From Chloroflexota bacterium (GTDB taxonomy: Bacteria; Chloroflexota; Anaerolineae; DUEN01): a stretch of DNA of 64,000 nucleotides. The position numbers and the translations under genes are program-made. The stretch covers positions 5,034-69,033 of the forward strand of contig JAADGJ010000061.1 of assembly GCA_013152435.1 (NCBI GenBank), given 5' to 3'. Below are positions 1 through 64,000 of the stretch, piece after piece (position 1 is the stretch's first letter; each line of letters begins with the position of its first letter). The notes below the pieces were generated by a model, which was not told the DNA's origin, ran no database searches, and worked only from the letters and a program-made list of their open reading frames with translations.

Positions 1-1302
1 GATGATTCGCTGCACGGCCTCCTCCACGGACATGTCGCCGGACTGTATGAGCCCTGTGTAGCGGTTGAAGATGTCCATGATCTCGCCGCCGGCGAGCGTC
101 TGATAGGGGTGGCCGGTCACTGCGTAGTTCTCCAGGGCATCCAGGTAGTATTCGGCGTGGTCCGGAGCGGGATCGGACTCGATCCAGCTTTGGTAGGCCG
201 CCTTGCGGGCTGGGCTGCCTCGTCCGGACTCTCCCCACATGAACTCCATCCCCTCTACCGAGAGGTACTCGCGCATGTAGGTCCAGGCGACGTCCGGATG
301 CTCGCAATCGCGTGTGATCCCGTAGCCGCTGCCGAACGATCCCGTCCTTCGGACCTTCGGGCCCTTGGGCCAGGGGGCCACATCCCACTCGAATGAGGCG
401 AGCTCATGCAGCTGGGGCGTGCCCCAGGAAGCGAGCGCGAACATGGCGGCCACTCCGGCGACCCAGATCCCGGCTGGGACAGCCTGGGATTCGGCCGGGG
501 TGGGGGCCACTTTGTGCACGTGGATCAGGTCCGTCCACCATTGCAGAGCCTCGATGGACTCCGGCATATCGAGCAGGATCTTGGTGTCGTCGTCGTTAAA
601 CGAGCGTCCCTCCCAGGGCCCCAGGATGGCTTCGCTCTGCTCGTTGCCGAGCCCTACGATGGTGCCGTAATAGCCGCCCCATCCCCACTGGCCCTCCTTC
701 GTGAGCTTCTTGGCGTTCTCCAGGAGGTCATCCATCGTCCATGTCTCGTCGGGGTAGGGCAGGCCCGCCTCATCGAAGAGGTCCTTGTTATAGCCCAGGA
801 TGATGGGGCCGTGGTCATAGGGGATCTCGTACTGTTCGCCTTTAAATCTGTACAGCCTCAGGGCCTCCTCCCAGATCCCCTCGACGTTGAATTCCTCATC
901 CGAGTCCACGTAGTTCTGCACGCTGACGAGGATGCCTTCGAAGTTCCAGGGGAAAGCGTAGCGTCCGTGCACGTAGATGATGTCCGGCAGCGTGCCCGCG
1001 GCGGCCCAGGTGGGAACGATCGTGTTGTGCTCGCTCCAGGTGTTGTTGGTCACCTTGATCTGGATATCCGGATGTCGCTCCATGAACATGTTGTCGAACT
1101 TCTTCTGGTGTTCGAGGAACACGATGTCCCAGGCGTGGGCCGTGGTTAAGACCGTTACCTCCGGTGCTTCGGTGGGCTTTTCCTCCTTCCCCGTGGGAGC
1201 TGGAGCGCCCGCGGGTGGCGCACATGCGGCCAATGCCGCTCCGCCGACAAGCCCTGCTGCAAATCCCAGGAATTCCCGTCGCGTCATACGTTTCGCAGTC
1301 AT
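1..1302 (-). CDS. ABC transporter extracellular sugar/solute-binding protein (family 1 SBP), 3' end outside window
   Basis: By-eye translation of the reverse strand from the ATG at 1302..1300 (RBS GAAGGAGA upstream) gives MTAKRMTRREFLGFAAGLVGGAALAACA... (Tat-like RR motif plus lipobox). The frame stays open to position 1 and the protein looks like a periplasmic sugar-binding protein. It is missing from the ORF track because no stop lies inside the window. Confidence 0.6.
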   Translation of the reverse strand, partial: MTAKRMTRREFLGFAAGLVGGAALAACAPPAGAPAPTGKEEKPTEAPEVTVLTTAHAWDIVFLEHQKKFDNMFMERHPDIQIKVTNNTWSEHNTIVPTWAAAGTLPDIIYVHGRYAFPWNFEGILVSVQNYVDSDEEFNVEGIWEEALRLYRFKGEQYEIPYDHGPIILGYNKDLFDEAGLPYPDETWTMDDLLENAKKLTKEGQWGWGGYYGTIVGLGNEQSEAILGPWEGRSFNDDDTKILLDMPESIEALQWWTDLIHVHKVAPTPAESQAVPAGIWVAGVAAMFALASWGTPQLHELASFEWDVAPWPKGPKVRRTGSFGSGYGITRDCEHPDVAWTYMREYLSVEGMEFMWGESGRGSPARKAAYQSWIESDPAPDHAEYYLDALENYAVTGHPYQTLAGGEIMDIFNRYTGLIQSGDMSVEEAVQRII

Positions 1303-1823
1303 GTGCCGTCTCCTTCTTCCTTCCGATACGTGTATCGGCTTGTGTGCTGTGGGAATCGCGCCGCCGATATTCACCCGTGCTGCGAGAGAATGCAACGCTG
1401 TCTCCTGGACCGATGGATAACTATATCCTATCACCCCCTTCCCCACGGTTTTCCCCCGGCGGATCTGAACGGAGTGAAGCGACCTTGATGGATATTGCGA
1501 TGTCCTTCGCGTCGGTGCGTTCCGGGAGGTCTGATGTACGCGGCGAGTACGATGGGTCGCGACGAGGAACGTTGTGGTACCGGTATCACACGTCTCGCTG
1601 TAGTAAATTATAAACGACGCCTGGTACGGGTGTCAATACCCTATCCCTTGAATTTTGCGCAAAAACGGGCCGTTTCCGCGCGGGGAGAGCGCCGTATGGG
1701 GCTGATGGAGGACGCTCACGTGGGAGGAGGAAGGGACGGGGAAGGCGCCGCTCTGTCCCTGCGGGAGGAGGTCGGCCTCCCGCTGCGAGGTGGCCGAGGA
1801 AACCCGGCGCGAATGTCGGATGT

Positions 1824-1852
1824 TTGACAAGGTATATGCCCTGTGCTAGTAT
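1824..1852 (+). promoter_or_regulatory. sigma70-like promoter (TTGACA-17 nt-TAGTAT) ahead of peptide ABC operon 1
   Basis: Near-consensus -35 TTGACA at 1824-1829, a 17-nt spacer, and TAGTAT at 1847-1852. A ~240-nt leader follows before the ATG at 2099. Confidence 0.4.
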
Positions 1853-2098
1853 AGACCAGATTATGAGAATTGGGCGACCCTGTGCTTTCGAACTGTGGAG
1901 ACCGGATATTGGGCCGTGACGACGCTCGCGGTGGGTCGCCTGTTCATTTTCGCTAGATCCGCCGGGATGCAAACGGCCGGTTCACCTCTGGCCGGAGCGA
2001 ATTCCAAGCCTGTGTTTTTCTACCCGTGATCGCGGTAAGATAGCGCGTGGTCGCTATTTGTTTGCTATGATCTCTACCTCTTTCATCAGGAGGACCGT

Positions 2099-3082
2099 AT
2101 GGGCACGTTGCTTGAGGTGAAGAACCTGCGCACCCAGTTCTTCACCCAGGATGGCATTGTTCACGCCGTGAACGGCATCTCGTACACGCTGGACGAGGGG
2201 GAGACCCTGGCCATCGTGGGTGAGAGCGGATGTGGGAAGAGCGTCGGTGTCATGTCCCTGATCCGGCTGATCCCACAGCCTCCCGGCAAGATCGTCGATG
2301 GCGAGGTGTGGTTTGACGGGCAGGACTTGCTCAAGATCGACGAGGAGGAGCTTCGGCAGGTGCGGGGGAACCGGATCGCCATGATCTTCCAGGATCCGAT
2401 GACCTCGCTGAACCCCGTGCTAACCATCGGACAGCAGGTCGGCGAGGCGTTGCAGCTTCATCTGGGAATGAACAAGCAACAGGCCCGTCAACGGTCCATT
2501 GAGTTGTTGGAGATGGTCGGCATCCCGGATGCGGCCGATCGCATCGATGATTATCCTCACCAGTTCTCCGGCGGCATGCGTCAGCGTGTGATGATCGCCA
2601 TGGGGCTCTCCTGCAACCCGCAGATCCTCATCGCGGACGAGCCCACCACGGCCCTGGACGTCACGATCCAGGCGCAGATCATCGATCTGGTCAAGCGCTT
2701 GAAACGCGAGGTCGGCATGGCGATCATCTGGATCACCCACGACCTGGGGGTGGTCGCCGGCCTGGCCGAGCGCGTGATCGTCATGTACGCGGGGTATATC
2801 GTGGAAGAGGCCGCGGTGAACGACTTGTACGCTGATCCGCGGCATCCTTATACGTTGGGGCTGTTGCGCTCGATCCCCCGCCTGGATAAGGGGCGGCAGG
2901 CGAAATTGCAGCCCATCGAGGGGTTACCCCCTGACCTTCTGGACCCACCGAAGGGATGCCCATTCGCACCGCGTTGCTCATACCGCATCGATCGGTGTAA
3001 TGAAGAGAACCCAGCGCTGGAGACGGTGGCGCGTGGTCACCGCGTGGCATGTTGGGTGGACGTAAAGGGGGCGCGGAACTGA
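2099..3082 (+). CDS. peptide ABC transporter ATP-binding protein (DppD/OppD-like)
   Basis: Walker [12 protein letters not shown] signature LSGGMRQR, C-terminal oligopeptide-ABC extension with CPFAPRC motif. RBS AGGAGG upstream. Confidence 0.9.
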
Positions 3083-4086
3083 TGGCAGAAACGAGTCAAA
3101 TCGGTCGGAACGGGGATATCTTGTTGCGGGTCGAAGGCCTGAAGATGCACTTCCCCATCACCCAGGGGATCATCTTGCAGCGCCAGGTGGGGAGCATCAA
3201 GGCCGTTGATGGCATCGATTTCTATATCCGGCGCGGCGAGACATTGGGGCTGGTGGGCGAGTCCGGCTGTGGGAAGTCGACCACCGGCCGGGCGATCCTG
3301 CAGCTATATCGCCCTACCGCGGGGCACGTCTATTTCGATGGAGAGGACCTCACCTTGATGAAGGGGGAGCGGCTGCGTCAGCAGCGTCGGAAGATGCAGA
3401 TGATCTTCCAGGACCCCTATGCCTCGCTCAACCCCCGCATGACGGTAGGGAACATTATCGGCGAGCCGCTCGAGGTGCATAACATCGCCCGGGGCAAGGA
3501 GAAGCGGGACCGGGTGATGGAGCTGCTGCAGGTGGTTGGCCTCAATCCTTATTTCATCAACCGTTATCCCCACGAGTTCTCCGGCGGCCAGCGTCAGCGC
3601 ATCGGGATCGCCCGGGCGCTGGCGGTGAATCCGGACTTCATCGTGTGCGATGAGCCCATCTCGGCTCTGGACGTCTCCATTCAGGCCCAGATCATCAACC
3701 TGCTGGAGGACCTGCAGGCGCAGTTCGGCCTCACCTATCTCTTCATCGCGCACGACCTGTCCGTGGTGCGGCATATCTCCAACCGGGTGGCCGTGATGTA
3801 TCTGGGCAAGATCGTCGAGATGACCGACCGGGATACGCTGTACAAGAATCCGTTGCATCCCTATACGCAGGCGTTGCTGTCCGCTGTGCCCATCCCGGAT
3901 CCCCAGATCGAGGCCAAGCGTCAACGCATCATCCTGGAGGGGGACGTGCCGAGCCCGGCGAATCCGCCCAAGGGCTGCAACTTCTGCACTCGATGCCCGA
4001 AGGTGATGGACATCTGCTGGGAAGAGGAGCCTCCTTTCCGGGATCTCGGCGATGAGCACTTCGTGGCCTGTTTCCTGTACGAGTGA
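3082..4086 (+). CDS. peptide ABC transporter ATP-binding protein (DppF/OppF-like)
   Basis: Walker [10 protein letters not shown], signature FSGGQRQR, C-terminal CNFCTRCP motif. I preferred the ATG at 3082 (RBS AAAGGGGG) over the overlapping upstream start at 3049. Confidence 0.85.
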
Positions 4087-4321
4087 GTTCTCCCTGAAGG
4101 CGCAAGCTTCTGCGATGTGAGGATTGGCCGAGGGCGTCCCCGATAGTCGCCTGTCTCCTGCCCCATGTGGTTGGCGATGGCGCCCGCGGTTGGGGAAGGG
4201 AGGTGATATGGCGCTCGCTTTACGACGATCGTGTTGTCAGCATCGCCGGCTGATCGTGAAAGGGCGAGTTTGCGCCTGTCGATGAAGCAGCTGTGCAGAT
4301 CCAATGAACTAGGAGGGGAGT

Positions 4322-6340
4322 ATGTTGCGCAAGAAGTGGTTTGTCATAATGGCCGTTCTCGTGATCTCGAGCATGGTCCTCACGGCCTGTCCCTCCGGCA
4401 CTCCTGAGAAGGAGGTCGTGGAGGTCGTCAAGACCGTTGAGGTGACCAAGGTGGTCGAGAAAGAGGTCATCAAGGAGGTCGTGGTTACGCCGACGCCCGC
4501 TCCGGTGACCTTCGAGTCCCCCGACCCGAACACCATGGTCGTGGCTACCATCGGCGATCCGGAGACCCTGGACCCCGCTTTGAACTACGAGACCGCGGGC
4601 GCCAACATCATCCAGAACGTCTACGAGACCCTGGTTTACTACAACAAGGATGATGCGACCTCCTTCGTGCCCCAGCTGGCGACCGACTGGACGATCTCGG
4701 ATGATGGCTTGACCTACACCTTCACCATCCGCAAGGGGGTCAAGTTCCACAATGGCGCCGATCTGACGCCCGAGGATGTGGCCTACTCCTTCCAGCGTGG
4801 GTTGCTGCAGGGCGGTCCGGATTCGCCGCAGTGGCTGCTCACGGAGCCGTTCCTGGGTGTGGGCATTTACGACATCGCCGACCTGATCGACCCCGAGCTG
4901 GAGGGTGATCCCGAGGGCTTGCAGGCGACAGACCCCGACAAGCTGATGGAGGTCTGCCAGCAGGTGAAGGACGCCATCGTCGCGGACGAGGAGAACTGGA
5001 CGGTCACCTTCCATCTGGCACAGCCGTGGGGGCCCTTCCTGGCCACCATCGCCCAGGGCTGGGGCAGCATCATGGACAAGGACTGGGTGATCGAGAACGG
5101 TGGCTGGGATGGTGACTGCGCGACCTGGGCGAAGTACTACGGTGTGACCTCGGAGAACGATCCCTTCACCAGCATCATGAACGGCACGGGGCCCTACAAG
5201 CTGGAGCGCTGGACGCCGGGTGAGGAGATCGTCCTGGTTCGCAACGAGAACTACTGGCGAACCCCCGAGGTGGGCCCGGCCTGGGAGGGTGGCCCCGTCG
5301 GACCGGCCGCGATCGAGCGGATCGTGATCAAGTCCGTCAGCGAGTGGGGTACCCGCTTCGCCATGCTCCAGGCGGGCGATGCCGACACCGCGTACGTGCC
5401 GCGGCAGAACGTCTCCCAGGTGGATCCCCTGGTGGGTGAGATCTGCGAATATCAGGAAGACGGCTCCTTCAACTGCCAGCCTTCCGATAACCCGGATGCG
5501 CCGCTGCGGCTGTACAAGGGCATGCCTGGGGTGAGCCGCACGGATGCCTTCTTCGTCTTCAACATCAACGTCGAGGGCGGCAATCCCTTCATCGGCAGCG
5601 GCCAGCTGGACGGCAACGGCATTCCGCCCGACTTCTTCAGCGATATCCATGTCCGACGCGCCTTCAACTACTGCTTCGACTGGGAGGCCTTCATCGAAGA
5701 GGCTCTGAACGGCGAGGCGGTGCAGAACGTGGGCGTGTTGATCCCCGGCATGCTGGGGTACGACCCCAACGGGCCCAAGTACACCTACGATCCTGAGAAG
5801 TGCGCTGAGGAGTTCAAGCAGGCCTGGGACGGCCAGGTGTGGGAGAAGGGCTTCCGTCTGCAGATCGCCTACAACACCGGCAACGTCACGCGGCAGACCG
5901 TGGCCGCGATCCTGCAGGCCACCCTGGCGGACGTGAACGACAAGTTCCAGGTGGAGATCGTCGGGCTGCCGTGGCCGACCTTCCTGCGGCAGATCCGTGG
6001 CGGGCGGCTGCCCATCTTCGTCAGCGGCTGGCTGGAGGACATCCACGATCCGCACAACTGGGCGCAGCCCTTCACCGTCGGCACGTATGCTCGCCGCCAG
6101 AACATGCCTGAGGAGCTGCTGGACAAGTTCACGGAGCTGGTGAACGCGGGCGTCTCGGAGACCGATCCGGCGAAGCGAGCGGAGATCTACAAGAAGCTCT
6201 CTGAGCTGGACTACGAGTACGCCCCGGCGATCCGCCTGGCCGTGGCCACTGGCCGCCGCTACGAGCAGCGCTGGGTGCAGGGATGGTACTACAACCCCAT
6301 CTATCCCGGTACCTACTACTACGCGCTCTCTGAGAAGTAA
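4322..6340 (+). CDS. ABC transporter substrate-binding lipoprotein, family 5 (peptide/nickel, OppA/DppA-like)
   Basis: Lipoprotein signal MLRKKWFVIMAVLVISSMVLTAC. A KEVV-rich tandem repeat linker is followed by a typical family-5 SBP core. RBS AGGAGGGGAG. Confidence 0.85.
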   Translation: MLRKKWFVIMAVLVISSMVLTACPSGTPEKEVVEVVKTVEVTKVVEKEVIKEVVVTPTPAPVTFESPDPNTMVVATIGDPETLDPALNYETAGANIIQNVYETLVYYNKDDATSFVPQLATDWTISDDGLTYTFTIRKGVKFHNGADLTPEDVAYSFQRGLLQGGPDSPQWLLTEPFLGVGIYDIADLIDPELEGDPEGLQATDPDKLMEVCQQVKDAIVADEENWTVTFHLAQPWGPFLATIAQGWGSIMDKDWVIENGGWDGDCATWAKYYGVTSENDPFTSIMNGTGPYKLERWTPGEEIVLVRNENYWRTPEVGPAWEGGPVGPAAIERIVIKSVSEWGTRFAMLQAGDADTAYVPRQNVSQVDPLVGEICEYQEDGSFNCQPSDNPDAPLRLYKGMPGVSRTDAFFVFNINVEGGNPFIGSGQLDGNGIPPDFFSDIHVRRAFNYCFDWEAFIEEALNGEAVQNVGVLIPGMLGYDPNGPKYTYDPEKCAEEFKQAWDGQVWEKGFRLQIAYNTGNVTRQTVAAILQATLADVNDKFQVEIVGLPWPTFLRQIRGGRLPIFVSGWLEDIHDPHNWAQPFTVGTYARRQNMPEELLDKFTELVNAGVSETDPAKRAEIYKKLSELDYEYAPAIRLAVATGRRYEQRWVQGWYYNPIYPGTYYYALSEK

Positions 6341-6365
6341 ATCGGTCTGGAATGGGGGATGTAGC

Positions 6366-6403
6366 GGGGGAGGGCCTAGCCCTCCCCCGTTGCCTTGTTT
6401 TCT
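6366..6403 (+). terminator. GC-rich hairpin plus U-tract between the SBP and permease genes (likely attenuator/partial terminator)
   Basis: GGGGGAGGGCCTAGCCCTCCCCC stem-loop followed by GTTGCCTTGTTTTCT. Confidence 0.4.
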
Positions 6404-6634
6404 GGTGTGTTGCCGTGGGACCTCTTGGGGACTCTGTTAGGAAACCTGAGCATGTGAGATCCGAGGTGGCAGTTCCCATGCTGTCGCAGGTGGAGCGTGG
6501 TAGCTCCTCCCGCTTGGAGGGCGTGTTTGAGAGATGCCATTGATCTTGAGTCTTCAGACACACCCTGAGGCAACGCGATGGATCCCGCGCCCCATTCCCA
6601 GACATGTTCCTGATTTGCGTAGGAGGATGGGGGT

Positions 6635-7699
6635 ATGACGAAATATGTGATTCGAAGGCTCTTGATGGTGCCCGTGATCCTCATGGGCGTGACGATGCTG
6701 ATCTTTGGTGTGTTGCAGTTTCTGAGCCCGGCTGAACGTTCCGCCTTGTATGTGCGCGATATTCCCAAGAACGAGCGCGCTTTGGAGGGGATTATCCGCC
6801 GCTATGGGCTGGATAAGCCCATCTACGTTCAGTACTGGCGTTGGTTGGTGGGGCAGCGCGATCCGGTGACGGGCGAGATTGTGGGAGGGATTTTGCGGGG
6901 CGACTTGGGCTACTCGCGTACCTCCTCCCAGCCCGTGGCGGATCTGATCAAACACCGGTTCCCCGCGACATTGGAGCTGGCGTTATGGAGCATTATCCCG
7001 ATCATCGGCGGGGGGGTGTGGCTGGGCGTGATCGCTGCCGTCAACCATAACAAATGGATCGATCAGGTGGCCCGCGTGTTCAGCATCGTGGGGTATTCCT
7101 TCCCCACCTTCGTGTTCGGGCTGTTGGTCCTCATGATCTTCTACGCCCATCTGCAGTGGTTCCCTCCCGGGCGTATCTCCGACTGGGCCAATCAGGTGAT
7201 CAACTCGCCCGAGTTTAAGAATTACACGCAATTGATCACGATCGACGCGCTGTTGAATTTGCGTTTCGATGTTTTCCTGGATGCCATGCGGCATCTCCTC
7301 CTTCCCGTGATCACGTTGGCCTATCTCTCCTGGGCTTTGCTGCTGCGCGTGACCCGCTCCTCCATGCTGGAGTCGCTGCGCCAGGATTACATCACGACGG
7401 CCCGGTCCAAGGGACTGCGCGAGCGGGAGGTGATCCGGCGACACGCGCTGCCTAACGCCCTGATCCCCGTGGCGACCATCGGGGGGTTGACCGTGGTGGG
7501 ACTGCTGAACGGCGTCGTGATCACGGAGACGGTGTTCAATTATCCGGGGATCGGCTCGGCGGCCGCCCGGGCCGCGCTGCAGCTCGATGTGGTGACGATC
7601 CTGGCGTTTACGCTATTTAACGGCTTCATCCTGGTCCTCGCCAATCTGGTGGTGGACATCTTGTACGCTTACATTGACCCGCGAGTGCGGTTGGAATAA
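6635..7699 (+). CDS. peptide ABC transporter permease (DppB/OppB-like)
   Basis: Multi-TM protein with the BPD-transporter EAA-like region. RBS GGAGGATGGGGG. Confidence 0.85.
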   Translation: MTKYVIRRLLMVPVILMGVTMLIFGVLQFLSPAERSALYVRDIPKNERALEGIIRRYGLDKPIYVQYWRWLVGQRDPVTGEIVGGILRGDLGYSRTSSQPVADLIKHRFPATLELALWSIIPIIGGGVWLGVIAAVNHNKWIDQVARVFSIVGYSFPTFVFGLLVLMIFYAHLQWFPPGRISDWANQVINSPEFKNYTQLITIDALLNLRFDVFLDAMRHLLLPVITLAYLSWALLLRVTRSSMLESLRQDYITTARSKGLREREVIRRHALPNALIPVATIGGLTVVGLLNGVVITETVFNYPGIGSAAARAALQLDVVTILAFTLFNGFILVLANLVVDILYAYIDPRVRLE

Positions 7700-7720
7700 A
7701 GTAAGGTTGAGGAGTACGCT

Positions 7721-8764
7721 ATGGCTACTGCCACAAAGCCTGTGCAGACGAATGCGATGTCGCAAGCTTTGGCTGAACGCGAGATGGGGCGCTTGGAACG
7801 TTGGCTGGGAACGGAAAATTATCGGGTTCTCAAGGCGCTGGTCACCAATCCCCTCTCCGTAACCGGGTTGGTCCTGCTCGCCTTCTTCGTCTTCATCGCG
7901 GTGGCTGCACCCGTATTGGCTCCGCCGGCCGGCCGGGATCCCTACCGGATCCCGCGCGATGGCTATAGCCCCGACCCCAAGCCGCCGGGCACCGAATGGC
8001 GTCGGCGCGAGCCGCCCCTGCCCTTCTGGTGGAAGCCGATCATGAAGACCGATCGTTGGGTCCACCTGCTGGGGACGGCCAGCGGGCAGTGGGATATCTA
8101 CTACGGTGTGGTGTGGGGAACCCGCACCGCCTTTCGGGTCGGCCTGATCATCACGCTATCCGTGATGACCATTGGGATCCTGATCGGCTCCGTCTCCGCG
8201 TATTACGGGGGATTAGTCGATACGATCCTAATGCGCATCACCGATATCTTCCTGGCCTTTCCCTTCCTGGTGGCCGCGCTGACGCTTTCGGCCATCCTGA
8301 CGCCCATCGTCGGAAAGGGGATCCTTCCCGCCACGATCGCTCTGATCGCCTTTGGCTGGATGGGGTACGCGCGCCTCATTCGGGGGGATATCCTGTCCGT
8401 CAAACAGCGCGATTTCGTGATGGCCGCTCGGGTGATCGGGGTGAAGGATCACAAGATCCTGATCCGCCACATCATTCCCAACGCCATCTTCCCCACCCTG
8501 GTGGTCGCCTCCATGGACATGGGGACGTACGTCCTGAGCTTCGCGGCGCTCAGTTTCCTGGGAATCGGCGCGGAGTTCGGTTACGCGGACTGGGGACAGC
8601 TCCTCTCCTTCGCCCGGGACTGGATCACCCAGCTGGCCACGTATTGGTATATCGTCGTCTTCCCCGGGACGGCCCTCGTCCTCTTCGTCCTCTCCTGGAA
8701 TCTGGTGGGGGACGCGGTGCGGGATATCTTCGACCCGCGCATGCGGGGCCGGGGCGGAGCGTAG
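7721..8764 (+). CDS. peptide ABC transporter permease (DppC/OppC-like)
   Basis: Multi-TM permease with a long N-terminal periplasmic segment. Adjacent to and co-oriented with the DppB-like gene. Confidence 0.85.
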   Translation: MATATKPVQTNAMSQALAEREMGRLERWLGTENYRVLKALVTNPLSVTGLVLLAFFVFIAVAAPVLAPPAGRDPYRIPRDGYSPDPKPPGTEWRRREPPLPFWWKPIMKTDRWVHLLGTASGQWDIYYGVVWGTRTAFRVGLIITLSVMTIGILIGSVSAYYGGLVDTILMRITDIFLAFPFLVAALTLSAILTPIVGKGILPATIALIAFGWMGYARLIRGDILSVKQRDFVMAARVIGVKDHKILIRHIIPNAIFPTLVVASMDMGTYVLSFAALSFLGIGAEFGYADWGQLLSFARDWITQLATYWYIVVFPGTALVLFVLSWNLVGDAVRDIFDPRMRGRGGA

Positions 8765-8804
8765 GCGACGGGGTATGTGACGCCCGATCGGATTTGAGCC
8801 TTCC

Positions 8805-10505
8805 GTGTTTCCTATTCAAGCGTTCTCATCGATCTTTCAGAGACGCCGTGCCACCCTCGGGTGGTATGGCGTCTTTCTCGTGCTGGCCGGCTTGTGGCTC
8901 CTGGCCTCTTCCTGTTCCCGCTCTCAACCCCCGGTCCCGACCGCCGGACCGCCTCCGCCCGCCCCTGTGGCGACGTGGACGCCCACCCCGTTGCCTCCCA
9001 CCCCCACGCCGACGGCGACCCCAGGGCGACGGAACATCACGGTGGGATTGTCCCTGTCCGCCGCGACCCTGGACCCGCTTTTGTTGCCCTGGGACGATCC
9101 GGCGGCCCGGTTTCTGGTGGATGCCCTGTTCGATCGGCTGATGCCGCCCGACGCGGCCGATGGACGCCTGACGTCGGGGATCGTGCAGGCCTGGCGCGTG
9201 TCGGAGGACGGGCGCGCCATCACCCTCACGGTGCGTTCCGGTGTGGCCTGGCATGACGGCCGTCCGGTCACGGCCGAGGATGTAGCGTTTACCATCCGGG
9301 CGGCCCTGGACCCGGATCGGGACAGCCCCTACTTTGTGCGGCTCATGCCCGTTCGCTCGGTTGAGGTGGCTGGGGAGGCCACGGTGGTCGTGCGGCTGGA
9401 CGAGCCCTCCTGTCCCACGCTGACGGCCCTGGGCGATCTCCCGGTGGTGCCGGCGCATCGCTTGCGAGAGGGGGCATGGGAGGCGTTTGGGCGTGTCCCC
9501 GTCGGCAGCGGCCCGTTGCGCTTCGTCGAATGGCAGGGGGACGGCGCGTTCACCCTCTCGGCCGCGGAGGGCCATTGGCGGGCCCGGCCGCGGATCGCCA
9601 CCTGGTACGTGCGGCTGCTCTCCGCCGGGGAGATGGCGGGCGCGTGGGAGGCTGGCGAGCTGGATATCGCGATCCTGCCCCGCGCGTTGGCGCTGGACCC
9701 GCCATCCGATTGGCCTATCCGATGGGCGCCGGGACTGGAGTATGTGGGCGTCTTCTTCAACCAGGAGCGATTGGGGCTCTCCGATGCTCGCGTGCGTCGG
9801 GCGCTGTCCATGGCCCTCGATCGCTCACGGCTGAATCAACTCGTCCTGGGCGGTCGCGGGCTTCCGTTGGCCGCGCCCTGGCTGCCCTCGACCTGGGCCA
9901 TTCAACCCGCGCCGACGCCGCCGCCATTCGACCCGGAGCGGGCGGGGGGATTGCTGGACGCGGCCGGCTGGCGGGATGAGGACGGGGACGGATGGCGGGA
10001 GAGGGGGGATGAGCCTCTGCTGGTCCGCGTCAAGACGAACGGCGAGAACCCGGTCCGGCGTGATCTGGCCATGCTGGTGGCGGCGGCCTACCGCTCCGTT
10101 GGCGTGCCCGCCGAGGTGGAGATCGTGCCTTACTTCAGCCTGATCGACGCGCTGTTCCGACACGATTACGATGTGGCCGTCTTCAGCTGGCCCATCGATC
10201 TGGACCCGGATCCGTCGCGCTACTGGCGCTCCGATCAGACTGAGCCGCGCCGTGGCTTCAACCTGACCGGGTGGCGGGATGATCGCACCGATGTTCTGTT
10301 GCGGGAGGGGTATGCGGCCCGGGCGTGCGCGTTCGACGAGCGCCGGGAGGCTTATCACGCGCTGGCCGTGCATCTGGCGGAGCAGCGGCCCGTGGATGTC
10401 CTGTTTGCGCTGCCCGCAGGCGTCGTCGTCCGGCCGGGGCTTCAGGGCGTAACGGTCAGTCCCTTCGCCGGCGTGGGGGCATCGTTTCCGGACTGGCGGT
10501 GGTGA
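8805..10505 (+). CDS. second ABC substrate-binding lipoprotein, family 5
   Basis: Signal/lipobox LLASSCS, a Pro/Thr-rich linker, then an SBP family-5-like body. Its position at the end of the operon is unusual. Confidence 0.7.
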   Translation: MFPIQAFSSIFQRRRATLGWYGVFLVLAGLWLLASSCSRSQPPVPTAGPPPPAPVATWTPTPLPPTPTPTATPGRRNITVGLSLSAATLDPLLLPWDDPAARFLVDALFDRLMPPDAADGRLTSGIVQAWRVSEDGRAITLTVRSGVAWHDGRPVTAEDVAFTIRAALDPDRDSPYFVRLMPVRSVEVAGEATVVVRLDEPSCPTLTALGDLPVVPAHRLREGAWEAFGRVPVGSGPLRFVEWQGDGAFTLSAAEGHWRARPRIATWYVRLLSAGEMAGAWEAGELDIAILPRALALDPPSDWPIRWAPGLEYVGVFFNQERLGLSDARVRRALSMALDRSRLNQLVLGGRGLPLAAPWLPSTWAIQPAPTPPPFDPERAGGLLDAAGWRDEDGDGWRERGDEPLLVRVKTNGENPVRRDLAMLVAAAYRSVGVPAEVEIVPYFSLIDALFRHDYDVAVFSWPIDLDPDPSRYWRSDQTEPRRGFNLTGWRDDRTDVLLREGYAARACAFDERREAYHALAVHLAEQRPVDVLFALPAGVVVRPGLQGVTVSPFAGVGASFPDWRW

Positions 10506-10684
10506 TTGGATATGGAGCCCCGGTTTCTCCGGGAGGCCGGAGCGCTGGATACCGGGCGTGTTGATTTGCCTCATTCGACTCTTCGGGTACAATGGCGGCA
10601 ATCCCGGGGTGCCACTCTGTGTCGGATAATAGATCACTGCGTTCCGACGAGAGGATCAGGTTGCCCTGATAAGGAGAACGAGGC

Positions 10685-11734
10685 TTGACGCGAGAAGAGG
10701 TTCGGCTGACCGCGATGGCAGCCTGCGCCGGCTGAGCGAGCAAGCTGGCCCCAGAGGCCCTGGCGCAGGTCCTGCGTCCACTTCAAAACCTATTCCCGCC
10801 CGAGGCGCATCCCGAGGTGTTGGTCGGCCTGGGCGCGGTGGATGACGCCGCGGTCTATCGTCTGAACGATCGGCAGGCCATCATCAGCACCACCGATTTC
10901 TTCACGCCCGTGGTGGATGATCCCTATGATTATGGGGCGATCGCCGCGGCCAATGCCATGAGCGATGTGTACGCCATGGGGGGCGATGTCCTCTTCGCCT
11001 TGAACATCGCCGCTTTTCCCGCGGATATGGATCCGGATGTGATCGCTCGGATCCTGCGCGGTGGGGCGGACAAAGTGATGGAGGCGGGAGGGGTGATCGC
11101 CGGAGGGCACACGATCCAGGATCAGGAGCCCAAGTATGGCCTGGCGGTCGTGGGCATGGTGCACCCGGATCGGATCTTCACCAAGGGGGGCGCCCGGCCG
11201 GGCGATACGCTGTTCCTCACCAAACCGCTGGGGACCGGCGCGATCAGCACGGCCCTCAAGCGCGGGCTCGCGCGGGCCGATCACGTGAGCGCTATGGTCG
11301 AGAGCATGAAGCGGCTGAATCGCGTCGCGGCCATGGTTGCCCGGGAGGTCGGCGTTCGGGCGGCCACGGACATCACCGGCTTTGGACTGCTGGGACATGC
11401 CAGCGAGATGGTCCAGGCGAGCGGCGTGGGATTCCGCTTCCGGATGGGCGCGATCCCGCTCTTGCCCGGGGCGGCCGAGTACGCCGCCGAGTGGATCTTC
11501 CCGGGGGGCTCGCACAACAATAAGTCCTTCTACCGTTCCCTGGTGCGCTTCGGCGAGGAGATTCCCGAGGAGCGACAGATGCTTTTGTGGGATGCTCAGA
11601 CCTCGGGCGGGCTGTTGGTCGCCGTCCCGCCCGGCCGGAGTGAGGATTTCCGAACCCTATGTGCGGATCGTGGACAATCGGTTTGGGAGATCGGCGAGGT
11701 GATCGAGGGGACGGGGATTGAGGTAGTCGCCTGA
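10685..11734 (+). CDS. selD: selenide, water dikinase (selenophosphate synthetase) SelD with an in-frame UGA = selenocysteine at residue 17
   Basis: The ORF track starts at 10817, but the upstream in-frame sequence (TTG 10685 with RBS AAGGAG 8 nt upstream) reads LTREEVRLTAMAACAG-U-ASKLAPEALAQVL... This aligns gap-free with the E. coli SelD N-terminus [24 protein letters not shown]. The UGA at 10733-10735 sits exactly at Cys17, and the Lys20 equivalent is conserved. The downstream sequence is a typical SelD/AIR-synthase-related fold (GGHTIQDQEPKYGLAVVG, LFLTKPLGTG). Confidence 0.75.
10733..10735 (+). other. UGA selenocysteine recoding codon inside selD
   Basis: In-frame TGA flanked by conserved SelD active-site residues. 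A GC-rich region 10744-10770 could fold into the required bacterial SECIS hairpin, but I could not fold it reliably by eye. Confidence 0.65.
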
Positions 11735-11756
11735 GGGAGATCGAGGGCCTGAAAGA

Positions 11757-11794
11757 AGAAAACGGAGGGGACGGCCGTCCCCTCCGTTTTTTCC
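11757..11794 (+). terminator. rho-independent terminator of selD
   Basis: GAAAACGGAGGGGACGGCCGTCCCCTCCGTTTTTTCC: a perfect GC hairpin followed by T6. Confidence 0.65.
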
Positions 11795-12062
11795 TTAGAG
11801 CGTGTTTGAGAAATGCCATTGCTTCTACTATGGGGAGGCTCGGAGGGGCGGAGCCCCTCCGGAAAAAGCTTTTCTTTCGCCTTCGACCTGCCTGGCCTCG
11901 GCCTGGGTCCTCCGGAAAGGGCGGAGAAAGGCAGGTGCAGGCCGGAAAAGTGGATTTCCTGTGGAGGGGAGGTCCCCTCCACACCTCCCCCTGTGGAGCT
12001 GATCGCCGAGGAAGCCCCTCAGACACCTTACCGGCAAATTTTCAGAGAGCGTCTGAAGATCA
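11795..12062 (-). repeat. copy A of the dispersed multi-hairpin (MITE-like) intergenic repeat family
   Basis: About 85-90% identical, in reverse orientation, to 49229-49436 when aligned by eye. Contains palindromes GTGGAGGGGAGGTCCCCTCCAC and CGGAGGGGCGGAGCCCCTCCGG and ends carrying GAGCGTGTNTGA motifs. The ORFs predicted here (e.g. 11373..12026) are rejected. Confidence 0.6.
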
Positions 12063-12143
12063 CTAAGTAGAGGGGCACGGCCGCCGCCGTGCCCCTCTTG
12101 CGTTTGTGGTCTGGAGATATTAGATCCCGTCCGATGGCATGCC

Positions 12144-14486
12144 TCACTCGCCGGCCGGCGCTGCAGCCGGAGCGGGGGAGCTGAGGATCTCCGCCTCCCG
12201 CTTGGAGGTGGAGATGGCCCACCACAGCACGGCCAGCAGGGCCACGATGACGATGATGGTAAAGACGCTCAATCCCTTGTACTGGACGATGATGGGGGCG
12301 ATGATGACGCTGACCAGGTTCACCACCTTGATCATGGGGTTCAGCGCCGGCCCCGCCGTGTCCTTCAGCGGGTCGCCGACGGTGTCGCCCACCACGCTGG
12401 CCTTGTGGCGCTCGGATCCCTTGCCGGTGTTGGCCTCCAGGTTGCGGGGCTCGTCCTCGATGGTCTTCTTGGCATTGTCCCAGGCGCCACCCGCGTTGGC
12501 CATGAAGACGGCCAGCAGCTGGCCGGACAGGATGATGCCCGCCAGGAAGCCGCCCAGCGCCTCCACCTGCAGGAGCAGCCCGACCACGATCGGGGTCACC
12601 ACGGCGATGGTGGCCAAGGAGACCAGCTCCTTCTGCGCCGCAACGGTGGAGATCTCCACGGCCCGGGCATAGTCCGGCTTCACCGTGCCTTCCAGGATGC
12701 CGGGGATGCGGAACTGTCGCCGGACCTCTTCCACCATCTGCCCGGCCGCGCGGCTCACCGCCCTGATGGCCAGCGAGGAGAATAGCCATGGGATCGCGCC
12801 GCCGATGAGCAGCCCGACGAAGACCACCGGCTCGGACACCCGGATGCCGTTGATCAGCGCCTGCGGATCGATCTTGGCCACGTCGGTGATGTAGGAGCCG
12901 AACAGGGAGACGGCGGCGATGACGGCTGAGCCGATGGCGATGCCCTTGGTGATGGCCTTGGTAGTGTTGCCCACCGCGTCCAGGTCGGTCATGATCTTGC
13001 GGGCGTCCTCATCCATGCCGGCCATCTCGCCGATGCCGTTGGCATTGTCGGCGATGGGACCGAAGGAGTCCATGGCCACGTTATTCCCGGTCAGGGTCAG
13101 CATGCCGATGCCGGTCATAGCCACGCCGTAGAGGACGAAGGCCGTCCGGGCGATGGTGTCAGACGGGACCTTACCCGCCTCCACGAACTGCTGGACCGGG
13201 ACGCCGGCGTAGATCAGGATGGCCGCCCCGATGGTGAGGGCGATGACCAGGATGGCCCACACGGTGGATTCGTATCCCACGCCCAGGCCGGCGAGGATGG
13301 TCGTGGCAGGCCCGCCGTTGGTGGCCTTGCGGATCTCCTGTACAGGCGCCTTCTCGGTACCCGTGAAATAGTCGGTCAGACGGTCAATGAGGATGGCCAG
13401 GAAGACGCCCGCCGTCGTGGAGAGGAAGGGACGCCACCAGCCGCCGGGCACGCCCTCCATGTAGACGATGGCGACGATGCCGAACAGCACAATCGAGATG
13501 GCCGCCGAGGTGAGGTATCCTCGGAAGATGGCCGCCATCGCGTCGCCGCTCTTTTCCGGTCCACCCTTCACTCGATACGTGCCGATGATAGAGGCCAGCA
13601 CGCCGATGCCGCGCACCAGGAGCGGATACAGGATCCACTCGATGTGGCCGGTGATCGCCGTGAGCGCCAAGCCCAGGATCAGGGCCGAGACGATGGTCAC
13701 CTCGTAGGACTCGAAGATGTCCGCCGCCATACCGGCGCAGTCTCCCACGTTGTCCCCTACCAGGTCGGCAACCACGGCCGCGTTCCTAGGGTCATCCTCG
13801 GGGATATCCTGCTCGACCTTACCCACCAGATCGGCGCCGACGTCCGCCGCCTTGGTGTAGATGCCACCACCCACTCGCATGAAGAGCGCCAACAGCGTGC
13901 CGCCGAAGCCGAAGCCCAGAAGTGCGTCCGGCGCAGCCTTGCCGAAGATCATGAAGATCACGGTGCCGCCGAACAGGCCCAGGCCGTCGGTCAACATGCC
14001 CGTGATGGTGCCCGCACGATAGGCGATGCGCAGCGCGTCGCCGAAGCTGTGGCGAGCGGCCGCCGCCACGCGCACGTTGCCCTGCACCGCCATGCGCATG
14101 CCGATCTGCCCCACTGCCAGGGAGAATCCCGCACCCATCATGAAGGCGATGGCGCGCCCGAGCCCTACCAGTAGACGGACAGTGTTTTCACTTCGCCCTG
14201 CGAACCGTTCCATGGCCTCCGCGGTGGGGGGGACGATATACACGCTCAGGAACAGCGCCACCGTGAGGAGCCCGATGAACGGCAGGATCGTGCGGAGCTG
14301 ACGGGTCAGGTACGCGTCGGCTCCTTGGCGGATCGCCTCCCAGACCTCCTGCATCTCCGCCGTGCCTTTGTCCTCTTGCATGATCTGTCTGCGTAGGAAG
14401 ATGGCGTAGAGGAGGCCCAGGATTGCGATGCCCAGTACCGCCCAGACAGCAATTGTCTCCAGGGGAGTCAAACCCATTGTGCCCAT
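12144..14486 (-). CDS. hppA: K+-stimulated / H+-translocating pyrophosphatase (membrane-bound V-type PPase)
   Basis: 780-aa polytopic protein with hallmark H+-PPase motifs (GGG(I/L)YTKAADVGADL, DNVGDCAGM, EYYT-like regions). RBS GGAGG. Confidence 0.9.
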   Translation of the reverse strand: MGTMGLTPLETIAVWAVLGIAILGLLYAIFLRRQIMQEDKGTAEMQEVWEAIRQGADAYLTRQLRTILPFIGLLTVALFLSVYIVPPTAEAMERFAGRSENTVRLLVGLGRAIAFMMGAGFSLAVGQIGMRMAVQGNVRVAAAARHSFGDALRIAYRAGTITGMLTDGLGLFGGTVIFMIFGKAAPDALLGFGFGGTLLALFMRVGGGIYTKAADVGADLVGKVEQDIPEDDPRNAAVVADLVGDNVGDCAGMAADIFESYEVTIVSALILGLALTAITGHIEWILYPLLVRGIGVLASIIGTYRVKGGPEKSGDAMAAIFRGYLTSAAISIVLFGIVAIVYMEGVPGGWWRPFLSTTAGVFLAILIDRLTDYFTGTEKAPVQEIRKATNGGPATTILAGLGVGYESTVWAILVIALTIGAAILIYAGVPVQQFVEAGKVPSDTIARTAFVLYGVAMTGIGMLTLTGNNVAMDSFGPIADNANGIGEMAGMDEDARKIMTDLDAVGNTTKAITKGIAIGSAVIAAVSLFGSYITDVAKIDPQALINGIRVSEPVVFVGLLIGGAIPWLFSSLAIRAVSRAAGQMVEEVRRQFRIPGILEGTVKPDYARAVEISTVAAQKELVSLATIAVVTPIVVGLLLQVEALGGFLAGIILSGQLLAVFMANAGGAWDNAKKTIEDEPRNLEANTGKGSERHKASVVGDTVGDPLKDTAGPALNPMIKVVNLVSVIIAPIIVQYKGLSVFTIIVIVALLAVLWWAISTSKREAEILSSPAPAAAPAGE

Positions 14487-14818
14487 GATCGATCCCTCTT
14501 ACCTCCATTCCTCAGAATATAGCCGGGCTTGCAATCGCCCGGCTGATGATCTCTATATCCAAACCCAGCAGCATCCCTGGCTTGGATCGCTCGATTGGAC
14601 GGCCTCTAGCGCCTTGGCGGTGCTTATGTATATATCATCGCGGTACAGGCAAGCTGCTTATCATTGCTGGATTTTACTTGGCGGACTTGGGGAAGTCAAG
14701 AATTTAGATCATAGGCCGTGCGCCCAATTCGGGGTCGTTCATATAAAATGGGGGCTCTCCTGAAAGGCGGCCCTGTAAGGGTTTCGGAGGCCTCCGGATG
14801 GGTTTCGGAAGGAAAAAT

Positions 14819-14847
14819 GGTTGCTTCTTCGCATGGGGTATGATAGA
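14819..14847 (+). promoter_or_regulatory. candidate promoter TTGCTT-17-TAGAAT upstream of rsfS
   Basis: Sequence match only. Confidence 0.3.
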
Positions 14848-14919
14848 ATGAAACCGGCATGGTGCCCTGGCGGGAGGCTGGGGCATAGCTGTGAATTGCC
14901 GTGATGATCATTCCAGGAT

Positions 14920-15282
14920 TTGAGCGGGAGGTGTGATCTGGAGTCAGCGGAACTGGCGCATGCCATTGTCAACCTGGTGGAAGAGCATCAGGCAGAGGAC
15001 ATCGTGATGCTCGACCTCCGCACGGTGTCCATCCTTGCTGACTATTTCGTGATCTGCTCTTCGGAGTCGGAGCGACAGTCCCGGGCGATCATGGAGGCGG
15101 TGGATGAAGGCCTGGGACATTTGGGGAAGGCCCCGCTAGGTGTGGAAGGGTCGGCCAGCGCTGGCTGGATCCTGATGGATTACGGGGATGTCGTGCTCCA
15201 TATCTTCTCCGCCGAGAAGCGGGCGTTCTATCGGCTGGAGGAGTTCTGGCAGCAGGCGCCCGTGGTGGTGAAGGTCCAGTAG
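14920..15282 (+). CDS. rsfS: ribosome silencing factor RsfS (Iojap family)
   Basis: LAHAIVNLVEEHQAEDIVMLDLRTVSILADYFVICSSESERQSRAI is a typical Iojap/RsfS core. The start is uncertain: the in-frame TTG at 14920 has a GGGAGG RBS overlapping it. Confidence 0.7.
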   Translation: MSGRCDLESAELAHAIVNLVEEHQAEDIVMLDLRTVSILADYFVICSSESERQSRAIMEAVDEGLGHLGKAPLGVEGSASAGWILMDYGDVVLHIFSAEKRAFYRLEEFWQQAPVVVKVQ

Positions 15283-15314
15283 CATGGCTGCTTCCCGATC
15301 AGAATGAGAAAATC

Positions 15315-15342
15315 AAGAGCCCGGGATGTCCCGGGCTCTTGT
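15315..15342. terminator. bidirectional hairpin between convergent rsfS and ndk
   Basis: CAAGAGCCCGGGATGTCCCGGGCTCTTG, a perfect 12-13 bp palindrome. Confidence 0.45.
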
Positions 15343-15403
15343 CGTATCGTGATGGCGGGGTATAACCGGTGGCTGCTGACACATCGCTCTTACCGGCCCG
15401 AGT

Positions 15404-15853
15404 TCACTCGAAGATCCATGTGTCCAGGGCCCGATCGTAGCTGGCCAGTTCCTCCGGCTGGAACCACAGCGCGATCTCCGCCTGGGCCGTCTCCGGCCCG
15501 TCCGATCCGTGTACCAGGTTGCGTCCGATCTCCAGCGCGTAGTCGGCGCGAATGGTGCCCGGCGCGGCGTTGGCCGGGTTCGTGGCCCCCATGGTAGCCC
15601 GTGTGATCTCGATGGCGTTGTTCCCCTCCAGCACCATGGCCACTACCGGCGCCGATGTGATGTAGCGAATCAGTCCCTCGAAGAACGGCTTCCCCTCGTG
15701 GACGGCGTAGTGTTTGCGGGCCAGTTCCTCGCTGACCTGGACCAGCTTCAGCCCCACGATCTTCAGGCCACGGCGTTCGAGCCGCTCGATGATGGTCCCC
15801 ACCAGGCCTCGTTGGACCCCATCCGGCTTGATGAGCACTAAGGTGCGTTCCAC
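15404..15853 (-). CDS. ndk: nucleoside diphosphate kinase
   Basis: [19 protein letters not shown]...[20 protein letters not shown], a canonical Ndk with the active-site His in NxxHGSD. Confidence 0.9.
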
Positions 15854-15884
15854 GTTGTCCGCCTCCTTATCCCTTGGTCTTGCG

Positions 15885-16050
15885 AGAGTGTGTCTGGGAG
15901 CGTATCCGAAAATTTACCGGTAAGGTGTCTGAGGATCTCCCTCAGCTACCAGCCCCACAGGGAGAAGTGAGGAAGGGACCTTCCCTTCGGGGGAAAGCCC
16001 CTCTGGGCCTCCCCATGGCGGGAGCAACGGGATCTCTCAGACACGCTCCG
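15885..16050 (+). repeat. copy B (shorter) of the dispersed multi-hairpin repeat family
   Basis: Shares GAAAATTTACCGGTAAGGTGTCTGAGG with copy A and TCTCCCTCAGCTACCAGCCCCACAGGG with copy D. Inverted termini GAGTGTGTCTGGGAG and CTCTCAGACACGCTC. Confidence 0.5.
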
Positions 16051-16240
16051 AGTGCATAGCGGCCGGAATTATGCACCGCTCAGGGCGAAAAGTCAAAGCG
16101 CCCGGGGACGGACGCAGGGCTTTTTCAAAGTCAGTGATGGAAATCGGGGGAGGAAGAAAGCCTTTCTTGTGGCCACGGGTCGGCCGGTCTAGGCCTCGCT
16201 TCCCCTGGCCCGGCAGCGTGGTGAACGGGCGCGCGAGGGA

Positions 16241-17314
16241 TCAGCCGAGGTGATGGATCTCCCGGATCTCGTGGAGCAACTCGTCGATCGGCCGCTCCGG
16301 ATGTGGGGAAGGCCCCAGTGGGTCGCTGACGGGGGCCTGAACGTCCTGCAACAGGCGCAGCGTCGTCAGCACGCCATGGGCCAGCACATCCAGGTGGTAG
16401 CCGCCCTCCAGCACGAAGACCAGCCGCCCCTGGCACCACATCTCGGCCAGCTCAAGCAGGCGTCGGATGAGGGAGGCATATCCGGTGATGGAGAGCAGCA
16501 TCCCGGCCAGCGGATCGGCCCAGTGGGCGTCGTAGCCGGCCGATCCCAGGATGAGCTGCGGCCGATAGCGCTCCACGATGGGGACCAGGACCTCGTCGAA
16601 GGCCCGGCGATATCCCTCGTCGCCGACCCGGTAGGGGAGCGGGACGTTGACCGTATATCCCTCGCCAGGGCCCTCTCCGATCTCCCCCCGGCTGCCGGTG
16701 CCGGGGTAGAAGGGATACTGATGCGTGGAAAAGTACAGGACGCCTGGGTCCTGATAGAACACCTCCTGGGTGCCGTTCCCGTGATGCACGTCGAAGTCGA
16801 CGATGAGGATGCGGTCGAGCTGGTGTTCGGTCTGGGCGAAGCGGGCGGCGACGGCGACGTTGTTGAAGAGGCAGAATCCCATGCCCTGCTTGGGGCGAGC
16901 GTGGTGGCCGGGCGGTCGGATCAGCGCGAATCCGTTGCGCGCCCGGCCGGAGAGCACGGCCTCGGTGAGGTTCACGGCACCCCCGGCCGCGGTCAGCGCG
17001 GCCTCATACGAGAACGGCCGCACGTACGTGTCCATGTCCAGGTACCCACCGCCCTGATCGGCGCGCCGCTTGACCCGCTGGATGTACTCCTCGCTGTGGA
17101 CCCGGGCGAGCCGCTCCGGAGTGATGGAGGTGGCTTCCACGGACCGGAGCTGCTCCAGGATTCCCTCCTTTTGCAATAGCTGGCTCACGGCGACGATCCG
17201 CTTATGGCTCTCCGGGTGATTGGCCAGGTCGTGCTCCGCTTCCTGCGGGTTATATGTGTAGGCCGTGACGCTTGGGGGGGCCGAGTTCTGTTGAAGGCGT
17301 CCGTTGTCGCTCAT
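16241..17314 (-). CDS. histone deacetylase-family protein (acetoin utilisation AcuC / acetylpolyamine amidohydrolase-like)
   Basis: HDAC signature regions (PPGHHA, DFDVHHGNGTQ, GGGY-like). Start reassigned to the ATG at 17314 (MSDNGRLQ..., RBS AGGAG). The 463-aa ORF in the track runs into the SUI1 gene. Confidence 0.8.
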   Translation of the reverse strand: MSDNGRLQQNSAPPSVTAYTYNPQEAEHDLANHPESHKRIVAVSQLLQKEGILEQLRSVEATSITPERLARVHSEEYIQRVKRRADQGGGYLDMDTYVRPFSYEAALTAAGGAVNLTEAVLSGRARNGFALIRPPGHHARPKQGMGFCLFNNVAVAARFAQTEHQLDRILIVDFDVHHGNGTQEVFYQDPGVLYFSTHQYPFYPGTGSRGEIGEGPGEGYTVNVPLPYRVGDEGYRRAFDEVLVPIVERYRPQLILGSAGYDAHWADPLAGMLLSITGYASLIRRLLELAEMWCQGRLVFVLEGGYHLDVLAHGVLTTLRLLQDVQAPVSDPLGPSPHPERPIDELLHEIREIHHLG

Positions 17315-17334
17315 GAAGGGCTCCTGAGATGGGT

Positions 17335-17694
17335 TTATCCGCCGACGAACTTCACCGTATATCCCCGCTTCCGCAGGATCTGGGCGACGCGTTCCCGGTG
17401 GTCTCCCTGTACTTCGATGACGCCGCTTTTGACGGTGCCACCCGCGCCGCACTCCCGACGCAGGGCCTTCCCCAGCGCCGCCAGCTCGGCCGGGGCGAGC
17501 TGAAGCCCGGAGACGGTGGTCACAACCTTGCCGCGGCGGCGCTTGCGGTCCAGGGCGATGCGCGCCACCTGCCGGCCTGGCGGCGGCGATTCGGGTGGAC
17601 ATGTGCAGGGGGATTGCCCGCACGTGGGGCAAGGAGGCTCGGGTTCCGGGTCGGTGGAATACACCACGCGACGGTCAGATCGGCGAGATTTCAT
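17335..17694 (-). CDS. translation initiation factor SUI1/YciH family protein
   Basis: The C-terminal KRRRGKVVTTVSGL...GAGGTVKSGVIEVQGDHRERVAQILRKRGY matches the SUI1 fold. The N-terminal part is Cys/Pro-rich. Confidence 0.7.
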   Translation of the reverse strand: MKSRRSDRRVVYSTDPEPEPPCPTCGQSPCTCPPESPPPGRQVARIALDRKRRRGKVVTTVSGLQLAPAELAALGKALRRECGAGGTVKSGVIEVQGDHRERVAQILRKRGYTVKFVGG

Positions 17695-17757
17695 CGTTTC
17701 TCCGGTCCATACGCGCTCGTAGTTGCGGCGCCTGTGGAGAAGGGGCCGGGCGGCCGG

Positions 17758-18501
17758 TCAGGTGACCAGCCCGGGCCAGACGTCAGGATGCTCCGCCAGG
17801 GCACGCCGCTGCGCTTCCAGCAGCTGTCGAATCCCTTCCTCGGCCAGGTCGAGTAACCGGTCCAGGGTGGCACGAGCGAAGGGCGGCCCTTCCGCCGTGC
17901 CCTGCACCTCGACGAATTCGCCCGCGCCCGTCATTACCACGTTGCAGTCCACCTCCGCCCGGGAGTCCTCCTCGTAGCACAGGTCCAGCAGGGGGACGCC
18001 GTCGACGATGCCCACGCTGACCGCGGCGACGGGCGTCTGAAAGACCTCTTCGTTGATGGCCCCTTCGGCGATCAACCGGCTGAGCGCCAGGGCCACGGCC
18101 ACCCAGCCGCCCGTGATGCTGGCCGTGCGCGTGCCGCCGTCCGCCTGCAGCACGTCGCAGTCCACCACCAGGGTGCGCTCGCCCAGCGCTTCCAGGTTGA
18201 CCGCGGCGCGCAGGGAGCGGCCGATCAGGCGCCGGATCTCCTGGGAACGGCCGGAGGGGCCGCGTTGCTCGCGCGGCGTGCGGGTGTGCGTCGAGCGGGG
18301 GAGCAGGGCATATTCGGCGGTCACCCACCCTCGCCCTTGGTCCGCGAGCCAGGCGGGCACTCCCTCCTGCACGGAGACGTTGCACAGCACCCGGGTGCCT
18401 CCGCACGTGATCAGGACGGAGCCCTCCGGATAGGTGATGTAGTCCAGCGTGAAGCTTGTTGGGCGTAGATCCTCTGGCGCCCGGCCATCGGGACGCGACA
18501 T
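17758..18501 (-). CDS. rph: ribonuclease PH
   Basis: Canonical RNase PH sequence ([12 protein letters not shown]..., [20 protein letters not shown]). Confidence 0.9.
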
Positions 18502-18519
18502 GGATTCCTCCCGAGTGGA

Positions 18520-18909
18520 TCAGGTGGACAGTGGATAGGCGATGGCCGTCATCAGGGCCATGTTGGTCTGGGTCGTGTCCAGCCGGCTGTACTGGACGAC
18601 CACCGGGACGTCGCTGCGCACCCGGATGGCATAGGGCACGCCGATGGGGATCTCCACGCCGCCGATCTGCTCCGGCTGGTCCAGGCGCAGGTGGCGGGTG
18701 CGTTCGGCCGGTATGGTCACCTCCACGTCCTTGATCGGCGGTCGGTCCTCGAAGTAGAAGTCCAGATGTAGATGGGCATCCTTCGGGCCGGTGTTCAGCA
18801 CGCAGATGGCCTCATGTCCGAAGTAAGGGCCCTCCCCGATCGGCTCGGGCAGGTAGGCGTCCGGGATCAGCCATCGAGTGGCGCCCTCGTGTCCGTTCTC
18901 ATTCGGCAT
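18520..18909 (-). CDS. small conserved beta-rich hypothetical protein (possibly ASRT/TM1070-like family)
   Basis: 128 aa starting from the ATG at 18909 (RBS GGGAGGAGG). It overlaps the stop of the upstream gene by 11 nt, suggesting coupled translation. The family assignment is from memory only and is weak. Confidence 0.35.
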   Translation of the reverse strand: MPNENGHEGATRWLIPDAYLPEPIGEGPYFGHEAICVLNTGPKDAHLHLDFYFEDRPPIKDVEVTIPAERTRHLRLDQPEQIGGVEIPIGVPYAIRVRSDVPVVVQYSRLDTTQTNMALMTAIAYPLST

Positions 18910-20041
18910 CGTCGAACCTCCTCCCATCGTATCGGGTGTAGCGCTCCACCGCCCACATGAAGCAGCGCAGGCGATCGAAGGTGGTGCCGGCCGCGATGCT
19001 CCCTGCCGTCGTGACCACCAGGCCGCCCTCGCGTCCCACGGCATCGAAGTCCCGCCGTACCTCCGCGATGATCGCCTCATATGGCGCGTTGCGCAGGGTC
19101 ATGGGGGCGACCTGCCCGTGGATGCAGGTGTGCGGCATGTGCCGACGGATGTCGATGGCCTTTACCGTGGGGCCGAAGTTCACCGCCGAGAAGTTGAACC
19201 GGGCCAGGATGGGCAGCAGGTGATCCATGGCGCTGTCGGAGTGCTGATATCGCCAGTCATCCGGATCCGGCGCCAGCTGATCGAAGACGTACTGCAGCAC
19301 CGGCGCGCAGAAGCGCTCGTAGAGGTCGGGGGAGAGCAGCGCGCAGTTATCGTCCAGGAAGCTGTAACCGCGCGGGGTAACCCCGAGGGCGTCGGCCATG
19401 ATGTGGGCGTATTCGACCAGCTTCTGGGCCAGCAGCTCGTGGAAGCGCTGCATTTCGGCCGGATGGTCGATGAGGAAGTACAGGTAGCGTTCCGTGCCGC
19501 ACACCGAGGTGCCGATGGTGGCCGGGCCGCGGCTGCTCATTGGGCGGGGCGGCTTCCCGGCCTCCGGTGGCAGCGCATTGGGGAAATCGGGCATACCGTC
19601 CTGGAAGATGAAGTCGGCCATGTCCATGCGTTCCACCTGATCCATGATCCGGACCAGGTCCTCGATGGTATGGACGGAGGGCTCCAGCCAGGGTGTGCCC
19701 CCCTCCGTTAGTTCCTGATAGGAGCCGAAGACCTCCTCGATGCGTTTGGGCGGAGGCCAGGCGATGGCTTCCGGGAATGGCCGGATGCCGATCTCCCGCT
19801 GACATCGATCGTTGCAACGGCGGTTCATCTCCAGCCGGTAGTCGATGTCCTTGTAGTACCGCACCGTCGAGGGAACCTTCATCTCGTCCAGGAGCCAGTG
19901 GTCATCCACCGGCAGGAGGATAGCAGCCCGGGGCTTGTCGGTTGAGAAGCAGTCCCCCGAGCTGGCCGCGTTCTCCTCCCAGAACCGTTCCAGGTCCAGT
20001 TCGAAGCGTCTCTCAGGCTGATTCCTCTCGGTTACACGCAT
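18899..20041 (-). CDS. uroporphyrinogen decarboxylase (URO-D)-family protein, likely a methyltransferase/decarboxylase-like enzyme
   Basis: C-terminal NFGPTVKAIDIRRHMP...CIHGQVAPMTL...GGLVVTTAGSIAAGT is typical of URO-D/MtaA-like TIM-barrel proteins. RBS GAGGT. Confidence 0.5.
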   Translation of the reverse strand: MRVTERNQPERRFELDLERFWEENAASSGDCFSTDKPRAAILLPVDDHWLLDEMKVPSTVRYYKDIDYRLEMNRRCNDRCQREIGIRPFPEAIAWPPPKRIEEVFGSYQELTEGGTPWLEPSVHTIEDLVRIMDQVERMDMADFIFQDGMPDFPNALPPEAGKPPRPMSSRGPATIGTSVCGTERYLYFLIDHPAEMQRFHELLAQKLVEYAHIMADALGVTPRGYSFLDDNCALLSPDLYERFCAPVLQYVFDQLAPDPDDWRYQHSDSAMDHLLPILARFNFSAVNFGPTVKAIDIRRHMPHTCIHGQVAPMTLRNAPYEAIIAEVRRDFDAVGREGGLVVTTAGSIAAGTTFDRLRCFMWAVERYTRYDGRRFDDAE

Positions 20042-20135
20042 GATCTCTTGGATACCTCACGGTAAGTGTAAAGCTTCGGGATACAAGGGATGGAGGATTC
20101 CGTCGAATAGTTGGCGATCGCGAACGGTCATGATG

Positions 20136-22115
20136 CTACCTCTGGCCGGGCCGGAGCCGGTGGAGGAGGCCGGAGATTGAGGTGCGCTCCACTCTGCGGC
20201 GTAAGGCAGGCACAACAGGATTTTGAGGATCCGCCTCCTCCAGCATCTGCACCCAGGCCTCCGCACCTTCTCGCTGGTTTTCTGCCAAGAGGATCTCTAT
20301 TTGCGCGTGGCATAGTGCTACGAACTCGCTGATGTGAAGTTGTTCTCTCTTCATTACCGGATCGATCAAGCTCTGTGCCTCTTCCACTTTCCCCTCGCGC
20401 GCCAGAGAGACCGCGAGGTTGCAGCGCCCAATGGCATAATCGGGGTTGCGCTCGACGATCTGTCGAGTCAAAGCGTGTGCCTTTTCCACCTCGCCGCGGG
20501 ACATGTAGACCACCGCCAGGTTTTGCAGGAAAGATGGATGATCCGGCATCAGCTTCAGGCCCTTTTGAAGCGCTTCCTCGGCTTCATCCAGGCGGTTTTC
20601 TCGGAGGGCCACCGCGGCCTTCTCCATCAATTTCTCGGCCTTGAGTGGTAACCGCGAAGATGGCTCAAAGGTGATCTCCCAGCCGAACAAGAGAATCTCC
20701 CGCTGTTCACCTCTTTGCCAGATTTGTATAGTTTGATCGCGTGGCAGGAGGCCTTGGTTGGCACAGTGCTGAGCCGCTCGGAGGCGCTGCTCGTCCGTCC
20801 CCCAGCGTCCCAGAGCGAAATCACGCAGGGCAATCTGCAGGTCCGGGTGCTCAGTGACCGCAGTAATATGATAGATCAGCTCTCGTGTCTCTGCGTCGCC
20901 GCGCTCCAGAAGGATCGGTGCCAAAGAGATGAACTGAGGATATCGCTTCAGGAAACGGGTGAATGCCTGACGGAGGTGTCGTTCGGTGGCCCGTGAGGAA
21001 GAAGGAACCGCTGCAAGGTCTTTCAACCAAGTCTGGGGAAGCCACTCCAGCATCGTGAAAGGCCACGCTCCTTGTCGCTCCCCTGGCGGAAGACGTAAAT
21101 CCTCTAGGTTTTCCTGTGCCTTGTCCAGCCCGGGGAAGAGCTTGAGTGCTTGGCCCCACCAGTTTCGAGCCTGCTTCTCATGACCCAGACGGGCCGCCGC
21201 CACTGCCGCGTAGTGATACGCAAGGCCCATAATCGGGAGGTCTGGGATCCCGTCAGACTCCTTCGCCTGGCGGAACGCATCAAGAATGGCCTGGTCCATT
21301 CGGGCCCAAGAAAGGCCTTCTAGTTTCTTGATCAGTACATTGCCAGTGGCGTGGATGCTTTTCAAGCGGTCCCCGATCTCTTGGGCTTCCTTTTGGCGTC
21401 CGACCAGCACCAACGCTCGAAGAAGATTGCTGAGCGCGTTCACATCGTCCGGATCTCGCTCACAAACGTCTTGCTCGATTTCGATAGCTTCATCAATGCG
21501 TCCCTGGAAGATGTAACCCAGAGCTAGATTGTTCAGAGGAGCGACGAAGTGAGGAACAGATGCTTGTATCCTCCGCACGAGGCGCTCAAGCTCTGTGATT
21601 TTTTGTTGTTGCAGGGCGATCTGGGCTTGCTCATGCAACGTCAGGATTTCAAGAGCGCTCTCGGATGGGATCCCAAGCCTCTCCACCTCCTCCGCGAGGA
21701 GAGATTTCGTCAGATCGACCGCCTCTTGTACCCTGGGAGCAAGGGGATGGTGCGGCCATCTCCGGATAAACTCTTGCCCCTCCTGGAACGCCAACGCGAG
21801 GAACCCGTTATTCCCGTAAGCTAATGCCAGATTGTATCGGTGCTCAGGCACCGTGGGCTCCAGGTCTACCAGACGCAGAGCAATGGGAATTGCTTCTTGA
21901 TGGTGCCCGCTTTCTATGAGAGAGGCTAGTTGCAGGCTCAAGACACCCGGATCATTCGGATATCGTCTCGCAAGCTTTGCCGACGCCTCAGATGCCCGCT
22001 TGAAGTCCCCTTCCAGGATCCACGCCTCGATGCGCTCGATCTCCCGCGCCGGTGCTTCTCTCCGGCGTGGCGAGGCCCGCTTTCCAGGTTTTCTCTTCTT
22101 CCTTCGCTTTGCCAT
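20136..22115 (-). CDS. TPR-repeat protein with a strongly basic N-terminus
   Basis: N-terminus MAKRRKKRKPGKRASPRRRE followed by ~12 TPR-like helical repeats. RBS AGGAGG. Confidence 0.6.
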   Translation of the reverse strand: MAKRRKKRKPGKRASPRRREAPAREIERIEAWILEGDFKRASEASAKLARRYPNDPGVLSLQLASLIESGHHQEAIPIALRLVDLEPTVPEHRYNLALAYGNNGFLALAFQEGQEFIRRWPHHPLAPRVQEAVDLTKSLLAEEVERLGIPSESALEILTLHEQAQIALQQQKITELERLVRRIQASVPHFVAPLNNLALGYIFQGRIDEAIEIEQDVCERDPDDVNALSNLLRALVLVGRQKEAQEIGDRLKSIHATGNVLIKKLEGLSWARMDQAILDAFRQAKESDGIPDLPIMGLAYHYAAVAAARLGHEKQARNWWGQALKLFPGLDKAQENLEDLRLPPGERQGAWPFTMLEWLPQTWLKDLAAVPSSSRATERHLRQAFTRFLKRYPQFISLAPILLERGDAETRELIYHITAVTEHPDLQIALRDFALGRWGTDEQRLRAAQHCANQGLLPRDQTIQIWQRGEQREILLFGWEITFEPSSRLPLKAEKLMEKAAVALRENRLDEAEEALQKGLKLMPDHPSFLQNLAVVYMSRGEVEKAHALTRQIVERNPDYAIGRCNLAVSLAREGKVEEAQSLIDPVMKREQLHISEFVALCHAQIEILLAENQREGAEAWVQMLEEADPQNPVVPALRRRVERTSISGLLHRLRPGQR

Positions 22116-22176
22116 AATGTTGAGTTGCTCCTCCTTCCGCCGCTGTGAACAGGTAGCGCTGGAATTGTCTGCCGCC

Positions 22177-22961
<785 letters not shown>

Positions 22962-22965
<4 letters not shown>

Positions 22966-24722
22966 GGTAGCAACGCCTCCAGGAAAGCGATCTCCGCCGC
23001 CCGCGTCCAGGTGCGGCCGCCGTCCTCCAGGTGTCTGGCGACCTCCGGCAGCTTTTCACCCAGCTCGCTCAATGGCGTCAACGGGAAATCCAGGATCTGC
23101 GGATACACCACGATCTTCCCTGGGAACCGGCCCTCAGCCACGGCCCGTAGCCCTTCCTTTACGGCGCGCAGCCCCGCCACCGCGGCCACGGAGCCGTTAG
23201 GGCTGAGCTGGCCGTTGGCCGCCTTCTCCATGACCCGGCGCATGTCGGCGATGGTGGACCCGCTGGACCCGATGTAGCGCACGCCGCGCTGGATGATGGC
23301 GTTGACGTCCAGGTGGGCCAGCGTGCCCCGCGGCAGCCCCGCGAACAGGTTCACGACGGCCCCATCCGCCGCGAGCGCCGTCAGGGCTGTCAATCCCTCC
23401 GCCGACGCGGCGCAGATGATCACATCATCAAAGCCGTGCCCTTCCGTGAGGGCGTCCATCTCCTCGGCGAAGGCTTCCGGCGTGAAGTTCCCCTGAGAGC
23501 GGGTGAACAGCTTCACGCCCTGACGCTGCGCCAGGTTCTTGAATTTGGCGGCCAGCTCCTGGATCCGAGGCGAGCGCAGATTGGTGGCGACGACGATGGA
23601 TGGCCGCTCGGGAAGCTGGATCGCCCGCTGGACGTGCATGTGCCCCATGGGGCCCGCGGCTCCCACGAAGAGCGCACAGCCGCCCGGCTTCAGCTCGGAG
23701 CGGATGGGCTGGTATGAGGCGGCGATGTCCGGCCCCGGCGATCCCACGAAGGTCGTGTGATCGTAGTGCAGGCGGCCCACATCCAAGGCCACCGGCCGCT
23801 CGATGGGCGCTGGGGAGACGATGTTCAGGATGCCGCCGTGGGCCAGATGGCGACTGGCCGCCTCGATGACCTCCGGCGCGATGGGCCCCAGGATGACGAT
23901 ATCGTCGAACCCGGCGTCCCCGGTGTGCTCTCGGGCTCGCTCGTACTCCTCCGGTGACAGCCCGTCCAGCGTGACCACTTCGATGCCCAGGGCCTCCGCC
24001 CGGGCCGTCAGCTCGTCGCGCAGGGCGGCCGGCACGTCGCTCAGCACGATCCGGGCGGGGTGCGCATCCGCGTCCAGGCCGCGGCTGATCGTATAAGTCG
24101 GCCCGTCTACCCCACCGCCCAGGAACCAGGCGATGCCATCCGGCTTCAGCCCCGTGCGGTATTCGATCACATACGCGGCCTCCACACAAGCCCACGGCTC
24201 CGTCAAGGCGGCCTCGCTATAGCCGAGCGATTCCGGCATCGGCAGCAGGTAGCAGCCCTCATCCCCGTGCAGGATCTCCTCGCCCACCAGCGCGTATTGC
24301 GAATAGCCCCCCTGGAGGCGGTACCCATAAGCCATCCCCCGGCCCTTGTAGTAGATGTCCGCCTGCACGGCGAAGCGATCACCGATATGGTATTGATCGC
24401 GCAGGTGCTCGCCCACGCCGACCACGGTCAGCGCGACCTCATGGCCCATCACGACCGGCTGTTTCTCCAGGTCACGGCCGACGAGGCGAGGGTGGCTGCC
24501 CCCCTGGCGGATGATCTTGATGTCGGAGAAGCAGATGCCCACCGCGTCGTGGCGGACCAGCAATTGGTCTGGCCCGGGTTGAGGGACCGGGGCCTGGATC
24601 GGCTGCCCGTCCCGCCCCAGCCGTTCGAAGCCCGCGCCGTAGAGGGGCCACAGCCACTGCCGCCCGGGGATCGGCCCCTGTCCCGAGCGGTAGTGCTCCC
24701 ATTTGCCTTGCTTTGCCATCAT
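22962..24722 (-). CDS. two-domain medium-chain (Zn-dependent alcohol dehydrogenase-like) dehydrogenase, 586 aa
   Basis: N-terminal GroES-like plus Rossmann MDR core (GICFSDIKI..., GHEVALTVVGVG). A second nucleotide-binding-like region (FVGAAGPMGHMH) is fused at the C-terminus. Confidence 0.6.
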
Positions 24723-24765
24723 TCCCTCATCCTTCGTCTTCCGTCTCTCGCCCTTCGGCTGTCGT

Positions 24766-25776
24766 CTATTCCTCGAATGTCCAGGTCAGCCCGCCCTCCG
24801 GCACGAATTGACGCAAGTACTGGGCCGATTCCTTCAGCTCACGCAGCAGCCGCTCCTCCGTCACCGTGGAGCCGGGGATGATCTCCGCGATCAGGAAGTG
24901 CTGTTCCACCGGCTGCATGATCCCGCTCAGCCGGTTCTCCGACCAGTGGCGATGTCCCCACTCCATGGCCTCCAGCACCTTCTGGATCTCGATGTGGCCC
25001 CGCTCGTTGTACTCCTCGGTGAACGGCCAGTGATGGCTGCCGTCCGGCGTCGTCTGTTGCAGGTGGATGACCTCGCTCACCGGCGCCAGAGCTCGAAGCC
25101 AGGCGGTGTAATCCAGATCATCTCCAGTGGCGCCGTAGTGCATACCCGCCTGGTGCCCCACGTCGATGGTCAGGTAGAGGGGGACGCGCGGGGTCGAAAG
25201 GGGGGCTCCGTTCACCGCCTCCAGGTATTGGAACGCCTGCTCGATGGTCCACGGCACCTCGCTAGGGATATACATCTGCTCGTTGTAGAGCGCTGTCAGG
25301 CCCTTTTGCGCGGCGATCTCGCACAGCCCCTGGAACGTGTCGTATAGCCGTTCCAGCGCCTCCTGGGTGCGGGCGGAATCGGAGAGGACCTCGACGGATA
25401 GGGCGTCCCAATGGCCGCCCAGCCGGGTGGCTCCCAGCGCCAGCGTGATGTCCATGGCCTGCACGATCCACTCCCGCATGCGGGCGCGCACGGAGGGATC
25501 GCTGTGGGAGAGGCCGTGGAAGCGGTGGGTGGCCACGCCCGTGTAATAGTCGCAGATCGTGACGCCGTAGCGTTCGGCTGCTCGTCGCGCGGCCTCTGCG
25601 GCTCGTAACTGGTACGCGCGATCGCCGCTGAAGAAGGGATCGATCACGTCGCCGCAGAACTCCAGGTATGGATATCCGAGTTCCGCCGTCAGGCGCAGCC
25701 AGTTCTCCGGCTCCTCCCACCGCCGGGTGAGGAAGGCGCCGTTGATGCCGATGTCAAGTTTGACCGTGCGTGTCAT
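24766..25776 (-). CDS. sugar phosphate isomerase/epimerase (xylose-isomerase-like TIM barrel)
   Basis: Start reassigned to the ATG at 25776 (MTRTVKLDIGINGAF..., RBS AGGAGGG). TIM-barrel family features. Confidence 0.6.
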   Translation of the reverse strand: MTRTVKLDIGINGAFLTRRWEEPENWLRLTAELGYPYLEFCGDVIDPFFSGDRAYQLRAAEAARRAAERYGVTICDYYTGVATHRFHGLSHSDPSVRARMREWIVQAMDITLALGATRLGGHWDALSVEVLSDSARTQEALERLYDTFQGLCEIAAQKGLTALYNEQMYIPSEVPWTIEQAFQYLEAVNGAPLSTPRVPLYLTIDVGHQAGMHYGATGDDLDYTAWLRALAPVSEVIHLQQTTPDGSHHWPFTEEYNERGHIEIQKVLEAMEWGHRHWSENRLSGIMQPVEQHFLIAEIIPGSTVTEERLLRELKESAQYLRQFVPEGGLTWTFEE

Positions 25777-25798
25777 GAGAGCCTGTTCCCTCCTGTGG

Positions 25799-26578
25799 TC
25801 ACTGCAGGCCCAGCACTCGGCGGCGCAGCGCCTCGTCCGGGCGGGTGTGGATGCGTGCGGCCTGCTCCTCGGTGAGGAAGTGAGGGCCGCCCAGGGCATA
25901 CGTGCCCGCTAACACGCGGGCCGTCTTGACCGCCATCGCCGTGACGTTCAGCACCTCCTGGGGGCTCTTTCCCAACGCGATGAGCCCGTGGTTTTGCATC
26001 AGGATGACCTTCGGAGGCTCCCCCCATCGATCCAGATAGGCTCGGATCTCGTCCCGAACGCGGCGCGCCAGCGGCACGCCGGGATCGACGTAGGGCACGA
26101 AGACCGGCGCGGGGCCGCATACCACGATCTCGTCGGGAAAGAGCCGCCCCGCGTACGCGGCCACCGCCGCCTGGGAGCACAGGATCGCGTTCACAGCGGT
26201 GGGGTGGGTGTGTCCCACCCACGATGCGCCTCCCTCGGTCAGCGCCAGCGCGTGCAGGACCGTCTCCACTGAGGGATGGCGAGGTGCCTTCGGATCGACC
26301 TTGGCGGCGGTCAGCCCGGCTTTCACGGCGGCATCGGAGATGTCCTCGGCCTCCAGCAGCGCCAGCGCCCGCTCGAAGGAGACCTCCACCACGCCCGTCT
26401 CGTCCAGCGTTCGTAGCTCCGCGCCGCTGGCCTTCACGAAGAACGTCTCCCCGTCGATCCGGGCAGATGTGTTCCCCTCGCCCAGGATGGCGTAGTCCAT
26501 CTCGGGCCGGCCCAATTCCCTGGACATCCAGATCAACTGGGAGAGGATCTCTTGTTTATGTTGTTCGTTCTCGCTCAT
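25799..26578 (-). CDS. class II aldolase/adducin-family protein (rhamnulose-1-phosphate / fuculose-phosphate aldolase-like)
   Basis: Start reassigned to the ATG at 26578 (MSENEQHKQEIL...). Motifs GEGNTSARIDG and HTHPTAVNAI are typical of class II aldolases. Confidence 0.65.
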   Translation of the reverse strand: MSENEQHKQEILSQLIWMSRELGRPEMDYAILGEGNTSARIDGETFFVKASGAELRTLDETGVVEVSFERALALLEAEDISDAAVKAGLTAAKVDPKAPRHPSVETVLHALALTEGGASWVGHTHPTAVNAILCSQAAVAAYAGRLFPDEIVVCGPAPVFVPYVDPGVPLARRVRDEIRAYLDRWGEPPKVILMQNHGLIALGKSPQEVLNVTAMAVKTARVLAGTYALGGPHFLTEEQAARIHTRPDEALRRRVLGLQ

Positions 26579-26588
26579 ATCGAATGCC

Positions 26589-27839
26589 TCACGCGCCGGG
26601 GTAGCCGCCGGAGGAGCCTTCGCCCGTGCCGCGCTCGCGAGCGATCTTCTCCTCGTAGCCGGAGGCGCGATGGGCGGCGATGGGATCCGGCTCCAGCCCC
26701 ATCTCCACGCGCACCTGGGCCAGCAGCGGGCGCACGTCGGTCTCGTAGGCCTGAGCCAGGATCTCATGCGCGCCCAGGACGTCGCCCTCCATCTGGGCCT
26801 GGGCCAGCGCCTCCCGATCGACCAGCAGCGCCTTGGCATAGGCCGTCTGCACGTTCATCACGGACAGGATCATGGCCTCGATCTTGGATTCGATGTTGTG
26901 CGACTGGTCGATCATGTAGGCCACATTGCGGGCGCACTCGGACACGGTGGGATCGGGGTCCTGCTCGGCCGCGATCAGCTCGTTGAAGATGAGGAACAGC
27001 TCGAAGGGGTTGACGGTGCCGACGATCAGGTCGTCGTCGGCGTACTTGCGGGCGTTGAAGTGGAACCCGCCCAGCCGGCCCTCGTCCAGCAGCAACGCCA
27101 CGATGTGTTCGACGTTGGTCCCCTGGGGGTGATGGCCGGTGTCGACCAGGACCTGCGCCTGGGGGCCGAGCTTCAGGGCCATCATGTAGGAGGTGCCCCA
27201 GTCGGGCAGGTCGGTGTGGTAGAAGGCGGGCTCGAAGAACTTGTACTCGATCAGCATGCGCATATCGGGCGGCATCGCCGCGTACACCTCCGCCAGGGCC
27301 TCCTCCATGCGGTCCTTCCGGGCCCGGAAGGAGTCCTGTCCGGCGTAGTTGGTGCCGTCGGCGAACCAGAGGCTGATGATCTCGGACCCCACGGCCTTGG
27401 CGATCTCGACGCATTCCAGCATGTGGGCGACGGCCTGCTTGCGCACGTCGGGATCCGGGTTGCAGATGGAGCCGAGTTTGTAGATGTCGTCCTGGAAGAC
27501 GTTGGGGTTCACTGCTCCGATCTTGACCCCCAGGGAGTCGGCATAGGAGATGACCTGGCCCCAGTCGTCCACCTTATCCCAGGGGATGTGGACGGCCACG
27601 GTGGGGCAGATGCCCGTCAGCCGATGGACGTGGGCGGCGTCCTCCAGCTTCTCCCACAGGTTGCGGGCCGCGCCTGGCCACGGGAACACCTTGAAGCGTG
27701 TGCCGGAGTTGCCATATCCCCACGAGGGGGTCTCCACACGCTGCGCCTTCAGGGCCGCCTTCACGGCCTCTACGTCAACGCCGCGATCTGCCAGTTGTTC
27801 GGCCAGGAGAGGATAGGCCTTCAGGTAGTCTGTGGACAT
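26589..27839 (-). CDS. rhaA: L-rhamnose isomerase (actinobacterial/Bacillus-type, TIM barrel)
   Basis: [14 protein letters not shown] motif and xylose-isomerase-like TIM-barrel architecture. First gene of the minus-strand sugar operon. RBS GGAGG. Confidence 0.55.
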
Positions 27840-28265
27840 GGGAATCCTCCATCTGGGCTGGATGGGCTGACTTGCCTCGGAAGTGTCGGCTGCGCGTCAC
27901 TGGGGGGCGTGATCGATGGCGACCTTGAGCAGGCCGGACCTGCGGTCTCCCGACCTGGAAGCCGTGGGCGAGGGCTTGTAGCGGCGATGGCGGTGTTGTC
28001 CCAAAGCGCGTGCCAGGTTTCCGATGGCATGAGCACGTCTCGATCGAGTGGATAGGGGCCAAGGAACTCAGGTGATGGGTCGACGGGAAGCGATCACTAC
28101 CCCTCCCCCCGGTCGCGCCCATTATAGCGGGGCCGCTATGGCGAGTCAAGCGATGATTCACCTCGGCCATGTGGTCATCCTAGCCTTTTGACTCCTCTCA
28201 GCGGATGGTCGAGAGCCACTGGTGACTCCCGGCGGCCACAATACGGTGATCTCTGCAGGAGGGAC

Positions 28266-29954
28266 ATGATGCGCATTGGTTTCCCGGTGAAGGTATTGGG
28301 GCAGGCCGGGCTGAAGTCCCACGATACCCGACGATGGCAGAACGCGCCCCATCTCAGCGTCAGCCTGGCGTACCTGCGGGATATCCTGAAGTATCTGGAG
28401 CGATCGGGCTTGCGCATGTACCGCATGGCCGCCGATCTGGCGCCCTATCTGGCCCATCCGGACCTGCCTGAGTTCGCCCATCAGATCGATGCGTGTGTGG
28501 AGGAATTGGCCTTCGTGGGGGAGATGGCCTCCGCGTTGGGAGTGCGGCTGTCCTTTCACCCGGGCGCCCACGTGGTGCTGAACGCCTCCGACGAAGCCGT
28601 GGCCCGGCGCTCCCTTCGCCATGTGACCGGCCTGGCCCGCATCCTGGATGCCATGGGGCAGGGCCCCGAGGCGGTCATCGTCGTGCATGTGGGGGGACGC
28701 TACGAAGATCGGGAGGCCGCCATAGCGCGCTGGGTGAGCCGATACCTCCGTCTGCCCTCGTTCGTGCGCGATCGCCTGGCGCTGGAGAACGACGACGCGC
28801 TCTTTTCGTTGTTGGACGTGTACCGCATCCATCAGCGCTGCGGCGTGCGCGTGGTGTTCGACTCCCTGCACCATCTGGTGCACAACCCGGATCGCATCCC
28901 TTTGGATGAGGCCCTGGAGATGGCATTGAGTACATGGCCGGATCATGTGCGGCCCAAAGTGCACTTCTCCTCGCCTCGGACGGAGGTGCGCCAGATCCGG
29001 ACCAAGGCAGGGGTTCGGCTGCAGCCGCCGTCCTGGACGCAGCATGCCGATTATGTGAACCCCTTTGAGTTCATCCACTTCCTGCAAGTGGCGGAGGGGA
29101 AGCGATCCTTCGATGTGATGCTGGAGGCCCGGGCGCGTGACCTGGCGGCGCTGCGCCTGCAGGCGGATCTGGCCCGTTACGCCCCGGAGTTGGCGGCTTC
29201 GCTCATGCCCTCCGCCGCCCGCGCAGCGGAGCCCGCCGAGCCGTATGCGCCGTGGCCGGAGGGGCAGGATGATGATCCCCGCGTGCTGGTGGCGGTGATG
29301 AACAACCTGCGTGATTTCGCCCTGGCCCGAGACGCGGGCTGGTATCGGATCCCGCTGGCGCGAGCCCCTCGTCTGGTGGCGGCGGACTACCTGGCGTTCT
29401 ATCAGACGCGGGTCTTCGGGGAGGAGGCCTGGGCGGTTCATTATTATGCGCCGACCCGGAGCTATCGCATTGTGACCCGCGCGGAGCTTCTGCCGGAGGA
29501 GATCGATCATCCGCGGGCGAAGGACCGTTATTACAAGCTGGAGATCGGCCCCCTGCAGCGTTTGCCGCATCCGATCCCCAGTCGGCGTCTTCGGCGGATC
29601 ACCTTTATCCCGACCACGCTATCACGCCTGTTGCACGCGGAGGAGATCAACGATCTGTGGATGGGCAATCCGATTCAGGAGCGACTGTGGGCGGAGCTGA
29701 AAGCGCAGGGGATCCTGGCCGAACGAGAGTATCCGTTAGAGGAGGGGAGGGCGTCCTATCGGGCGCCGCTCGCCGTGCCGTGTCGCACGGGGGGCGTGGT
29801 TGTAACGGCACGGGATATCCTGGGGGAGCCGTTGCCCGCGGGCTGGACCTGCCTGCGCGTCTCGTTGGATGACGATCTGGACAGGTGGCTCCGGAGCCTT
29901 CGGCGGGAGATCTCGGAGCGGGGAGGTGTGAGGGAAGCTGCGGATGACGGGTGA
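28266..29954 (+). CDS. uvsE: UV DNA damage endonuclease (UvsE/UVDE) fused to a ~250-aa C-terminal domain of unknown function
   Basis: The N-terminal ~310 aa match UVDE (MRIGFPVKVLG..SHDTRRWQNAPHLSVSLAYLRDILKYL, HPG, HVGG, ENDD). Start at ATGATG 28266 with an AGGAGGG RBS. The C-terminal region (WYRIPL...YLAFYQT...YRIVTRAELLPEE...YYKLEIGPL) is not recognised. Confidence 0.7.
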   Translation: MMRIGFPVKVLGQAGLKSHDTRRWQNAPHLSVSLAYLRDILKYLERSGLRMYRMAADLAPYLAHPDLPEFAHQIDACVEELAFVGEMASALGVRLSFHPGAHVVLNASDEAVARRSLRHVTGLARILDAMGQGPEAVIVVHVGGRYEDREAAIARWVSRYLRLPSFVRDRLALENDDALFSLLDVYRIHQRCGVRVVFDSLHHLVHNPDRIPLDEALEMALSTWPDHVRPKVHFSSPRTEVRQIRTKAGVRLQPPSWTQHADYVNPFEFIHFLQVAEGKRSFDVMLEARARDLAALRLQADLARYAPELAASLMPSAARAAEPAEPYAPWPEGQDDDPRVLVAVMNNLRDFALARDAGWYRIPLARAPRLVAADYLAFYQTRVFGEEAWAVHYYAPTRSYRIVTRAELLPEEIDHPRAKDRYYKLEIGPLQRLPHPIPSRRLRRITFIPTTLSRLLHAEEINDLWMGNPIQERLWAELKAQGILAEREYPLEEGRASYRAPLAVPCRTGGVVVTARDILGEPLPAGWTCLRVSLDDDLDRWLRSLRREISERGGVREAADDG

Positions 29955-29961
29955 TCGGGAC

Positions 29962-30420
29962 TCACGAGCCTGGTGAGGTCGAGTCCCGAGCCGGACGCGG
30001 CCGATGGCTCCTTCCTCGCCAGAACGCGATCAGCAGCGCGATGGAGACGCCGAGGATCGCCCAGATCCAGCGCGGCCATCGGGGCTGGGCCGTGATGACG
30101 ATGGGACCGTGGCGCGTGGTCACCCCCGTGGCCTCCACGTCCTCGAGCTCGTAGTAATACGTGCGCCCCGCGATCACGTTGGTGTCCGTGTAAACGTAGT
30201 GCCCGCCAGCGAGGGGATCCGAGGAGGCCGGGATCAGATCCTGATTGATCTTCTCGAAGGGGCCGTCTGGCGATTCCGCGCGGTACAAATTAAACCCTAC
30301 GGTGTCCACCTCGGTTTCAGTGGTCCACTCCACGATCACGGGGGCTCCCTGACTGGTGCAGCTGGATAGGATGACGCCGACCAGCGCCAGGCCAAGGAGT
30401 GTCCACCGCATTCCTCTCAT
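29962..30420 (-). CDS. small membrane-anchored lipoprotein, hypothetical
   Basis: Start at the ATG at 30420 (MRGMRWTLLGLALVGVILSSC lipobox). A beta-rich ectodomain and a C-terminal TM helix followed by a basic tail. Confidence 0.45.
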   Translation of the reverse strand: MRGMRWTLLGLALVGVILSSCTSQGAPVIVEWTTETEVDTVGFNLYRAESPDGPFEKINQDLIPASSDPLAGGHYVYTDTNVIAGRTYYYELEDVEATGVTTRHGPIVITAQPRWPRWIWAILGVSIALLIAFWRGRSHRPRPARDSTSPGS

Positions 30421-30627
30421 GTCCGTGTTCCTCCACGAGGGCTGTGCGAGCACCTTTCCTTCAGTGCAAAGCGATGCCGCCATGCCGGCAGTCCTGCTTG
30501 CAGCGTACCATGATTGTCCCGGTTAGGCAATCCCCCTGCAGTATGCAGAGTAGGAGCCGTCGGAAGCGGATTCTGCCCGATCATTTGCCATCATGGCGGC
30601 TCTGCATTACAATAGTGCCGGTTTCGG

Positions 30628-30650
30628 AAATAGAAACGGGAATTCTATTT
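30628..30650. promoter_or_regulatory. perfect 8-bp inverted repeat AAATAGAA-N7-TTCTATTT, candidate IclR operator
   Basis: Lies in the divergent intergenic region upstream of the IclR gene and peptide locus 2. IclR regulators bind palindromes of this size. Confidence 0.3.
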
Positions 30651-30916
30651 TCGCAGCTCATTACCTCGCAGGCCGGGACATCCGTCCTGGCCACATGGTT
30701 GATTTCTCTCCCCAAAGGCGTGGCGAACAAGTGAATGAAGAGGATCCTGCGGTCCTGCAGGAGGCGTGCGGATAGGGTGCCCCTGGAGGGCGGGTGTTAT
30801 CCTCGCGTGTAAGGGGCTTCGGGGGTTGTAGGCGCTTGCCGGAGAGCCGGGCGGTGCTCCGGCGGGGCAACCTCCTGAGCCACCGGGTGAAAACGATCCT
30901 ATGGTGTGATAGGGCT

Positions 30917-31714
30917 ATGCCGGAATCGTCCGTTTCTCATCTTAAGACGTTAGATCGGGCTCTTCAAGTTCTCTCCCTCTTCAGCGTGGAACAGCCGGAG
31001 TGGGACTACACGTGCATGGCCGAGACCCTGGGCCTGCACAAGAGCATCGTCTATCGAATCCTCACCACGTTCGAGCGGTACGGATATGTGATGCGCCAGC
31101 CGGCCAGCGGACGATTCCGTCTTGGATTCCGCTTCGTGGAGTTGGGCAACCTGGTTTTGTCCAACATCGACCTGCGTACGATCGCCCATCCCTTCATGGA
31201 GGACCTGGTGCGCGCCGTGCGTGAGACGGCCTTCCTGACCGTCGTGAGCGGCCATGAGAGCGTATGCATCGATCGAGCGGAGAGCCCGCACCTGCTCCGG
31301 CTGACCATGGAGATCGGTGGACGATATCCCCTGTACGCCGGCGCGTCGAATCGGTTGCTCATGGCCTACCTGCCGGAGGAGGAGATCGAGGCGATCATCG
31401 CCAAGGGGCTGAAGGCTTACACGCCGAACACACTGGTCGATCCCGATGCGCTACGCGCTTCCCTGGCCGAGATCCGGCGTCAGGGATATGCGTTGAGCTC
31501 CTCGGAGTTGACGCCGGGGATGTCCGCCCTCTCGGTGCCGCTCAGGAACAGCAATCACGAGGTCGTGGCCGCGCTCAGCCTGGCCGGCCCCAGCGAGCGG
31601 TTCGGCGATGATCGCTGGCCGGAGATGCTGACCCGGCTCCAGGCCACCGCGGAGGCGATCTCACAGCGGCTGCTGGCCTGGCGGGTGCCGCAGTCCGGCC
31701 GGGCCGGGCTCTGA
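30917..31714 (+). CDS. IclR-family transcriptional regulator
   Basis: N-terminal wHTH (LDRALQVLSLF...TLGLHKSIVYRILTTFERYGYV) plus an IclR effector domain. Start reassigned to the ATG at 30917. Confidence 0.8.
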   Translation: MPESSVSHLKTLDRALQVLSLFSVEQPEWDYTCMAETLGLHKSIVYRILTTFERYGYVMRQPASGRFRLGFRFVELGNLVLSNIDLRTIAHPFMEDLVRAVRETAFLTVVSGHESVCIDRAESPHLLRLTMEIGGRYPLYAGASNRLLMAYLPEEEIEAIIAKGLKAYTPNTLVDPDALRASLAEIRRQGYALSSSELTPGMSALSVPLRNSNHEVVAALSLAGPSERFGDDRWPEMLTRLQATAEAISQRLLAWRVPQSGRAGL

Positions 31715-31867
31715 TCGAGGCGGGCGTCTCCCGTTGTGATGGCATTCAGAGATGGGTTTGTTTCGCCTTCCCCAACCAGTTCGCTGGAGAGGAGGTGGTG
31801 TCTTGCAGAGAGATCGCGTGGTCGTCGTATCCGCTTCATACAATCATCACCGAGAGGAGGTCTGAAC

Positions 31868-33541
31868 ATGAGAGACTCTCGTCAGTGGCTGGTCCTGCCC
31901 AGCTTGATCGTCGTGTTGGCGTTGTTGCTGGCAGCCTGTGCCCCCTCCACGCCAGCTCCGGCGGAGGCCCCCGCGGCTGAGGAGGCGACTCAGCCGGCCG
32001 AGGAGGCACCCGCGGCCGAGGAACCCCAGGAAGTGGTCTTCACGTATGTAGAGGGCCAGGTCGTCAGCACCATCGACCCGGCCAAGCACGTGGATGAGTC
32101 CTCCCTCCACGCGGTCATCAACCTGTACGATCCGCTCGTGCGCCCGAAGCTGGAGGAGAACTCCATGGAGCCAGGGCCGTGGGTGGCGGAGAGCTGGACC
32201 GTCTCCGATGATGGTCTGACCTACACCTTCAAGATCCGCCAGGGGATCAAGTTCCATGATGGCAGCGAGCTCACCGCGGAGGACGTGCAGTTCTCCATGG
32301 AGCGGATGCTGGCGCTGAAGAAGGGCTTCTCCTGGCTGTGGAACGGCGTCCTGGAGCCGGGCAGCATCGAGGTGCCGGACGACTACACCGTCGTCTTCCA
32401 TCTGAAGCAGCCTTACGCCCCCTTCCTGGCCACGCTGATCCAGCTCTTCATCGTCAACAAGGATCTGGTGATGGCCAACCTGCAGCCGGGCGACTTCGGC
32501 GAGATGCAGGATTATGGCCAGGCGTTCCTGGAGGAGAACGAGGCCGGGTCCGGCCCGTACGTGAAGGAGGCCTGGGAGCGCGGTTCGAAGTTCGTCTTCC
32601 GGCGATTCCCCGACTACTGGAAGGGATGGGAGCCCGGCCAGATCGATAAGGTGAACTACCTGATCGTCACGGAGGAGGCGACCAAGAAGACCCTGCTCCA
32701 GTCGGGTGAGGCCGACATGGTCGACCAGTGGATGACCGTGGAGAGCTACGAGGAGCTGGCCAAGAACCCGGACATCACCGTCCAGGTCGATCCCAGCGTG
32801 CAGCTCTTCCATCTGCCCATGAACACCCAGAAGGCGCCCACGGATAACATCCACCTGCGCAAGGCCATCGCCTACGCGTTCGACTACGAGACGGCCGTCA
32901 AGGAGATCATCCCCGGCTCCGTGCAGGCGGCAGGTCCGGTGCCCGTGCGGGCCTGGGGCCATGCGGATGACGTGTTCGTCTACTACCAGGACATGGAGGA
33001 GGCCAAGAAGCACTTCGAGGCGTCCGGGTTCAAGCCGGGCGAGGTGGAGCTGGATTACTGGTTCCCGGCTTCGGTGCCCATGGAGCGCAAGATCGGCCTC
33101 CTGCTGGCGTCCAACCTGCAGGAACTGGGCATCAAGCTCAACATCAACCCCGTGCAGTGGGCGAACATCACCGAGGCCGCGACCAGCGTGGAGACCTCGC
33201 CTCACCTGACCGGCATCTTCGACACGCTGAAGTACCCCCATCCGGATAGCCATACCTACGGTATGTATCACCCGTCGTGCTGGGGGAGCTATCGCTGTCT
33301 GTCCTGGTACGACAACCCGGAGGTGACGGCGCTTCTGGAGAAGGCGCGAGCCACGGTCGATCCTGAGGAGCAGATCGAGCTCTACAAGGAAGCGCAGCGC
33401 AAGATCGTCATGGACGCGCCCAGCATCTACATCGCCAACCCGGCCCATCGCATCGCCTATCGCAACCGCGTGAAGGGCTATACGTACGTGGGCCTGCTGG
33501 GCTGGGATCTGTCGTTCTACACGCTACGTATCGAGGACTGA
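31868..33541 (+). CDS. ABC transporter substrate-binding lipoprotein, family 5 (peptide)
   Basis: Start at the ATG at 31868 (RBS GAGAGGAGG). Signal/lipobox LALLLAAC followed by an Ala/Pro/Glu-rich linker. Paralogous to the 4322 SBP (shared WTVSDDGLTYTFKIRQGIKFHDG block). Confidence 0.85.
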   Translation: MRDSRQWLVLPSLIVVLALLLAACAPSTPAPAEAPAAEEATQPAEEAPAAEEPQEVVFTYVEGQVVSTIDPAKHVDESSLHAVINLYDPLVRPKLEENSMEPGPWVAESWTVSDDGLTYTFKIRQGIKFHDGSELTAEDVQFSMERMLALKKGFSWLWNGVLEPGSIEVPDDYTVVFHLKQPYAPFLATLIQLFIVNKDLVMANLQPGDFGEMQDYGQAFLEENEAGSGPYVKEAWERGSKFVFRRFPDYWKGWEPGQIDKVNYLIVTEEATKKTLLQSGEADMVDQWMTVESYEELAKNPDITVQVDPSVQLFHLPMNTQKAPTDNIHLRKAIAYAFDYETAVKEIIPGSVQAAGPVPVRAWGHADDVFVYYQDMEEAKKHFEASGFKPGEVELDYWFPASVPMERKIGLLLASNLQELGIKLNINPVQWANITEAATSVETSPHLTGIFDTLKYPHPDSHTYGMYHPSCWGSYRCLSWYDNPEVTALLEKARATVDPEEQIELYKEAQRKIVMDAPSIYIANPAHRIAYRNRVKGYTYVGLLGWDLSFYTLRIED

Positions 33542-33559
33542 CGTCTGAGATGTGGCGCT

Positions 33560-33590
33560 GGTGGGGGCAGGGCATCGCTTTGCCCCCACC
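33560..33590 (+). promoter_or_regulatory. GC-rich stem-loop between the SBP and permease genes (no U-tract; likely mRNA stabiliser/attenuator)
   Basis: GGTGGGGGCA-loop-TGCCCCCACC, a perfect 10-bp stem. Confidence 0.3.
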
Positions 33591-33610
33591 GGCCCGTTGG
33601 GGTATGGCCC

Positions 33611-34618
33611 ATGTACTACGAGTACCTGATTCGACGCTTGCTGCAGATGATCCCCGTCCTGTTGGGGATCTCGATCCTGATCTTCATCCTCTCTCGGGTG
33701 GTCCCCGGCGATCCAGTGCGTTTGGCGCTGGGGCCGGAGGCTACGCAGGAGCAGATCGAGGCGTATCGCAAAGAATTGGGGTTGGATCAGCCGATCCATA
33801 TCCAGTACCTGAACTACCTGCGTGGCCTGACCCACGGTCAGCTCGGCCGATCGTTGCGCACAAATCGTGATGTTATCAAGGATATTCGAGATTTCTTTCC
33901 GGCGACCTTCGAGCTGACCACGGTGGCCATGGTCTTCGCCGTGCTGGTGGGCATACCGCTGGGCATCACCTCCGCATTGCACAAGGACGCCTGGCAGGAT
34001 CAGGGGACCCGGGTGCTGGCGTTATCCGGTGTGGCGCTGCCCCGCTTCTGGTTGGGCATCCTGTTGCAGCTGGTGTTCGCCTATTGGCTGGGGATCTTGC
34101 CCACCATCGGGCGGGCCAGCCAACCGCCCCAACACATCACCGGGTTGTATCTGCTGGATAGCCTGTTGACCGGGGATGCCCGCGCGTTCTGGGACAGCCT
34201 CAGGCATATCGCGCTGCCCGCCTTCACCCTCTCGCTGGCCACGCTGGCCCAGATCATGCGGCTCACCCGCGCCTCGATGATCGAGCAGATGCGGATGGAG
34301 TATATCCAGGCCTCTCGCGCCTATGGACTGCCTGAGAACCTCATCGTTTATAAGTACATGTTGAAGAACGCGTTCACCTCCACGCTGACCATCATCGGGT
34401 TGACATATGGGTTCCTCCTGGGGAACGCCTTTCTGGTGGAGTTCGTGTTCGCGTGGCCGGGCATGGCCCGGTACGGCGCGCAGGCGGTCATTTACAAGGA
34501 TTTCAACGCGGTGGTGGCGGTGACGACCGTGGTCGGTATCGCTTATCTCCTCGTGAATTTCGTGGTGGATCTGCTCTACGGGTTCCTGGATCCACGCATC
34601 CGTTTGGGAGCGCGCTAG
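33611..34618 (+). CDS. peptide ABC transporter permease (DppB-like)
   Basis: Multi-TM BPD-transporter permease, paralogous to 6635..7699. Confidence 0.85.
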   Translation: MYYEYLIRRLLQMIPVLLGISILIFILSRVVPGDPVRLALGPEATQEQIEAYRKELGLDQPIHIQYLNYLRGLTHGQLGRSLRTNRDVIKDIRDFFPATFELTTVAMVFAVLVGIPLGITSALHKDAWQDQGTRVLALSGVALPRFWLGILLQLVFAYWLGILPTIGRASQPPQHITGLYLLDSLLTGDARAFWDSLRHIALPAFTLSLATLAQIMRLTRASMIEQMRMEYIQASRAYGLPENLIVYKYMLKNAFTSTLTIIGLTYGFLLGNAFLVEFVFAWPGMARYGAQAVIYKDFNAVVAVTTVVGIAYLLVNFVVDLLYGFLDPRIRLGAR

Positions 34619-35551
34619 ATGAGCACAGATCAAGGTGGCACGAACGCTTTGGCGGCCTCGGTGGGCGATCCCATGAGGTTGCAGGCGGGACGCCGGGAGG
34701 AGTGGCGGCGCGCCTGGTATCGGATGCGCCGGAGCGCGGTCTCCCTGGTCGGCCTGGGGATCGTGTTGACTGTGATCCTGGCCGCCATCTTCGCCCCGTA
34801 CATCACCCCGTACCCCGAGGATGCGGGGAACGCGGTTCACTTCGCCAACGCTCATGAGCCGCCCAGCATGAAGCACCTCTTCGGCACCGATGAGATCGGC
34901 CGTGACGTGCTGACGCGCGTGGTCTTCGGCGCCCGGATCTCCCTGGTGTTGGGGATCGTGGTGCTCTCCATCGCCATCGGGATCGGCGTCCCGCTGGGGC
35001 TGATCGCCGGGTATTGGGGCGGCCGGGTGAGCACGATCATCATGCGAACGACCGACATCTTCCTGGCCATCCCGCCTCTGGTGCTGGCATTGGCCGTGAG
35101 CGCGGCGCTGACGCCCAACCTGACCACTTCCATGGTCGCCATCGCCTTTGGCTGGTGGCCGTGGTTCACCCGGCTGGTGTACGGCGAGGTGCTGTCGGTC
35201 AAGGAGGAGCTGTTCGTCGAGGCCGCGTACTCTCTGGGCGCCGGCCGTTTGCGCATCGCGTTCAAGGAGATCCTCCCGAACGTGCTCTCCCCGATCCTGG
35301 TCAAAGGGACCCTGGATATGGGATTCGTGATCCTGATCGGCGCCAGCCTCTCGTTCCTCGGGTTGGGGGCCCAGCCGCCCTCACCGGCCTGGGGGACGTC
35401 CATCGCCGAGGGGCGTGTGTATCTGCCCGGAGCCTGGTGGGCGGCCACCTTCCCCGGACTGGCCATCTTCGTCACCGTCCTCGGCTTCAACCTGCTGGGG
35501 GACGGGCTGCGGGACATCTTCGATGTGGAAGTCGAGCGCTGGGGGGTGTGA
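34619..35551 (+). CDS. peptide ABC transporter permease (DppC-like)
   Basis: Multi-TM permease, paralogous to 7721..8764. Its stop overlaps the next start (ATGA). Confidence 0.85.
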   Translation: MSTDQGGTNALAASVGDPMRLQAGRREEWRRAWYRMRRSAVSLVGLGIVLTVILAAIFAPYITPYPEDAGNAVHFANAHEPPSMKHLFGTDEIGRDVLTRVVFGARISLVLGIVVLSIAIGIGVPLGLIAGYWGGRVSTIIMRTTDIFLAIPPLVLALAVSAALTPNLTTSMVAIAFGWWPWFTRLVYGEVLSVKEELFVEAAYSLGAGRLRIAFKEILPNVLSPILVKGTLDMGFVILIGASLSFLGLGAQPPSPAWGTSIAEGRVYLPGAWWAATFPGLAIFVTVLGFNLLGDGLRDIFDVEVERWGV

Positions 35552-36582
35552 TGGCCGAGTTCCTGTTGGACGTGCGCGATCTTCACGTCGAGTTCGGCGG
35601 ATACGAGGGCCTGGCTCGCGTCATCGATGGGGTCAGCCTGTATGTGCGCCGGGGGGAGACGGTTGGCCTGGTGGGGGAGACGGGATGCGGCAAGTCGGTG
35701 ACGGCCCGGGCGGTGATGGGGCTGTTGCCCGGCACCGCTCGCATCACGCAGGGGGAGATCCTCTTCAAGGGGCAGAACCTGCTGGACCTGGACCCGCAGG
35801 CGATGCAGACCCAGGTGCGCGGCCGCGGCATTTCCATGATCTTCCAGGACCCCATGAGCTCGTTGAACCCGGTGTTCACCATCGGCGAGCAGTTGAGCGA
35901 TGTGATCCGCTGGCAGGGCGTCTCTCGGGTGGGGTTGCTCCACTACCTGCGCCGTTCGCTGGACCGCGAGGAGCGCAGACGGATCGAGGATCGGGTGGTG
36001 GAGATGCTGGACAAGGTGCGTATCCCCACGCCGCGGGAGATGTTGAACCGGTATCCGGTGCAGCTATCGGGCGGGATGCGGCAGCGGGTGTTGATCGCCC
36101 TGGCCCTGATCAATCGCCCGGAGCTGGTCATCGCCGATGAGCCTGGGACCGCGTTAGACGTCTCCATCCAGGATCAGATCCTGGCCCTGATCCGGGATCT
36201 GGTCGCCAGCGAGGGGATCTCCGTCCTCTACATCACCCACGATCTGGGCGTGGCCCGGTCTCTGTGCGATCGGATCTACGTGATGTACGCGGGCCAGGTG
36301 GCGGAGACGGCGCCGGCCGAATCCCTGTTTCGCGAGCAGTATCACCCCTACACGCGGGGCCTGCTCGATTCGATCCCCCGGCTGACCGGCCGATTGGGGG
36401 AGGGGATCGAGGGGCGCATCCCGGATTATCGCTCGCCGTTGCGGGGGTGCCGCTTCTACGACCGTTGCCCGCGCCGCATGCCTCACTGCCAGGACGTGCG
36501 GCCGGAGCCCATCGAGATGGCGCCGGAGCATTTCGTGGCCTGCCACCTGTATTCCGATGACTCAGCAGGGGGTGCGTCGTGA
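35551..36582 (+). CDS. peptide ABC transporter ATP-binding protein (DppD-like)
   Basis: Start reassigned to the ATG at 35551 (MAEFLLDVRDLHVEF...). Walker A GETGCGKS, signature LSGGMRQR. Confidence 0.85.
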   Translation: MAEFLLDVRDLHVEFGGYEGLARVIDGVSLYVRRGETVGLVGETGCGKSVTARAVMGLLPGTARITQGEILFKGQNLLDLDPQAMQTQVRGRGISMIFQDPMSSLNPVFTIGEQLSDVIRWQGVSRVGLLHYLRRSLDREERRRIEDRVVEMLDKVRIPTPREMLNRYPVQLSGGMRQRVLIALALINRPELVIADEPGTALDVSIQDQILALIRDLVASEGISVLYITHDLGVARSLCDRIYVMYAGQVAETAPAESLFREQYHPYTRGLLDSIPRLTGRLGEGIEGRIPDYRSPLRGCRFYDRCPRRMPHCQDVRPEPIEMAPEHFVACHLYSDDSAGGAS

Positions 36583-37589
36583 GCCAGCCTGAGAACGGAT
36601 ATCTGCTGGCGGCGCGAGGGCTGACCAAACACTTTCCGATCTATCGCGGCATCGTCCTGCAGCGGCAGGTCGGGGCCGTCCGGGCCGTGGACCAGGTGGA
36701 CCTCACCATCATGCCCGGCGAGACGCTGGCGTTGGTGGGGGAATCCGGGTCGGGCAAGACCACCATCGGCAAGCTGTTGATCCGGGTCCTGCGTCCTACG
36801 GCCGGGGAGATCTGGTTCGGCGGACAGGATATCGCCCATCTGGACGACGCGGCGTTGCGGCCCGTCCGTCGTCGGATGCAGATGGTGTATCAGGACCCTA
36901 CCTCCTCCTTGAACCCGCGTCGCCGTGTGAAGGACATCATTGAGGATCCGTTGGTGATCCATAAGATCGGCGACGCGGCCCAGCGGGCCAGCCGGGTGGA
37001 GGAGCTGCTTCACCTGGTGGAGCTGCCGGTGGAGTTCGCCTATCGCTATCCCAACGCGCTCAGCGGCGGCCAGAAACAGCGGGTGGGGATCGCCCGGGCG
37101 CTTGCCCTCAATCCGGCCTTCATCGTCCTGGATGAGCCCACATCGGCTCTGGACGTGTCCGTGCAGGCCAAGATCATCGCCCTGCTCAAGCGGTTGCAGG
37201 CGGAGTTAGGGCTGACGTACCTCTTCATCACCCACGATTTGCGGGTGGTGCGGAACCTGGCCACCCGGGTGGGGGTGATGTACCTGGGGCGCATCGTGGA
37301 ACAGGCGCCCACGGAGATCCTGTACGCCAACCCGGCGCACCCCTACACGCGAGCGCTGCTGTCCGCCATCCCGGCGCTGGACGAGGAGGAGCTGGCCGCG
37401 ATCCCCCAGAAGGTCCCTTTGCAGGGCGAGATCCCCAGCGCTGCCCATGTGCCTCCCGGATGCGCCTTTCACCCGCGCTGTCCGGCCCGCTTCGCCCCGT
37501 GCGATCGCGTGGTCCCGCGGGAGAGCGTGGTGGCAGAGGGACATCTCGTGCGCTGCCATCTGTACGACCCCGAGTATGCGCCCGCGTAG
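36579..37589 (+). CDS. peptide ABC transporter ATP-binding protein (DppF-like)
   Basis: Walker A GESGSGKTT, signature LSGGQKQR. GTG start overlapping the previous stop (GTGA). Confidence 0.85.
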   Translation: MSQPENGYLLAARGLTKHFPIYRGIVLQRQVGAVRAVDQVDLTIMPGETLALVGESGSGKTTIGKLLIRVLRPTAGEIWFGGQDIAHLDDAALRPVRRRMQMVYQDPTSSLNPRRRVKDIIEDPLVIHKIGDAAQRASRVEELLHLVELPVEFAYRYPNALSGGQKQRVGIARALALNPAFIVLDEPTSALDVSVQAKIIALLKRLQAELGLTYLFITHDLRVVRNLATRVGVMYLGRIVEQAPTEILYANPAHPYTRALLSAIPALDEEELAAIPQKVPLQGEIPSAAHVPPGCAFHPRCPARFAPCDRVVPRESVVAEGHLVRCHLYDPEYAPA

Positions 37590-37778
37590 CAGCGGGCTGG
37601 GCCCGGGCAGGCCAGAGGCTGTAGCGGAGGCGAGCTGACGAGTCGTCCCCCCGGGCCTTCCCAGGGAAGCGGTCAAAGGCGCCCGTGACGGTCTTTGCCA
37701 CACGTCGCGCTCAGGTGTGGCGCTGCCACCGGCGGAGCGCCTCTACTTAATGTGCTCTGTTTCGGAGGTTGAGCTGTC

Positions 37779-38834
37779 ATGACGTTGATCGACGCCGATG
37801 TCATTCAGGATGCCGTGGTCCGGATGTTGCAGGTGAATATGGGGCTGCGAGCGGGGGAGCGGCTGCTGGTCGTCAGCGATTATCCCAATGAGATGCAGTG
37901 GTGTTCGGCGGATCCGTCGCTGTTGGAAAGCATCTGCCGACGGACGCTGCTGGGGCGGGCTGTGGCGGATATCGCCCGGGATCGCTTTCCCGACTCCTCC
38001 GTGACCTTCCTGGCCTTTCCCTCCACCGGCCAGAGCGGTAAGGAGCCGCCGCCGGATGTGGCGGCGGCCATGCGCCAGGCGCAAGTCGTCATCGCGATCA
38101 CGTCTTTCTCCCTCTCCCACACGGATGCCCGGGAAGGGGCGTGTCGGGCGGGCGCTCGCGTGGCCTCCATGCCGCGCTTCTTGCCGGAGATGTTCGAGCC
38201 GGGCGGGCCGATGGATGTGGATTACATGGCCGTGGAGCGGCGCACCCAGGCCATCGCCCGGGCCATCACCGGGGCGGAGGAGGTACGCGTCACGTCCCCG
38301 GACGGGACGGATATCCGCTTCAGCGTGGCCGACCGGCCGGGACAGGTGGATGCGGGCATTTACGATCGCCCTGGCGCGTGGGGGAATCTCCCGGCCGGGG
38401 AGGCGTACTGCACGCCGGTGGAGGGCTCCGGGCGAGGGCGGATCGTGGTCGTCCCGGGGTGGCACGCTCGCCTGGAGGAGCTCATGACGCTACATATCGA
38501 GAACGGCGAGCTGGTGGCCATCGACGGCGGCGGCCGCGTGGGAGAGGACCTGCGCGATCTGCTGCGCCCGGGCGATCCGTCGTCGCCCTATCGGGAGCGC
38601 CGGAACCTGGGCGAGTTCGGCGTTGGCACAAACCCGAACGCCCGGCGTGTGGATATCACTTTAGAGGCGGAGAAGATCATGGGGACGGTGCATCTGGCGC
38701 TGGGGGATAACTCGCACATGGGCGGACGGGTGAGCGCGGACTTCCACCAGGATTTCGTGGTCCCCAGGGCCAGCTTCTGGCTGGACGGCCGTCCGGTGAT
38801 GGAGAATGGTCAGCTGTTGATCGAGGAGGCGTAA
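37779..38834 (+). CDS. M29-like (aminopeptidase T/AmpS/NicX-fold) family protein, paralogue 1
   Basis: N-terminal pattern ...GLRAGERLLVVSD... and its length (351 aa) fit the aminopeptidase-T-like fold. Assignment is by motif recall, not by search. Confidence 0.45.
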   Translation: MTLIDADVIQDAVVRMLQVNMGLRAGERLLVVSDYPNEMQWCSADPSLLESICRRTLLGRAVADIARDRFPDSSVTFLAFPSTGQSGKEPPPDVAAAMRQAQVVIAITSFSLSHTDAREGACRAGARVASMPRFLPEMFEPGGPMDVDYMAVERRTQAIARAITGAEEVRVTSPDGTDIRFSVADRPGQVDAGIYDRPGAWGNLPAGEAYCTPVEGSGRGRIVVVPGWHARLEELMTLHIENGELVAIDGGGRVGEDLRDLLRPGDPSSPYRERRNLGEFGVGTNPNARRVDITLEAEKIMGTVHLALGDNSHMGGRVSADFHQDFVVPRASFWLDGRPVMENGQLLIEEA

Positions 38835-38839
38835 CGCGT

Positions 38840-39904
38840 ATGGAACTCGCGATTGGCACGGAACCCACCCCGACGTACCTGTCGTTTGAGCTAGCTCGCG
38901 GCGCTCGTCGGCTGATCGAGGACGTGATGCTGGTGAAGCCGGGCGAGAACGTGGTGATCACCGTGGACACCTCCAGTGATTGGCGGGTAGCCGAGGCCAC
39001 GGCCAGGGCCGCGTTCGCGGCGGGCGCCAGCCCGGTCGTCGTCTGGTACGAGGGGCGCCCGGACGCGGTCATGGAGCCCCCGCCTCCGGTGGCGGGAGCC
39101 ATCGCCCGCGCCGATGTGTGGATCGAGTACGCCGTAGCGTACATCCTGCACACGGAGGCGTACAAGGCCGCGTTGGCGAACGGATGTCGCTACATCTGCC
39201 TGACCGGCATGGATGTGGACATGATGGTCCGCACCATCGCCAATGTGGATTATCCCAAGATGATCGAGCTCAGCCACGTGTTGGGCGCGGCCATCGCCCA
39301 GGCGGACGAGATCCGGGTCACCAGCCCGGCGGGCACGGATCTGGTGGCGCGCATGGGCGGACGCAAGATCCGCTACTCCGGCAAGCTGGCGGATACGCCC
39401 GGCGAGCCCATCATGCTGGGCGGACAGATCTCCTGGTGCCCGCTGGAGGAGACCATCAACGGCACGCTGGTGTTCGATGGTGCCCTCTGGCCTCCCAAGG
39501 AGATCGGCCTGCTTCGTCAGCCCGTGCGCCTGACGGTGGAACAGGGGCGTGTGACCCGGGTGGAGGGGGGACCCGAGGCGAAGGTGCTGGAGCGCTGGTT
39601 CGCCTCCTTTGACAATCCGAACATCTATCGCATCGCGCACTACTCGCTGGGGTTCAACCCCGGCGTGACCCGGCCCACGGGGCGCATCGTCGAGGATGAG
39701 CGGGTGTTCGGCTGCATCGAGTTTGGCATCGGCAGCCAGGGGAAGCAGATCGGCGGCCCGGGCTGGGATGCCGGGGGACACACCGATGGCATCGTGCTCA
39801 ACCCGTCCATCTACCTGGACGGCGAGCCGCTGGAGGAGGAAGGGGTGTACGTCCGACCGGACGTCGTGGCCGCCTGTCGCGCGTTGGGCGTGCCAGGGTA
39901 CTGA
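38840..39904 (+). CDS. M29-like (aminopeptidase T/AmpS/NicX-fold) family protein, paralogue 2
   Basis: LVKPGENVVITVD...AAFAAGASPVVVWYEGRPD resembles the M29 N-terminal region. Tandem paralogue of the previous gene. Confidence 0.45.
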   Translation: MELAIGTEPTPTYLSFELARGARRLIEDVMLVKPGENVVITVDTSSDWRVAEATARAAFAAGASPVVVWYEGRPDAVMEPPPPVAGAIARADVWIEYAVAYILHTEAYKAALANGCRYICLTGMDVDMMVRTIANVDYPKMIELSHVLGAAIAQADEIRVTSPAGTDLVARMGGRKIRYSGKLADTPGEPIMLGGQISWCPLEETINGTLVFDGALWPPKEIGLLRQPVRLTVEQGRVTRVEGGPEAKVLERWFASFDNPNIYRIAHYSLGFNPGVTRPTGRIVEDERVFGCIEFGIGSQGKQIGGPGWDAGGHTDGIVLNPSIYLDGEPLEEEGVYVRPDVVAACRALGVPGY

Positions 39905-39913
39905 GTTTGGGGA

Positions 39914-41032
39914 ATGGTGATTATGGGGACCGCAAACAGACTGTACGAGCAGCCACTCACCATGGAGGTCGCCCGCATGGCCGCTTTCGGCGGCGCGGTG
40001 TTGGGCGGCGGTGGCGGCGGTGACATCGAGAATGGGCTTCAGCTGGCGCAACTGGCGCTGGAGATGGGACAGCCGCGCGTCCTGCCGGCGGATTCGCTGG
40101 CGAACGACGTGCTCGTCGTGACCGTCTCCGCGGTGGGGGCCCCGGCCGCGTCGGAGCAGTTCATCAAGCCGATCGATTACGTGGACGCCTTGAACCTCTT
40201 GCAGGAGCACATGGACAAGCCGGTGGGCGGGCTCATTACGAATGAAAACGGCGGCATGGCCACCGTCAACGGCTGGCTGCAATCGGCGCTTTCAGGCCTG
40301 CCCGTGGTGGATTGCCCGTGCAACGGCCGCGCACATCCCACCGGGCTGATGGGGGCGATGGGGCTGGACGAGCTTCCGAACTATGTCTCTCGCCAGGCGG
40401 CGGTGGGTGGTAACCCTCATGCCGGTCGTCGGGTGCGGCTGTATGTGGAGGGCGATCTACGTCGCGCGGCGCGATTGGTGCGCCAGGCCGCGGTGGAGGC
40501 GGGCGGCCTGGTAGGGGTGGCCCGCAATCCGGTCACCATGGCGTATGCGCGGGAGCATGGCGCGCCGGGAGCGCTGGCCCGGGCAGTGGAGGTCGGCCAG
40601 GCCCTGTTGGCGGCGTCCGATCCGGAGGCCGCGGCGCAGGCGGTGGCGGAGACGTTGGGCGGGCGGATCGTCGCTCGCGCCCGGGTTGCCCGGGTGGACC
40701 TGGTCACCCGAGGGGGGTTCGATGTCGGGACCGTGTACCTGGAGGACGATCTGCAGCTGACCTTCTGGAACGAGTACATGACCCTGGACCGCCGGGGGGA
40801 GCGATTGGGGACCTTCCCCGATCTCATCGCCACGCTGGCGGCTGACGAATCCCGGCCGTTGTCCTCGGCGGAGGTGAAGGAGGGGCAGGAGATCTTCGTG
40901 TTGCACGTCCCGCGCTCCCGTCTGCGGTTGGGGTCGGGGATGAGGCGGCCCAACCTGCTGCGGGCGGCGGAGGAGGCGGTCGGCCGACCGCTGGTCTCGT
41001 TCGTGTTCCCCGAGGAGAACTCTGAGCGCTGA
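39914..41032 (+). CDS. DUF917-like protein (glycine-rich GGGGGG loop)
   Basis: AFGGAVLGGGGGGD motif and size (~370 aa) typical of DUF917. Recalled, not searched. Confidence 0.4.
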   Translation: MVIMGTANRLYEQPLTMEVARMAAFGGAVLGGGGGGDIENGLQLAQLALEMGQPRVLPADSLANDVLVVTVSAVGAPAASEQFIKPIDYVDALNLLQEHMDKPVGGLITNENGGMATVNGWLQSALSGLPVVDCPCNGRAHPTGLMGAMGLDELPNYVSRQAAVGGNPHAGRRVRLYVEGDLRRAARLVRQAAVEAGGLVGVARNPVTMAYAREHGAPGALARAVEVGQALLAASDPEAAAQAVAETLGGRIVARARVARVDLVTRGGFDVGTVYLEDDLQLTFWNEYMTLDRRGERLGTFPDLIATLAADESRPLSSAEVKEGQEIFVLHVPRSRLRLGSGMRRPNLLRAAEEAVGRPLVSFVFPEENSER

Positions 41033-41156
41033 TTGGATCAGAAGCACCTGATCGGGAATCCCAGGACGAACCGGCTTCCATTTCCAGTAGGGACGCCGGA
41101 GGATTTCCTGGAATGGTATCGGAGGCAGTTCGCGGAATCAGGTTGAGGGGGGATCT

Positions 41157-42098
41157 GTGACGCTCAAGCAGGCTATAGAAGCGTATGAGCTGTTGGACAG
41201 CGCGCTTGTGGACGGCGATCATGTGGCGGCCCTATTGCATAACCGAGGGCTGACGGTGGAGACGTTCACCGTGGAGGGCGATAGGGGGCGCACGGACTTC
41301 GTTCGGGCCGTCCTGTACGGGGAGCGGGGAAAGCGGACCGGCGGAGATGCCCCCACATTGGGCATCATCGGCCGGTTGGGTGGCATCGGCGCCCGGCCGA
41401 CGGCTCTGGGGCTGGTGTCGGACGCGGATGGGGCGATCACGGCCATCACCTGCGCGCTGAAGCTGGCCGATCTGTGCCGCGCGGGCGATCGCTTGCCGGG
41501 CGACGTGGTCATTGCCACCCACATCTGCCCGCACGCTCCGACGGAGCCGCACGAGCCGGTGCCGTTCATGGGCTCACCGGTGGATATCGCCACCATGAAC
41601 CGGCACGAGGTCGCCGATGAGATGGACGCCATCCTGTGCATTGACACCACCCGGGGGAATTGGGTCATCAATCAGCGCGGCTTCGCTATCTCCCCCACGG
41701 TGATGCAGGGATGGATCCTGAAGGTGAGCGCCGATCTGCTGCGCATCATGTCCTACGTCACCGGGCGACCTCCGGTGGTCTTCCCGCTGAGCATGCAGGA
41801 CATCACCCCCTATGGCAACGGTGTGGATCATCTGAACAGCATCCTGCAGCCGGCGACGGCGACGGACGCTCCGGTGGTGGGCGTGGCGCTGACGGCGGAG
41901 ATACCGGTACCGGGGTGTGCGACGGGTGCCAGCCAGATCGTTGATATCGAGGCCGCCGCCCGGTTCTGCGTGGAGGTGGCCAAGGCGTTCACGCGCGGGG
42001 AGTGCCAGTTCTACGATCCGGACGAGTTCCGACGCCTGGTCGCCCTTTACGGCGAGATGCGCCATCTGCAGACCATGGGGCGCGAGGATGCGGCGTGA
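41157..42098 (+). CDS. DUF1177-like protein
   Basis: ~313 aa. Its position between DUF917-like and AroM-like genes matches a recurrent DUF917/DUF1177/AroM neighbourhood. GTG start with a GAGGGGGG RBS. Confidence 0.35.
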   Translation: MTLKQAIEAYELLDSALVDGDHVAALLHNRGLTVETFTVEGDRGRTDFVRAVLYGERGKRTGGDAPTLGIIGRLGGIGARPTALGLVSDADGAITAITCALKLADLCRAGDRLPGDVVIATHICPHAPTEPHEPVPFMGSPVDIATMNRHEVADEMDAILCIDTTRGNWVINQRGFAISPTVMQGWILKVSADLLRIMSYVTGRPPVVFPLSMQDITPYGNGVDHLNSILQPATATDAPVVGVALTAEIPVPGCATGASQIVDIEAAARFCVEVAKAFTRGECQFYDPDEFRRLVALYGEMRHLQTMGREDAA

Positions 42099-42769
42099 TG
42101 GCAAGGCCTTCTGTGTTGGGGCTCCTCACCATCGGGCAATCGCCCCGGGATGACGTGTTGCCGCAGGTCCTCCCGCATCTGCCGTCGGATGTGCGTATCA
42201 TCCAGGCGGGCGCGCTGGACGATCTGACGGACGAGGAGATCGCCGCTCTGGCGCCCGGCCCGGGCGATTACGTCCTCACGTCGCGGCTGCGGGACGGCCG
42301 CGCGGTGACGATGGCGCGGGAGAGGATCCTGCCGCTGATGCAGGCGCGCATCGAGGCGTTGGAGGCCCAGGGCGCCAATCCGATCTTCATCCTTTGCACG
42401 GGTGAGTTCCCGCCGTTTCGCTCTCGAGCGCTGCTGGTGGAGCCGGAGAAGATGCTGCCGGCTGTCGTGCGCGGCCTGACGGTGCGTCGGCTGGGCGTGA
42501 TCGCACCGCTGCCCGAGCAGCTTGATGCCATGCAGGAGAAGTGGCGTCCGGTATGCGCCGATCTGGCGGTGGCGGCCGGATCGCCCTATGGCCCTAAGGA
42601 ACGGGTCGTCGAGGCCGCGCTGTCCCTGCGAGGGCGGACGGTGGATCTCGTCGTGATGGATTGCATCGGCTATACGGAGGCGCATCGGGCCCTGGTGCGG
42701 GAGCAGGTCGACCGGCCGGTGATGCTGGCGTCGGCCGCGGCCGCACGCGTGGTGGGGGCGCTGCTTTGA
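42098..42769 (+). CDS. AroM-family protein
   Basis: Start reassigned to the ATG at 42098, overlapping the upstream stop (TGATG). LGLLTIGQSPRDDVLP and DCIGYT motifs resemble AroM. Confidence 0.45.
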   Translation: MARPSVLGLLTIGQSPRDDVLPQVLPHLPSDVRIIQAGALDDLTDEEIAALAPGPGDYVLTSRLRDGRAVTMARERILPLMQARIEALEAQGANPIFILCTGEFPPFRSRALLVEPEKMLPAVVRGLTVRRLGVIAPLPEQLDAMQEKWRPVCADLAVAAGSPYGPKERVVEAALSLRGRTVDLVVMDCIGYTEAHRALVREQVDRPVMLASAAAARVVGALL

Positions 42770-42904
42770 GAAGCCTCCAAGAGACGCAAACGGGGAGGCT
42801 CTTTCCTCCCTCATGAGGGGCTTCGGCCAGCATGAAACGTTTCCAGTGCCATTCGCATCTTCGTGGTGAATGAGTCAACGCACTCTCAACCCTCTGGGTG
42901 GTGG

Positions 42905-42943
42905 ATCAGGAGCCGGGGTCTTTGGAGGACTCCGGCTCCTGAT
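42905..42943. promoter_or_regulatory. perfect 12-bp inverted repeat ATCAGGAGCCGG-N15-CCGGCTCCTGAT (hairpin or protein-binding site) downstream of the AroM-like gene
   Basis: Seen directly in the sequence. No U-tract follows it. Confidence 0.3.
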
Positions 42944-43322
42944 TCGCGTGATGCCGCTTCCATCTGTTCGTCTCGGATAGGCTTCTGATCCGACATAAAT
43001 CGGTTGGGTCGATGCAGATGTTACCCGAGATAGGATCGCATCTTCGGGCATAAACCGACAGGAAGTTGTGCCTCGCGTCGCTCCACGGCCGGATGCTCAA
43101 TGACGGCCCTCATCCCCCAGGCCCCCTTCTCCCGGGTTCGAGAGAAGGGGGCTCAACGGTAGAACACCTATGTTGCTTTTAAGCCTCCGGCCTGCGAATG
43201 TGCCGGAAAGCTATCACCACCCAGGGCTGGATGATCAACTGCGTGGGATAAACGTAAGGCCGTCCCCGACGACGCTGCCGATATTCGCTTGTGAAGGCAC
43301 TTGATCAACCAGAGAAAGCAAC

Positions 43323-43351
43323 CTGACAAGAAGGGCATTCCGTGATATCAT
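43323..43351 (+). promoter_or_regulatory. sigma70-like promoter CTGACA-17-TATCAT upstream of the SARP-family regulator gene
   Basis: Followed by a ~220-nt leader containing two strong GC hairpins. Confidence 0.35.
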
Positions 43352-43574
43352 GGGGCTGCCTCCGGTAGGTGGGGTTGAGCACCACGAACCTACCGAGGTG
43401 GCCGCGCCCCGTCAAGTGGGCGCGGCTCGATTTATGACCAGGTCTCGATTCAGTGACCCTGCTCACAACAAGCGTTAAGGATCGAGCAAACCGAAGCACT
43501 TTGGCCGTCAGCCGATCAGACTGTATGATCCGAGATCGCCTCACGAGCCAGGTGGATGTTGGGGAGATAACACT

Positions 43575-46500
43575 GTGCCGAATATTCGCATTCAGGCCTT
43601 GGGCGCTTTCAGTATGTGGCGAGACAGTATCGCGGTTCCCGATGAAGCCTGGCCTACATCAAAGAGCAAGCAGCTCTTCAAAATCTTACTCACCGAGCGG
43701 GGTCATCTTGTTTCGGCAGACCGGCTCATTGAGTATCTCTGGCCCGATCTGCCGCTTAAAAAAGCCCGGAACAATCTATGGGTAACGGTAAGTCAAGCGC
43801 GGCGTGTGTTGCAGCCTGATTTGCCGCCACGGACTCGCTCTGCTTATATCATCAAGCGCGATGAAGGTTATCTGTTTGATCCCCACAGCGACCACTGGCT
43901 GGACGTGGACGCTTTCAGCGATTACCTTCAGACGGCACAACAGGCAGCAGACCCGACCATCCGTATTGAAGCCCTGGAAAAAGCGCGGCACCTTTACCAG
44001 GGCGATTTCCTTGAGGATGACCCCTACGCAGAATGGGCGCTGGCCCCCCGCGATCGGTTACGAGAACAGTATCTAAACCTGCTGGCCGATTTGGCCGAAA
44101 CCTATGCGCAGCAAGAGCAATACCGCCAGGCTATTGGATTGTGTCGCCAAAGTCTCGCCCTCGAAAACAGCCGCGAATCCACCTATCGCCAATTGATGCT
44201 ATACCTCTATTGCACTGGTGAACAACCCGCCGCCCTGCAACTGTACGATGAGGTATGCCAGGTAATGCGGGAGGAAATCGGTGTTGAACCGGCCCCGGAA
44301 ACGAGCAACCTCTTTCACCAGATTCAACGGCGTCAGGTAGTCGGGGTGGACGAAAAGAAGGTCTACCCGCGCTCGGCATCGACGCACATCAGCACTCATT
44401 CGTTGAGGCAAACACCATTTGTAGGCCGCGCCCGGGAATACGGCCAATTGACCGCCATGGTCAACCAGGCCAACCAGGGCAACGGCTGTGTTGTCTTTGT
44501 CGGTGGTGAGCCGGGCATCGGTAAAAGCCGCCTGATGCGGGAGACGGCTATGTTCGCCGGCAAAGAGGGCTTTACCACGCTCTTTGTCCATAGTTACCAG
44601 GTAGAACAGGCCATGCTTTACCAACCCCTGGTAGACCTGGTCCGACATATCAACGAGACATGGCCGGAGCAAATTGCCGGCCTCCCCACCGTATGGCTCA
44701 GGGAAATCGCTGCACTGGTACCGGAAATTGCCGGCACCGCCACAGGTCAGGCCATTGTCCCCGCCAAAACAGACGAAAACCAGCAGGGACGGCTCTTTCA
44801 AGCCATCGTGCATTTGTTGTCGGCCATCGCCGGAGAAAATGGCCTTATGCTCAACGTGGATGACATCCACTGGGCCGATACAGCGACGCTCCAATTTCTC
44901 CACTATCTGGCCCGGCGTGTGTCTGGCGAACGGATATTGCTGGCCTGTACCTACCGCCACGAGGAAGTGACGGCCGATGAACACCTGGCCGCGCTCATTC
45001 ATCATCTCCAACGCGAGCCGCACGTGACCTTCATCTCCTTAAACCGCCTGTCAAGCACAGACATTGATGAACTGCTGGGCGCTCTGGAAACCGTGCCCAC
45101 TACCTGGAGTGAATGGCTCTATAGCGAAACAAGTGGCAACCCATTCTTTCTTGTTTCTATCCTTCAATTGTTGCAGGAACAGGGGGATTTGGGGAAAACC
45201 GCGCCGGCTGACATTCTCTCGACAGAGATCACCTTACCGGAGGCCATTCAGGAGTCGGTGCGGGGACGCTTGCGACAGGCAACGCAGTTGGAGCAACAGG
45301 TGCTGGGCTGGATGGCTGTTTTTGGTCGCAATTTCAGTTTTGCCACGCTGCAAGCCATCACCGGCCAGAGCCAGTTGGATCTGCTGAAGGTGGTAGAGAG
45401 CCTGCTGCAGCGGCAATTGTGGCAGGAAACGGCAGATGGTTACGACTTTAGCCACCACAAAATTCGCGAAGTGGTCTACCACGACCTGAGCGGGGCGCGT
45501 CGAGTTGTGTACCATGGCCAAATTGCAGAGATGCTGGCGCAATCGGCTGAGGACCGCCCGGCACTCTTGGCCCATCATTTTGAACGGGCCGGGAACACGG
45601 GACAGGCCCTGGCCTATTGGTTGCGGGCGGGCGAGAAGGCCCTCGACGCCTACGCCCTGCAACAGGCTGTTCGTCACTATGAGCGGGCCTTGGCCTTAGC
45701 GGAAGGGGCAGCCGACGAGATGGATGCCTACGAAGGGCTGGGCCGGGCCTTCATGTTGCTGGATGAGGTGGCTCAGGCTACGACCGTGTTGCAGCAAGGC
45801 ATCCAACTGGCGGAAGCGCAAGAAGATGACAGCCGTTATGCTCGCCTGTTGTTTGCGCGGGCCCAGCTTGCCAACCGGCAGCACAAAGTTACCACCAACT
45901 ACGTGCGCGCCGCGTTGTCTGCCGCCGAGCGAGCGGGCGATCTGGCTCTGGTCGCTCAAAATCTGCTGCTGCTTACTGAAATCTATGAAGGCCAGGGGGT
46001 TCTTGACAATGCCCTGGCCACCATTACCCGGGCCCAAACCATCAGCGACGAGTTGGGCGATGTCCACCTGGCAGCCCGTATCCGCAATGAGATTGGCTTT
46101 GTCCACACCCAGCGTGGCGAGTTCGCCGAGGCCATCGATATCGTAAAGCAGGCTCTAGAACCGTTAGCCCAGCTCGAAGACCGGATGTCACTGGCCTATT
46201 CCTGGAATCTGTTGGGACGCGCCTACGGCGGGTATGGTGACTACCAGCAAGCCATCGAGTCCTTTCAGCGCAGCCGGGTGGAAGCAGGAGCGGTCGGCGA
46301 CGGCTACCTCATTGTCCAGACACCCAATATGTTGGGCTGGCTGTACCGTGAATTGTGTGCCTTTGAACAGGCCCTGCAATTTGACCAGGAGGGGGTTGCC
46401 GTGGCCCAGGAGTGGGCTAAGGAGCCGCCGGAAGTTAGCGCCCGGCTCAATGTCTGTCTGGATGTGCTACACCTGGGCGAACCGGACCGGGCCTTGGGGA

Positions 46501-47003
46501 TGTTGGCCCAAATTCAGGAGCGGATCGACGCCGGGGTGTTTGGTTTCCACGCCTGGCGCTGGCGGCTGCGCATACTCCACGCGCGGGGGTTGTGTTTGCT
46601 GGCCATAAACCAACCCGCTGCTGTGCTCTCGCTGGTGGAGGAGGGTTTGACGCTAGCGGAGTCGGCCACGGTGCGCAAGTATGTTGCCCTCTACCATGGG
46701 TTAACAGGTTTGGCTCTGGCCAGGTTAGAGCGAACGGCCGACGCCATCAGCGAACTAGAAACCGCTGTGCAGTTGGCCGATGCCATCCACTATCAACCCC
46801 TTTGCTGGCAAGGTCGCGCCCATTTGGCGGCCTTGTATATCGATGTTGAGCGTCCTCAAGACGCCAAAACAAGCTTAACCGTTGCCCATCAAATCATTCG
46901 GCACATCGCCGATCACCTCACCGATGAAATCCTCCGAAATACCTTCTTAAATGCTGTGCCGGTGCAAGCAATTATCCGGCAACATGATAACTTAATATCT
47001 TGA
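43575..47003 (+). CDS. AfsR/SARP-family regulator: N-terminal wHTH + BTAD, central NB-ARC/AAA ATPase, C-terminal TPR array (STAND NTPase)
   Basis: The N-terminal 250 aa match the SARP DNA-binding/BTAD pattern (ALGAFSMWRD..., LLTERGHLVSADRLIEYLWPD, LYQGDFLEDDPYAEWA). Walker A VVFVGGEPGIGKSRL. Then a long TPR-like repeat region. GTG start with a GGGGAG RBS. GC is clearly lower than in the flanking genes. Confidence 0.8.
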   Translation: MPNIRIQALGAFSMWRDSIAVPDEAWPTSKSKQLFKILLTERGHLVSADRLIEYLWPDLPLKKARNNLWVTVSQARRVLQPDLPPRTRSAYIIKRDEGYLFDPHSDHWLDVDAFSDYLQTAQQAADPTIRIEALEKARHLYQGDFLEDDPYAEWALAPRDRLREQYLNLLADLAETYAQQEQYRQAIGLCRQSLALENSRESTYRQLMLYLYCTGEQPAALQLYDEVCQVMREEIGVEPAPETSNLFHQIQRRQVVGVDEKKVYPRSASTHISTHSLRQTPFVGRAREYGQLTAMVNQANQGNGCVVFVGGEPGIGKSRLMRETAMFAGKEGFTTLFVHSYQVEQAMLYQPLVDLVRHINETWPEQIAGLPTVWLREIAALVPEIAGTATGQAIVPAKTDENQQGRLFQAIVHLLSAIAGENGLMLNVDDIHWADTATLQFLHYLARRVSGERILLACTYRHEEVTADEHLAALIHHLQREPHVTFISLNRLSSTDIDELLGALETVPTTWSEWLYSETSGNPFFLVSILQLLQEQGDLGKTAPADILSTEITLPEAIQESVRGRLRQATQLEQQVLGWMAVFGRNFSFATLQAITGQSQLDLLKVVESLLQRQLWQETADGYDFSHHKIREVVYHDLSGARRVVYHGQIAEMLAQSAEDRPALLAHHFERAGNTGQALAYWLRAGEKALDAYALQQAVRHYERALALAEGAADEMDAYEGLGRAFMLLDEVAQATTVLQQGIQLAEAQEDDSRYARLLFARAQLANRQHKVTTNYVRAALSAAERAGDLALVAQNLLLLTEIYEGQGVLDNALATITRAQTISDELGDVHLAARIRNEIGFVHTQRGEFAEAIDIVKQALEPLAQLEDRMSLAYSWNLLGRAYGGYGDYQQAIESFQRSRVEAGAVGDGYLIVQTPNMLGWLYRELCAFEQALQFDQEGVAVAQEWAKEPPEVSARLNVCLDVLHLGEPDRALGMLAQIQERIDAGVFGFHAWRWRLRILHARGLCLLAINQPAAVLSLVEEGLTLAESATVRKYVALYHGLTGLALARLERTADAISELETAVQLADAIHYQPLCWQGRAHLAALYIDVERPQDAKTSLTVAHQIIRHIADHLTDEILRNTFLNAVPVQAIIRQHDNLIS

Positions 47004-47164
47004 TTGCCGTTTTATTTATCCCCCGCTTGATAAATCCTATTTAGTCCCCATTAAGTCGCGTCTTCTATAATTGGGTCAAGTTCAATCAAACGCAGGGCAT
47101 CTTCTCAGGAATCCCGAGATCGAGAAGATTACTCAACCATTCAACCATCAAACTGGAGAAGGAG

Positions 47165-47818
47165 ATGGCTGTGACGAATATCAAACAATCTGCCGAGAAT
47201 GCGGCATTAACCCTAAATCATGTTGCGCTCGCCAAGCACAAAGGAGTAAATGCACCTCATCCGCTCGTAACCCAAATCCGTTTTGCTCGCAGTGAATTTG
47301 CTCGCTGTTTAGATGGGCTCTCTGATAAAGACGCTCGCCATCGCATTATGCCCATGAACTGCATAAGTTGGATGGTTGGCCATCTGGCAGCCCAAGAGCA
47401 ATACTATTTTGTGTTTTTCCCCCAGGGTGAAGTGCCACACCCCCAATTGAATAAACTGGTCGGCTTCGGCCATCCCGCGTCGACGCCGCCCCTGGCCGAG
47501 ATGTGGCAAATCTGGCACGACATCACCCGAGCCGCGGATGCTTTCCTGGATGCGCTAACCACGGAACAATTGTTGATGCATCTGGAGCAGGAGATTGACG
47601 GATTTGAAGGCTCCTTATTCGGGACGGCCAGCAAGAAGGTTTTGGCACAAAGTAGTGTCCGCTCAAGTGAAAGCGTGGGCACCAGGATGCTTCGCACGAT
47701 CTATCATTACTTTTTTCACACGGGCGAAGCCCATGCCATTCGCCAGCAATTAGGACACCCGGATTTGCCGTATTTTGTAGGAGATATGGAGGCGGCTGTT
47801 TACCAGGGTCATCCCTGA
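47165..47818 (+). CDS. DinB/YfiT-like (DinB_2) family protein
   Basis: Four-helix-bundle DinB-type motifs (MVGHLAAQEQYY, HTGEAHAIRQQLG). RBS AAGGAG. Lower-GC codon usage like the SARP gene. Confidence 0.45.
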   Translation: MAVTNIKQSAENAALTLNHVALAKHKGVNAPHPLVTQIRFARSEFARCLDGLSDKDARHRIMPMNCISWMVGHLAAQEQYYFVFFPQGEVPHPQLNKLVGFGHPASTPPLAEMWQIWHDITRAADAFLDALTTEQLLMHLEQEIDGFEGSLFGTASKKVLAQSSVRSSESVGTRMLRTIYHYFFHTGEAHAIRQQLGHPDLPYFVGDMEAAVYQGHP

Positions 47819-47835
47819 TCCTATCACAGCCAAGA

Positions 47836-48215
47836 TGTCTAAGGGGTCTCCCTCAATCACCAACTCCACAGGGGATGGTGGTGGAGGGGATCGCCCCTCC
47901 ACGGAAAACCCCACTTTTCCTGCCTGCACCTGCCTTTCTCGGTCCTTTCCGAAGGGCCCAGGCCGAGGCCAGGCAGGTTGAAGGCAGAAGAAGGGCTTTT
48001 TCCGGGGGGGCGGTAGCCCCTCCGAAGAAGCCTATTTTCAGCCCCTCACCTGCCCCGTGGGGCCGGAGGCCACCGGCCAAAGCCCCAACCAGGCAGGGAA
48101 AAGGCGAGAGAAAGCGTTTTTCTGCGGAGGGGCTTCCCCTCGGAGGGGCTTCCCCTCCGCACCTCCCCTTTCGGGTGTGACCGCCCGTGGAGGGGAAAAG
48201 CGACAGGCGGGGGCC
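47836..48215 (+). repeat. copy C (longest) of the dispersed multi-hairpin repeat family
   Basis: Same orientation as copy D. Contains GGTGGAGGGGATCGCCCCTCCAC and a tandem duplication GGAGGGGCTTCCCCTC x2 (48126-48157). The overlapping ORFs 47875..48180 and 48046..48375 are rejected. Confidence 0.55.
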
Positions 48216-48420
48216 TCGCCCACGCTGTTCCGTTGATGCGAATAGGGCGCCCCACCGGGTCGCCCTTATCCGAAACGAATGGCGCGGCCCATGTTTCTTT
48301 CACCACGCGAAGATCAATAACTGAAAGAGGAGCGAAAATGTCGGTGATACACATCAAAGGATCTGTCAAACGCATAGGATGAGATCAATCGTCGCATTGG
48401 CTTTCGCAAGGAGATGAGAG

Positions 48421-48660
48421 ATGATCAGATGGAGCGACGTCCGAGGGAGGCAGGAGCACTACAGGGAACTGGTACGCGAGGCAGAGGAGTATCGTCTCGC
48501 GCAGCAGGCCATAAACGGATCGGGAGGATATGACTCTCCTCTTCGTGCCGCGTTCGTATCGTTGAGATCTCTATTGGGAAAAACCATTTGGCAACGCAAT
48601 GCATACCTTCGACAGGTAACCAAGGCTATGCACGCTGCCTGGTTCTCACTCAAACTCTAG
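48421..48660 (+). CDS. small hypothetical protein (79 aa)
   Basis: AAGGAG RBS 7 nt upstream of the ATG. Sits in the low-GC stretch and has no recognisable family. Confidence 0.3.
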   Translation: MIRWSDVRGRQEHYRELVREAEEYRLAQQAINGSGGYDSPLRAAFVSLRSLLGKTIWQRNAYLRQVTKAMHAAWFSLKL

Positions 48661-48912
48661 CTATCGGACACTTTTGAGTGGGCGATGGCCCCTGTCCTCT
48701 GATATGCTGATTGCCAAACCCATCAGCGTCAGAGGGACAGGATGGCCATCATCCACCTACATCGTGCCGTATTGGACGGGGTCCGACGGCTTCGACCCAA
48801 CGAGCGCGTGACACGGGTACGAAACATGGGCTGGTGAATGGCAAGGATCTTCATGGCCCGCAGTATGCATCTGAGCCATATCGCTCGAGGGCTCCCGGGT
48901 CCCAGCCAGAAG

Positions 48913-49104
48913 CTAGCGGTTGTCCCGCCTACTCCACAATGCGCACGTCCACGCCAACAATGCCCCCTCATGAGCAGCAACCCATTGCCCTATCCCGTAG
49001 GGTGTGCTCTCACCAAGAAGAATCCCAAGAGCAATCAAGACCAGAATGAGCTCCCAGGCATGCCGTTTCCCTCGCACTTGCCGGGGATCCGGAACCCCTT
49101 TCAA
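48913..49104 (-). pseudogene. N-terminal fragment (~63 aa) of an ISAs1-family transposase (DDE_Tnp_1-associated domain): an IS remnant
   Basis: VPDPRQVRGKRHAWELILVLIALGILLGESTPYGIGQWVAAHEGAL matches the ISAs1/H-repeat transposase N-terminal pattern PDxRQ..K.H.L.DIL.L.I.A...G......I..F...H. The ORF stops after 63 aa and no DDE core follows. Confidence 0.45.
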
Positions 49105-49186
49105 CGCTTCTACAAGCGTGTTCTATTCATGTAGAACCATCGGCCCGCTCCTCCTTCAATGTGTTCTTTTCCAAGGGCGTGTCTGA

Positions 49187-49436
49187 AGATTGACCAGCTA
49201 GGTGCCTGAGGGTCTCCCTCAGCTACCAGCTCCACAGGGGGAGGTGTGGAGGGGAAACCCCCTCCACGGAAATCTCACTTCTCCGGCTTGCACCTGCCTT
49301 TCTCGGCCCTTTCCGAAGGATCCAGGCCGAGGCCGGGCAGGTCGAAGGCAGAAGATGGACTTTTTCCGGAGGGGCTCCGCCCCTCCGGGCCTCCCCACAG
49401 CAGAAGCAATGGCATTTCTCAGACGCGCTCTAAAAG
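49187..49436 (+). repeat. copy D of the dispersed multi-hairpin repeat family
   Basis: Termini GGCGTGTCTGAAG ... TCTCAGACGCGCTC are inverted. Palindromes GTGGAGGGGAAACCCCCTCCAC (49245-49266) and CCGGAGGGGCTCCGCCCCTCCGG. About 85-90% identical to the reverse complement of copy A. Confidence 0.6.
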
Positions 49437-49588
49437 GAATTTACCGGCGGTTCTTCCCTCTATCACCTCGCGACTCTGAAAAGGCCCTGGGGCGCGTGGG
49501 GCCTCGCGCTGGCGCTCCTGACCCGCTATGCTATAATCCCTGTAGTTTGTCATCATCGATGCGCGGCCGCGAGTAGGAGGGGAAGGGG

Positions 49589-50917
49589 ATGAACGTCACG
49601 GAACTCAAGCAGTTGCTGGCTGATGAGCTCAATCAGCGCCGAGAGGAGGGATGCGACGTCTCCGACTGGGAGCCGCGCGTGGCGGCACTGGATGCGGAGA
49701 CGGTGCCCGACCTTCTGGCATTGTACGATGAGCTGATGAAGTTGGTGCCGCGACGGGATTTCCCGTACGAGGAGCCGTCGGATCTGCCGACCATCCGGTC
49801 TCTGCGGCCGTCGGGGCCGCGCCATATCCCGGCGACCCCGGATAAGGCCCGATTGCAGGATCGTATCCTAGGCGCGTACCTCGGCCGTTGCGCGGGCTGC
49901 AACCTGGGCAAGCCGGTTGAGGGGTGGTCTCGCGAGAAGATCCGTCGCTATCTGGAGATCGCCGGGGAGTATCCGCTTCGCTCCTATTTCCCCGTGATCG
50001 ACCCGTTCCCGGAAGGGTTGGAGCTGCACGAGAATTATCGGGAGACGGCGCGAGGACGTATCCGCTGGATGGCTCGAGACGACGACATCGATTACACGAT
50101 CCTGGGGCTGCACTGTCTGGAGACCTACGGATTGGACTTCACGACGGAGAATGTGGGGGAGACCTGGCTGCAGCTGCTGCCTTACCATCAGGTATATACG
50201 GCGGAGCGGGTGGCGTATCGCAATCTGGTGGAGGGGTATGATCCACCCCTATCGGCCACGCGCTACAACCCTTACCGGGAGTGGATCGGCGCTCAGATCC
50301 GCGCCGACGGCTTTGGCTACGCGGCGCCGGGGCTCCCTGAGGTCGCCGCCGAGTTCGCCTATCGGGACGCCGCGCTCAGCCATGTGAAGAACGGCATCTA
50401 CGGCGAGATGTGGGTGGCCGCCATGCTGGCGGCGGCGTTGGTCGCACCCGGCCACACGATGGAGGATATCCTGCATGTGATCGAGGTGGGCCTGAGTGAG
50501 ATACCGGCGAACAGCCGGGTGGCGGAGGCCATCCGGGATGTGATGCGCTGGCGCGAGGAGACGGATGACTGGGAGGAGGCGTGGGAGCGCATCCACCGCA
50601 AGTACGGCCATTACCATGGCGTGCATACCATCAACAATGCCGCCCTGGTCACCCTGGGCCTGGTGTACGGCGCGGGGGACTTTGAAAGGACGATCTGCAT
50701 CGCGGTGATGGGGGGATGGGACACCGATTGTAACGGGGCCACGGCCGGTTCCGTGATCGGCGCCATGATCGGAGCGGACGCGCTGCCGTATAAGTGGGTG
50801 GGGCCGCTGAACAACACGGTGCGCAGCATGGTCGCCGGCTACGATTTCTCCCGCATCACGGATCTGGCCGGGCGTTCGCTGGCCATCGCCGAGGAGGTAT
50901 GGAATCGCTGGAGGTGA
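49589..50917 (+). CDS. ADP-ribosylglycohydrolase-family protein (DraG/ARH-like) with a ~100-aa N-terminal extension
   Basis: Hallmark GGWDTDCNGATAGSVIGAMIGA (second metal-binding motif) and GAYLGRCAG... (first motif, non-canonical: it lacks the usual Asp). RBS AGGAGGGGAAGGGG. Confidence 0.7.
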   Translation: MNVTELKQLLADELNQRREEGCDVSDWEPRVAALDAETVPDLLALYDELMKLVPRRDFPYEEPSDLPTIRSLRPSGPRHIPATPDKARLQDRILGAYLGRCAGCNLGKPVEGWSREKIRRYLEIAGEYPLRSYFPVIDPFPEGLELHENYRETARGRIRWMARDDDIDYTILGLHCLETYGLDFTTENVGETWLQLLPYHQVYTAERVAYRNLVEGYDPPLSATRYNPYREWIGAQIRADGFGYAAPGLPEVAAEFAYRDAALSHVKNGIYGEMWVAAMLAAALVAPGHTMEDILHVIEVGLSEIPANSRVAEAIRDVMRWREETDDWEEAWERIHRKYGHYHGVHTINNAALVTLGLVYGAGDFERTICIAVMGGWDTDCNGATAGSVIGAMIGADALPYKWVGPLNNTVRSMVAGYDFSRITDLAGRSLAIAEEVWNRWR

Positions 50918-50975
50918 TCGGTGTGAGGTGGGGCCGCTCCGCTCGCGGCCGATGTGGACATGTAGGAGGGAGCGT

Positions 50976-51293
50976 GTGAAGATCTGTTTCCTGTACTATG
51001 AGGATTGCCCTTCCCATGAGCAGGCGTTGGCCCGTCTGCGGCAGGTGATGGCGGAGGAGGGCGTTCAGGAGGAGATCGAGATCATCAAGGTGGAGACGGA
51101 GGAACAGGCGCAGGCGTTGCAGTTTATCGGATCACCGACGATACGGGTGGACGGGAGGGATATCGACCCGCCGCCGCCCGATGCATACTACGCGTTGACC
51201 TGTCGGGCTTATCGGTTGGAGGATGGGCGGATCTCCCCGTTGCCGTCAACGGAGATGATCCGCAGGGCTTTGCGCTCCGCGGCGGATCGTTGA
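50976..51293 (+). CDS. small thioredoxin-fold-like protein, hypothetical
   Basis: GTG start at 50976 with a TAGGAGGGA RBS 6 nt upstream (VKICFLYYEDCPSHEQ...). Beta-alpha-beta pattern; family not identified. Confidence 0.35.
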   Translation: MKICFLYYEDCPSHEQALARLRQVMAEEGVQEEIEIIKVETEEQAQALQFIGSPTIRVDGRDIDPPPPDAYYALTCRAYRLEDGRISPLPSTEMIRRALRSAADR

Positions 51294-51374
51294 GCGTGCA
51301 CGGATGAGGCGGAGTGATGAGGTCGTGTACGAGACGAATCTTTGAGGCTAGGAAGCAAGAAAGGGAGGAGAACG

Positions 51375-51896
51375 ATGGCTGCTTTGAAAATCGGTGATAA
51401 GGCGATCCCCTTCGTCGATGATCAGCAGCATGCGCTGTCGGATTATGCCGACAAGGCCGCGGTGGCCGTGATCTTTAGCTGCAATCACTGCCCGTATGTG
51501 CGCGCTTGGGAGGATCGGATGATCCAGATCCAGGCGGATTATGCGGACAAGGGTGTGCAGCTCATTGCCATCAACGCCAATGACGCGACGAAGTATCCGG
51601 ACGACAGCTTCCCGAAGATGAAGGAGCGGGCTCAGGAGAAGGGATTCAACTTCCCGTATCTGTACGATGAGACGCAGGAGGTCGCGCGAGCGTACGGGGC
51701 CGAGCGGACGCCGGAGGTGTTCCTGTTCGATGGGGAAGGTATCCTGCGGTATCACGGCGCGATCGATGACAACTACGAGGACCCCAGCGCGGTGCAACAT
51801 CACTACCTGCGAGATGCGTTGGATGCCGTGCTGGCGGGGCAGGATCCCCCGGTGGCGGAGACGCCGCCCGTGGGCTGCACGATCAAGTGGAAGTAG
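51375..51896 (+). CDS. thioredoxin-family protein (redoxin/TlpA-like, CxxC = CNHC)
   Basis: Start reassigned to the ATG at 51375 (RBS GGGAGGAG). FSCNHCPYV active site in a thioredoxin fold. Confidence 0.7.
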   Translation: MAALKIGDKAIPFVDDQQHALSDYADKAAVAVIFSCNHCPYVRAWEDRMIQIQADYADKGVQLIAINANDATKYPDDSFPKMKERAQEKGFNFPYLYDETQEVARAYGAERTPEVFLFDGEGILRYHGAIDDNYEDPSAVQHHYLRDALDAVLAGQDPPVAETPPVGCTIKWK

Positions 51897-51960
51897 AGCC
51901 CTACGGGCAGGCCGACTTGGGCCCGCACAGGTCCCGTTGGTGAGGAGTCGAATAACGAGA

Positions 51961-51998
51961 CAGGGACGGAGCTTGCTCTGTCCCTGCCTCGCTTTTTG
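51961..51998 (+). terminator. rho-independent terminator after the redoxin gene
   Basis: CAGGGACGGA-GCTTGC-TCTGTCCCTG hairpin followed by CCTCGCTTTTTGTT. Confidence 0.55.
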
Positions 51999-52057
51999 TT
52001 GAGGAAGGGGCCGGGGCGTAACGGGGGGCGTCAGGCTCCCGGTGGGCCGGGGCGAGT

Positions 52058-52086
52058 TTGCACGAGAGCACGGCCTTTGTTATACT
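52058..52086 (+). promoter_or_regulatory. atp operon promoter P1 (TTGCAC-17-TATACT)
   Basis: Sequence match with 17-nt spacing. Confidence 0.4.
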
Positions 52087-52235
52087 CCGCCCGAACATCG
52101 GATCATATGATGAGATCTGGTTGCCGGGTGGGTGGGCCGGATAAAGGCCACAAGGCTTCAACGGTATCACGCTTACGCGCGGCGCCACCTTTGCGAGTTT
52201 GTTTTGCGAGTTTGTATGTTTTCATGGGGTAGAGT

Positions 52236-52264
52236 TTGCCCTGTAAGTTCTGTTCTGCTATAAT
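52236..52264 (+). promoter_or_regulatory. atp operon promoter P2 (TTGCCC-17-TATAAT)
   Basis: Consensus -10 TATAAT with 17-nt spacing. About 55 nt upstream of the first atp-operon ORF. Confidence 0.4.
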
Positions 52265-52318
52265 CCCGGGGTGTGCCGAGAGGATCATGAGAATCTCCGT
52301 TCCTGCAGCGTGGCGTGA

Positions 52319-52573
52319 ATGGGCACGGGCATAATGATCCAAAGGCATCCTCTTCTTTTTCGTTTTCTCTATCTGACCGTAGTCGTTCTGGTCTTCACTG
52401 CGGTCCCTTTAGCTGTTGGCGTCTGGGCGGATCGTCGATTGGAGACGGAGCCGTGGCTCACCCTGGCGGGGGTGTTGGTCGGTGTGACCATCGCCACGGT
52501 GGGGATCTGGCGGATCATTCGGCGTACATACATAAGGCTGGCGCAGCCGTCGGCTCGCAAAGGTAAACAGTGA
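52319..52573 (+). CDS. small 2-TM protein at the head of the atp operon (AtpI/AtpZ-like)
   Basis: Two predicted TM helices. Its position upstream of atpB mirrors atpI/atpZ. The start is uncertain (alternative ATG at 52334). Confidence 0.4.
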   Translation: MGTGIMIQRHPLLFRFLYLTVVVLVFTAVPLAVGVWADRRLETEPWLTLAGVLVGVTIATVGIWRIIRRTYIRLAQPSARKGKQ

Positions 52574-52582
52574 GGAGGCAGT

Positions 52583-53533
52583 GTGCACAACGTCGTTAGC
52601 GCCCTGAGACGGTTCTTTACCCCTCGAACCACGGCGATTGTTGTGGGAACGCTCGTTCTGATCATTGGCAGCCGCATCCTGTTTCCGGTGCCGTTGCCCA
52701 CGATTCAACTCCCCGCTGAGCACATCCCTGGGTTCACGATCTTTGGATTCCCCGTGACCAACACGTTGCTGGCCACCCTGCTGGCGGACATCACGCTGTT
52801 GGCCATCGTGATAGCCGTGAACCGCCAGATGAAGTTGGTCCCCTCGGGGCTGCAGAACCTGGTGGAGTGGTTCATTGAGTCCTTCTACAACATGGTCGAG
52901 GAGATCGCGGGGGACAATGCGCGCCGTTTCTTCCCCCTCTTTATGACGATCCTCTCGTTCCTGCTCATCGCGAACTGGTGGGAGCTGGCCCCCGGGTTTG
53001 ACAGCATCGGCATCATCGAGCCGGCGCATAAGGAGGGGATGCGCGCCTATGCGATCAAGGATCTGGGGCCTATCGCCATCCTGACCCCGGAGGAGTCGGA
53101 GCACGGGTACGTGCTCGTCTCCTTCCTGCGGGTGGCGGCCTCAGACCTGAATCTGCCGCTGGCGCTGGCGCTGATCGTGATGGTGTATGTCCAGGTGGTC
53201 GGCATTCAGGCGCTGGGGCTCTCCTATTTCCGTAAATTCTTTAACTTCAGCGGCTTCATCGAGGCATTCGTGGGGATCCTGGAGTTGATCAGCGAGTTCG
53301 CCAAGATCATCTCCTTCAGCTTCCGACTTTTCGGCAATATCTTCGCGGGGCAGGTCTTGCTATTCGTGATCCCGTTCCTGATCCCGATGTTGGCCGTGTT
53401 GCCCTTCTACGGGCTGGAGCTTTTCGTCGGGTTCATGCAGGCCTTCGTGTTCGCCATCCTGCTCGTCGTCTTCGCCTCCATGGCTGTGGTTCCCCATGAT
53501 GGCCACGAAGAGCACCAGGAAGCTTCTCATTGA
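52583..53533 (+). CDS. atpB: F0F1 ATP synthase subunit a
   Basis: Conserved FRLFGNIFAGQVL (essential Arg) and C-terminal helices. Contains a ~50-aa insertion (IIEPAHKEGMRAYAIKDLGPIAILTPEESEHG...) relative to typical a subunits. Confidence 0.85.
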   Translation: MHNVVSALRRFFTPRTTAIVVGTLVLIIGSRILFPVPLPTIQLPAEHIPGFTIFGFPVTNTLLATLLADITLLAIVIAVNRQMKLVPSGLQNLVEWFIESFYNMVEEIAGDNARRFFPLFMTILSFLLIANWWELAPGFDSIGIIEPAHKEGMRAYAIKDLGPIAILTPEESEHGYVLVSFLRVAASDLNLPLALALIVMVYVQVVGIQALGLSYFRKFFNFSGFIEAFVGILELISEFAKIISFSFRLFGNIFAGQVLLFVIPFLIPMLAVLPFYGLELFVGFMQAFVFAILLVVFASMAVVPHDGHEEHQEASH

Positions 53534-53557
53534 ACTTTGGTATAGATACATTCGTGA

Positions 53558-53815
<258 letters not shown>

Positions 53816-53878
53816 ACGAGATGGGCATTTGCTGCGCGCCGCCGTGTGCAGCATGACGTAAGGTGGAGGAGGTCGCGA

Positions 53879-54373
53879 GTGGAGAAGTTAGGCATCAATC
53901 TCAATTACCTGATTGCCCAGATCGTCAACTTCGGGATCATGCTGTTCCTGCTAAAGCAGTTCCTGTATCAGCCCGTGCTCAACATGCTGGAGACCCGCAA
54001 GGAGCGGATTCGGGAGAGCCTGGCCGAGGCGGATCGGGTGAGGCAGGAGGCCGCGGCGGAACGGGAGCGCTATCAGCAGGAGCTGGAGGCAGCCCGGCGT
54101 GAGAGCCAGGAGGCTATCCAGAAGGCCATGCAGGCCAGCGAGCGCCTGCGGGAGGAGATCCTGCAGCAGGCCCGCCAGGAGGCGGAGGAGATCCGGGCGC
54201 GAGCACGGGAGGAGGCGGAGCGTGAGCGTGAGCGGATCCTGGAGCAGGCCCGGGAGCAGGTCGCTGAGCTGGTGATCCTGGCTACCGAGAGGTTGATCAG
54301 CCAGACGGTGGATGAGCAGGCCCAGCGCAAGCTGGTCCACGAGTTCTTGAATGAGCTTGAGGTCGCATCGTGA
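53879..54373 (+). CDS. atpF: F0F1 ATP synthase subunit b
   Basis: GTG start at 53879 (RBS GGAGGAGG). One N-terminal TM helix followed by a long charged coiled coil rich in E/R/A/Q. Confidence 0.8.
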   Translation: MEKLGINLNYLIAQIVNFGIMLFLLKQFLYQPVLNMLETRKERIRESLAEADRVRQEAAAERERYQQELEAARRESQEAIQKAMQASERLREEILQQARQEAEEIRARAREEAERERERILEQAREQVAELVILATERLISQTVDEQAQRKLVHEFLNELEVAS

Positions 54374-54909
54374 GCAGCGCAACGATGGAGCGGACGGAGA
54401 TCGCCCGCAAGTACGCGCAGGCCGCCTATGAATCCGCGTTGAGCTCCTGGCTGCGTCGGCTCAGCGCGGTCAGGCAGGCCCTGACGACGCATCCGGACGT
54501 GCGCGAGAAGCTCAACTCCAGCGCGTCCTTCACGGAGCGTCGGAAGGCGCTGGACGAGATCCTGCCCGACGATGTCGGAGAGGATGTGCGGAACTTCCTG
54601 TATGTGCTTCTGAAGGACGGGCGGATCGACCTGTTGGACGAGGTGATCATCGAGTTCGAGCACATGGCCCGGAGGGGGCCGGAGGCCCGGATCGCCCGCG
54701 TCATCAGTGCCGTCCCGCTCACGGAGGAGGAGAAGGAACAGCTGCGGGAGCGGCTGATCAAGCGGTTCGGCGGCGATCTGGAGTTCGACTTCCGCGTGGA
54801 TCCTCAGATCCTGGGCGGGGTGATCGTGAAAGTGGGCGATGAAGTGATCGACGGCAGCCTGGCCAGCAAGTTGGCTGCTATGCGAGCGCAGCTGACCCGC
54901 GCGCTCTAG
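54370..54909 (+). CDS. atpH: F0F1 ATP synthase subunit delta (OSCP)
   Basis: 179 aa with an OSCP-like sequence. Its position is between atpF and atpA. Confidence 0.8.
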   Translation: MSSATMERTEIARKYAQAAYESALSSWLRRLSAVRQALTTHPDVREKLNSSASFTERRKALDEILPDDVGEDVRNFLYVLLKDGRIDLLDEVIIEFEHMARRGPEARIARVISAVPLTEEEKEQLRERLIKRFGGDLEFDFRVDPQILGGVIVKVGDEVIDGSLASKLAAMRAQLTRAL

Positions 54910-54941
54910 GCGACCTGGCTGCTCGGGCGGAGGAGGTGTAG

Positions 54942-56468
54942 ATGGCGATCCGGCTGGAAGATTTCACGGAACAGATCAAGCGTCAGATCGAGACTTTCGA
55001 GGCGCCGGTAGAGACGGTCGATGTCGGATACGTGCTGGACGTGGGGGATGGGATTGCGCGCGCCTCGGGGCTGGCCGGCGTGATGGCCAGCGAGTTGGTG
55101 GAGTTCCCTCCGACGGCCACCCGGCCTCATAGTGTGACGGGGATGGTCCTCAACCTGGAGGCCGAGCAGGTGGGTATCGTCATCATGGGAGACTACATCG
55201 GCATCGAGGAGGGGGACGAGGTGCGCTCCACGGGGCGCATCGCCTCGGTGCCCGTCGGCGAGGCCCTGTTGGGGCGCGTGGTGAACGCGTTGGGTGAACC
55301 CATCGATGGGAAGGGACCCATCGAAGCTCGGGAGTACCGCCCCATCGAGCGGATCGCCCCGGGCGTTATCTACCGGGCGAACGTGGATACGCCGGTCCAG
55401 ACGGGGATCAAGGCCATCGACGCCATGATCCCGATCGGTCGCGGCCAGCGTGAGCTGATCATCGGGGACCGGCAGACCGGGAAGACGGCCATCGCCATCG
55501 ATACCATCATCAATCAGAAGGGGCAGGACCTGTTCTGCATCTACGTCGCCATCGGCCAGAAGCGGGCCAGCGTGGCGCAGGTCGTGGCCACACTGGAGCG
55601 GTACGGCGCGATGGAGTACACCACGGTCGTGGTGGCCTCGGCCTCGGATCCGGCCGCGCTGCAATACATCGCCCCGTATGCCGGCTGTGCCATCGGGGAA
55701 TACTTCATGGAGCAGGGACAGGATGCGCTGGTCGTCTACGACGATCTGACCAAGCACGCCTGGGCCTATCGGCAGATCTCGCTTCTGTTGCGCCGTCCCC
55801 CGGGCCGTGAGGCATACCCGGGCGACATCTTCTACTTGCACTCCCGTCTCCTGGAGCGGGCGGCGCGCATGCACCCCAAGTATGGTGGCGGCTCCCTCAC
55901 CGCTCTGCCCATCATCGAGACCCAGGCGGGCGATGTGTCGGCCTACATCCCCACCAACGTGATCTCCATCACCGATGGGCAGATCTACCTGGAGCCGGAC
56001 CTGTTCTACGCCGGTCAGCGGCCCGCTTTGAACGTCGGTATCTCGGTCTCGCGCGTCGGCGGTGATGCCCAGACGAAGGCGATGAAGCAGGTCGCCGGGC
56101 GGATGCGACTGGAGCTCGCCCAGTATCGGGAGCTGGCCGCCTTCGCCCTGTTCAGCTCCGATTTGGACCCGGCCACCCGCCGCCAGCTGGAGCGAGGCCA
56201 GCGGCTCAGCGAGATCCTCAAGCAGCCTCAGTACGAGCCGATGTCGCTCGACCACGAGGTGATGATCATCTTCGCCGCCGTCAATAACTACCTGGACGAT
56301 GTGCCCATCGAGAAGATCCGGGACTGGGAGAGCGCGTTCCACAAGTTCATGGATACCCAGCATCCCGAGATCGGGCGGGCCATCATGCGGGACAAGGAGC
56401 TGACCGAGGATACCATCACCCTGCTGCGGGCGGCCATCGAGGAGTTCAAGGCGACGGTCCAGATTTAA
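54942..56468 (+). CDS. atpA: F0F1 ATP synthase subunit alpha
   Basis: Walker A GDRQTGKT and the full alpha signature. 508 aa. Confidence 0.95.
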
Positions 56469-56572
56469 GGCGGTTCGTCGGGACGTCTAAAGGGGTGCGA
56501 CGCTGCGGCCGGGGATGGGCGGAGCCGGCCAGGCAACGGTGTGAGATGTGCAGGTGAGCGAGGGAGAGGATC

Positions 56573-57487
56573 GTGGCAAGTCTGCGTGAGATTCGGCGCC
56601 GCATACGGGGGATCCGGAACGTCTCCCAGGTAACCCGGGCGATGCAGATGGTCGCCGCGTCCAAGATGCGGCGTGCCCAGGCCCAGGTGTTGGGGACCCG
56701 CCCCTACTCCGATCGGGCCTGGCAGATCTTGAAGCATCTGGCGGCGCAGCAGGTGGCCGCGGGCACCCTGCATCCGCTTCTGGAGGTGCGGGATTCGATC
56801 AATGCCGTGGCCCTGGTGTTGATCACGGCGGATAAAGGGCTGTGCGGCGCCTACAACGCGAACATGTTGCGCGTGGCCTCCCGCTTTATCCTGGATGCGG
56901 AGCAGCCGGTGCAGGTGATCGCCGTGGGCAGACGGGGGGCGTCCTTCATGGCGCGTCACCGCCAGAACCTGTTGGCCGAGTTCAGCGATCTTCCGCCGCA
57001 GCCCGGCATCTTGGATATCACCCCCATCGCCCGCACGGTCATCGAAGTCTTCCTCAAGGGCGATGTGGACGAGGTCTATTTGGGGTATACGCAGTTCGTC
57101 AATACGCTCGTACAGCGGCCTGTGATCCGGCGGCTTCTGCCGCTGCCCACGTCGCGTGCGCATCGCCGGATCGGCGTGGCCAGTACCGTGGTGCAGGAGG
57201 AGGAACCCCCGGAGAGGGTGGGGGAATACATCTACGAGCCGGACCCGCAGAGCATTTTGGACATCGTCCTGCCACGGTTCACGGAGATCCAGATCTATCA
57301 GGCGGTGCTGGAGGCGCTGGCCAGCGAGCACTCGGCTCGCATGGTGGCGATGCGTTCGGCGACGGAGAACGCGAATGAATTGCTCGCCTCGCTGACGCTG
57401 AGCTACAACCGAGCGCGTCAGGACGCGATCACCCGGGAGATGCTGGACATCGCGGGTGGCGTGGAGGCGATGGGACGGAAGCGATAG
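56573..57487 (+). CDS. atpG: F0F1 ATP synthase subunit gamma
   Basis: MASLREIRRRI...VTRAMQMVAASKMRRAQ N-terminal helix and a conserved C-terminal helix. Confidence 0.9.
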   Translation: MASLREIRRRIRGIRNVSQVTRAMQMVAASKMRRAQAQVLGTRPYSDRAWQILKHLAAQQVAAGTLHPLLEVRDSINAVALVLITADKGLCGAYNANMLRVASRFILDAEQPVQVIAVGRRGASFMARHRQNLLAEFSDLPPQPGILDITPIARTVIEVFLKGDVDEVYLGYTQFVNTLVQRPVIRRLLPLPTSRAHRRIGVASTVVQEEEPPERVGEYIYEPDPQSILDIVLPRFTEIQIYQAVLEALASEHSARMVAMRSATENANELLASLTLSYNRARQDAITREMLDIAGGVEAMGRKR

Positions 57488-57505
57488 CCGTCGATCAGGC
57501 CTTAG

Positions 57506-58960
<1,455 letters not shown>

Positions 58961-58978
58961 CCGGGTCAGGGGACGTGT

Positions 58979-59431
58979 ATGGCTACCTTGCATTGTGAGG
59001 TCGTGACTGCTGAGCGCGTCGTCTACTCCGGGGAGGCGGATATGGTCATCGCGCCCGGCGTGGAGGGCGAGATGGGGATCCTGCCGAACCACGCGCCGTT
59101 GATGACGGCGCTCACCTATGGCGAGCTGGTCATCCGCAAGGAGGGCGAGGAGGATGTCCTGATCGCCATCGGCGGCGGTTTCATGGAGGTGAACGGGAAT
59201 CGGGTGACCATTCTGGCCGACTCGGCCGAGCGGGCGGAGGAGATCGACATCTCCCGCGCGGAGGCGGCGCGTCGTCGGGCGGAGGAGCGGCTGCGGCAGC
59301 GTCACCAGGAGAATATCGACTTCGCCCGGGCGGAGGCCGCCTTGCGGCGCTCGCTGGTTCGATTGCGTGTCGCCGAGAAGGTCCGCCGTCGCCGGGAGCG
59401 ATCCACCTCGCCGCCGGGGGCACAACACTAG
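58979..59431 (+). CDS. atpC: F0F1 ATP synthase subunit epsilon
   Basis: N-terminal beta-sandwich plus a C-terminal helical hairpin with an Arg/Glu-rich tail. Confidence 0.85.
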   Translation: MATLHCEVVTAERVVYSGEADMVIAPGVEGEMGILPNHAPLMTALTYGELVIRKEGEEDVLIAIGGGFMEVNGNRVTILADSAERAEEIDISRAEAARRRAEERLRQRHQENIDFARAEAALRRSLVRLRVAEKVRRRRERSTSPPGAQH

Positions 59432-59490
59432 GGCTGGAGACGTATCGCCTCGGGCTCTTGCAACTATCCTGCGTTAAAGAGTGAACCGGT

Positions 59491-60495
59491 ATGTTTGAAA
59501 AGCTCATCGGCATTGATCTGGGGACGGTGAACGTCCTGGTATACGTTCAGGGCCGTGGCATCATCATGCAGGAGCCGTCTGTTGTCGCGATCTCCACGCG
59601 GGACAATAAGATCGTAGCGGTCGGGCATGAGGCTCGTGATATGTTGGGGCGGTCTCCGGACTCCATCGAGGTGGCTCGTCCCCTGCGCAACGGCGTGGTG
59701 GCGGACTACGTGGTCACCGAGGCCATGCTGCGGTATTTCATCCGCAAGGTGTGCGGCCGTAACCCGCTGTTCAAGCCGCGCGTGATGGTGAGCACGCCCA
59801 AGGGGGTCACCAGCGTGGAGGCCAGGGCCGTGCGGGATGCGGCCCTGGAGGCGGGCGCGCGTGAGGCGCACCTGATCCCGGAGCCGCTGGCGGCCGCGTT
59901 TGGGGCCGGGCTGCCCATCGGCACGCCCACCGGCAACATGGTCGTCGATGTCGGCGGGGGCACGACCGAGGCGGCCGTGGTATCCATGTATGACATCGTG
60001 GTGTGGAGTTCGGTGCGCGTGGGCGGCAACCGCATCGATGAGGCGATCCAGACCTACATCCGCAAGAAGTACAATCTGATGATCGGCGAGCAGACGGCCG
60101 AGGAGATCAAGATCAAGATCGGCAGCGCCCTGCCCATCGACCCCGATCTCTCCCTGGAGGTCAAGGGACGAGACCAGGTGTCGGGTTTGCCCAAGACCAT
60201 CGGGATCACGGCCGGAGAGGTGACGGAGGCCATCGCCGAGCCGTTGAACGCGATCGTGAGCACGGTGCGGGCGACGCTGGAGAAGACGCCGCCGGAGTTG
60301 GCGGCCGACATCATCGATCGTGGCATGGTGTTGACGGGGGGCAGCGCTCAGCTGCGGTACCTCGATCAGTTGCTGACGCAGGAGACGGGCGTGCCGTGTT
60401 ACATCGCGGAGAATCCGATGGCCTGCGTGGCGTTGGGGGCCGGCCGGGCGCTGGAGAATTACGATTTGATGCGGCGTAGCCTGCCGCAGGTGTGA
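59491..60495 (+). CDS. mreB: rod shape-determining protein MreB
   Basis: Actin-like ATPase motifs ([28 protein letters not shown]). Confidence 0.9.
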
Positions 60496-60527
60496 TGAGG
60501 CCGGATCGCCCTGCAGGAGCGTGATCG

Positions 60528-60563
60528 GAGAGCGGGGATTTCCTCCCCCGCTCTCTTTTCTTT
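60528..60563. terminator. bidirectional rho-independent terminator between convergent mreB and the kinase gene
   Basis: GAGAGCGGGGGATTTCCTCCCCCGCTCTC hairpin followed by TTTTCTTT. Confidence 0.6.
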
Positions 60564-60575
60564 AACCCTTGTGCA

Positions 60576-63500
60576 TCATTCACCGCGTGTGACGACCACC
60601 GGGATGCGGGTGGTCTGATCGGGCTGTTCCAGCACGATCTCCGTCTCCAGGACGTCGTTCGCGGGCAGCGCCTCCTCCCGGATCGCCAGCTCGACCCGAG
60701 CTCCCCTCCCTCGCTTCACGACCAGCCGATCCCGGTTGACGCGCAGCCACTCCGCCTGTGGATGAACCGTCACGGAGATCGGCGCGTAGCCCGTGTTCTT
60801 CAGCCGCAGGATAGGCGGTGTTTCTCCCAATGTCCATGTCAGCCGGCTGGATCCTACCACCAGCTGCCCGCTGAGCTGGATCTTGATGCGGATGTCCACC
60901 TGCTCCTGTCCCGCGTTGCTGATGACTTCCAGGGCCCCCTCGATGACGTTCTCCCCTTCGCGCAGGCCCTCCGGCGTGGCCCTCACCGTGATGGGTTGTT
61001 GGCCGCCGGTGGGGATCTGGAAGGTGTCGGGCTCCACCGTCAGCCAGGGGACGGAGGCCCGGATCGTGCCCGAGAGCTCGCCTACCCCGCGATTGAACAG
61101 GCTGAGGATGTCCTCCACCGGGACGTAGTTCGCGCTGGTGCCCAGGTCCAGCAGCGGGGGCGTCACCCACAGCTGAGGACGTGCGATGGCCACGGCGCCC
61201 TGGACGGTTCGCTCGCCCGCGTTGCTCTCGATGATCAGGGCCATCTGCGCCTCGTCCTGATCCGCGGGGACGGCCAGCCCGTAAGCATACAGGTGCACCT
61301 GGGACGTCTCACCCGGCGGGGTGGTCCCCTGGGGCATCGTCACCTCCAGCCAGAGCGCCTCGCTGGAGAGGGACCAGGCCAGCGGGGCTGTGCCCGGGTT
61401 GCTGATATACAGGGTCAGCTCTCCGACCCCCTCCCGGGGGATCACACCGAAGTTCAGGAACTCCGGCTCTACCTGCATCTCGGGTTTGTACACCAGGAGC
61501 GAGATCGGGACGTCTCGCGCCCCGGCGTTGCTCTCGATGTGGATGCCCGGGGCCGCCTGCCAGTCTCCGCCCTGCAGCATCTCCTCGGTGCGTGCCTCGA
61601 CGACGACGCGCGCGGATTTCCCCGGCGCGCACTCGATCTCGGTGGGCTCCAGGTGGAGCCAGGGGAGGAGCGCCTTCAGGTTGGCCCTTAGTGGGATCGT
61701 GCCCTGGTTGGATATCCGCAGGCTGCCGCGGCGCACCTCGCCCCACTCCGCTTCGCCCAGATCCAGGGAGATCGGTTTGACCTGCAGCACGGGGGCCAGG
61801 ATCTCCACGGAGGTGGCCAGGATCTTGCGCCCGGCGTTGCTCTCGATGACCAGCGCCTCACCCAGGGCGGTGACCCCGGCTGGGAGCCCCTCCAGATGGG
61901 CGTGTACGCGAATGGATTGCGACTCGCCGGGCGCGCAGGAGAAGCGTTCCGGCGATACGTCGATCCAGTCGCAGCGGGACAGCAGGCGTCCCTCCAGCGG
62001 CGCCGTGCCCGAGTTCGTGATGGTGAGGGTGATCTCCGCCTCCGATCCTCGCTCCCGCGCACCCCACGCCAGCTTCTCTGGCGCGAGGACCATTTCCGGC
62101 TCGGCCCAGCGCCAGCGCACGGAGAGCCGGGCCTGCCCATAGTCGCTGTCCACCACCAGCACGTCGGCGGCCTCCTCGACGCCCGGCGGGGCCAGATCCC
62201 CATGGAACCTCACGTGGATCTTTTGCCCTTCCTCCGCGCCGATTTGAAACTGGCGAGGGGTGACCGAGAGCCAGGTGACCGTGCTCCTCACCGCCCCCTG
62301 GATCTCGCCGCCCCCCTGATTGGCGATCACGATCTCGGCCTGGGCTTCCTGCCCGTGTCGGACCTGCCCGAAGTCGATCGATGTCGGCTGGACGGCCAGA
62401 GAGGGCACGATCAGGCTGGCCAGGGCCGGGATCCAGGTCGCTCCCCGGTTCGTGATGATGCGCAGCGCCCGGGGGGCGCGCTCCCCTTCCAATGGGAGCT
62501 GTTTGCCGTGGGCCACGACGATCACACGCGCCTCCTCGCCGGGCCGACAGCTGAAGCGGGCGTCTCGCACCTCCAGCCAGGGCAACGTGCTTTCCACCTC
62601 GCCCACGAGCACGCCCTGTCCCGTGTTCCGGATGCGCAAAGCTGTGCGTTTGGCCACGCGGCGGGTCAGCCCGCCGAAGGTGAACCGCTGTGGGCGGACG
62701 ATGAACTCCGGATCGGGCGGCGTGGCCTTGATCTCCGCCAGCCAGCGGGCGAAGAGAACCTGGCGTCCCAGCGCGTCCTCCATCTCTCCCCGGTCGAGTA
62801 GCTCTTCCGCCCTCTCCAGGGCGGCCTGGATCTGCTGCGCGATGTGATCCTGCTCGCCCTCCGCCAGCCGGGCGATCTCACGTTGCAGCTGGTCCAGGGT
62901 TTGCCCCCCGTAGAACCGTCGCACGGCGCGCAGCCAATCGCTTCGGGCCTGCTCCGCCAGATGGGATCGCAGGTCGGCCCAGGGATCCAGGGTCGGGTGC
63001 GCGACGATGGCGCTCGCGGCTGGCCGGGTTGGCGCGGCGAAGGAGGAGGGCTCGATGGGCTCCTGCGGGGCTTCCTCCTTTGGACGGGACGGGACGCCGG
63101 GCGCCGCCTTCGCCAGGGCGCGTCGCATGGCCTGGGCGGAGGGGAAGCGACGTTCGGGCGCGCGTTGGCGCGCCCGGCGGATGATCTGGGCCAGGGCCGG
63201 TGGCAATTCGTTCAGCCGGATGGGCGGCTGATTGGGAGCCTGTCGGGTGAGCATGTGGTAGAGCAGGCCGCCCAGCGCATAGAGATCGCTGCGGGCGTCG
63301 GCCTCCCATCGCTCTCGTTGCTCCGGCGCGGCGTACCCTGGGCTGCCGCGATAGCGTGGAGGGCCCTGGTCCCATGGGGTGAACCACGCGCTCAGCCCGA
63401 AGTCGATCAGCTTGACCCGGCCCTCCGTGGTGATCATCACATGCCTGGGGTTCAGGTCGCCGAAGATGAGCGGTGGCGTCTGGCCGTGGAGGAAGGCCAG

Positions 63501-64000
63501 CGCGTCGCAGATTTGCAGCGCCCAGGCCACCGCGGTAAGTTCGTCGATCTCCATTCGGGGATCCGCGATCAGGCGTCGCAGGCTGTGCCCGCGTACCCAC
63601 TCCATGACCAGGTACGAGCGGCCGGCCTGGATGAACATGTCCTGGATGCGGGCCAGACGTGGATGGCGCACCTGGGCCCAGCGGGCCGCCTCCGCGTGGA
63701 ACGATCGCTGCGCCTCGTCGCGCTCGAAGTCGTCGGGCAGGCGGCGCGGATGGAACTCCTTGATCACGCAGCGCCTTCCCAGAGCCTGATCACGCGCCAG
63801 ATAGACGGCGGTGGCATGCCCGCGCTTCAGCCGTTTTTCGATGGTGTAGCGCCCTTGCAGGGTCGTCGGCGCGCCGAAAAGCTCCTCAAAGGAGAGGGGA
63901 TCCGTGAGGCGAGAGCCGCATTGTGGGCAGCGCTGGGCGCCCGGGCGGACGGGCGCGCCGCAGCGTGGGCATCGCGTTTGCAGCGGGAGCCCACAGGATA
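60576..64000 (-). CDS. Ser/Thr protein kinase with an N-terminal zinc ribbon and a C-terminal array of >=8 Ig-like (ASH/PapD-like) beta-sandwich repeats; 5' end outside window
   Basis: The in-frame upstream translation continues past the track's GTG start (63767): ...CPRCGAPVRPGAQRCPQCGSRLTDP...LQGRYTIEKRLKRGHATAVYLARDQALGRRCVIKEF (Zn-ribbon, G-loop, VIK). Kinase subdomains HRDLKPxN-like (FGDLNPRHV), DFG, APE. The C-terminal ~700 aa are tandem ~85-aa repeats with the pattern L.FG......L.I.N.G..PL.G...S...WL.V.P..F.C.PGE. Confidence 0.8.
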   Translation of the reverse strand, partial: SCGLPLQTRCPRCGAPVRPGAQRCPQCGSRLTDPLSFEELFGAPTTLQGRYTIEKRLKRGHATAVYLARDQALGRRCVIKEFHPRRLPDDFERDEAQRSFHAEAARWAQVRHPRLARIQDMFIQAGRSYLVMEWVRGHSLRRLIADPRMEIDELTAVAWALQICDALAFLHGQTPPLIFGDLNPRHVMITTEGRVKLIDFGLSAWFTPWDQGPPRYRGSPGYAAPEQRERWEADARSDLYALGGLLYHMLTRQAPNQPPIRLNELPPALAQIIRRARQRAPERRFPSAQAMRRALAKAAPGVPSRPKEEAPQEPIEPSSFAAPTRPAASAIVAHPTLDPWADLRSHLAEQARSDWLRAVRRFYGGQTLDQLQREIARLAEGEQDHIAQQIQAALERAEELLDRGEMEDALGRQVLFARWLAEIKATPPDPEFIVRPQRFTFGGLTRRVAKRTALRIRNTGQGVLVGEVESTLPWLEVRDARFSCRPGEEARVIVVAHGKQLPLEGERAPRALRIITNRGATWIPALASLIVPSLAVQPTSIDFGQVRHGQEAQAEIVIANQGGGEIQGAVRSTVTWLSVTPRQFQIGAEEGQKIHVRFHGDLAPPGVEEAADVLVVDSDYGQARLSVRWRWAEPEMVLAPEKLAWGARERGSEAEITLTITNSGTAPLEGRLLSRCDWIDVSPERFSCAPGESQSIRVHAHLEGLPAGVTALGEALVIESNAGRKILATSVEILAPVLQVKPISLDLGEAEWGEVRRGSLRISNQGTIPLRANLKALLPWLHLEPTEIECAPGKSARVVVEARTEEMLQGGDWQAAPGIHIESNAGARDVPISLLVYKPEMQVEPEFLNFGVIPREGVGELTLYISNPGTAPLAWSLSSEALWLEVTMPQGTTPPGETSQVHLYAYGLAVPADQDEAQMALIIESNAGERTVQGAVAIARPQLWVTPPLLDLGTSANYVPVEDILSLFNRGVGELSGTIRASVPWLTVEPDTFQIPTGGQQPITVRATPEGLREGENVIEGALEVISNAGQEQVDIRIKIQLSGQLVVGSSRLTWTLGETPPILRLKNTGYAPISVTVHPQAEWLRVNRDRLVVKRGRGARVELAIREEALPANDVLETEIVLEQPDQTTRIPVVVTRGE

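Follow-up and report, generated by a model that had tools for sequence, protein, structure and literature searches.

An AfsR-like regulator and a DinB-type gene form a conserved module in a compositionally atypical segment of a Chloroflexota genome

Results

Composition and gene content of the segment

The window analysed here is a 64-kb stretch of Chloroflexota DNA. Between an AroM gene on the left and an ADP_ribosyl_GH gene (ADPRGH) on the right, both assigned by Pfam, it holds a segment (42770–49508) with a GC content of 56.8% (0.568), compared with 64.4% (0.644) for the remainder of the window. Windows of 500 nt between 42750 and 49500 range from 0.47 to 0.62, whereas those further left lie at 0.63–0.72. 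The two main genes of the segment, a SARP-type regulator gene and a DinB-like gene, have third-position GC contents (GC3) of 0.65 and 0.55, about 6 and 9 standard deviations below the mean of 33 host genes (0.831, sd 0.031), and the non-coding portions and the DinB-like gene are AT-richer still than the SARP gene. After normalisation for base composition, tetranucleotide usage is also aberrant: the correlation with the window profile drops to 0.33 (z = –4.4), making 42.77–49.51 kb the sole strong outlier across the 64 kb. The compositional anomaly, first proposed in a sequence-only reading from low GC and AT-rich third positions, is real. A second dip in GC3 (0.64) occurs in a TPR gene elsewhere in the window (20136–22115, reverse strand).

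Pfam upheld the earlier calls of a SARP-STAND regulator, a DinB-like gene and an ISAs1 transposase remnant. The regulator gene (43575–47003, forward strand) encodes a large AfsR-like SARP of 1142 residues with Trans_reg_C, BTAD, AAA_16 and TPR matches, arranged as an OmpR-type wHTH, a BTAD, a P-loop NOD (AAA_16) and TPR repeats. The Walker A motif (G311–K317) and D430 are invariant over 24 homologs. The protein shares its domain order with the large SARP-NOD-TPR regulators, among them AfsR of Streptomyces coelicolor, and AfsR is its best match among solved structures (8k60, E = 4e-14); the other top PDB sequence matches are AfsR entries 8jke and 8hvr as well as EmbR. However, the likeness to AfsR extends over no more than approximately 340 residues from the N-terminus, the score with the NCBIfam AfsR equivalog model is 96.8 bits where the cutoff is 1430, and the F/Y-HD switch motif of AfsR reads F625-x-H627-x-K629. 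Whereas AfsR hosts are Actinomycetota, the present regulator belongs to a Chloroflexota genome. It is a further member of a known SARP regulator family and as such of moderate interest.

The DinB-like gene (47165–47818, forward strand) encodes a 217-residue protein of the DinB/YfiT fold resembling mycothiol S-transferases, with Pfam scores above the cutoffs for both MST (38.9 bits) and DinB_2 (28.9 bits). A PDB sequence search with this protein found no relative. Its AlphaFold model (pLDDT 79.5) gave M. tuberculosis mycothiol S-transferase (8f5v; Rv0443), DR_1065, DR0053 and BstA as best matches, the predicted four-helix bundle corresponding to those of 8f5v, 2ou6, 6iz2 and 5wk0. Residues H73, H181 and H190 are invariant in the subfamily and H185 is nearly so, in line with this family. 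Nevertheless, the structure-based identity to these proteins is just 12–19%, and the protein belongs to a separate and highly conserved subfamily, in which C48 and C66 are invariant and the motif YHYFFHTGEAH occurs. It has an insertion of some 40 residues as well as a lineage-specific 30-residue N-terminal extension that most homologs lack. The product is probably a metal-dependent thiol S-transferase.

A conserved SARP-type promoter links the two genes

Between the two genes lies a predicted SARP box (47040–47057, forward strand) with the direct repeats TTTAGTC-CCCA-TTAAGTC at 11-nt periodicity. A –10 hexamer read from the sequence (TATAAT, 47066–47071) follows 8 nt past the 3' repeat, and no –35 box accompanies it. 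This layout obeys the rule described for SARP promoters (PMC10936776): direct repeats with an 11-bp spacing, of which the 3' one is 8 bp away from the –10 element, and no good –35 element. Boxes of two to three repeats with the same spacing and the same 8-nt distance to the –10 were found at 16 distinct loci (consensus CATTAAGTTCT x2–3), including loci whose homologs are just 47–54% identical; the equivalent –10 in homologous loci is TAGAAT or TATGAT. The box is the single match in the window, and a degenerate pattern gave 20 matches in 1.18 Mb of scanned sequence, consistent with the 16 loci plus duplicates. The promoter segment 3' of the SARP stop codon is conserved despite differences in the next gene, which is DUF1326 in locus L013 and orf74 in L016, and an OsmC gene recurs downstream in L008, L013, L016 and L017. 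Taken together, 47040–47071 is predicted to be an activator-dependent promoter of the DinB-like gene, which is most likely the target of the AfsR-like regulator.

Thirteen loci include both a SARP homolog with an identity of 47% or more and the sequence 3' of it, and each has a DinB homolog directly downstream; SARP homologs below 45% identity have no DinB homolog downstream. Many further pairs of SARP and DinB homologs come from contigs of equal length. The SARP and DinB genes are a conserved module of a regulator and its predicted target. This module, the main biological content of the segment, was overlooked in the sequence-only reading.

The regulator gene itself is preceded by a candidate promoter from a consensus scan (43501–43529, forward strand; TTGGCC, 17-nt spacer, TATGAT), whose –10 reads TATAAT in L008 and L013. 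The earlier description of long leaders with consensus-like promoters was not confirmed: the scan returned three sites against 3.0 expected, although this one is conserved in relatives, and the leaders measure only about 38 nt (SARP gene) and 87 nt (DinB-like gene). Homology among four differing genomic contexts starts no more than about 10 nt before the –35 box, so that the conserved module begins, on its left, at approximately 43491.

Flanking non-coding sequence, repeats and insertion-sequence remnant

To the left of the module lies a non-coding spacer (42770–43490, 57% GC) whose internal ORFs have no Pfam match, with hairpins at 42905–42943, 43121–43152 and 43401–43426. The spacer is confined to the window lineage: it occurs in L007 and L076, relative to which it carries a 41-nt deletion, and is missing from L008, L013 and L016, where homology begins at about 43491. 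The perfect 12-nt palindrome noted earlier in this region exists (CCCTCATGAGGG, 42808–42819) but is at chance level, since 29 perfect palindromes 12 nt or longer occur in the window.

The right-hand part begins with an extended copy of a multi-hairpin repeat (copy C, 47844–48170, forward strand), which is present but more diverged in L007 and L076 (91–93% identity). It continues with ORF79 (48421–48660, forward strand), an orphan of doubtful coding status that has no Pfam or PADLOC match and retrieved only itself and low-complexity matches from 1.84 billion representative proteins. The 12-bp inverted repeat previously seen at about 48692–48743 is part of a long imperfect hairpin (48684–48752; –44.8 kcal/mol, z = –6.9) that is 100% conserved in L007. 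An N-terminal remnant of an ISAs1-type transposase follows on the reverse strand (48913–49104, about 55 residues; DDE_Tnp_1_assoc, 36.5 bits, E = 5e-9). Its DDE domain is gone, the truncation being visible in a six-frame reading, and L007 has a further 73-nt deletion within it. The segment ends with 350 nt (49159–49508, forward strand) that contain repeat copy D (core 49177–49433), and are lacking in L007; the core matches 12046–11795 on the reverse strand at 86.6% and folds with z = –7.6. Copies C and D are in direct orientation and 84.5% identical over 181 nt. They do lie on the right side, as originally placed, but the proposed bracketing of the island fails: both lie right of the DinB-like gene and flank just the ORF79/IS-remnant segment.

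Distribution among relatives

Each of the three near-conspecific genomes, L007 (96% identity) and L076/L006 (98–99%), carries the island at the same position, and hence it is not strain-specific. The sister lineage L077 (80–86% nucleotide identity) is collinear from 24.8 to 30.4 kb and then continues straight to 49508, which shows that the island is absent there. Accordingly, the variable region ends on the right at 49508/49509; the L006 contig begins at 49509. L077 lacks the whole 19 kb from 30.45 to 49.507 kb, including a host-like cluster of 65.5% GC (30450–42769, forward strand; IclR, an Opp/Dpp-type ABC transporter, NicX, S-Me-THD, DUF1177 and AroM). With this cluster also absent, L077 provides no empty site for the low-GC part by itself. 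The suggested adjacency of the AroM and ADPRGH genes in genomes without the island was never observed. At the segment borders we found no direct repeats above chance, att-like or otherwise, and no terminal inverted repeats; neither a tRNA nor an integrase was found for the segment.

Compared with L007, the island has diverged by 1.4% and its flanks by 4.8% (Fisher p = 1.5e-14), a contrast in favour of acquisition. Against the closer relative L076/L006, the values are 0.7% for the island and 0.6% for the right flank, and the low divergence from L007 may be ordinary recombination patchiness. Amelioration from AT to GC was not seen in the polarised substitutions, which number 10 vs 11 for the window branch and 6 vs 22 for L007.

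Beyond these genomes, homologous module loci belong mostly to low-GC Chloroflexota (42–53% GC), in which module GC3 equals that of the flanks. In higher-GC hosts (the window, L013, L021 and L016), the module is always a patch of lower GC3. Across hosts its GC3 spans 0.43–0.66, in part tracking the host. The nearest module relatives, L008, L013 and L016, share 89–92% nucleotide identity, lie elsewhere in genome context and are likewise lower-GC3 patches. Four differing upstream sequences are represented, and the flanking genes in L013 are unrelated. DinB and SARP similarities are incongruent among loci, which points to recombination inside the module. In L013, a fragment of the toxin gene PemK adjoins the module copy.

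Discussion

We consider it fairly probable that 42.77–49.51 kb as a whole is a horizontally acquired, mosaic accessory segment containing a regulatory module native to low-GC genomes. It forms the right end of a 19-kb stretch that varies between lineages in a genome of about 64% GC, and its self-contained functional core would lie at approximately 43491–47830. In this core, a constitutive promoter would drive the AfsR-like SARP-NOD-TPR protein. Upon a signal sensed via the NOD/TPR part, the SARP domain may bind the 11-nt direct repeats at 47040–47057 and recruit RNA polymerase to the –35-less promoter, thereby switching on the gene for the putative thiol S-transferase. At related loci, OsmC and further small stress genes likewise follow this promoter. 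Whereas AfsR acts on afsS and antibiotic clusters, the predicted target here is the adjacent enzyme gene, and no biosynthetic cluster lies near the regulator. The pairing of an AfsR-like switch with a DinB-type gene is a useful, fairly ordinary result.

The module is probably native to lower-GC, Anaerolineae-type Chloroflexota and most likely reached the higher-GC lineage through horizontal transfer or recombination, in a common ancestor of the three near-conspecific genomes sampled. The remaining sequence (two structured-repeat copies, an orphan ORF, a hairpin and an IS remnant) would be decaying junk. The horizontal acquisition originally proposed retains the support of composition, absence from L077, the differing module contexts, the agreement of more distant module homologs with their lower-GC flanks and the IS remnant; bracketing repeats, an att site, a tRNA, an integrase and amelioration do not contribute to it.

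A clearly less likely alternative is vertical inheritance of a native block, with AT-richer codons that reflect properties of single genes, for instance rarely expressed regulatory or TPR-rich ones, and with contexts that differ through poor synteny. The shared locus in all three closest genomes, the missing integrase, tRNA and att site and the lack of an amelioration trend suit this reading, as do the equally low GC3 of the TPR gene at 20136–22115 and the partial tracking of host GC3 by the module. Moreover, synteny around the ADPRGH gene decays fast in this group and is lost at 77–83% amino acid identity, so that a different context is weaker evidence than in better-conserved genomes. However, codon usage specific to such genes does not extend to the aberrant GC-normalised tetranucleotides, nor to the even AT-richer non-coding parts and DinB-like gene, which is not a TPR gene. 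In low-GC hosts the module does not fall below its flanks, which argues against a constant gene-specific offset. The gap in L077, the incongruent DinB and SARP similarities and the IS remnant and PemK fragment beside module copies also speak against vertical inheritance and favour acquisition.

Like classical genomic islands and integrative elements, the segment is atypical in GC, codons and k-mers, varies in presence among relatives and is associated with an IS remnant. Unlike them, it has no integrase, tRNA target, flanking direct repeats or excision signature and is fixed in the three closest genomes; it is likely not a classical integrative island. A mobile element proper is very improbable, whether the multi-hairpin repeat is taken to bound an integrative island or composite transposon or the segment is taken to have been carried in by the ISAs1-type element. 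The two direct repeat copies next to an IS remnant, the polymorphism of the copy-D segment relative to L007 and the breaks in relatives' contigs at this point would fit such an element, but neither a target-site duplication nor terminal repeats were found, and only about 55 transposase codons are left. The copy-D indel reaches beyond the repeat core at either end, and a second deletion stands out close by in L007, so that loss in L007 is as likely as insertion here. For the SARP-DinB part, the mobile-element reading is largely refuted: no repeat copy lies on its left, L008, L013 and L016 lack both the repeat and the IS remnant, and among relatives the repeat matches in L007 alone.

Least probable of all is a small defence island around an Avs-like anti-phage sensor, which the STAND/NLR-type architecture with its C-terminal TPR sensor, the variable neighbourhood, the IS remnant and the toxin fragment might suggest, since PADLOC returned a weak TPR match and no Avs model, the protein contains no nuclease or other killing domain and, unlike in Avs and bacterial NLR-like proteins, its N-terminal "effector" is a DNA-binding, transcription-activator SARP domain with AfsR as best structural relative and with a conserved SARP-type promoter and enzyme gene downstream.

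A new AfsR-like regulator and its predicted target

The core of the low-GC island at 42770–49508 is a two-gene module, consisting of a large regulator gene (43575–47003) and a DinB/MST-like gene (47165–47818). The regulator begins with an OmpR-type winged-helix DNA-binding domain (Trans_reg_C, residues 28–101; 29.0 bits, cutoff 26.2) followed by a BTAD domain (residues 109–251; 92.8 bits, cutoff 22.1), which is the arrangement of the SARP family. As in large SARPs, a P-loop ATPase of NOD/STAND type with both Walker motifs, A and B (AAA_16, residues 281–451, 77.5 bits), and C-terminal TPR repeats (TPR_12, 67.8 bits) complete the protein. The GEPGIGKS motif (G311–K317) and D430 are invariant across 24 regulator homologs. 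The best PDB matches are AfsR (8k60, 8jke, 8hvr) and EmbR. The NCBIfam equivalog model for AfsR orthologs (NF053617), however, scores 96.8 bits against a cutoff of 1430 and covers the N-terminal 322 residues only. Judged by its sequence, the regulator is thus AfsR-like in architecture and not an AfsR ortholog. An F/Y-HD ('MHD') motif in the NOD is a mark of the AfsR-like NLR switch (bioRxiv 10.64898/2026.09.02.748808). In the region expected for this motif, a candidate counterpart, F625-x-H627-x-K629 (YDFSHHKIREVVY), is invariant, with the Asp not conserved. An anti-phage STAND (Avs) system is not supported: PADLOC returned only a generic TPR match (E = 6e-5), with no match to a defence-system model, and there is no killing effector domain.

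Beyond the close relatives, regulator homologs are at most 54% identical, and all named ones are from Chloroflexota or Anaerolineales except for one partial Halomonas sp. entry. An alignment of the regulator homologs, used to scan metagenomes, yielded 60 loci. Wherever the homolog was at least 47% identical and its 3′ flank was present, a DinB/MST-like gene lay immediately 3′ of the regulator (13/13 loci), whereas loci with weaker homologs showed no such gene downstream. The DinB-like protein is conserved at 65–88% identity, compared with 47–54% for the regulator.

The region between the two genes has a common layout in all 16 distinct sequences: direct repeats of 11 nt, in two or three copies (consensus CATTAAGTTCT), with 8 nt between the end of the 3′ heptamer and a –10 hexamer (TAGAAT, TATAAT or TATGAT); a –35 box is lacking. 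In the window, the predicted SARP box is composed of TTTAGTC (47040–47046), a CCCA spacer and TTAAGTC (47051–47057), and an 8-nt spacer separates the 3′ repeat from the –10 element TATAAT (47066–47071). The arrangement matches exactly the rule published for promoters that depend on SARPs, in which direct repeats are 11 or 22 bp apart and the 3′ repeat lies 8 bp from the –10 element (PMC10936776); the predicted DinB promoter follows it in the window and in the 16 distinct loci. A degenerate form of the repeat pattern matched 20 times in the 1.18 Mb examined, consistent with these loci and their duplicates, and once in the window.

The regulator gene has a conserved constitutive promoter of its own (TTGGCC, 17 nt, TATGAT; 43501–43529), with a leader of ~38 nt. 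By analogy with AfsR, the NOD/TPR part would hold the regulator off until a signal is received (PMC10936776; bioRxiv 10.64898/2026.09.02.748808). The SARP domain, we infer, would then bind the 11-nt repeats and bring RNA polymerase to the DinB promoter; this activation and the chemistry of the DinB protein are likewise predictions.

The core adds a new member, found across Chloroflexota, to the large SARPs of the AfsR-like family, and both its operator and its target are predicted. To our knowledge, AfsR-like NLR-type transcription factors have been studied almost only in Streptomyces, and their activating signals are not known. The regulons of the Streptomyces proteins are complex. Here, an AfsR-like protein of uncultured Chloroflexota, a single adjacent and phylogenetically conserved promoter and a conserved enzyme gene form what is predicted to be a clean regulator–operator–target triplet.

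In the lineage of GCA_018263655.1, the regulator is split into a 739-aa ORF (SARP and NOD) and a 398-aa ORF (TPR; locus L013, 10001–13429, and also L014 and L015). The split is real, since it is seen in three independent assemblies, and leaves either a pseudogene or a sensor that is naturally in two pieces.

Cargo genes and predicted output

The product of the gene downstream of the regulator belongs to the Pfam families MST (38.9 bits, cutoff 27) and DinB_2 (28.9 bits, cutoff 24.8). A sequence search found no PDB relative of this protein. Its predicted structure (pLDDT 79.5) has the four-helix-bundle fold, with M. tuberculosis mycothiol S-transferase, DR_1065, DR0053 and BstA as best matches; the top Foldseek matches are all DinB/MST/BstA structures (probability 1.00). 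By sequence conservation, H73, H181 and H190, candidates for a metal-binding His triad, are invariant and H185 is nearly so.

The cargo behind the conserved promoter differs between loci. The window has DinB alone, and the nearest module relatives carry DinB-OsmC-orf69 (L008), orf74-DinB-orf105-OsmC (L016) and DUF1326-DinB-PpoB2-OsmC pseudogene (L013). OsmC is found repeatedly downstream of this promoter, namely in L008, L013, L016 and a further homologous locus, L017. Taken together, the MST/BstA-type fold matches and the recurrent OsmC make thiol-dependent detoxification or an oxidative-stress response our best guess for the module's output. The conserved target hints that the sensed signal may relate to the same processes.

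The SARP-NOD-TPR/DinB pair could be a widespread, horizontally exchanged, Chloroflexota-specific inducible detoxification cassette, in which the NLR-like factor would sense an electrophile or oxidant and the promoter would serve as a 'cargo slot' for small stress genes (DinB-type thiol transferase, OsmC, DUF1326, PpoB2). We put this forward tentatively and consider it rather unlikely as a whole. If true, the regulator would be the first of AfsR type outside Actinomycetota with a defined, conserved one-promoter regulon, and therefore a tractable system for finding the ligand of an AfsR-like NLR.

In the window and L008, the DinB gene has ~50 nt in common with the OsmC gene of L008 and L013, covering the ribosome-binding site and the first ~12 codons and encoding M-x-x-T-x-IKQS-x-E (window 47155–47201; L008 3998–4055 and 4740–4790; L013 16109–16166). 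Most DinB homologs begin 30 residues later, with MPHPLV, and the internal ATG is lost in the window. The common ends look like the product of recombination at the 5′ ends of cargo genes. Some homologous loci hold two DinB-like genes, which lie in tandem in L023 (6228–7453); in L026 (1659–2219, minus strand, and 6715–7290) the second copy is upstream on the opposite strand.

Composition and gene content of the island

Measured in 500-nt windows, GC content is 0.47–0.62 across 42750–49500 and 0.63–0.72 in the 7 kb to its left, in agreement with the low GC seen in the sequence-only reading; overall, 42770–49508 has 56.8% GC and the remainder of the window 64.4%. Third codon positions are indeed AT-richer, with a GC3 of 0.65 in the regulator gene (1142 codons) and 0.55 in the DinB-like gene, compared with 0.831 (sd 0.031) for the 33 other genes of the window. 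Sliding tetranucleotide analysis at 3 kb singled out the island as the sole strong outlier in the 64 kb: the L1 distance rises to z = +3.4, and the base-composition-normalised correlation with the window profile falls from ~0.87 to 0.33 (z = –4.4). As compositional islands go, the segment is unexceptional, being a small accessory patch that carries no mobility genes.

Domain matches bear out the earlier gene calls across the island and its flanks. DUF1177 (41157–42098) and AroM (ending at 42769) lie to the left, the ADP-ribosylglycohydrolase gene (ADPRGH, starting at 49589) to the right, and the module is followed by the orphan ORF79 (48421–48660) and a DDE_Tnp_1_assoc fragment (48913–49104, minus strand). 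This fragment is a truncated ISAs1-type transposase, as had been read, retaining ~55 N-terminal residues that cover positions 5–55 of the 88-position N-terminal domain (36.5 bits). No DDE domain was found in any frame of the remnant, which rules out an intact ISAs1-family insertion sequence.

Presence in close relatives and absence from a sister lineage

Relatives were obtained through homolog searches; exact-protein matching returned none for the window's ADPRGH, DinB, SARP and 39914–41032 genes. Three near-conspecific assemblies have the island at the identical locus. GCA_024277095.1 (L007) is 96% identical and spans window 41100–49937, and two contigs of GCA_054014295.1 (L076 and L006; 98–99% identical) end at 49039 and start at 49509, respectively. 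L007 is without 49159–49508, which holds copy D of a multi-hairpin repeat, and without 73 nt within the transposase remnant. The copy-D indel extends past the repeat core at either end, and the other gap is plainly a deletion, which makes loss from L007 and insertion in the window equally likely. The SARP–DinB stretch is 1.4% diverged from L007, compared with 4.8% for the flanks (Fisher p = 1.5e-14). However, divergence from L076/L006 is 1.4% in the left flank, 0.7% in the island and 0.6% in the right flank, which weakens the case for the island having diverged less than the whole genome and leaves the L007 figure only suggestive.

A sister lineage (L077; Logan SRR3723048), with an ADPRGH of 86% protein identity, is collinear with window 24773–30423, including UvdE and a small minus-strand gene. 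Homology picks up again at 49508 and continues through ADPRGH and AhpC. Window ~30.45–49.507 kb (19 kb) is therefore absent from L077, where the genes on the UvdE side are followed directly by the ADPRGH promoter. The missing 19 kb comprise the low-GC island and a host-like cluster with 65.5% GC (IclR, Opp-type ABC transporter, two NicX, S-Me-THD, DUF1177 and AroM). The right junction, 49508/49509, coincides with the end of the L007 gap and the start of contig L006, just upstream of the conserved ADPRGH promoter. An adjacency of AroM and ADPRGH when the island is absent, as the sequence-only reading had envisaged, was never observed, L077 being without the AroM cluster too; a search for AroM contigs gave, among the matches listed, only relatives of 34–42% identity, of no use for synteny. 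ADPRGH loci at 77–83% identity (L009–L012) have yet other neighbours and no island-side synteny, and the locus is thus variable; as L009, L010 and L012 differ in content here, 30450–49507 is a plasticity hot spot.

Origin of the module

We favour horizontal acquisition of the module from a Chloroflexota lineage of lower GC, at a time predating the split of the three sampled genomes. Distant homolog loci have 42–53% GC, and in these the module and its flanks have the same GC3. Where the host is richer in GC, the module invariably forms a patch of lower GC3, as in the window (host GC3 0.83), L013 (0.73–0.79), L021 (about 0.75) and L016 (0.73). The nearest module relatives (L008, L013–L015 and L016) are 89–92% identical in a star-like pattern, and their homology to the window extends only from ~10 nt upstream of the –35 element (43491) to about 47104–47140. 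Upstream sequence is different in each; the L013 module lies among pyrimidine-biosynthesis and peptidase genes and adjoins a PemK fragment.

Atypical composition, absence from L077 and the other contexts of L008, L013 and L016 thus support the acquisition that had been proposed, but the hallmarks of an integrative island were not found. Atypical composition and variable presence do go together here, as expected of a genomic island. Nonetheless, no recombinase domain was detected among the ORFs, no tRNA gene was found, and direct repeats or att-like sites at the borders did not exceed chance, all of which argues against an integrative genomic island. Three further points count against acquisition: the block is fixed among the nearest genomes, synteny is poor in the group generally, and polarised substitutions reveal no AT-to-GC bias of the kind expected from GC-ward amelioration (10 vs 11 on the window branch, 6 vs 22 in L007). 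A transposon bracketed by the multi-hairpin repeat is rejected, as is the bracketing of the island described in the sequence-only reading, because copies C and D both lie on one side, to the right of the DinB gene.

The segment is a mosaic accessory segment; the initial observation is partly confirmed and its interpretation partly supported. The window DinB is 82–88% identical to DinBs that lie beside 51%-identical regulators or whose neighbouring regulator is not known, and 70–74% identical to those beside 89–90%-identical regulators. Such a mismatch in similarity points to recombination inside the module. With transfer as the favoured reading, the case illustrates the movement of a module between Chloroflexota of different GC content, with the cargo swapped behind a conserved promoter.

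Repeats and minor features

The multi-hairpin repeat family is roughly 250 nt long with 82–87% mutual identity, and has copies at 11795–12046 (minus strand), 15900–16048 (plus), about 47844–48170 (copy C, plus) and 49177–49433 (core of copy D, plus). Copy D has a folding energy of –144 kcal/mol (z = –7.6), and the repeat has no Rfam match. Compared with L007, the 350-nt segment with copy D is an indel, at which the contigs of a 99% relative break. In its behaviour the family resembles MITE- or REP-like elements. Rfam returned no family for the whole window at gathering thresholds, nor for 42.7–49.65 kb at E ≤ 1.

A good ribosome-binding site precedes ORF79, and conservation of this ORF in close relatives is 99%. 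No homolog was found among 1.84 billion representative proteins, which makes ORF79 an orphan or a non-gene; a comparison with orf74 of L016 showed the two to be unrelated. The 12-bp inverted repeat noted earlier exists as part of a longer hairpin (48684–48752, z = –6.9). This hairpin is long and imperfect (~30 bp), begins roughly 25 nt past ORF79, has no T-run and is 100% conserved in L007 despite variable surroundings. The 12-nt palindrome at 42808–42819 loses its special standing as 1 of 29 such palindromes in the window. Similarly, the consensus-like promoters amount to 3 sites against 3.0 expected by chance, and the consensus scan for promoters and terminators was at or below chance. Compared with L007 and L076, the left spacer of the window (43001–43250) carries a deletion of 41 nt; in L076, substitutions are concentrated around a hairpin at 43121–43152.

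Elsewhere in the window, a 32-nt perfect palindrome, AAAACGGAGGGGACGGCCGTCCCCTCCGTTTT, lies at 11759–11790 directly beside repeat copy B and has the form of a bidirectional terminator. A second, weaker compositional outlier is the gene for a 659-aa TPR-repeat protein (20136–22115, minus strand), with a GC3 of 0.64 and a tetranucleotide z of about 1.5.

Follow-up and report, generated by a model that had tools for sequence, protein, structure and literature searches.

A SARP-LAL-type regulator of Chloroflexota and its predicted operator upstream of a DinB-type enzyme gene

Gene content of the locus

The stretch of DNA analysed here (64,000 nucleotides; hereafter, the window) comes from a Chloroflexota bacterium, probably one of the Anaerolineales. 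An exact look-up of the regulator protein in public assemblies had no match, and the host was placed by way of contigs with 98-99% identity. We focused on two genes encoded on the same strand and on the interval between them (Table 1). The upstream gene combines a SARP with a STAND-type NTPase and a TPR sensor, which supports its assignment as a signal-integrating transcription activator (hereafter, the regulator). Its start codon is GTG, supported by the agreement of the N-terminus with the N-termini of homologues. The downstream gene encodes a DinB-type protein, and the interval carries a direct repeat followed by a -10 hexamer.

Table 1 Features of the regulator gene, the intergenic region and the DinB-type gene. 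Positions are counted from the first nucleotide of the window.
Feature	Residues (aa)	Position (nt)	Strand	Basis
SARP-AAA_16-TPR (SARP-LAL-type STAND) transcription activator gene	1142	43575..47003	+	ORF, Pfam, AF2 model, homologues
OmpR-type winged helix DNA-binding domain	28-101	43656..43877	+	Pfam, fold, conservation
Recognition helix ARNNLWVTVSQARRVLQ	~61-79	43755-43811	+	highest conservation in the family
BTAD (bacterial transcriptional activation domain)	109-251	43899..44327	+	PF03704, fold matches AfsR/EmbR
P-loop NTPase, AAA_16 type	281-451	44415..44927	+	PF13191 at 77.5 bits
Walker A GGEPGIGKSRL	310-320	44502-44534	+	sequence
Walker B LMLNVDD	424-430	44844-44864	+	sequence
Winged-helix motif YDFSHHKIRE of the nucleotide-binding oligomerisation module	623-632	45441..45470	+	conservation, model
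TPR sensor region, ~24 helices in regular hairpins	~662-1141	45558..47000	+	Pfam, model
Predicted SARP operator, direct heptamers ATTTAGT + ATTAAGT, 11 bp apart		47039..47056	+	comparative genomics
-10 hexamer TATAAT		47066..47071	+	sequence; invariant spacing
DinB/YfiT-fold, mycothiol-S-transferase-like metalloenzyme gene; predicted target	217	47165..47818	+	Pfam, model, linkage

Domain architecture and conservation of the regulator

In the Pfam scan, Trans_reg_C was barely over its threshold (29.0 bits, cut-off 26.2), and the BTAD family directly after it was matched along the full profile length (92.8 bits, cut-off 22.1). A first-pass annotation had described the protein as a winged helix plus BTAD joined to a Walker A NTPase and a TPR region, and Pfam confirmed this arrangement; the ORF and the Walker A peptide that it gave were both exact. 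It had also named NB-ARC beside Trans_reg_C, BTAD and TPR as the expected domains. The other three were found, whereas NB-ARC was absent even at E ≤ 0.1, the NTPase being AAA_16 (77.5 bits). A NACHT match of 14 bits stayed under its cut-off, and neither a GerE/LuxR HTH nor a cyclase catalytic domain was detected by Pfam. The best NCBIfam match, to the TOMM kinase/cyclase fusion model TIGR03903, was partial and linked the ATPase-TPR part of that model (positions 476-929) to the ATPase region of the regulator (aa 275-718).

STAND proteins are recognised by their two Walker motifs, a conserved winged-helix histidine and, behind these, a repeat sensor, and the regulator has them all. Among 26 homologues, G311, G314, G316, K317 and D430 of the NTPase are invariant, and so are the motifs GEPGIGKS (Walker A, with K317), hhhhDD (Walker B, D429/D430) and FSHHK (with H627). 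The last lies within YDFSHHKIRE, one of the two most conserved peptides as chosen automatically, in which F625, H627 and K629 are invariant in the homologue alignment; the AF2 model shows strands at 616-625 and then a helix at 628-637. From family knowledge, the conserved histidine may occupy the 'MHD'-type switch position of STAND/NLR proteins (cf. AfsR, bioRxiv 10.64898/2026.09.02.748808). The model has a mean pLDDT of 85.8, with the NBD, helical and WHD elements modelled with confidence and the helices H662-H1141 mostly above 90. Matches to TPR_12, TPR_1, TPR_2, TPR_8 and TPR_MalT fall between about aa 670 and 1100.

The regulator has >3900 homologues, and those that are full-length at ~50% identity all come from Chloroflexota MAGs, so the initial view of a protein outside its usual context was overstated. 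The winged helix is the best-conserved domain (70% mean pairwise identity), with A64, N66, L68, W69, V70, Q74 and R76 invariant. The TPR region (62%) is conserved as much as the remaining protein (58-59% for BTAD and NOD), and a hypervariable sensor of the arms-race type was rejected.

A predicted operator and promoter downstream of the regulator gene

The sequence ATTTAGT-N4-ATTAAGT-N9-TATAAT (47039-47071) begins 35 nt past the regulator stop codon. Its TATAAT follows the heptamer ATTAAGT at a distance of 9 nt, or 8 nt if counted from the 8-bp repeat core. In the promoters targeted by SARPs, heptamers recur directly every 11 or 22 bp and the 3' copy sits about 8 bp off the -10 (PMC10936776); the published rule sets 11 bp between the repeats and 8 bp between the 3' repeat and the -10 (PMC10936776; PMC11301090). 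The predicted operator and its -10 follow this geometry. A -35 consensus was not found at the predicted promoter, and a sigma-70 scanner that requires a -35 was silent here.

The first-pass annotation had suggested heptamer direct repeats upstream of 47165, and the search for them was clearly positive. ATTWAGT-N4-ATTAAGT has a single match in the window (0.02 expected by chance), which remains the sole match when three mismatches are allowed; as far as visible, this argues for a local rather than a global role. A box with the same geometry follows the regulator gene in 20 of the 21 informative loci, whose regulators are 34-89% identical in protein sequence. Across the related loci (1.19 Mb, ≤2 mismatches), there were 20 on-target box matches and 3 off-target ones. 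All but one of the on-target boxes (19/20) start between -5 and +136 nt from the regulator stop codon, and the remaining one (locus L027) is divergent, upstream of the regulator. The N4 spacer and the N9 spacing to TAnnnT are invariant in all 20 loci, and the information content of the intergenic regions peaks solely at the repeats and the -10, with no conservation elsewhere. Conservation within the regulator is highest in the recognition helix, in agreement with the invariant box. Comparative genomics shows where the site lies, how it is spaced and that it occurs together with the regulator.

We also weighed the possibility that the repeat is not the operator of this regulator. It would then belong to a different OmpR-type regulator or be a conserved element at the 3' end of the regulator gene, with the two genes simply co-transcribed. 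No terminator was detected between the regulator and DinB-type genes, so co-transcription is possible. The box also lies close behind the regulator gene, overlapping the end of the coding sequence in two loci (L008 and L020), and its binding by the regulator is a prediction. Against this, the -10-like hexamer always stands at the same distance, and SARP domains bind exactly such directly repeated heptamers spaced at 11 bp (PMC10936776, PMC10972967). Like the box, the recognition helix does not vary, and the box stays with the regulator when the downstream genes change (DUF1059, SCO4226-like plus DinB_2, DUF2917, or an unknown gene plus an MFS transporter) and also in the divergent arrangement of L027. 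We therefore regard a non-operator origin of the repeat as improbable. With the box read as the operator of the regulator, it could possibly supplement read-through instead of being the sole promoter of the DinB-type gene.

Upstream of the regulator gene, no box was found even at three mismatches, giving no sign of autoregulation, and the sigma-70-like sites there (43323-43351 and 43501-43529) are no more than expected by chance. Two further elements near the box were considered and rejected. A third upstream repeat, ATAAATCC (47030-47037), occurs in about half of the loci at a spacing of 9-10 nt, not 11, and is out of register. An inverted repeat in the 5' leader of the DinB-type gene, ATCTTCTC...GAGAAGAT (47100-47131), folds no better as a hairpin than shuffled sequence (z = 0.28).

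The DinB-type gene and its linkage to the regulator

The DinB/YfiT-like neighbour named in the first-pass annotation was verified by matches to MST (38.9 bits) and DinB_2 (28.9 bits), both above the Pfam cut-offs. The AF2 model of the protein (pLDDT 80) has its best Foldseek matches in M. tuberculosis MST (8F5V), DR0053, DR_1065 and BstA. With MST (Rv0443, 8F5V), BstA (5WK0) and DR0053 (6IZ2) it shares the four-helix-bundle DinB fold and conserved histidines: H73, H181 and H190 are invariant and H185 nearly so, and they are candidate metal-binding residues. It differs from these proteins in its sequence (13-20% identity) and in C48 and C66, two additional invariant cysteines. The NCBIfam MST equivalog scored 15.5 bits, far short of its cut-off of 170.

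In 13 of the first 27 loci the regulator gene is followed immediately by the DinB-type gene, and reverse look-ups from DinB homologues all had the regulator directly upstream. The DinB-type gene, which the first-pass annotation had named as a neighbour, is the conserved partner of the regulator and probably its target. Regulator, predicted operator and predicted target make up a compact cassette conserved in many Anaerolineae-type Chloroflexota, with varying flanks; the outer flanks are unrelated between genomes. The cassette is compositionally foreign in its host genome. The foreign-looking island noted at first-pass annotation corresponds to a GC dip across 43-49 kb of the window, where GC3 falls to 0.65 in the regulator gene and 0.55 in the DinB-type gene, compared with 0.78-0.87 for neighbouring genes. 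The tRNA and Rfam scans of the window returned nothing, so no tRNA-linked integration site was seen. Compared with locus L004, the regulator is 89% and the DinB-type protein 73% identical, whereas for L008 the values are 53% and 81%. Strict co-inheritance was rejected as a description of the pair: it holds weakly overall (r = 0.51), and such clearly discordant identities indicate that the pairing is not strictly co-inherited.

The first-pass annotation had left room for a defence role, in which an antiviral STAND sensor (Avs/NLR-like) would recognise a phage protein through its TPR region and give a defence output, perhaps through induction of a gene that is toxic or protective. The STAND plus TPR chassis is common to Avs systems, STAND clades with a defence role are interspersed with clades that have none (PMC12803255), and the foreign composition and the variable genomic context of the cassette would also suit this reading. 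The regulator does resemble Avs and other bacterial NLR-like STANDs in having an N-terminal output domain, a STAND NTPase and a C-terminal repeat sensor. Its output domain, however, is a DNA-binding activator with a conserved predicted operator, and killing domains such as a nuclease, a protease or a TIR are absent. The sensor does not exceed the other domains in variability, unlike arms-race sensors, and PADLOC returned one generic TPR match (20.5 bits). Relatives of the regulator are absent from viral contigs, the neighbours are metabolic and stress genes with no defence-island context, and the target has a thiol-transferase-like fold. A defence function was thus unsupported, and we consider it very unlikely.

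Comparison with SARP-LAL regulators, AfsR and other STAND proteins

SARP-LAL regulators combine a SARP with an ATP-binding region that has its homologues in both LAL regulators and multidomain cyclases, but they lack a LuxR HTH and a cyclase catalytic domain (PMC10972967). The regulator has AAA_16 and TPR_MalT-type repeats and neither of these two domains. By that class description, and since its NTPase is AAA_16 (MalT/PH0952-like) and not NB-ARC, we assign its architecture to SARP-LAL (PimR/SanG-type) rather than to AfsR. As in PimR, SanG, PolR, FilR, PteR and ScnRI of Streptomyces, a SARP, a P-loop ATPase and TPR are combined in one protein (PMC10972967, PMC3367932), and the predicted box shares the heptameric direct repeats, 4-nt spacers and 11-bp period of SARP-LAL sites. 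As with SanG and PolR, there are two repeats and they overlap the -35 position, whereas PimR has three upstream repeats; PimR acts on one adjacent promoter, and the same is predicted here. The differences are the phylum (Chloroflexota, not Actinomycetota), the heptamer (ATTAAGT, not CGGCAAG) and the target, which is a DinB-type enzyme gene here and a pathway regulator or biosynthetic gene for SARP-LALs.

AfsR of Streptomyces coelicolor regulates globally and is itself under the control of Ser/Thr phosphorylation, and there is no hint of either property in the Chloroflexota regulator. The two proteins share the logic of SARP, STAND ATPase and TPR, and their SARPs are homologous (AfsR structures 8K60/8JKE/8HVR; 26% identity, TM 0.82, rmsd 3.1 Å with 8K60); the SARP fold also matches EmbR (TM 0.58). 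AfsR uses two 11-bp direct repeats in place of the -35, 8 bp from the -10 (PMC10936776, PMC11301090). It is the best PDB sequence match, but the alignments stop at about residue 330 even with the family profile (26 sequences), and sequence similarity is undetectable beyond this point, where AfsR carries NB-ARC and the regulator AAA_16. The NCBIfam AfsR equivalog (NF053617) reached 96.8 bits against a cut-off of 1430 and covered aa 4-322 alone, and the AfsR architecture given by the first-pass annotation was accordingly not upheld. We give hardly any credence to an AfsR orthologue or analogue, that is, a kinase-controlled protein with an NB-ARC module that governs secondary metabolism globally: the order of domain types, the SARP match and a box geometry the same as at the afsS promoter speak for it, but the AAA_16 module, the truncated similarity, the absence of biosynthetic genes from the window and related loci, and the single box in the window speak against it.

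The NTPase module had no PDB sequence match by the protein or by the 26-sequence profile, and the fold search alone placed it, near PH0952 (6MFV, STAND-TPR). PH0952 is the best structural match of the NOD and TPR regions (770 aligned columns, E 6.5e-14) at 14% identity. Both proteins belong to the AAA_16 family, and autoinhibition by the TPR arm is presumed to be common to them, but PH0952 has no SARP output domain. MalT carries its LuxR HTH at the C-terminus, unlike the N-terminal SARP of the regulator.

Discussion

We think it likely that the SARP-LAL-type activator acts locally, at the promoter right after its own stop codon, where it switches on the DinB-type gene. At rest, the regulator would probably be ADP-bound and inactive, with the TPR arm packed on the nucleotide-binding module, as judged from PH0952, MalT and AfsR. 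A signal reaching the TPR region may then lead to nucleotide exchange and self-association, so that activation would be expected to depend on ATP; the target genes hint at thiol-reactive, oxidative or metal stress as the kind of signal. Two SARP domains are predicted to bind side by side on the heptamers, which would stand in for the -35 element, 8-9 nt ahead of TATAAT, and attract RNA polymerase. The outcome would be transcription of the DinB/MST-like metalloenzyme gene. The regulator is of an ordinary kind, and its predicted target is unusually clear. Operator, -10, regulator and target all fit into 4.3 kb and are shared by many genomes, which makes the prediction directly testable.

To our knowledge, SARP regulators have been studied almost solely as activators of antibiotic pathways in actinomycetes. 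Recent surveys of AfsR-like proteins were confined to Actinomycetota (bioRxiv 10.64898/2026.09.02.748808), and literature searches for SARPs in Chloroflexota or Anaerolineae, or for BTAD and DinB together, returned nothing relevant. In a large Chloroflexota clade, the same activation geometry appears to be directed at a different target, a very conserved DinB-type enzyme. The locus is a simple handle on what TPR-sensor STAND transcription factors sense and on the function of this DinB subfamily. There is also modest practical value in a better annotation of hundreds of Chloroflexota MAG genes called 'AAA family ATPase / TPR protein', and in the regulatory motif.

A bolder reading, which we put forward tentatively and with some doubt, is that the cassette is a self-contained, horizontally mobile 'sense-and-respond' unit, widespread in marine and sediment Anaerolineae, in which an NLR-like STAND receptor with a conserved, non-diversifying TPR region would couple one specific chemical insult directly to a dedicated DinB-type detoxifying enzyme. 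If so, a SARP regulon would for the first time be found outside both Actinomycetota and secondary metabolism, and the cassette would be a minimal system for finding the ligand of a TPR-sensor STAND transcription factor.

A motif-first scan of metagenomes returned 24 contigs. In two motif matches (L097 and L114) the regulator was absent from the sequence at hand, which points either to a regulon larger than the cassette or to loci seen in part. The regulator upstream and/or the DinB-type gene downstream accompanied the motif in 18 of the 24 contigs.

Domain architecture and class of the regulator

The regulator gene starts with GTG, a credible start because the N-terminus of its product (VPNIRIQALGAF...) aligns with those of its homologues. 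The ORF call and the Pfam scan bear out most of the anatomy proposed by the first-pass annotation, namely an 1142-aa protein with a winged helix-turn-helix (wHTH, Trans_reg_C) and a BTAD domain, a Walker A motif (GGEPGIGKSRL) and a TPR region. The NTPase that had been read as NB-ARC is AAA_16 instead; the same Pfam scan found no NB-ARC, and NACHT reached only 14 bits, under its cut-off. The ATPase motifs are intact. Across 26 homologues (36-89% identity) there is no variation in Walker A (K317), Walker B (D429/D430) or the FSHHK motif with the winged-helix histidine (H627), so the protein is likely to work as an ATP-dependent switch.

Coordinates of the cassette, its surroundings in the window and features of related loci (L-numbers). 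Positions are nucleotides unless marked aa (residues of the regulator).
Feature	Locus	Position	Remarks
NicX-like (two), S-Me-THD (hydantoinase-like), DUF1177 and AroM genes	window	37779-42769	directly 5' of the regulator gene
AroM ORF as listed	window	42002	overlaps DUF1177
Inverted repeat CCCCCTTCTC...GAGAAGGGGG	window	43123-43150	GC-rich
Regulator gene	window	43575-47003 (+)	1142 codons
Trans_reg_C	window	aa 28-101	Pfam 29.0 bits, slightly over the 26.2 cut-off
BTAD	window	aa 109-251	Pfam 92.8 bits
AAA_16	window	aa 281-451	Pfam 77.5 bits
Walker A	window	aa 310-320
TPR, many families	window	~aa 670-1100	Pfam
A/T-rich element ATAAATCC	window	47030-47037	just 5' of the box
Predicted box and -10 hexamer	window	47039-47071
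DinB gene	window	47165-47818 (+)	217 aa
Segment between DinB and the ADP-ribosylglycohydrolase gene	window	47819-49588	1.77 kb
Direct repeat copies	window	47844-48024 and 49210-49387	181 nt, 84.5% identical
101-aa ORF	window	47875-48180
Segment missing from L003	window	49033-49501	~470 nt
Kinase/Ig-like repeat protein	window	60576-63767 (-)	1063 aa
Regulator gene in two pieces	L005	10001-13429
Regulator gene in two pieces	L016	9968-13421
Regulator gene in three pieces	L025	9950-13458
Tandem DinB paralogues (two)	L100	6210-7417	3' of the box
FIV[RQ][IL]W... family gene	L097	12847-13083
FIV[RQ][IL]W... family gene	L020	3495-3689
Chassis with another output domain	L057	9293-12742
Chassis with another output domain	L046	9653-12706

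The NCBIfam AfsR equivalog matched aa 4-322 only (96.8 bits vs a cut-off of 1430), and PDB sequence matches to AfsR stopped at about residue 330, both for the single protein and for a profile of 26 sequences. Neither search gave a PDB sequence match to the NTPase module, and in NCBIfam aa 275-718 were best matched by a kinase/cyclase fusion model, in its ATPase-TPR portion. The AlphaFold model, for which the 26 homologues were used, was confident (mean pLDDT 85.8) and was compared with the PDB using Foldseek. The SARP part superposed on AfsR (8K60; TM 0.82, rmsd 3.1 A, 26% identity) and also on EmbR, and the NTPase-helical-winged-helix-TPR part was best matched, over 770 columns, by PH0952 (6MFV), a STAND ATPase whose sensor is made of TPRs. 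The Streptomyces literature sets the 'large SARPs' with NB-ARC (AfsR, PolY) apart from the 'SARP-LAL' proteins (PimR, SanG, FilR, PteR, ScnRI), whose C-terminal half is similar to the ATP-binding region found in LAL regulators and in guanylate cyclases and which are without the LuxR HTH (PMC10972967; PMC3367932). The regulator fits this description of the SARP-LAL proteins, and not that of an NB-ARC large SARP.

Distribution of the regulator and its sensor module

A contig of GCA_054014295.1 aligned to the window at 98.4-99.0% DNA identity (96.9% over the third aligned segment of ~1 kb); its regulator differs at five residues and its DinB is identical. A counterpart with 98% protein identity (95-97% DNA) lies on a 'Chloroflexota bacterium' MAG contig, and the next relatives, at 89%, 88% and 71% protein identity, are labelled Anaerolineaceae, Anaerolineales and Anaerolineae. 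More than 3900 proteins matched at E<=1e-10. The named full-length homologues at ~50% identity are all from Chloroflexota (Anaerolineales, Promineifilaceae, Ardenticatenales, Caldilineaceae), and relatives at ~30% occur in Acetothermia/Bipolaricaulota and one Trueperaceae genome. The protein had been described as lying outside its usual actinobacterial context; this is true of the experimental literature only, because full-length homologues are plentiful in Chloroflexota. Two contigs with typical Anaerolineae-type cassettes (L014 and L018; regulator 46-53%, DinB 74-78%) carry the bin labels 'Halomonas sp.' and 'Candidatus Sumerlaeota', which are probably binning errors or otherwise reflect transfer.

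The AAA_16-TPR chassis was also found with a Ser/Thr kinase N-terminus (the homologous protein P0092, 51% identity over 76% of the query) and with an Xre-type HTH in Polaromonas/Rhodoferax-type Burkholderiales (31-36%), which indicates one sensor module with swapped output domains. Besides P0092, genes in L057 and L046 were noted among these other-output forms.

A predicted SARP-type operator directly downstream of the regulator gene

When intergenic regions were compared side by side, a single element was shared, which in the window reads ATTTAGT-cccc-ATTAAGT-cgcgtcttc-TATAAT. In SARP promoters as described, direct repeats recur with a period of 11 or 22 bp, and the 3' copy overlaps the -35 and lies 8 bp from the -10 (PMC10936776; PMC11301090; PMC10972967); the predicted box with its -10 hexamer has this published arrangement immediately 3' of the regulator gene. 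Upstream of 47165, where the first-pass annotation had pointed for SARP heptamers, there is one such pair, spaced by 11 bp and ending 9 nt before TATAAT. A sigma-70 scanner that requires a -35 called no promoter at the box, as expected for an activator-dependent promoter.

The pattern ATTWAGT-N4-ATTAAGT, allowing up to two mismatches, occurred once in the 64-kb window vs 0.02 expected, and the box was still the sole match at three mismatches. The association of box and regulator across genomes is tight and independent of the target. Scanning 1.19 Mb of related loci on both strands (<=2 mismatches) gave 20 on-target matches and three elsewhere; 19 of the 20 begin in the interval from 5 nt ahead of the regulator stop codon to 136 nt beyond it, and the remaining match, in L027, lies upstream of the regulator in divergent orientation. 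Among loci of at least 34% identity with sequence past the regulator stop codon, only L028 is without a box. The geometry is constant in 20/20 loci (4-nt spacer, 9 nt to a TAnnnT hexamer), and the conserved information is confined to the repeats and hexamer despite host GC of 0.43-0.68. The wHTH recognition helix (A-x-N-N-L-W-V...Q-x-R), automatically chosen as the most conserved peptide, is likewise invariant, in parallel with the box.

The position of the box is unchanged when the first downstream gene differs: DUF1059 in L007, L009 and L020, an SCO4226-like gene followed by another DinB_2/MST protein in L015 and L016, DUF2917 in L023, and DUF1326 before DinB in L005. In L027 it precedes an unknown gene and an MFS transporter. 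A motif-first metagenome scan (ATTAAGT-N4-ATTAAGTTGC-N6-TANNNT) returned 24 contigs. In 18 of them the match directly follows the regulator, directly precedes DinB, or both; four others are chance matches in low-GC or tandem-repeat sequence, and two are family-like with no regulator within the available sequence.

An A/T-rich element (ATAAATCC) precedes the box in about half of the loci (the window, L004, L012, L018, L021, L026). Its distance to the first heptamer is 9-10 nt instead of 11, which puts it out of register; it may represent a degenerate third repeat or else an UP-like element. A small protein family (FIV[RQ][IL]W...WRGTAE[RH]IGS...) is encoded behind the family-like box of L097, where no regulator is in view, and ~1.3 kb 3' of the box in L020, and may be a further regulon member.

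The conserved partner gene

Clustering every ORF in the neighbourhood of the regulator across 27 loci gave only two conserved neighbour families, DinB/MST-like and OsmC-like. The pairing with a DinB-superfamily gene is conserved: it lies directly downstream on the same strand in 13/27 loci, including the window, and is followed by the OsmC-like gene in five loci, the window not among them. The reverse look-up from DinB homologues (69-77% identity) agrees, as a SARP-AAA_16-TPR gene was always directly upstream while the other neighbours varied. The outer flanks are unrelated between loci, already at 88% regulator identity (L005), and the upstream DUF1177/AroM genes are common to same-species contigs only.

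The DinB product matched Pfam MST and DinB_2, and the structures nearest to its AlphaFold model (pLDDT 80; disorder limited to the first 28 residues) are those of the M. tuberculosis mycothiol S-transferase (8F5V), of DR0053 and DR_1065, and of the bacillithiol transferase BstA, at 13-20% identity. Across 26 homologues H73, H181, H190, C48 and C66 do not vary, and H185 hardly varies. Because the protein falls far under the NCBIfam MST equivalog cut-off, it is assignable to the superfamily only, not to an activity. In most loci the DinB start is a conserved Met, two residues ahead of HPLVTQ; the window has GCA at this codon, and its start is shifted to ATG 47165, adding 31 residues that are predicted to be disordered. 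The other genes behind the box (DinB variants, OsmC, DUF1059, SCO4226-like, DUF1326) encode small cytoplasmic proteins, several of them metal- or thiol-related, which is the sole hint at the signal of the regulator and a weak one.

Mean pairwise identity is 75% for DinB vs 58-70% for the regulator domains. Identities to the window for regulator vs DinB are 89% vs 73% in L004 and 53% vs 81% in L008 (overall r = 0.51), so the two genes lack a strict common history. This discordance points to DinB having been replaced or recombined within cassettes, or having evolved faster in one lineage. In L113 a DinB gene lies on either side of the single regulator gene: the downstream copy shares its strand, and the other is divergent and follows a box. 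L100 has two tandem paralogues. In L005, L016 and L025 the regulator gene is broken by frameshifts or stops, and L016 and L025 lack the DinB subfamily of the window and keep the box; these split-regulator loci may be decaying cassettes or assembly errors.

Predicted mechanism and an unlikely defence role

From what is known of the family, the TPR arm would autoinhibit the regulator until a signal leads to ADP/ATP exchange and oligomerisation; two SARP domains would then bind the repeats side by side and recruit RNA polymerase, inducing DinB. This kind of system, a SARP-LAL activator acting on an adjacent promoter via 11-bp-spaced heptamers, is well known. No description of SARPs in Chloroflexota or of a BTAD-DinB pairing was found in the literature searched, and the cassette and its operator thus appear undescribed so far. 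Its main value is a clean, directly testable prediction of regulator, operator and target.

The first-pass annotation had also entertained a defence role. Defence and non-defence STAND clades are intermingled, with AfsR and MalT among the non-immune members (PMC12803255), and for this regulator such a role is highly improbable: PADLOC gave a generic TPR match only, no relative was found among viral contigs, the surrounding genes are not defence genes, the TPR sensor is no more variable than the other domains, and the protein carries at its N-terminus a transcription-activator module, for which a cognate promoter is predicted.

Origin of the cassette and its surroundings

It is plausible that this lineage acquired the cassette horizontally. 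The cassette stands out in composition in this genome: GC3 is 0.65 in the regulator and 0.55 in DinB vs 0.78-0.87 in eight neighbouring genes, the flanks differ already at 88% identity, and a repeat/indel segment follows DinB; no integrase, transposase or tRNA was seen in the window. In other genomes the GC of the cassette tracks that of the host. The segment 3' of DinB holds only small ORFs, none with a family, and a direct repeat, and part of it is missing from the 98% relative L003; this stretch, which borders the low-GC segment, may be the scar of an indel or a rearrangement. L082 has a 183-aa gene called where the window has only the 101-aa ORF.

The 800-nt gap 5' of the regulator gene contains a GC-rich inverted repeat. 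At 43180 (43179-43181) a ~42-nt indel interrupts the alignments to the same-species contigs L082 and L003, and similar GGGAGAGGGG-type palindromes occur in an intergenic region of L005. The rest of the window is ordinary chromosome, with three ABC-transporter peptide-binding proteins (SBP_bac_5), an H+-pyrophosphatase and ATP synthase genes. The conserved NicX/S-Me-THD/DUF1177/AroM cluster comes after the peptide ABC-transporter genes; for AroM, a related contig calls a 223-aa product from the DUF1177 stop. A protein unrelated to the cassette, encoded on the reverse strand, begins with a Ser/Thr kinase domain and continues with many Ig-like/ASH/BACON-type repeats.
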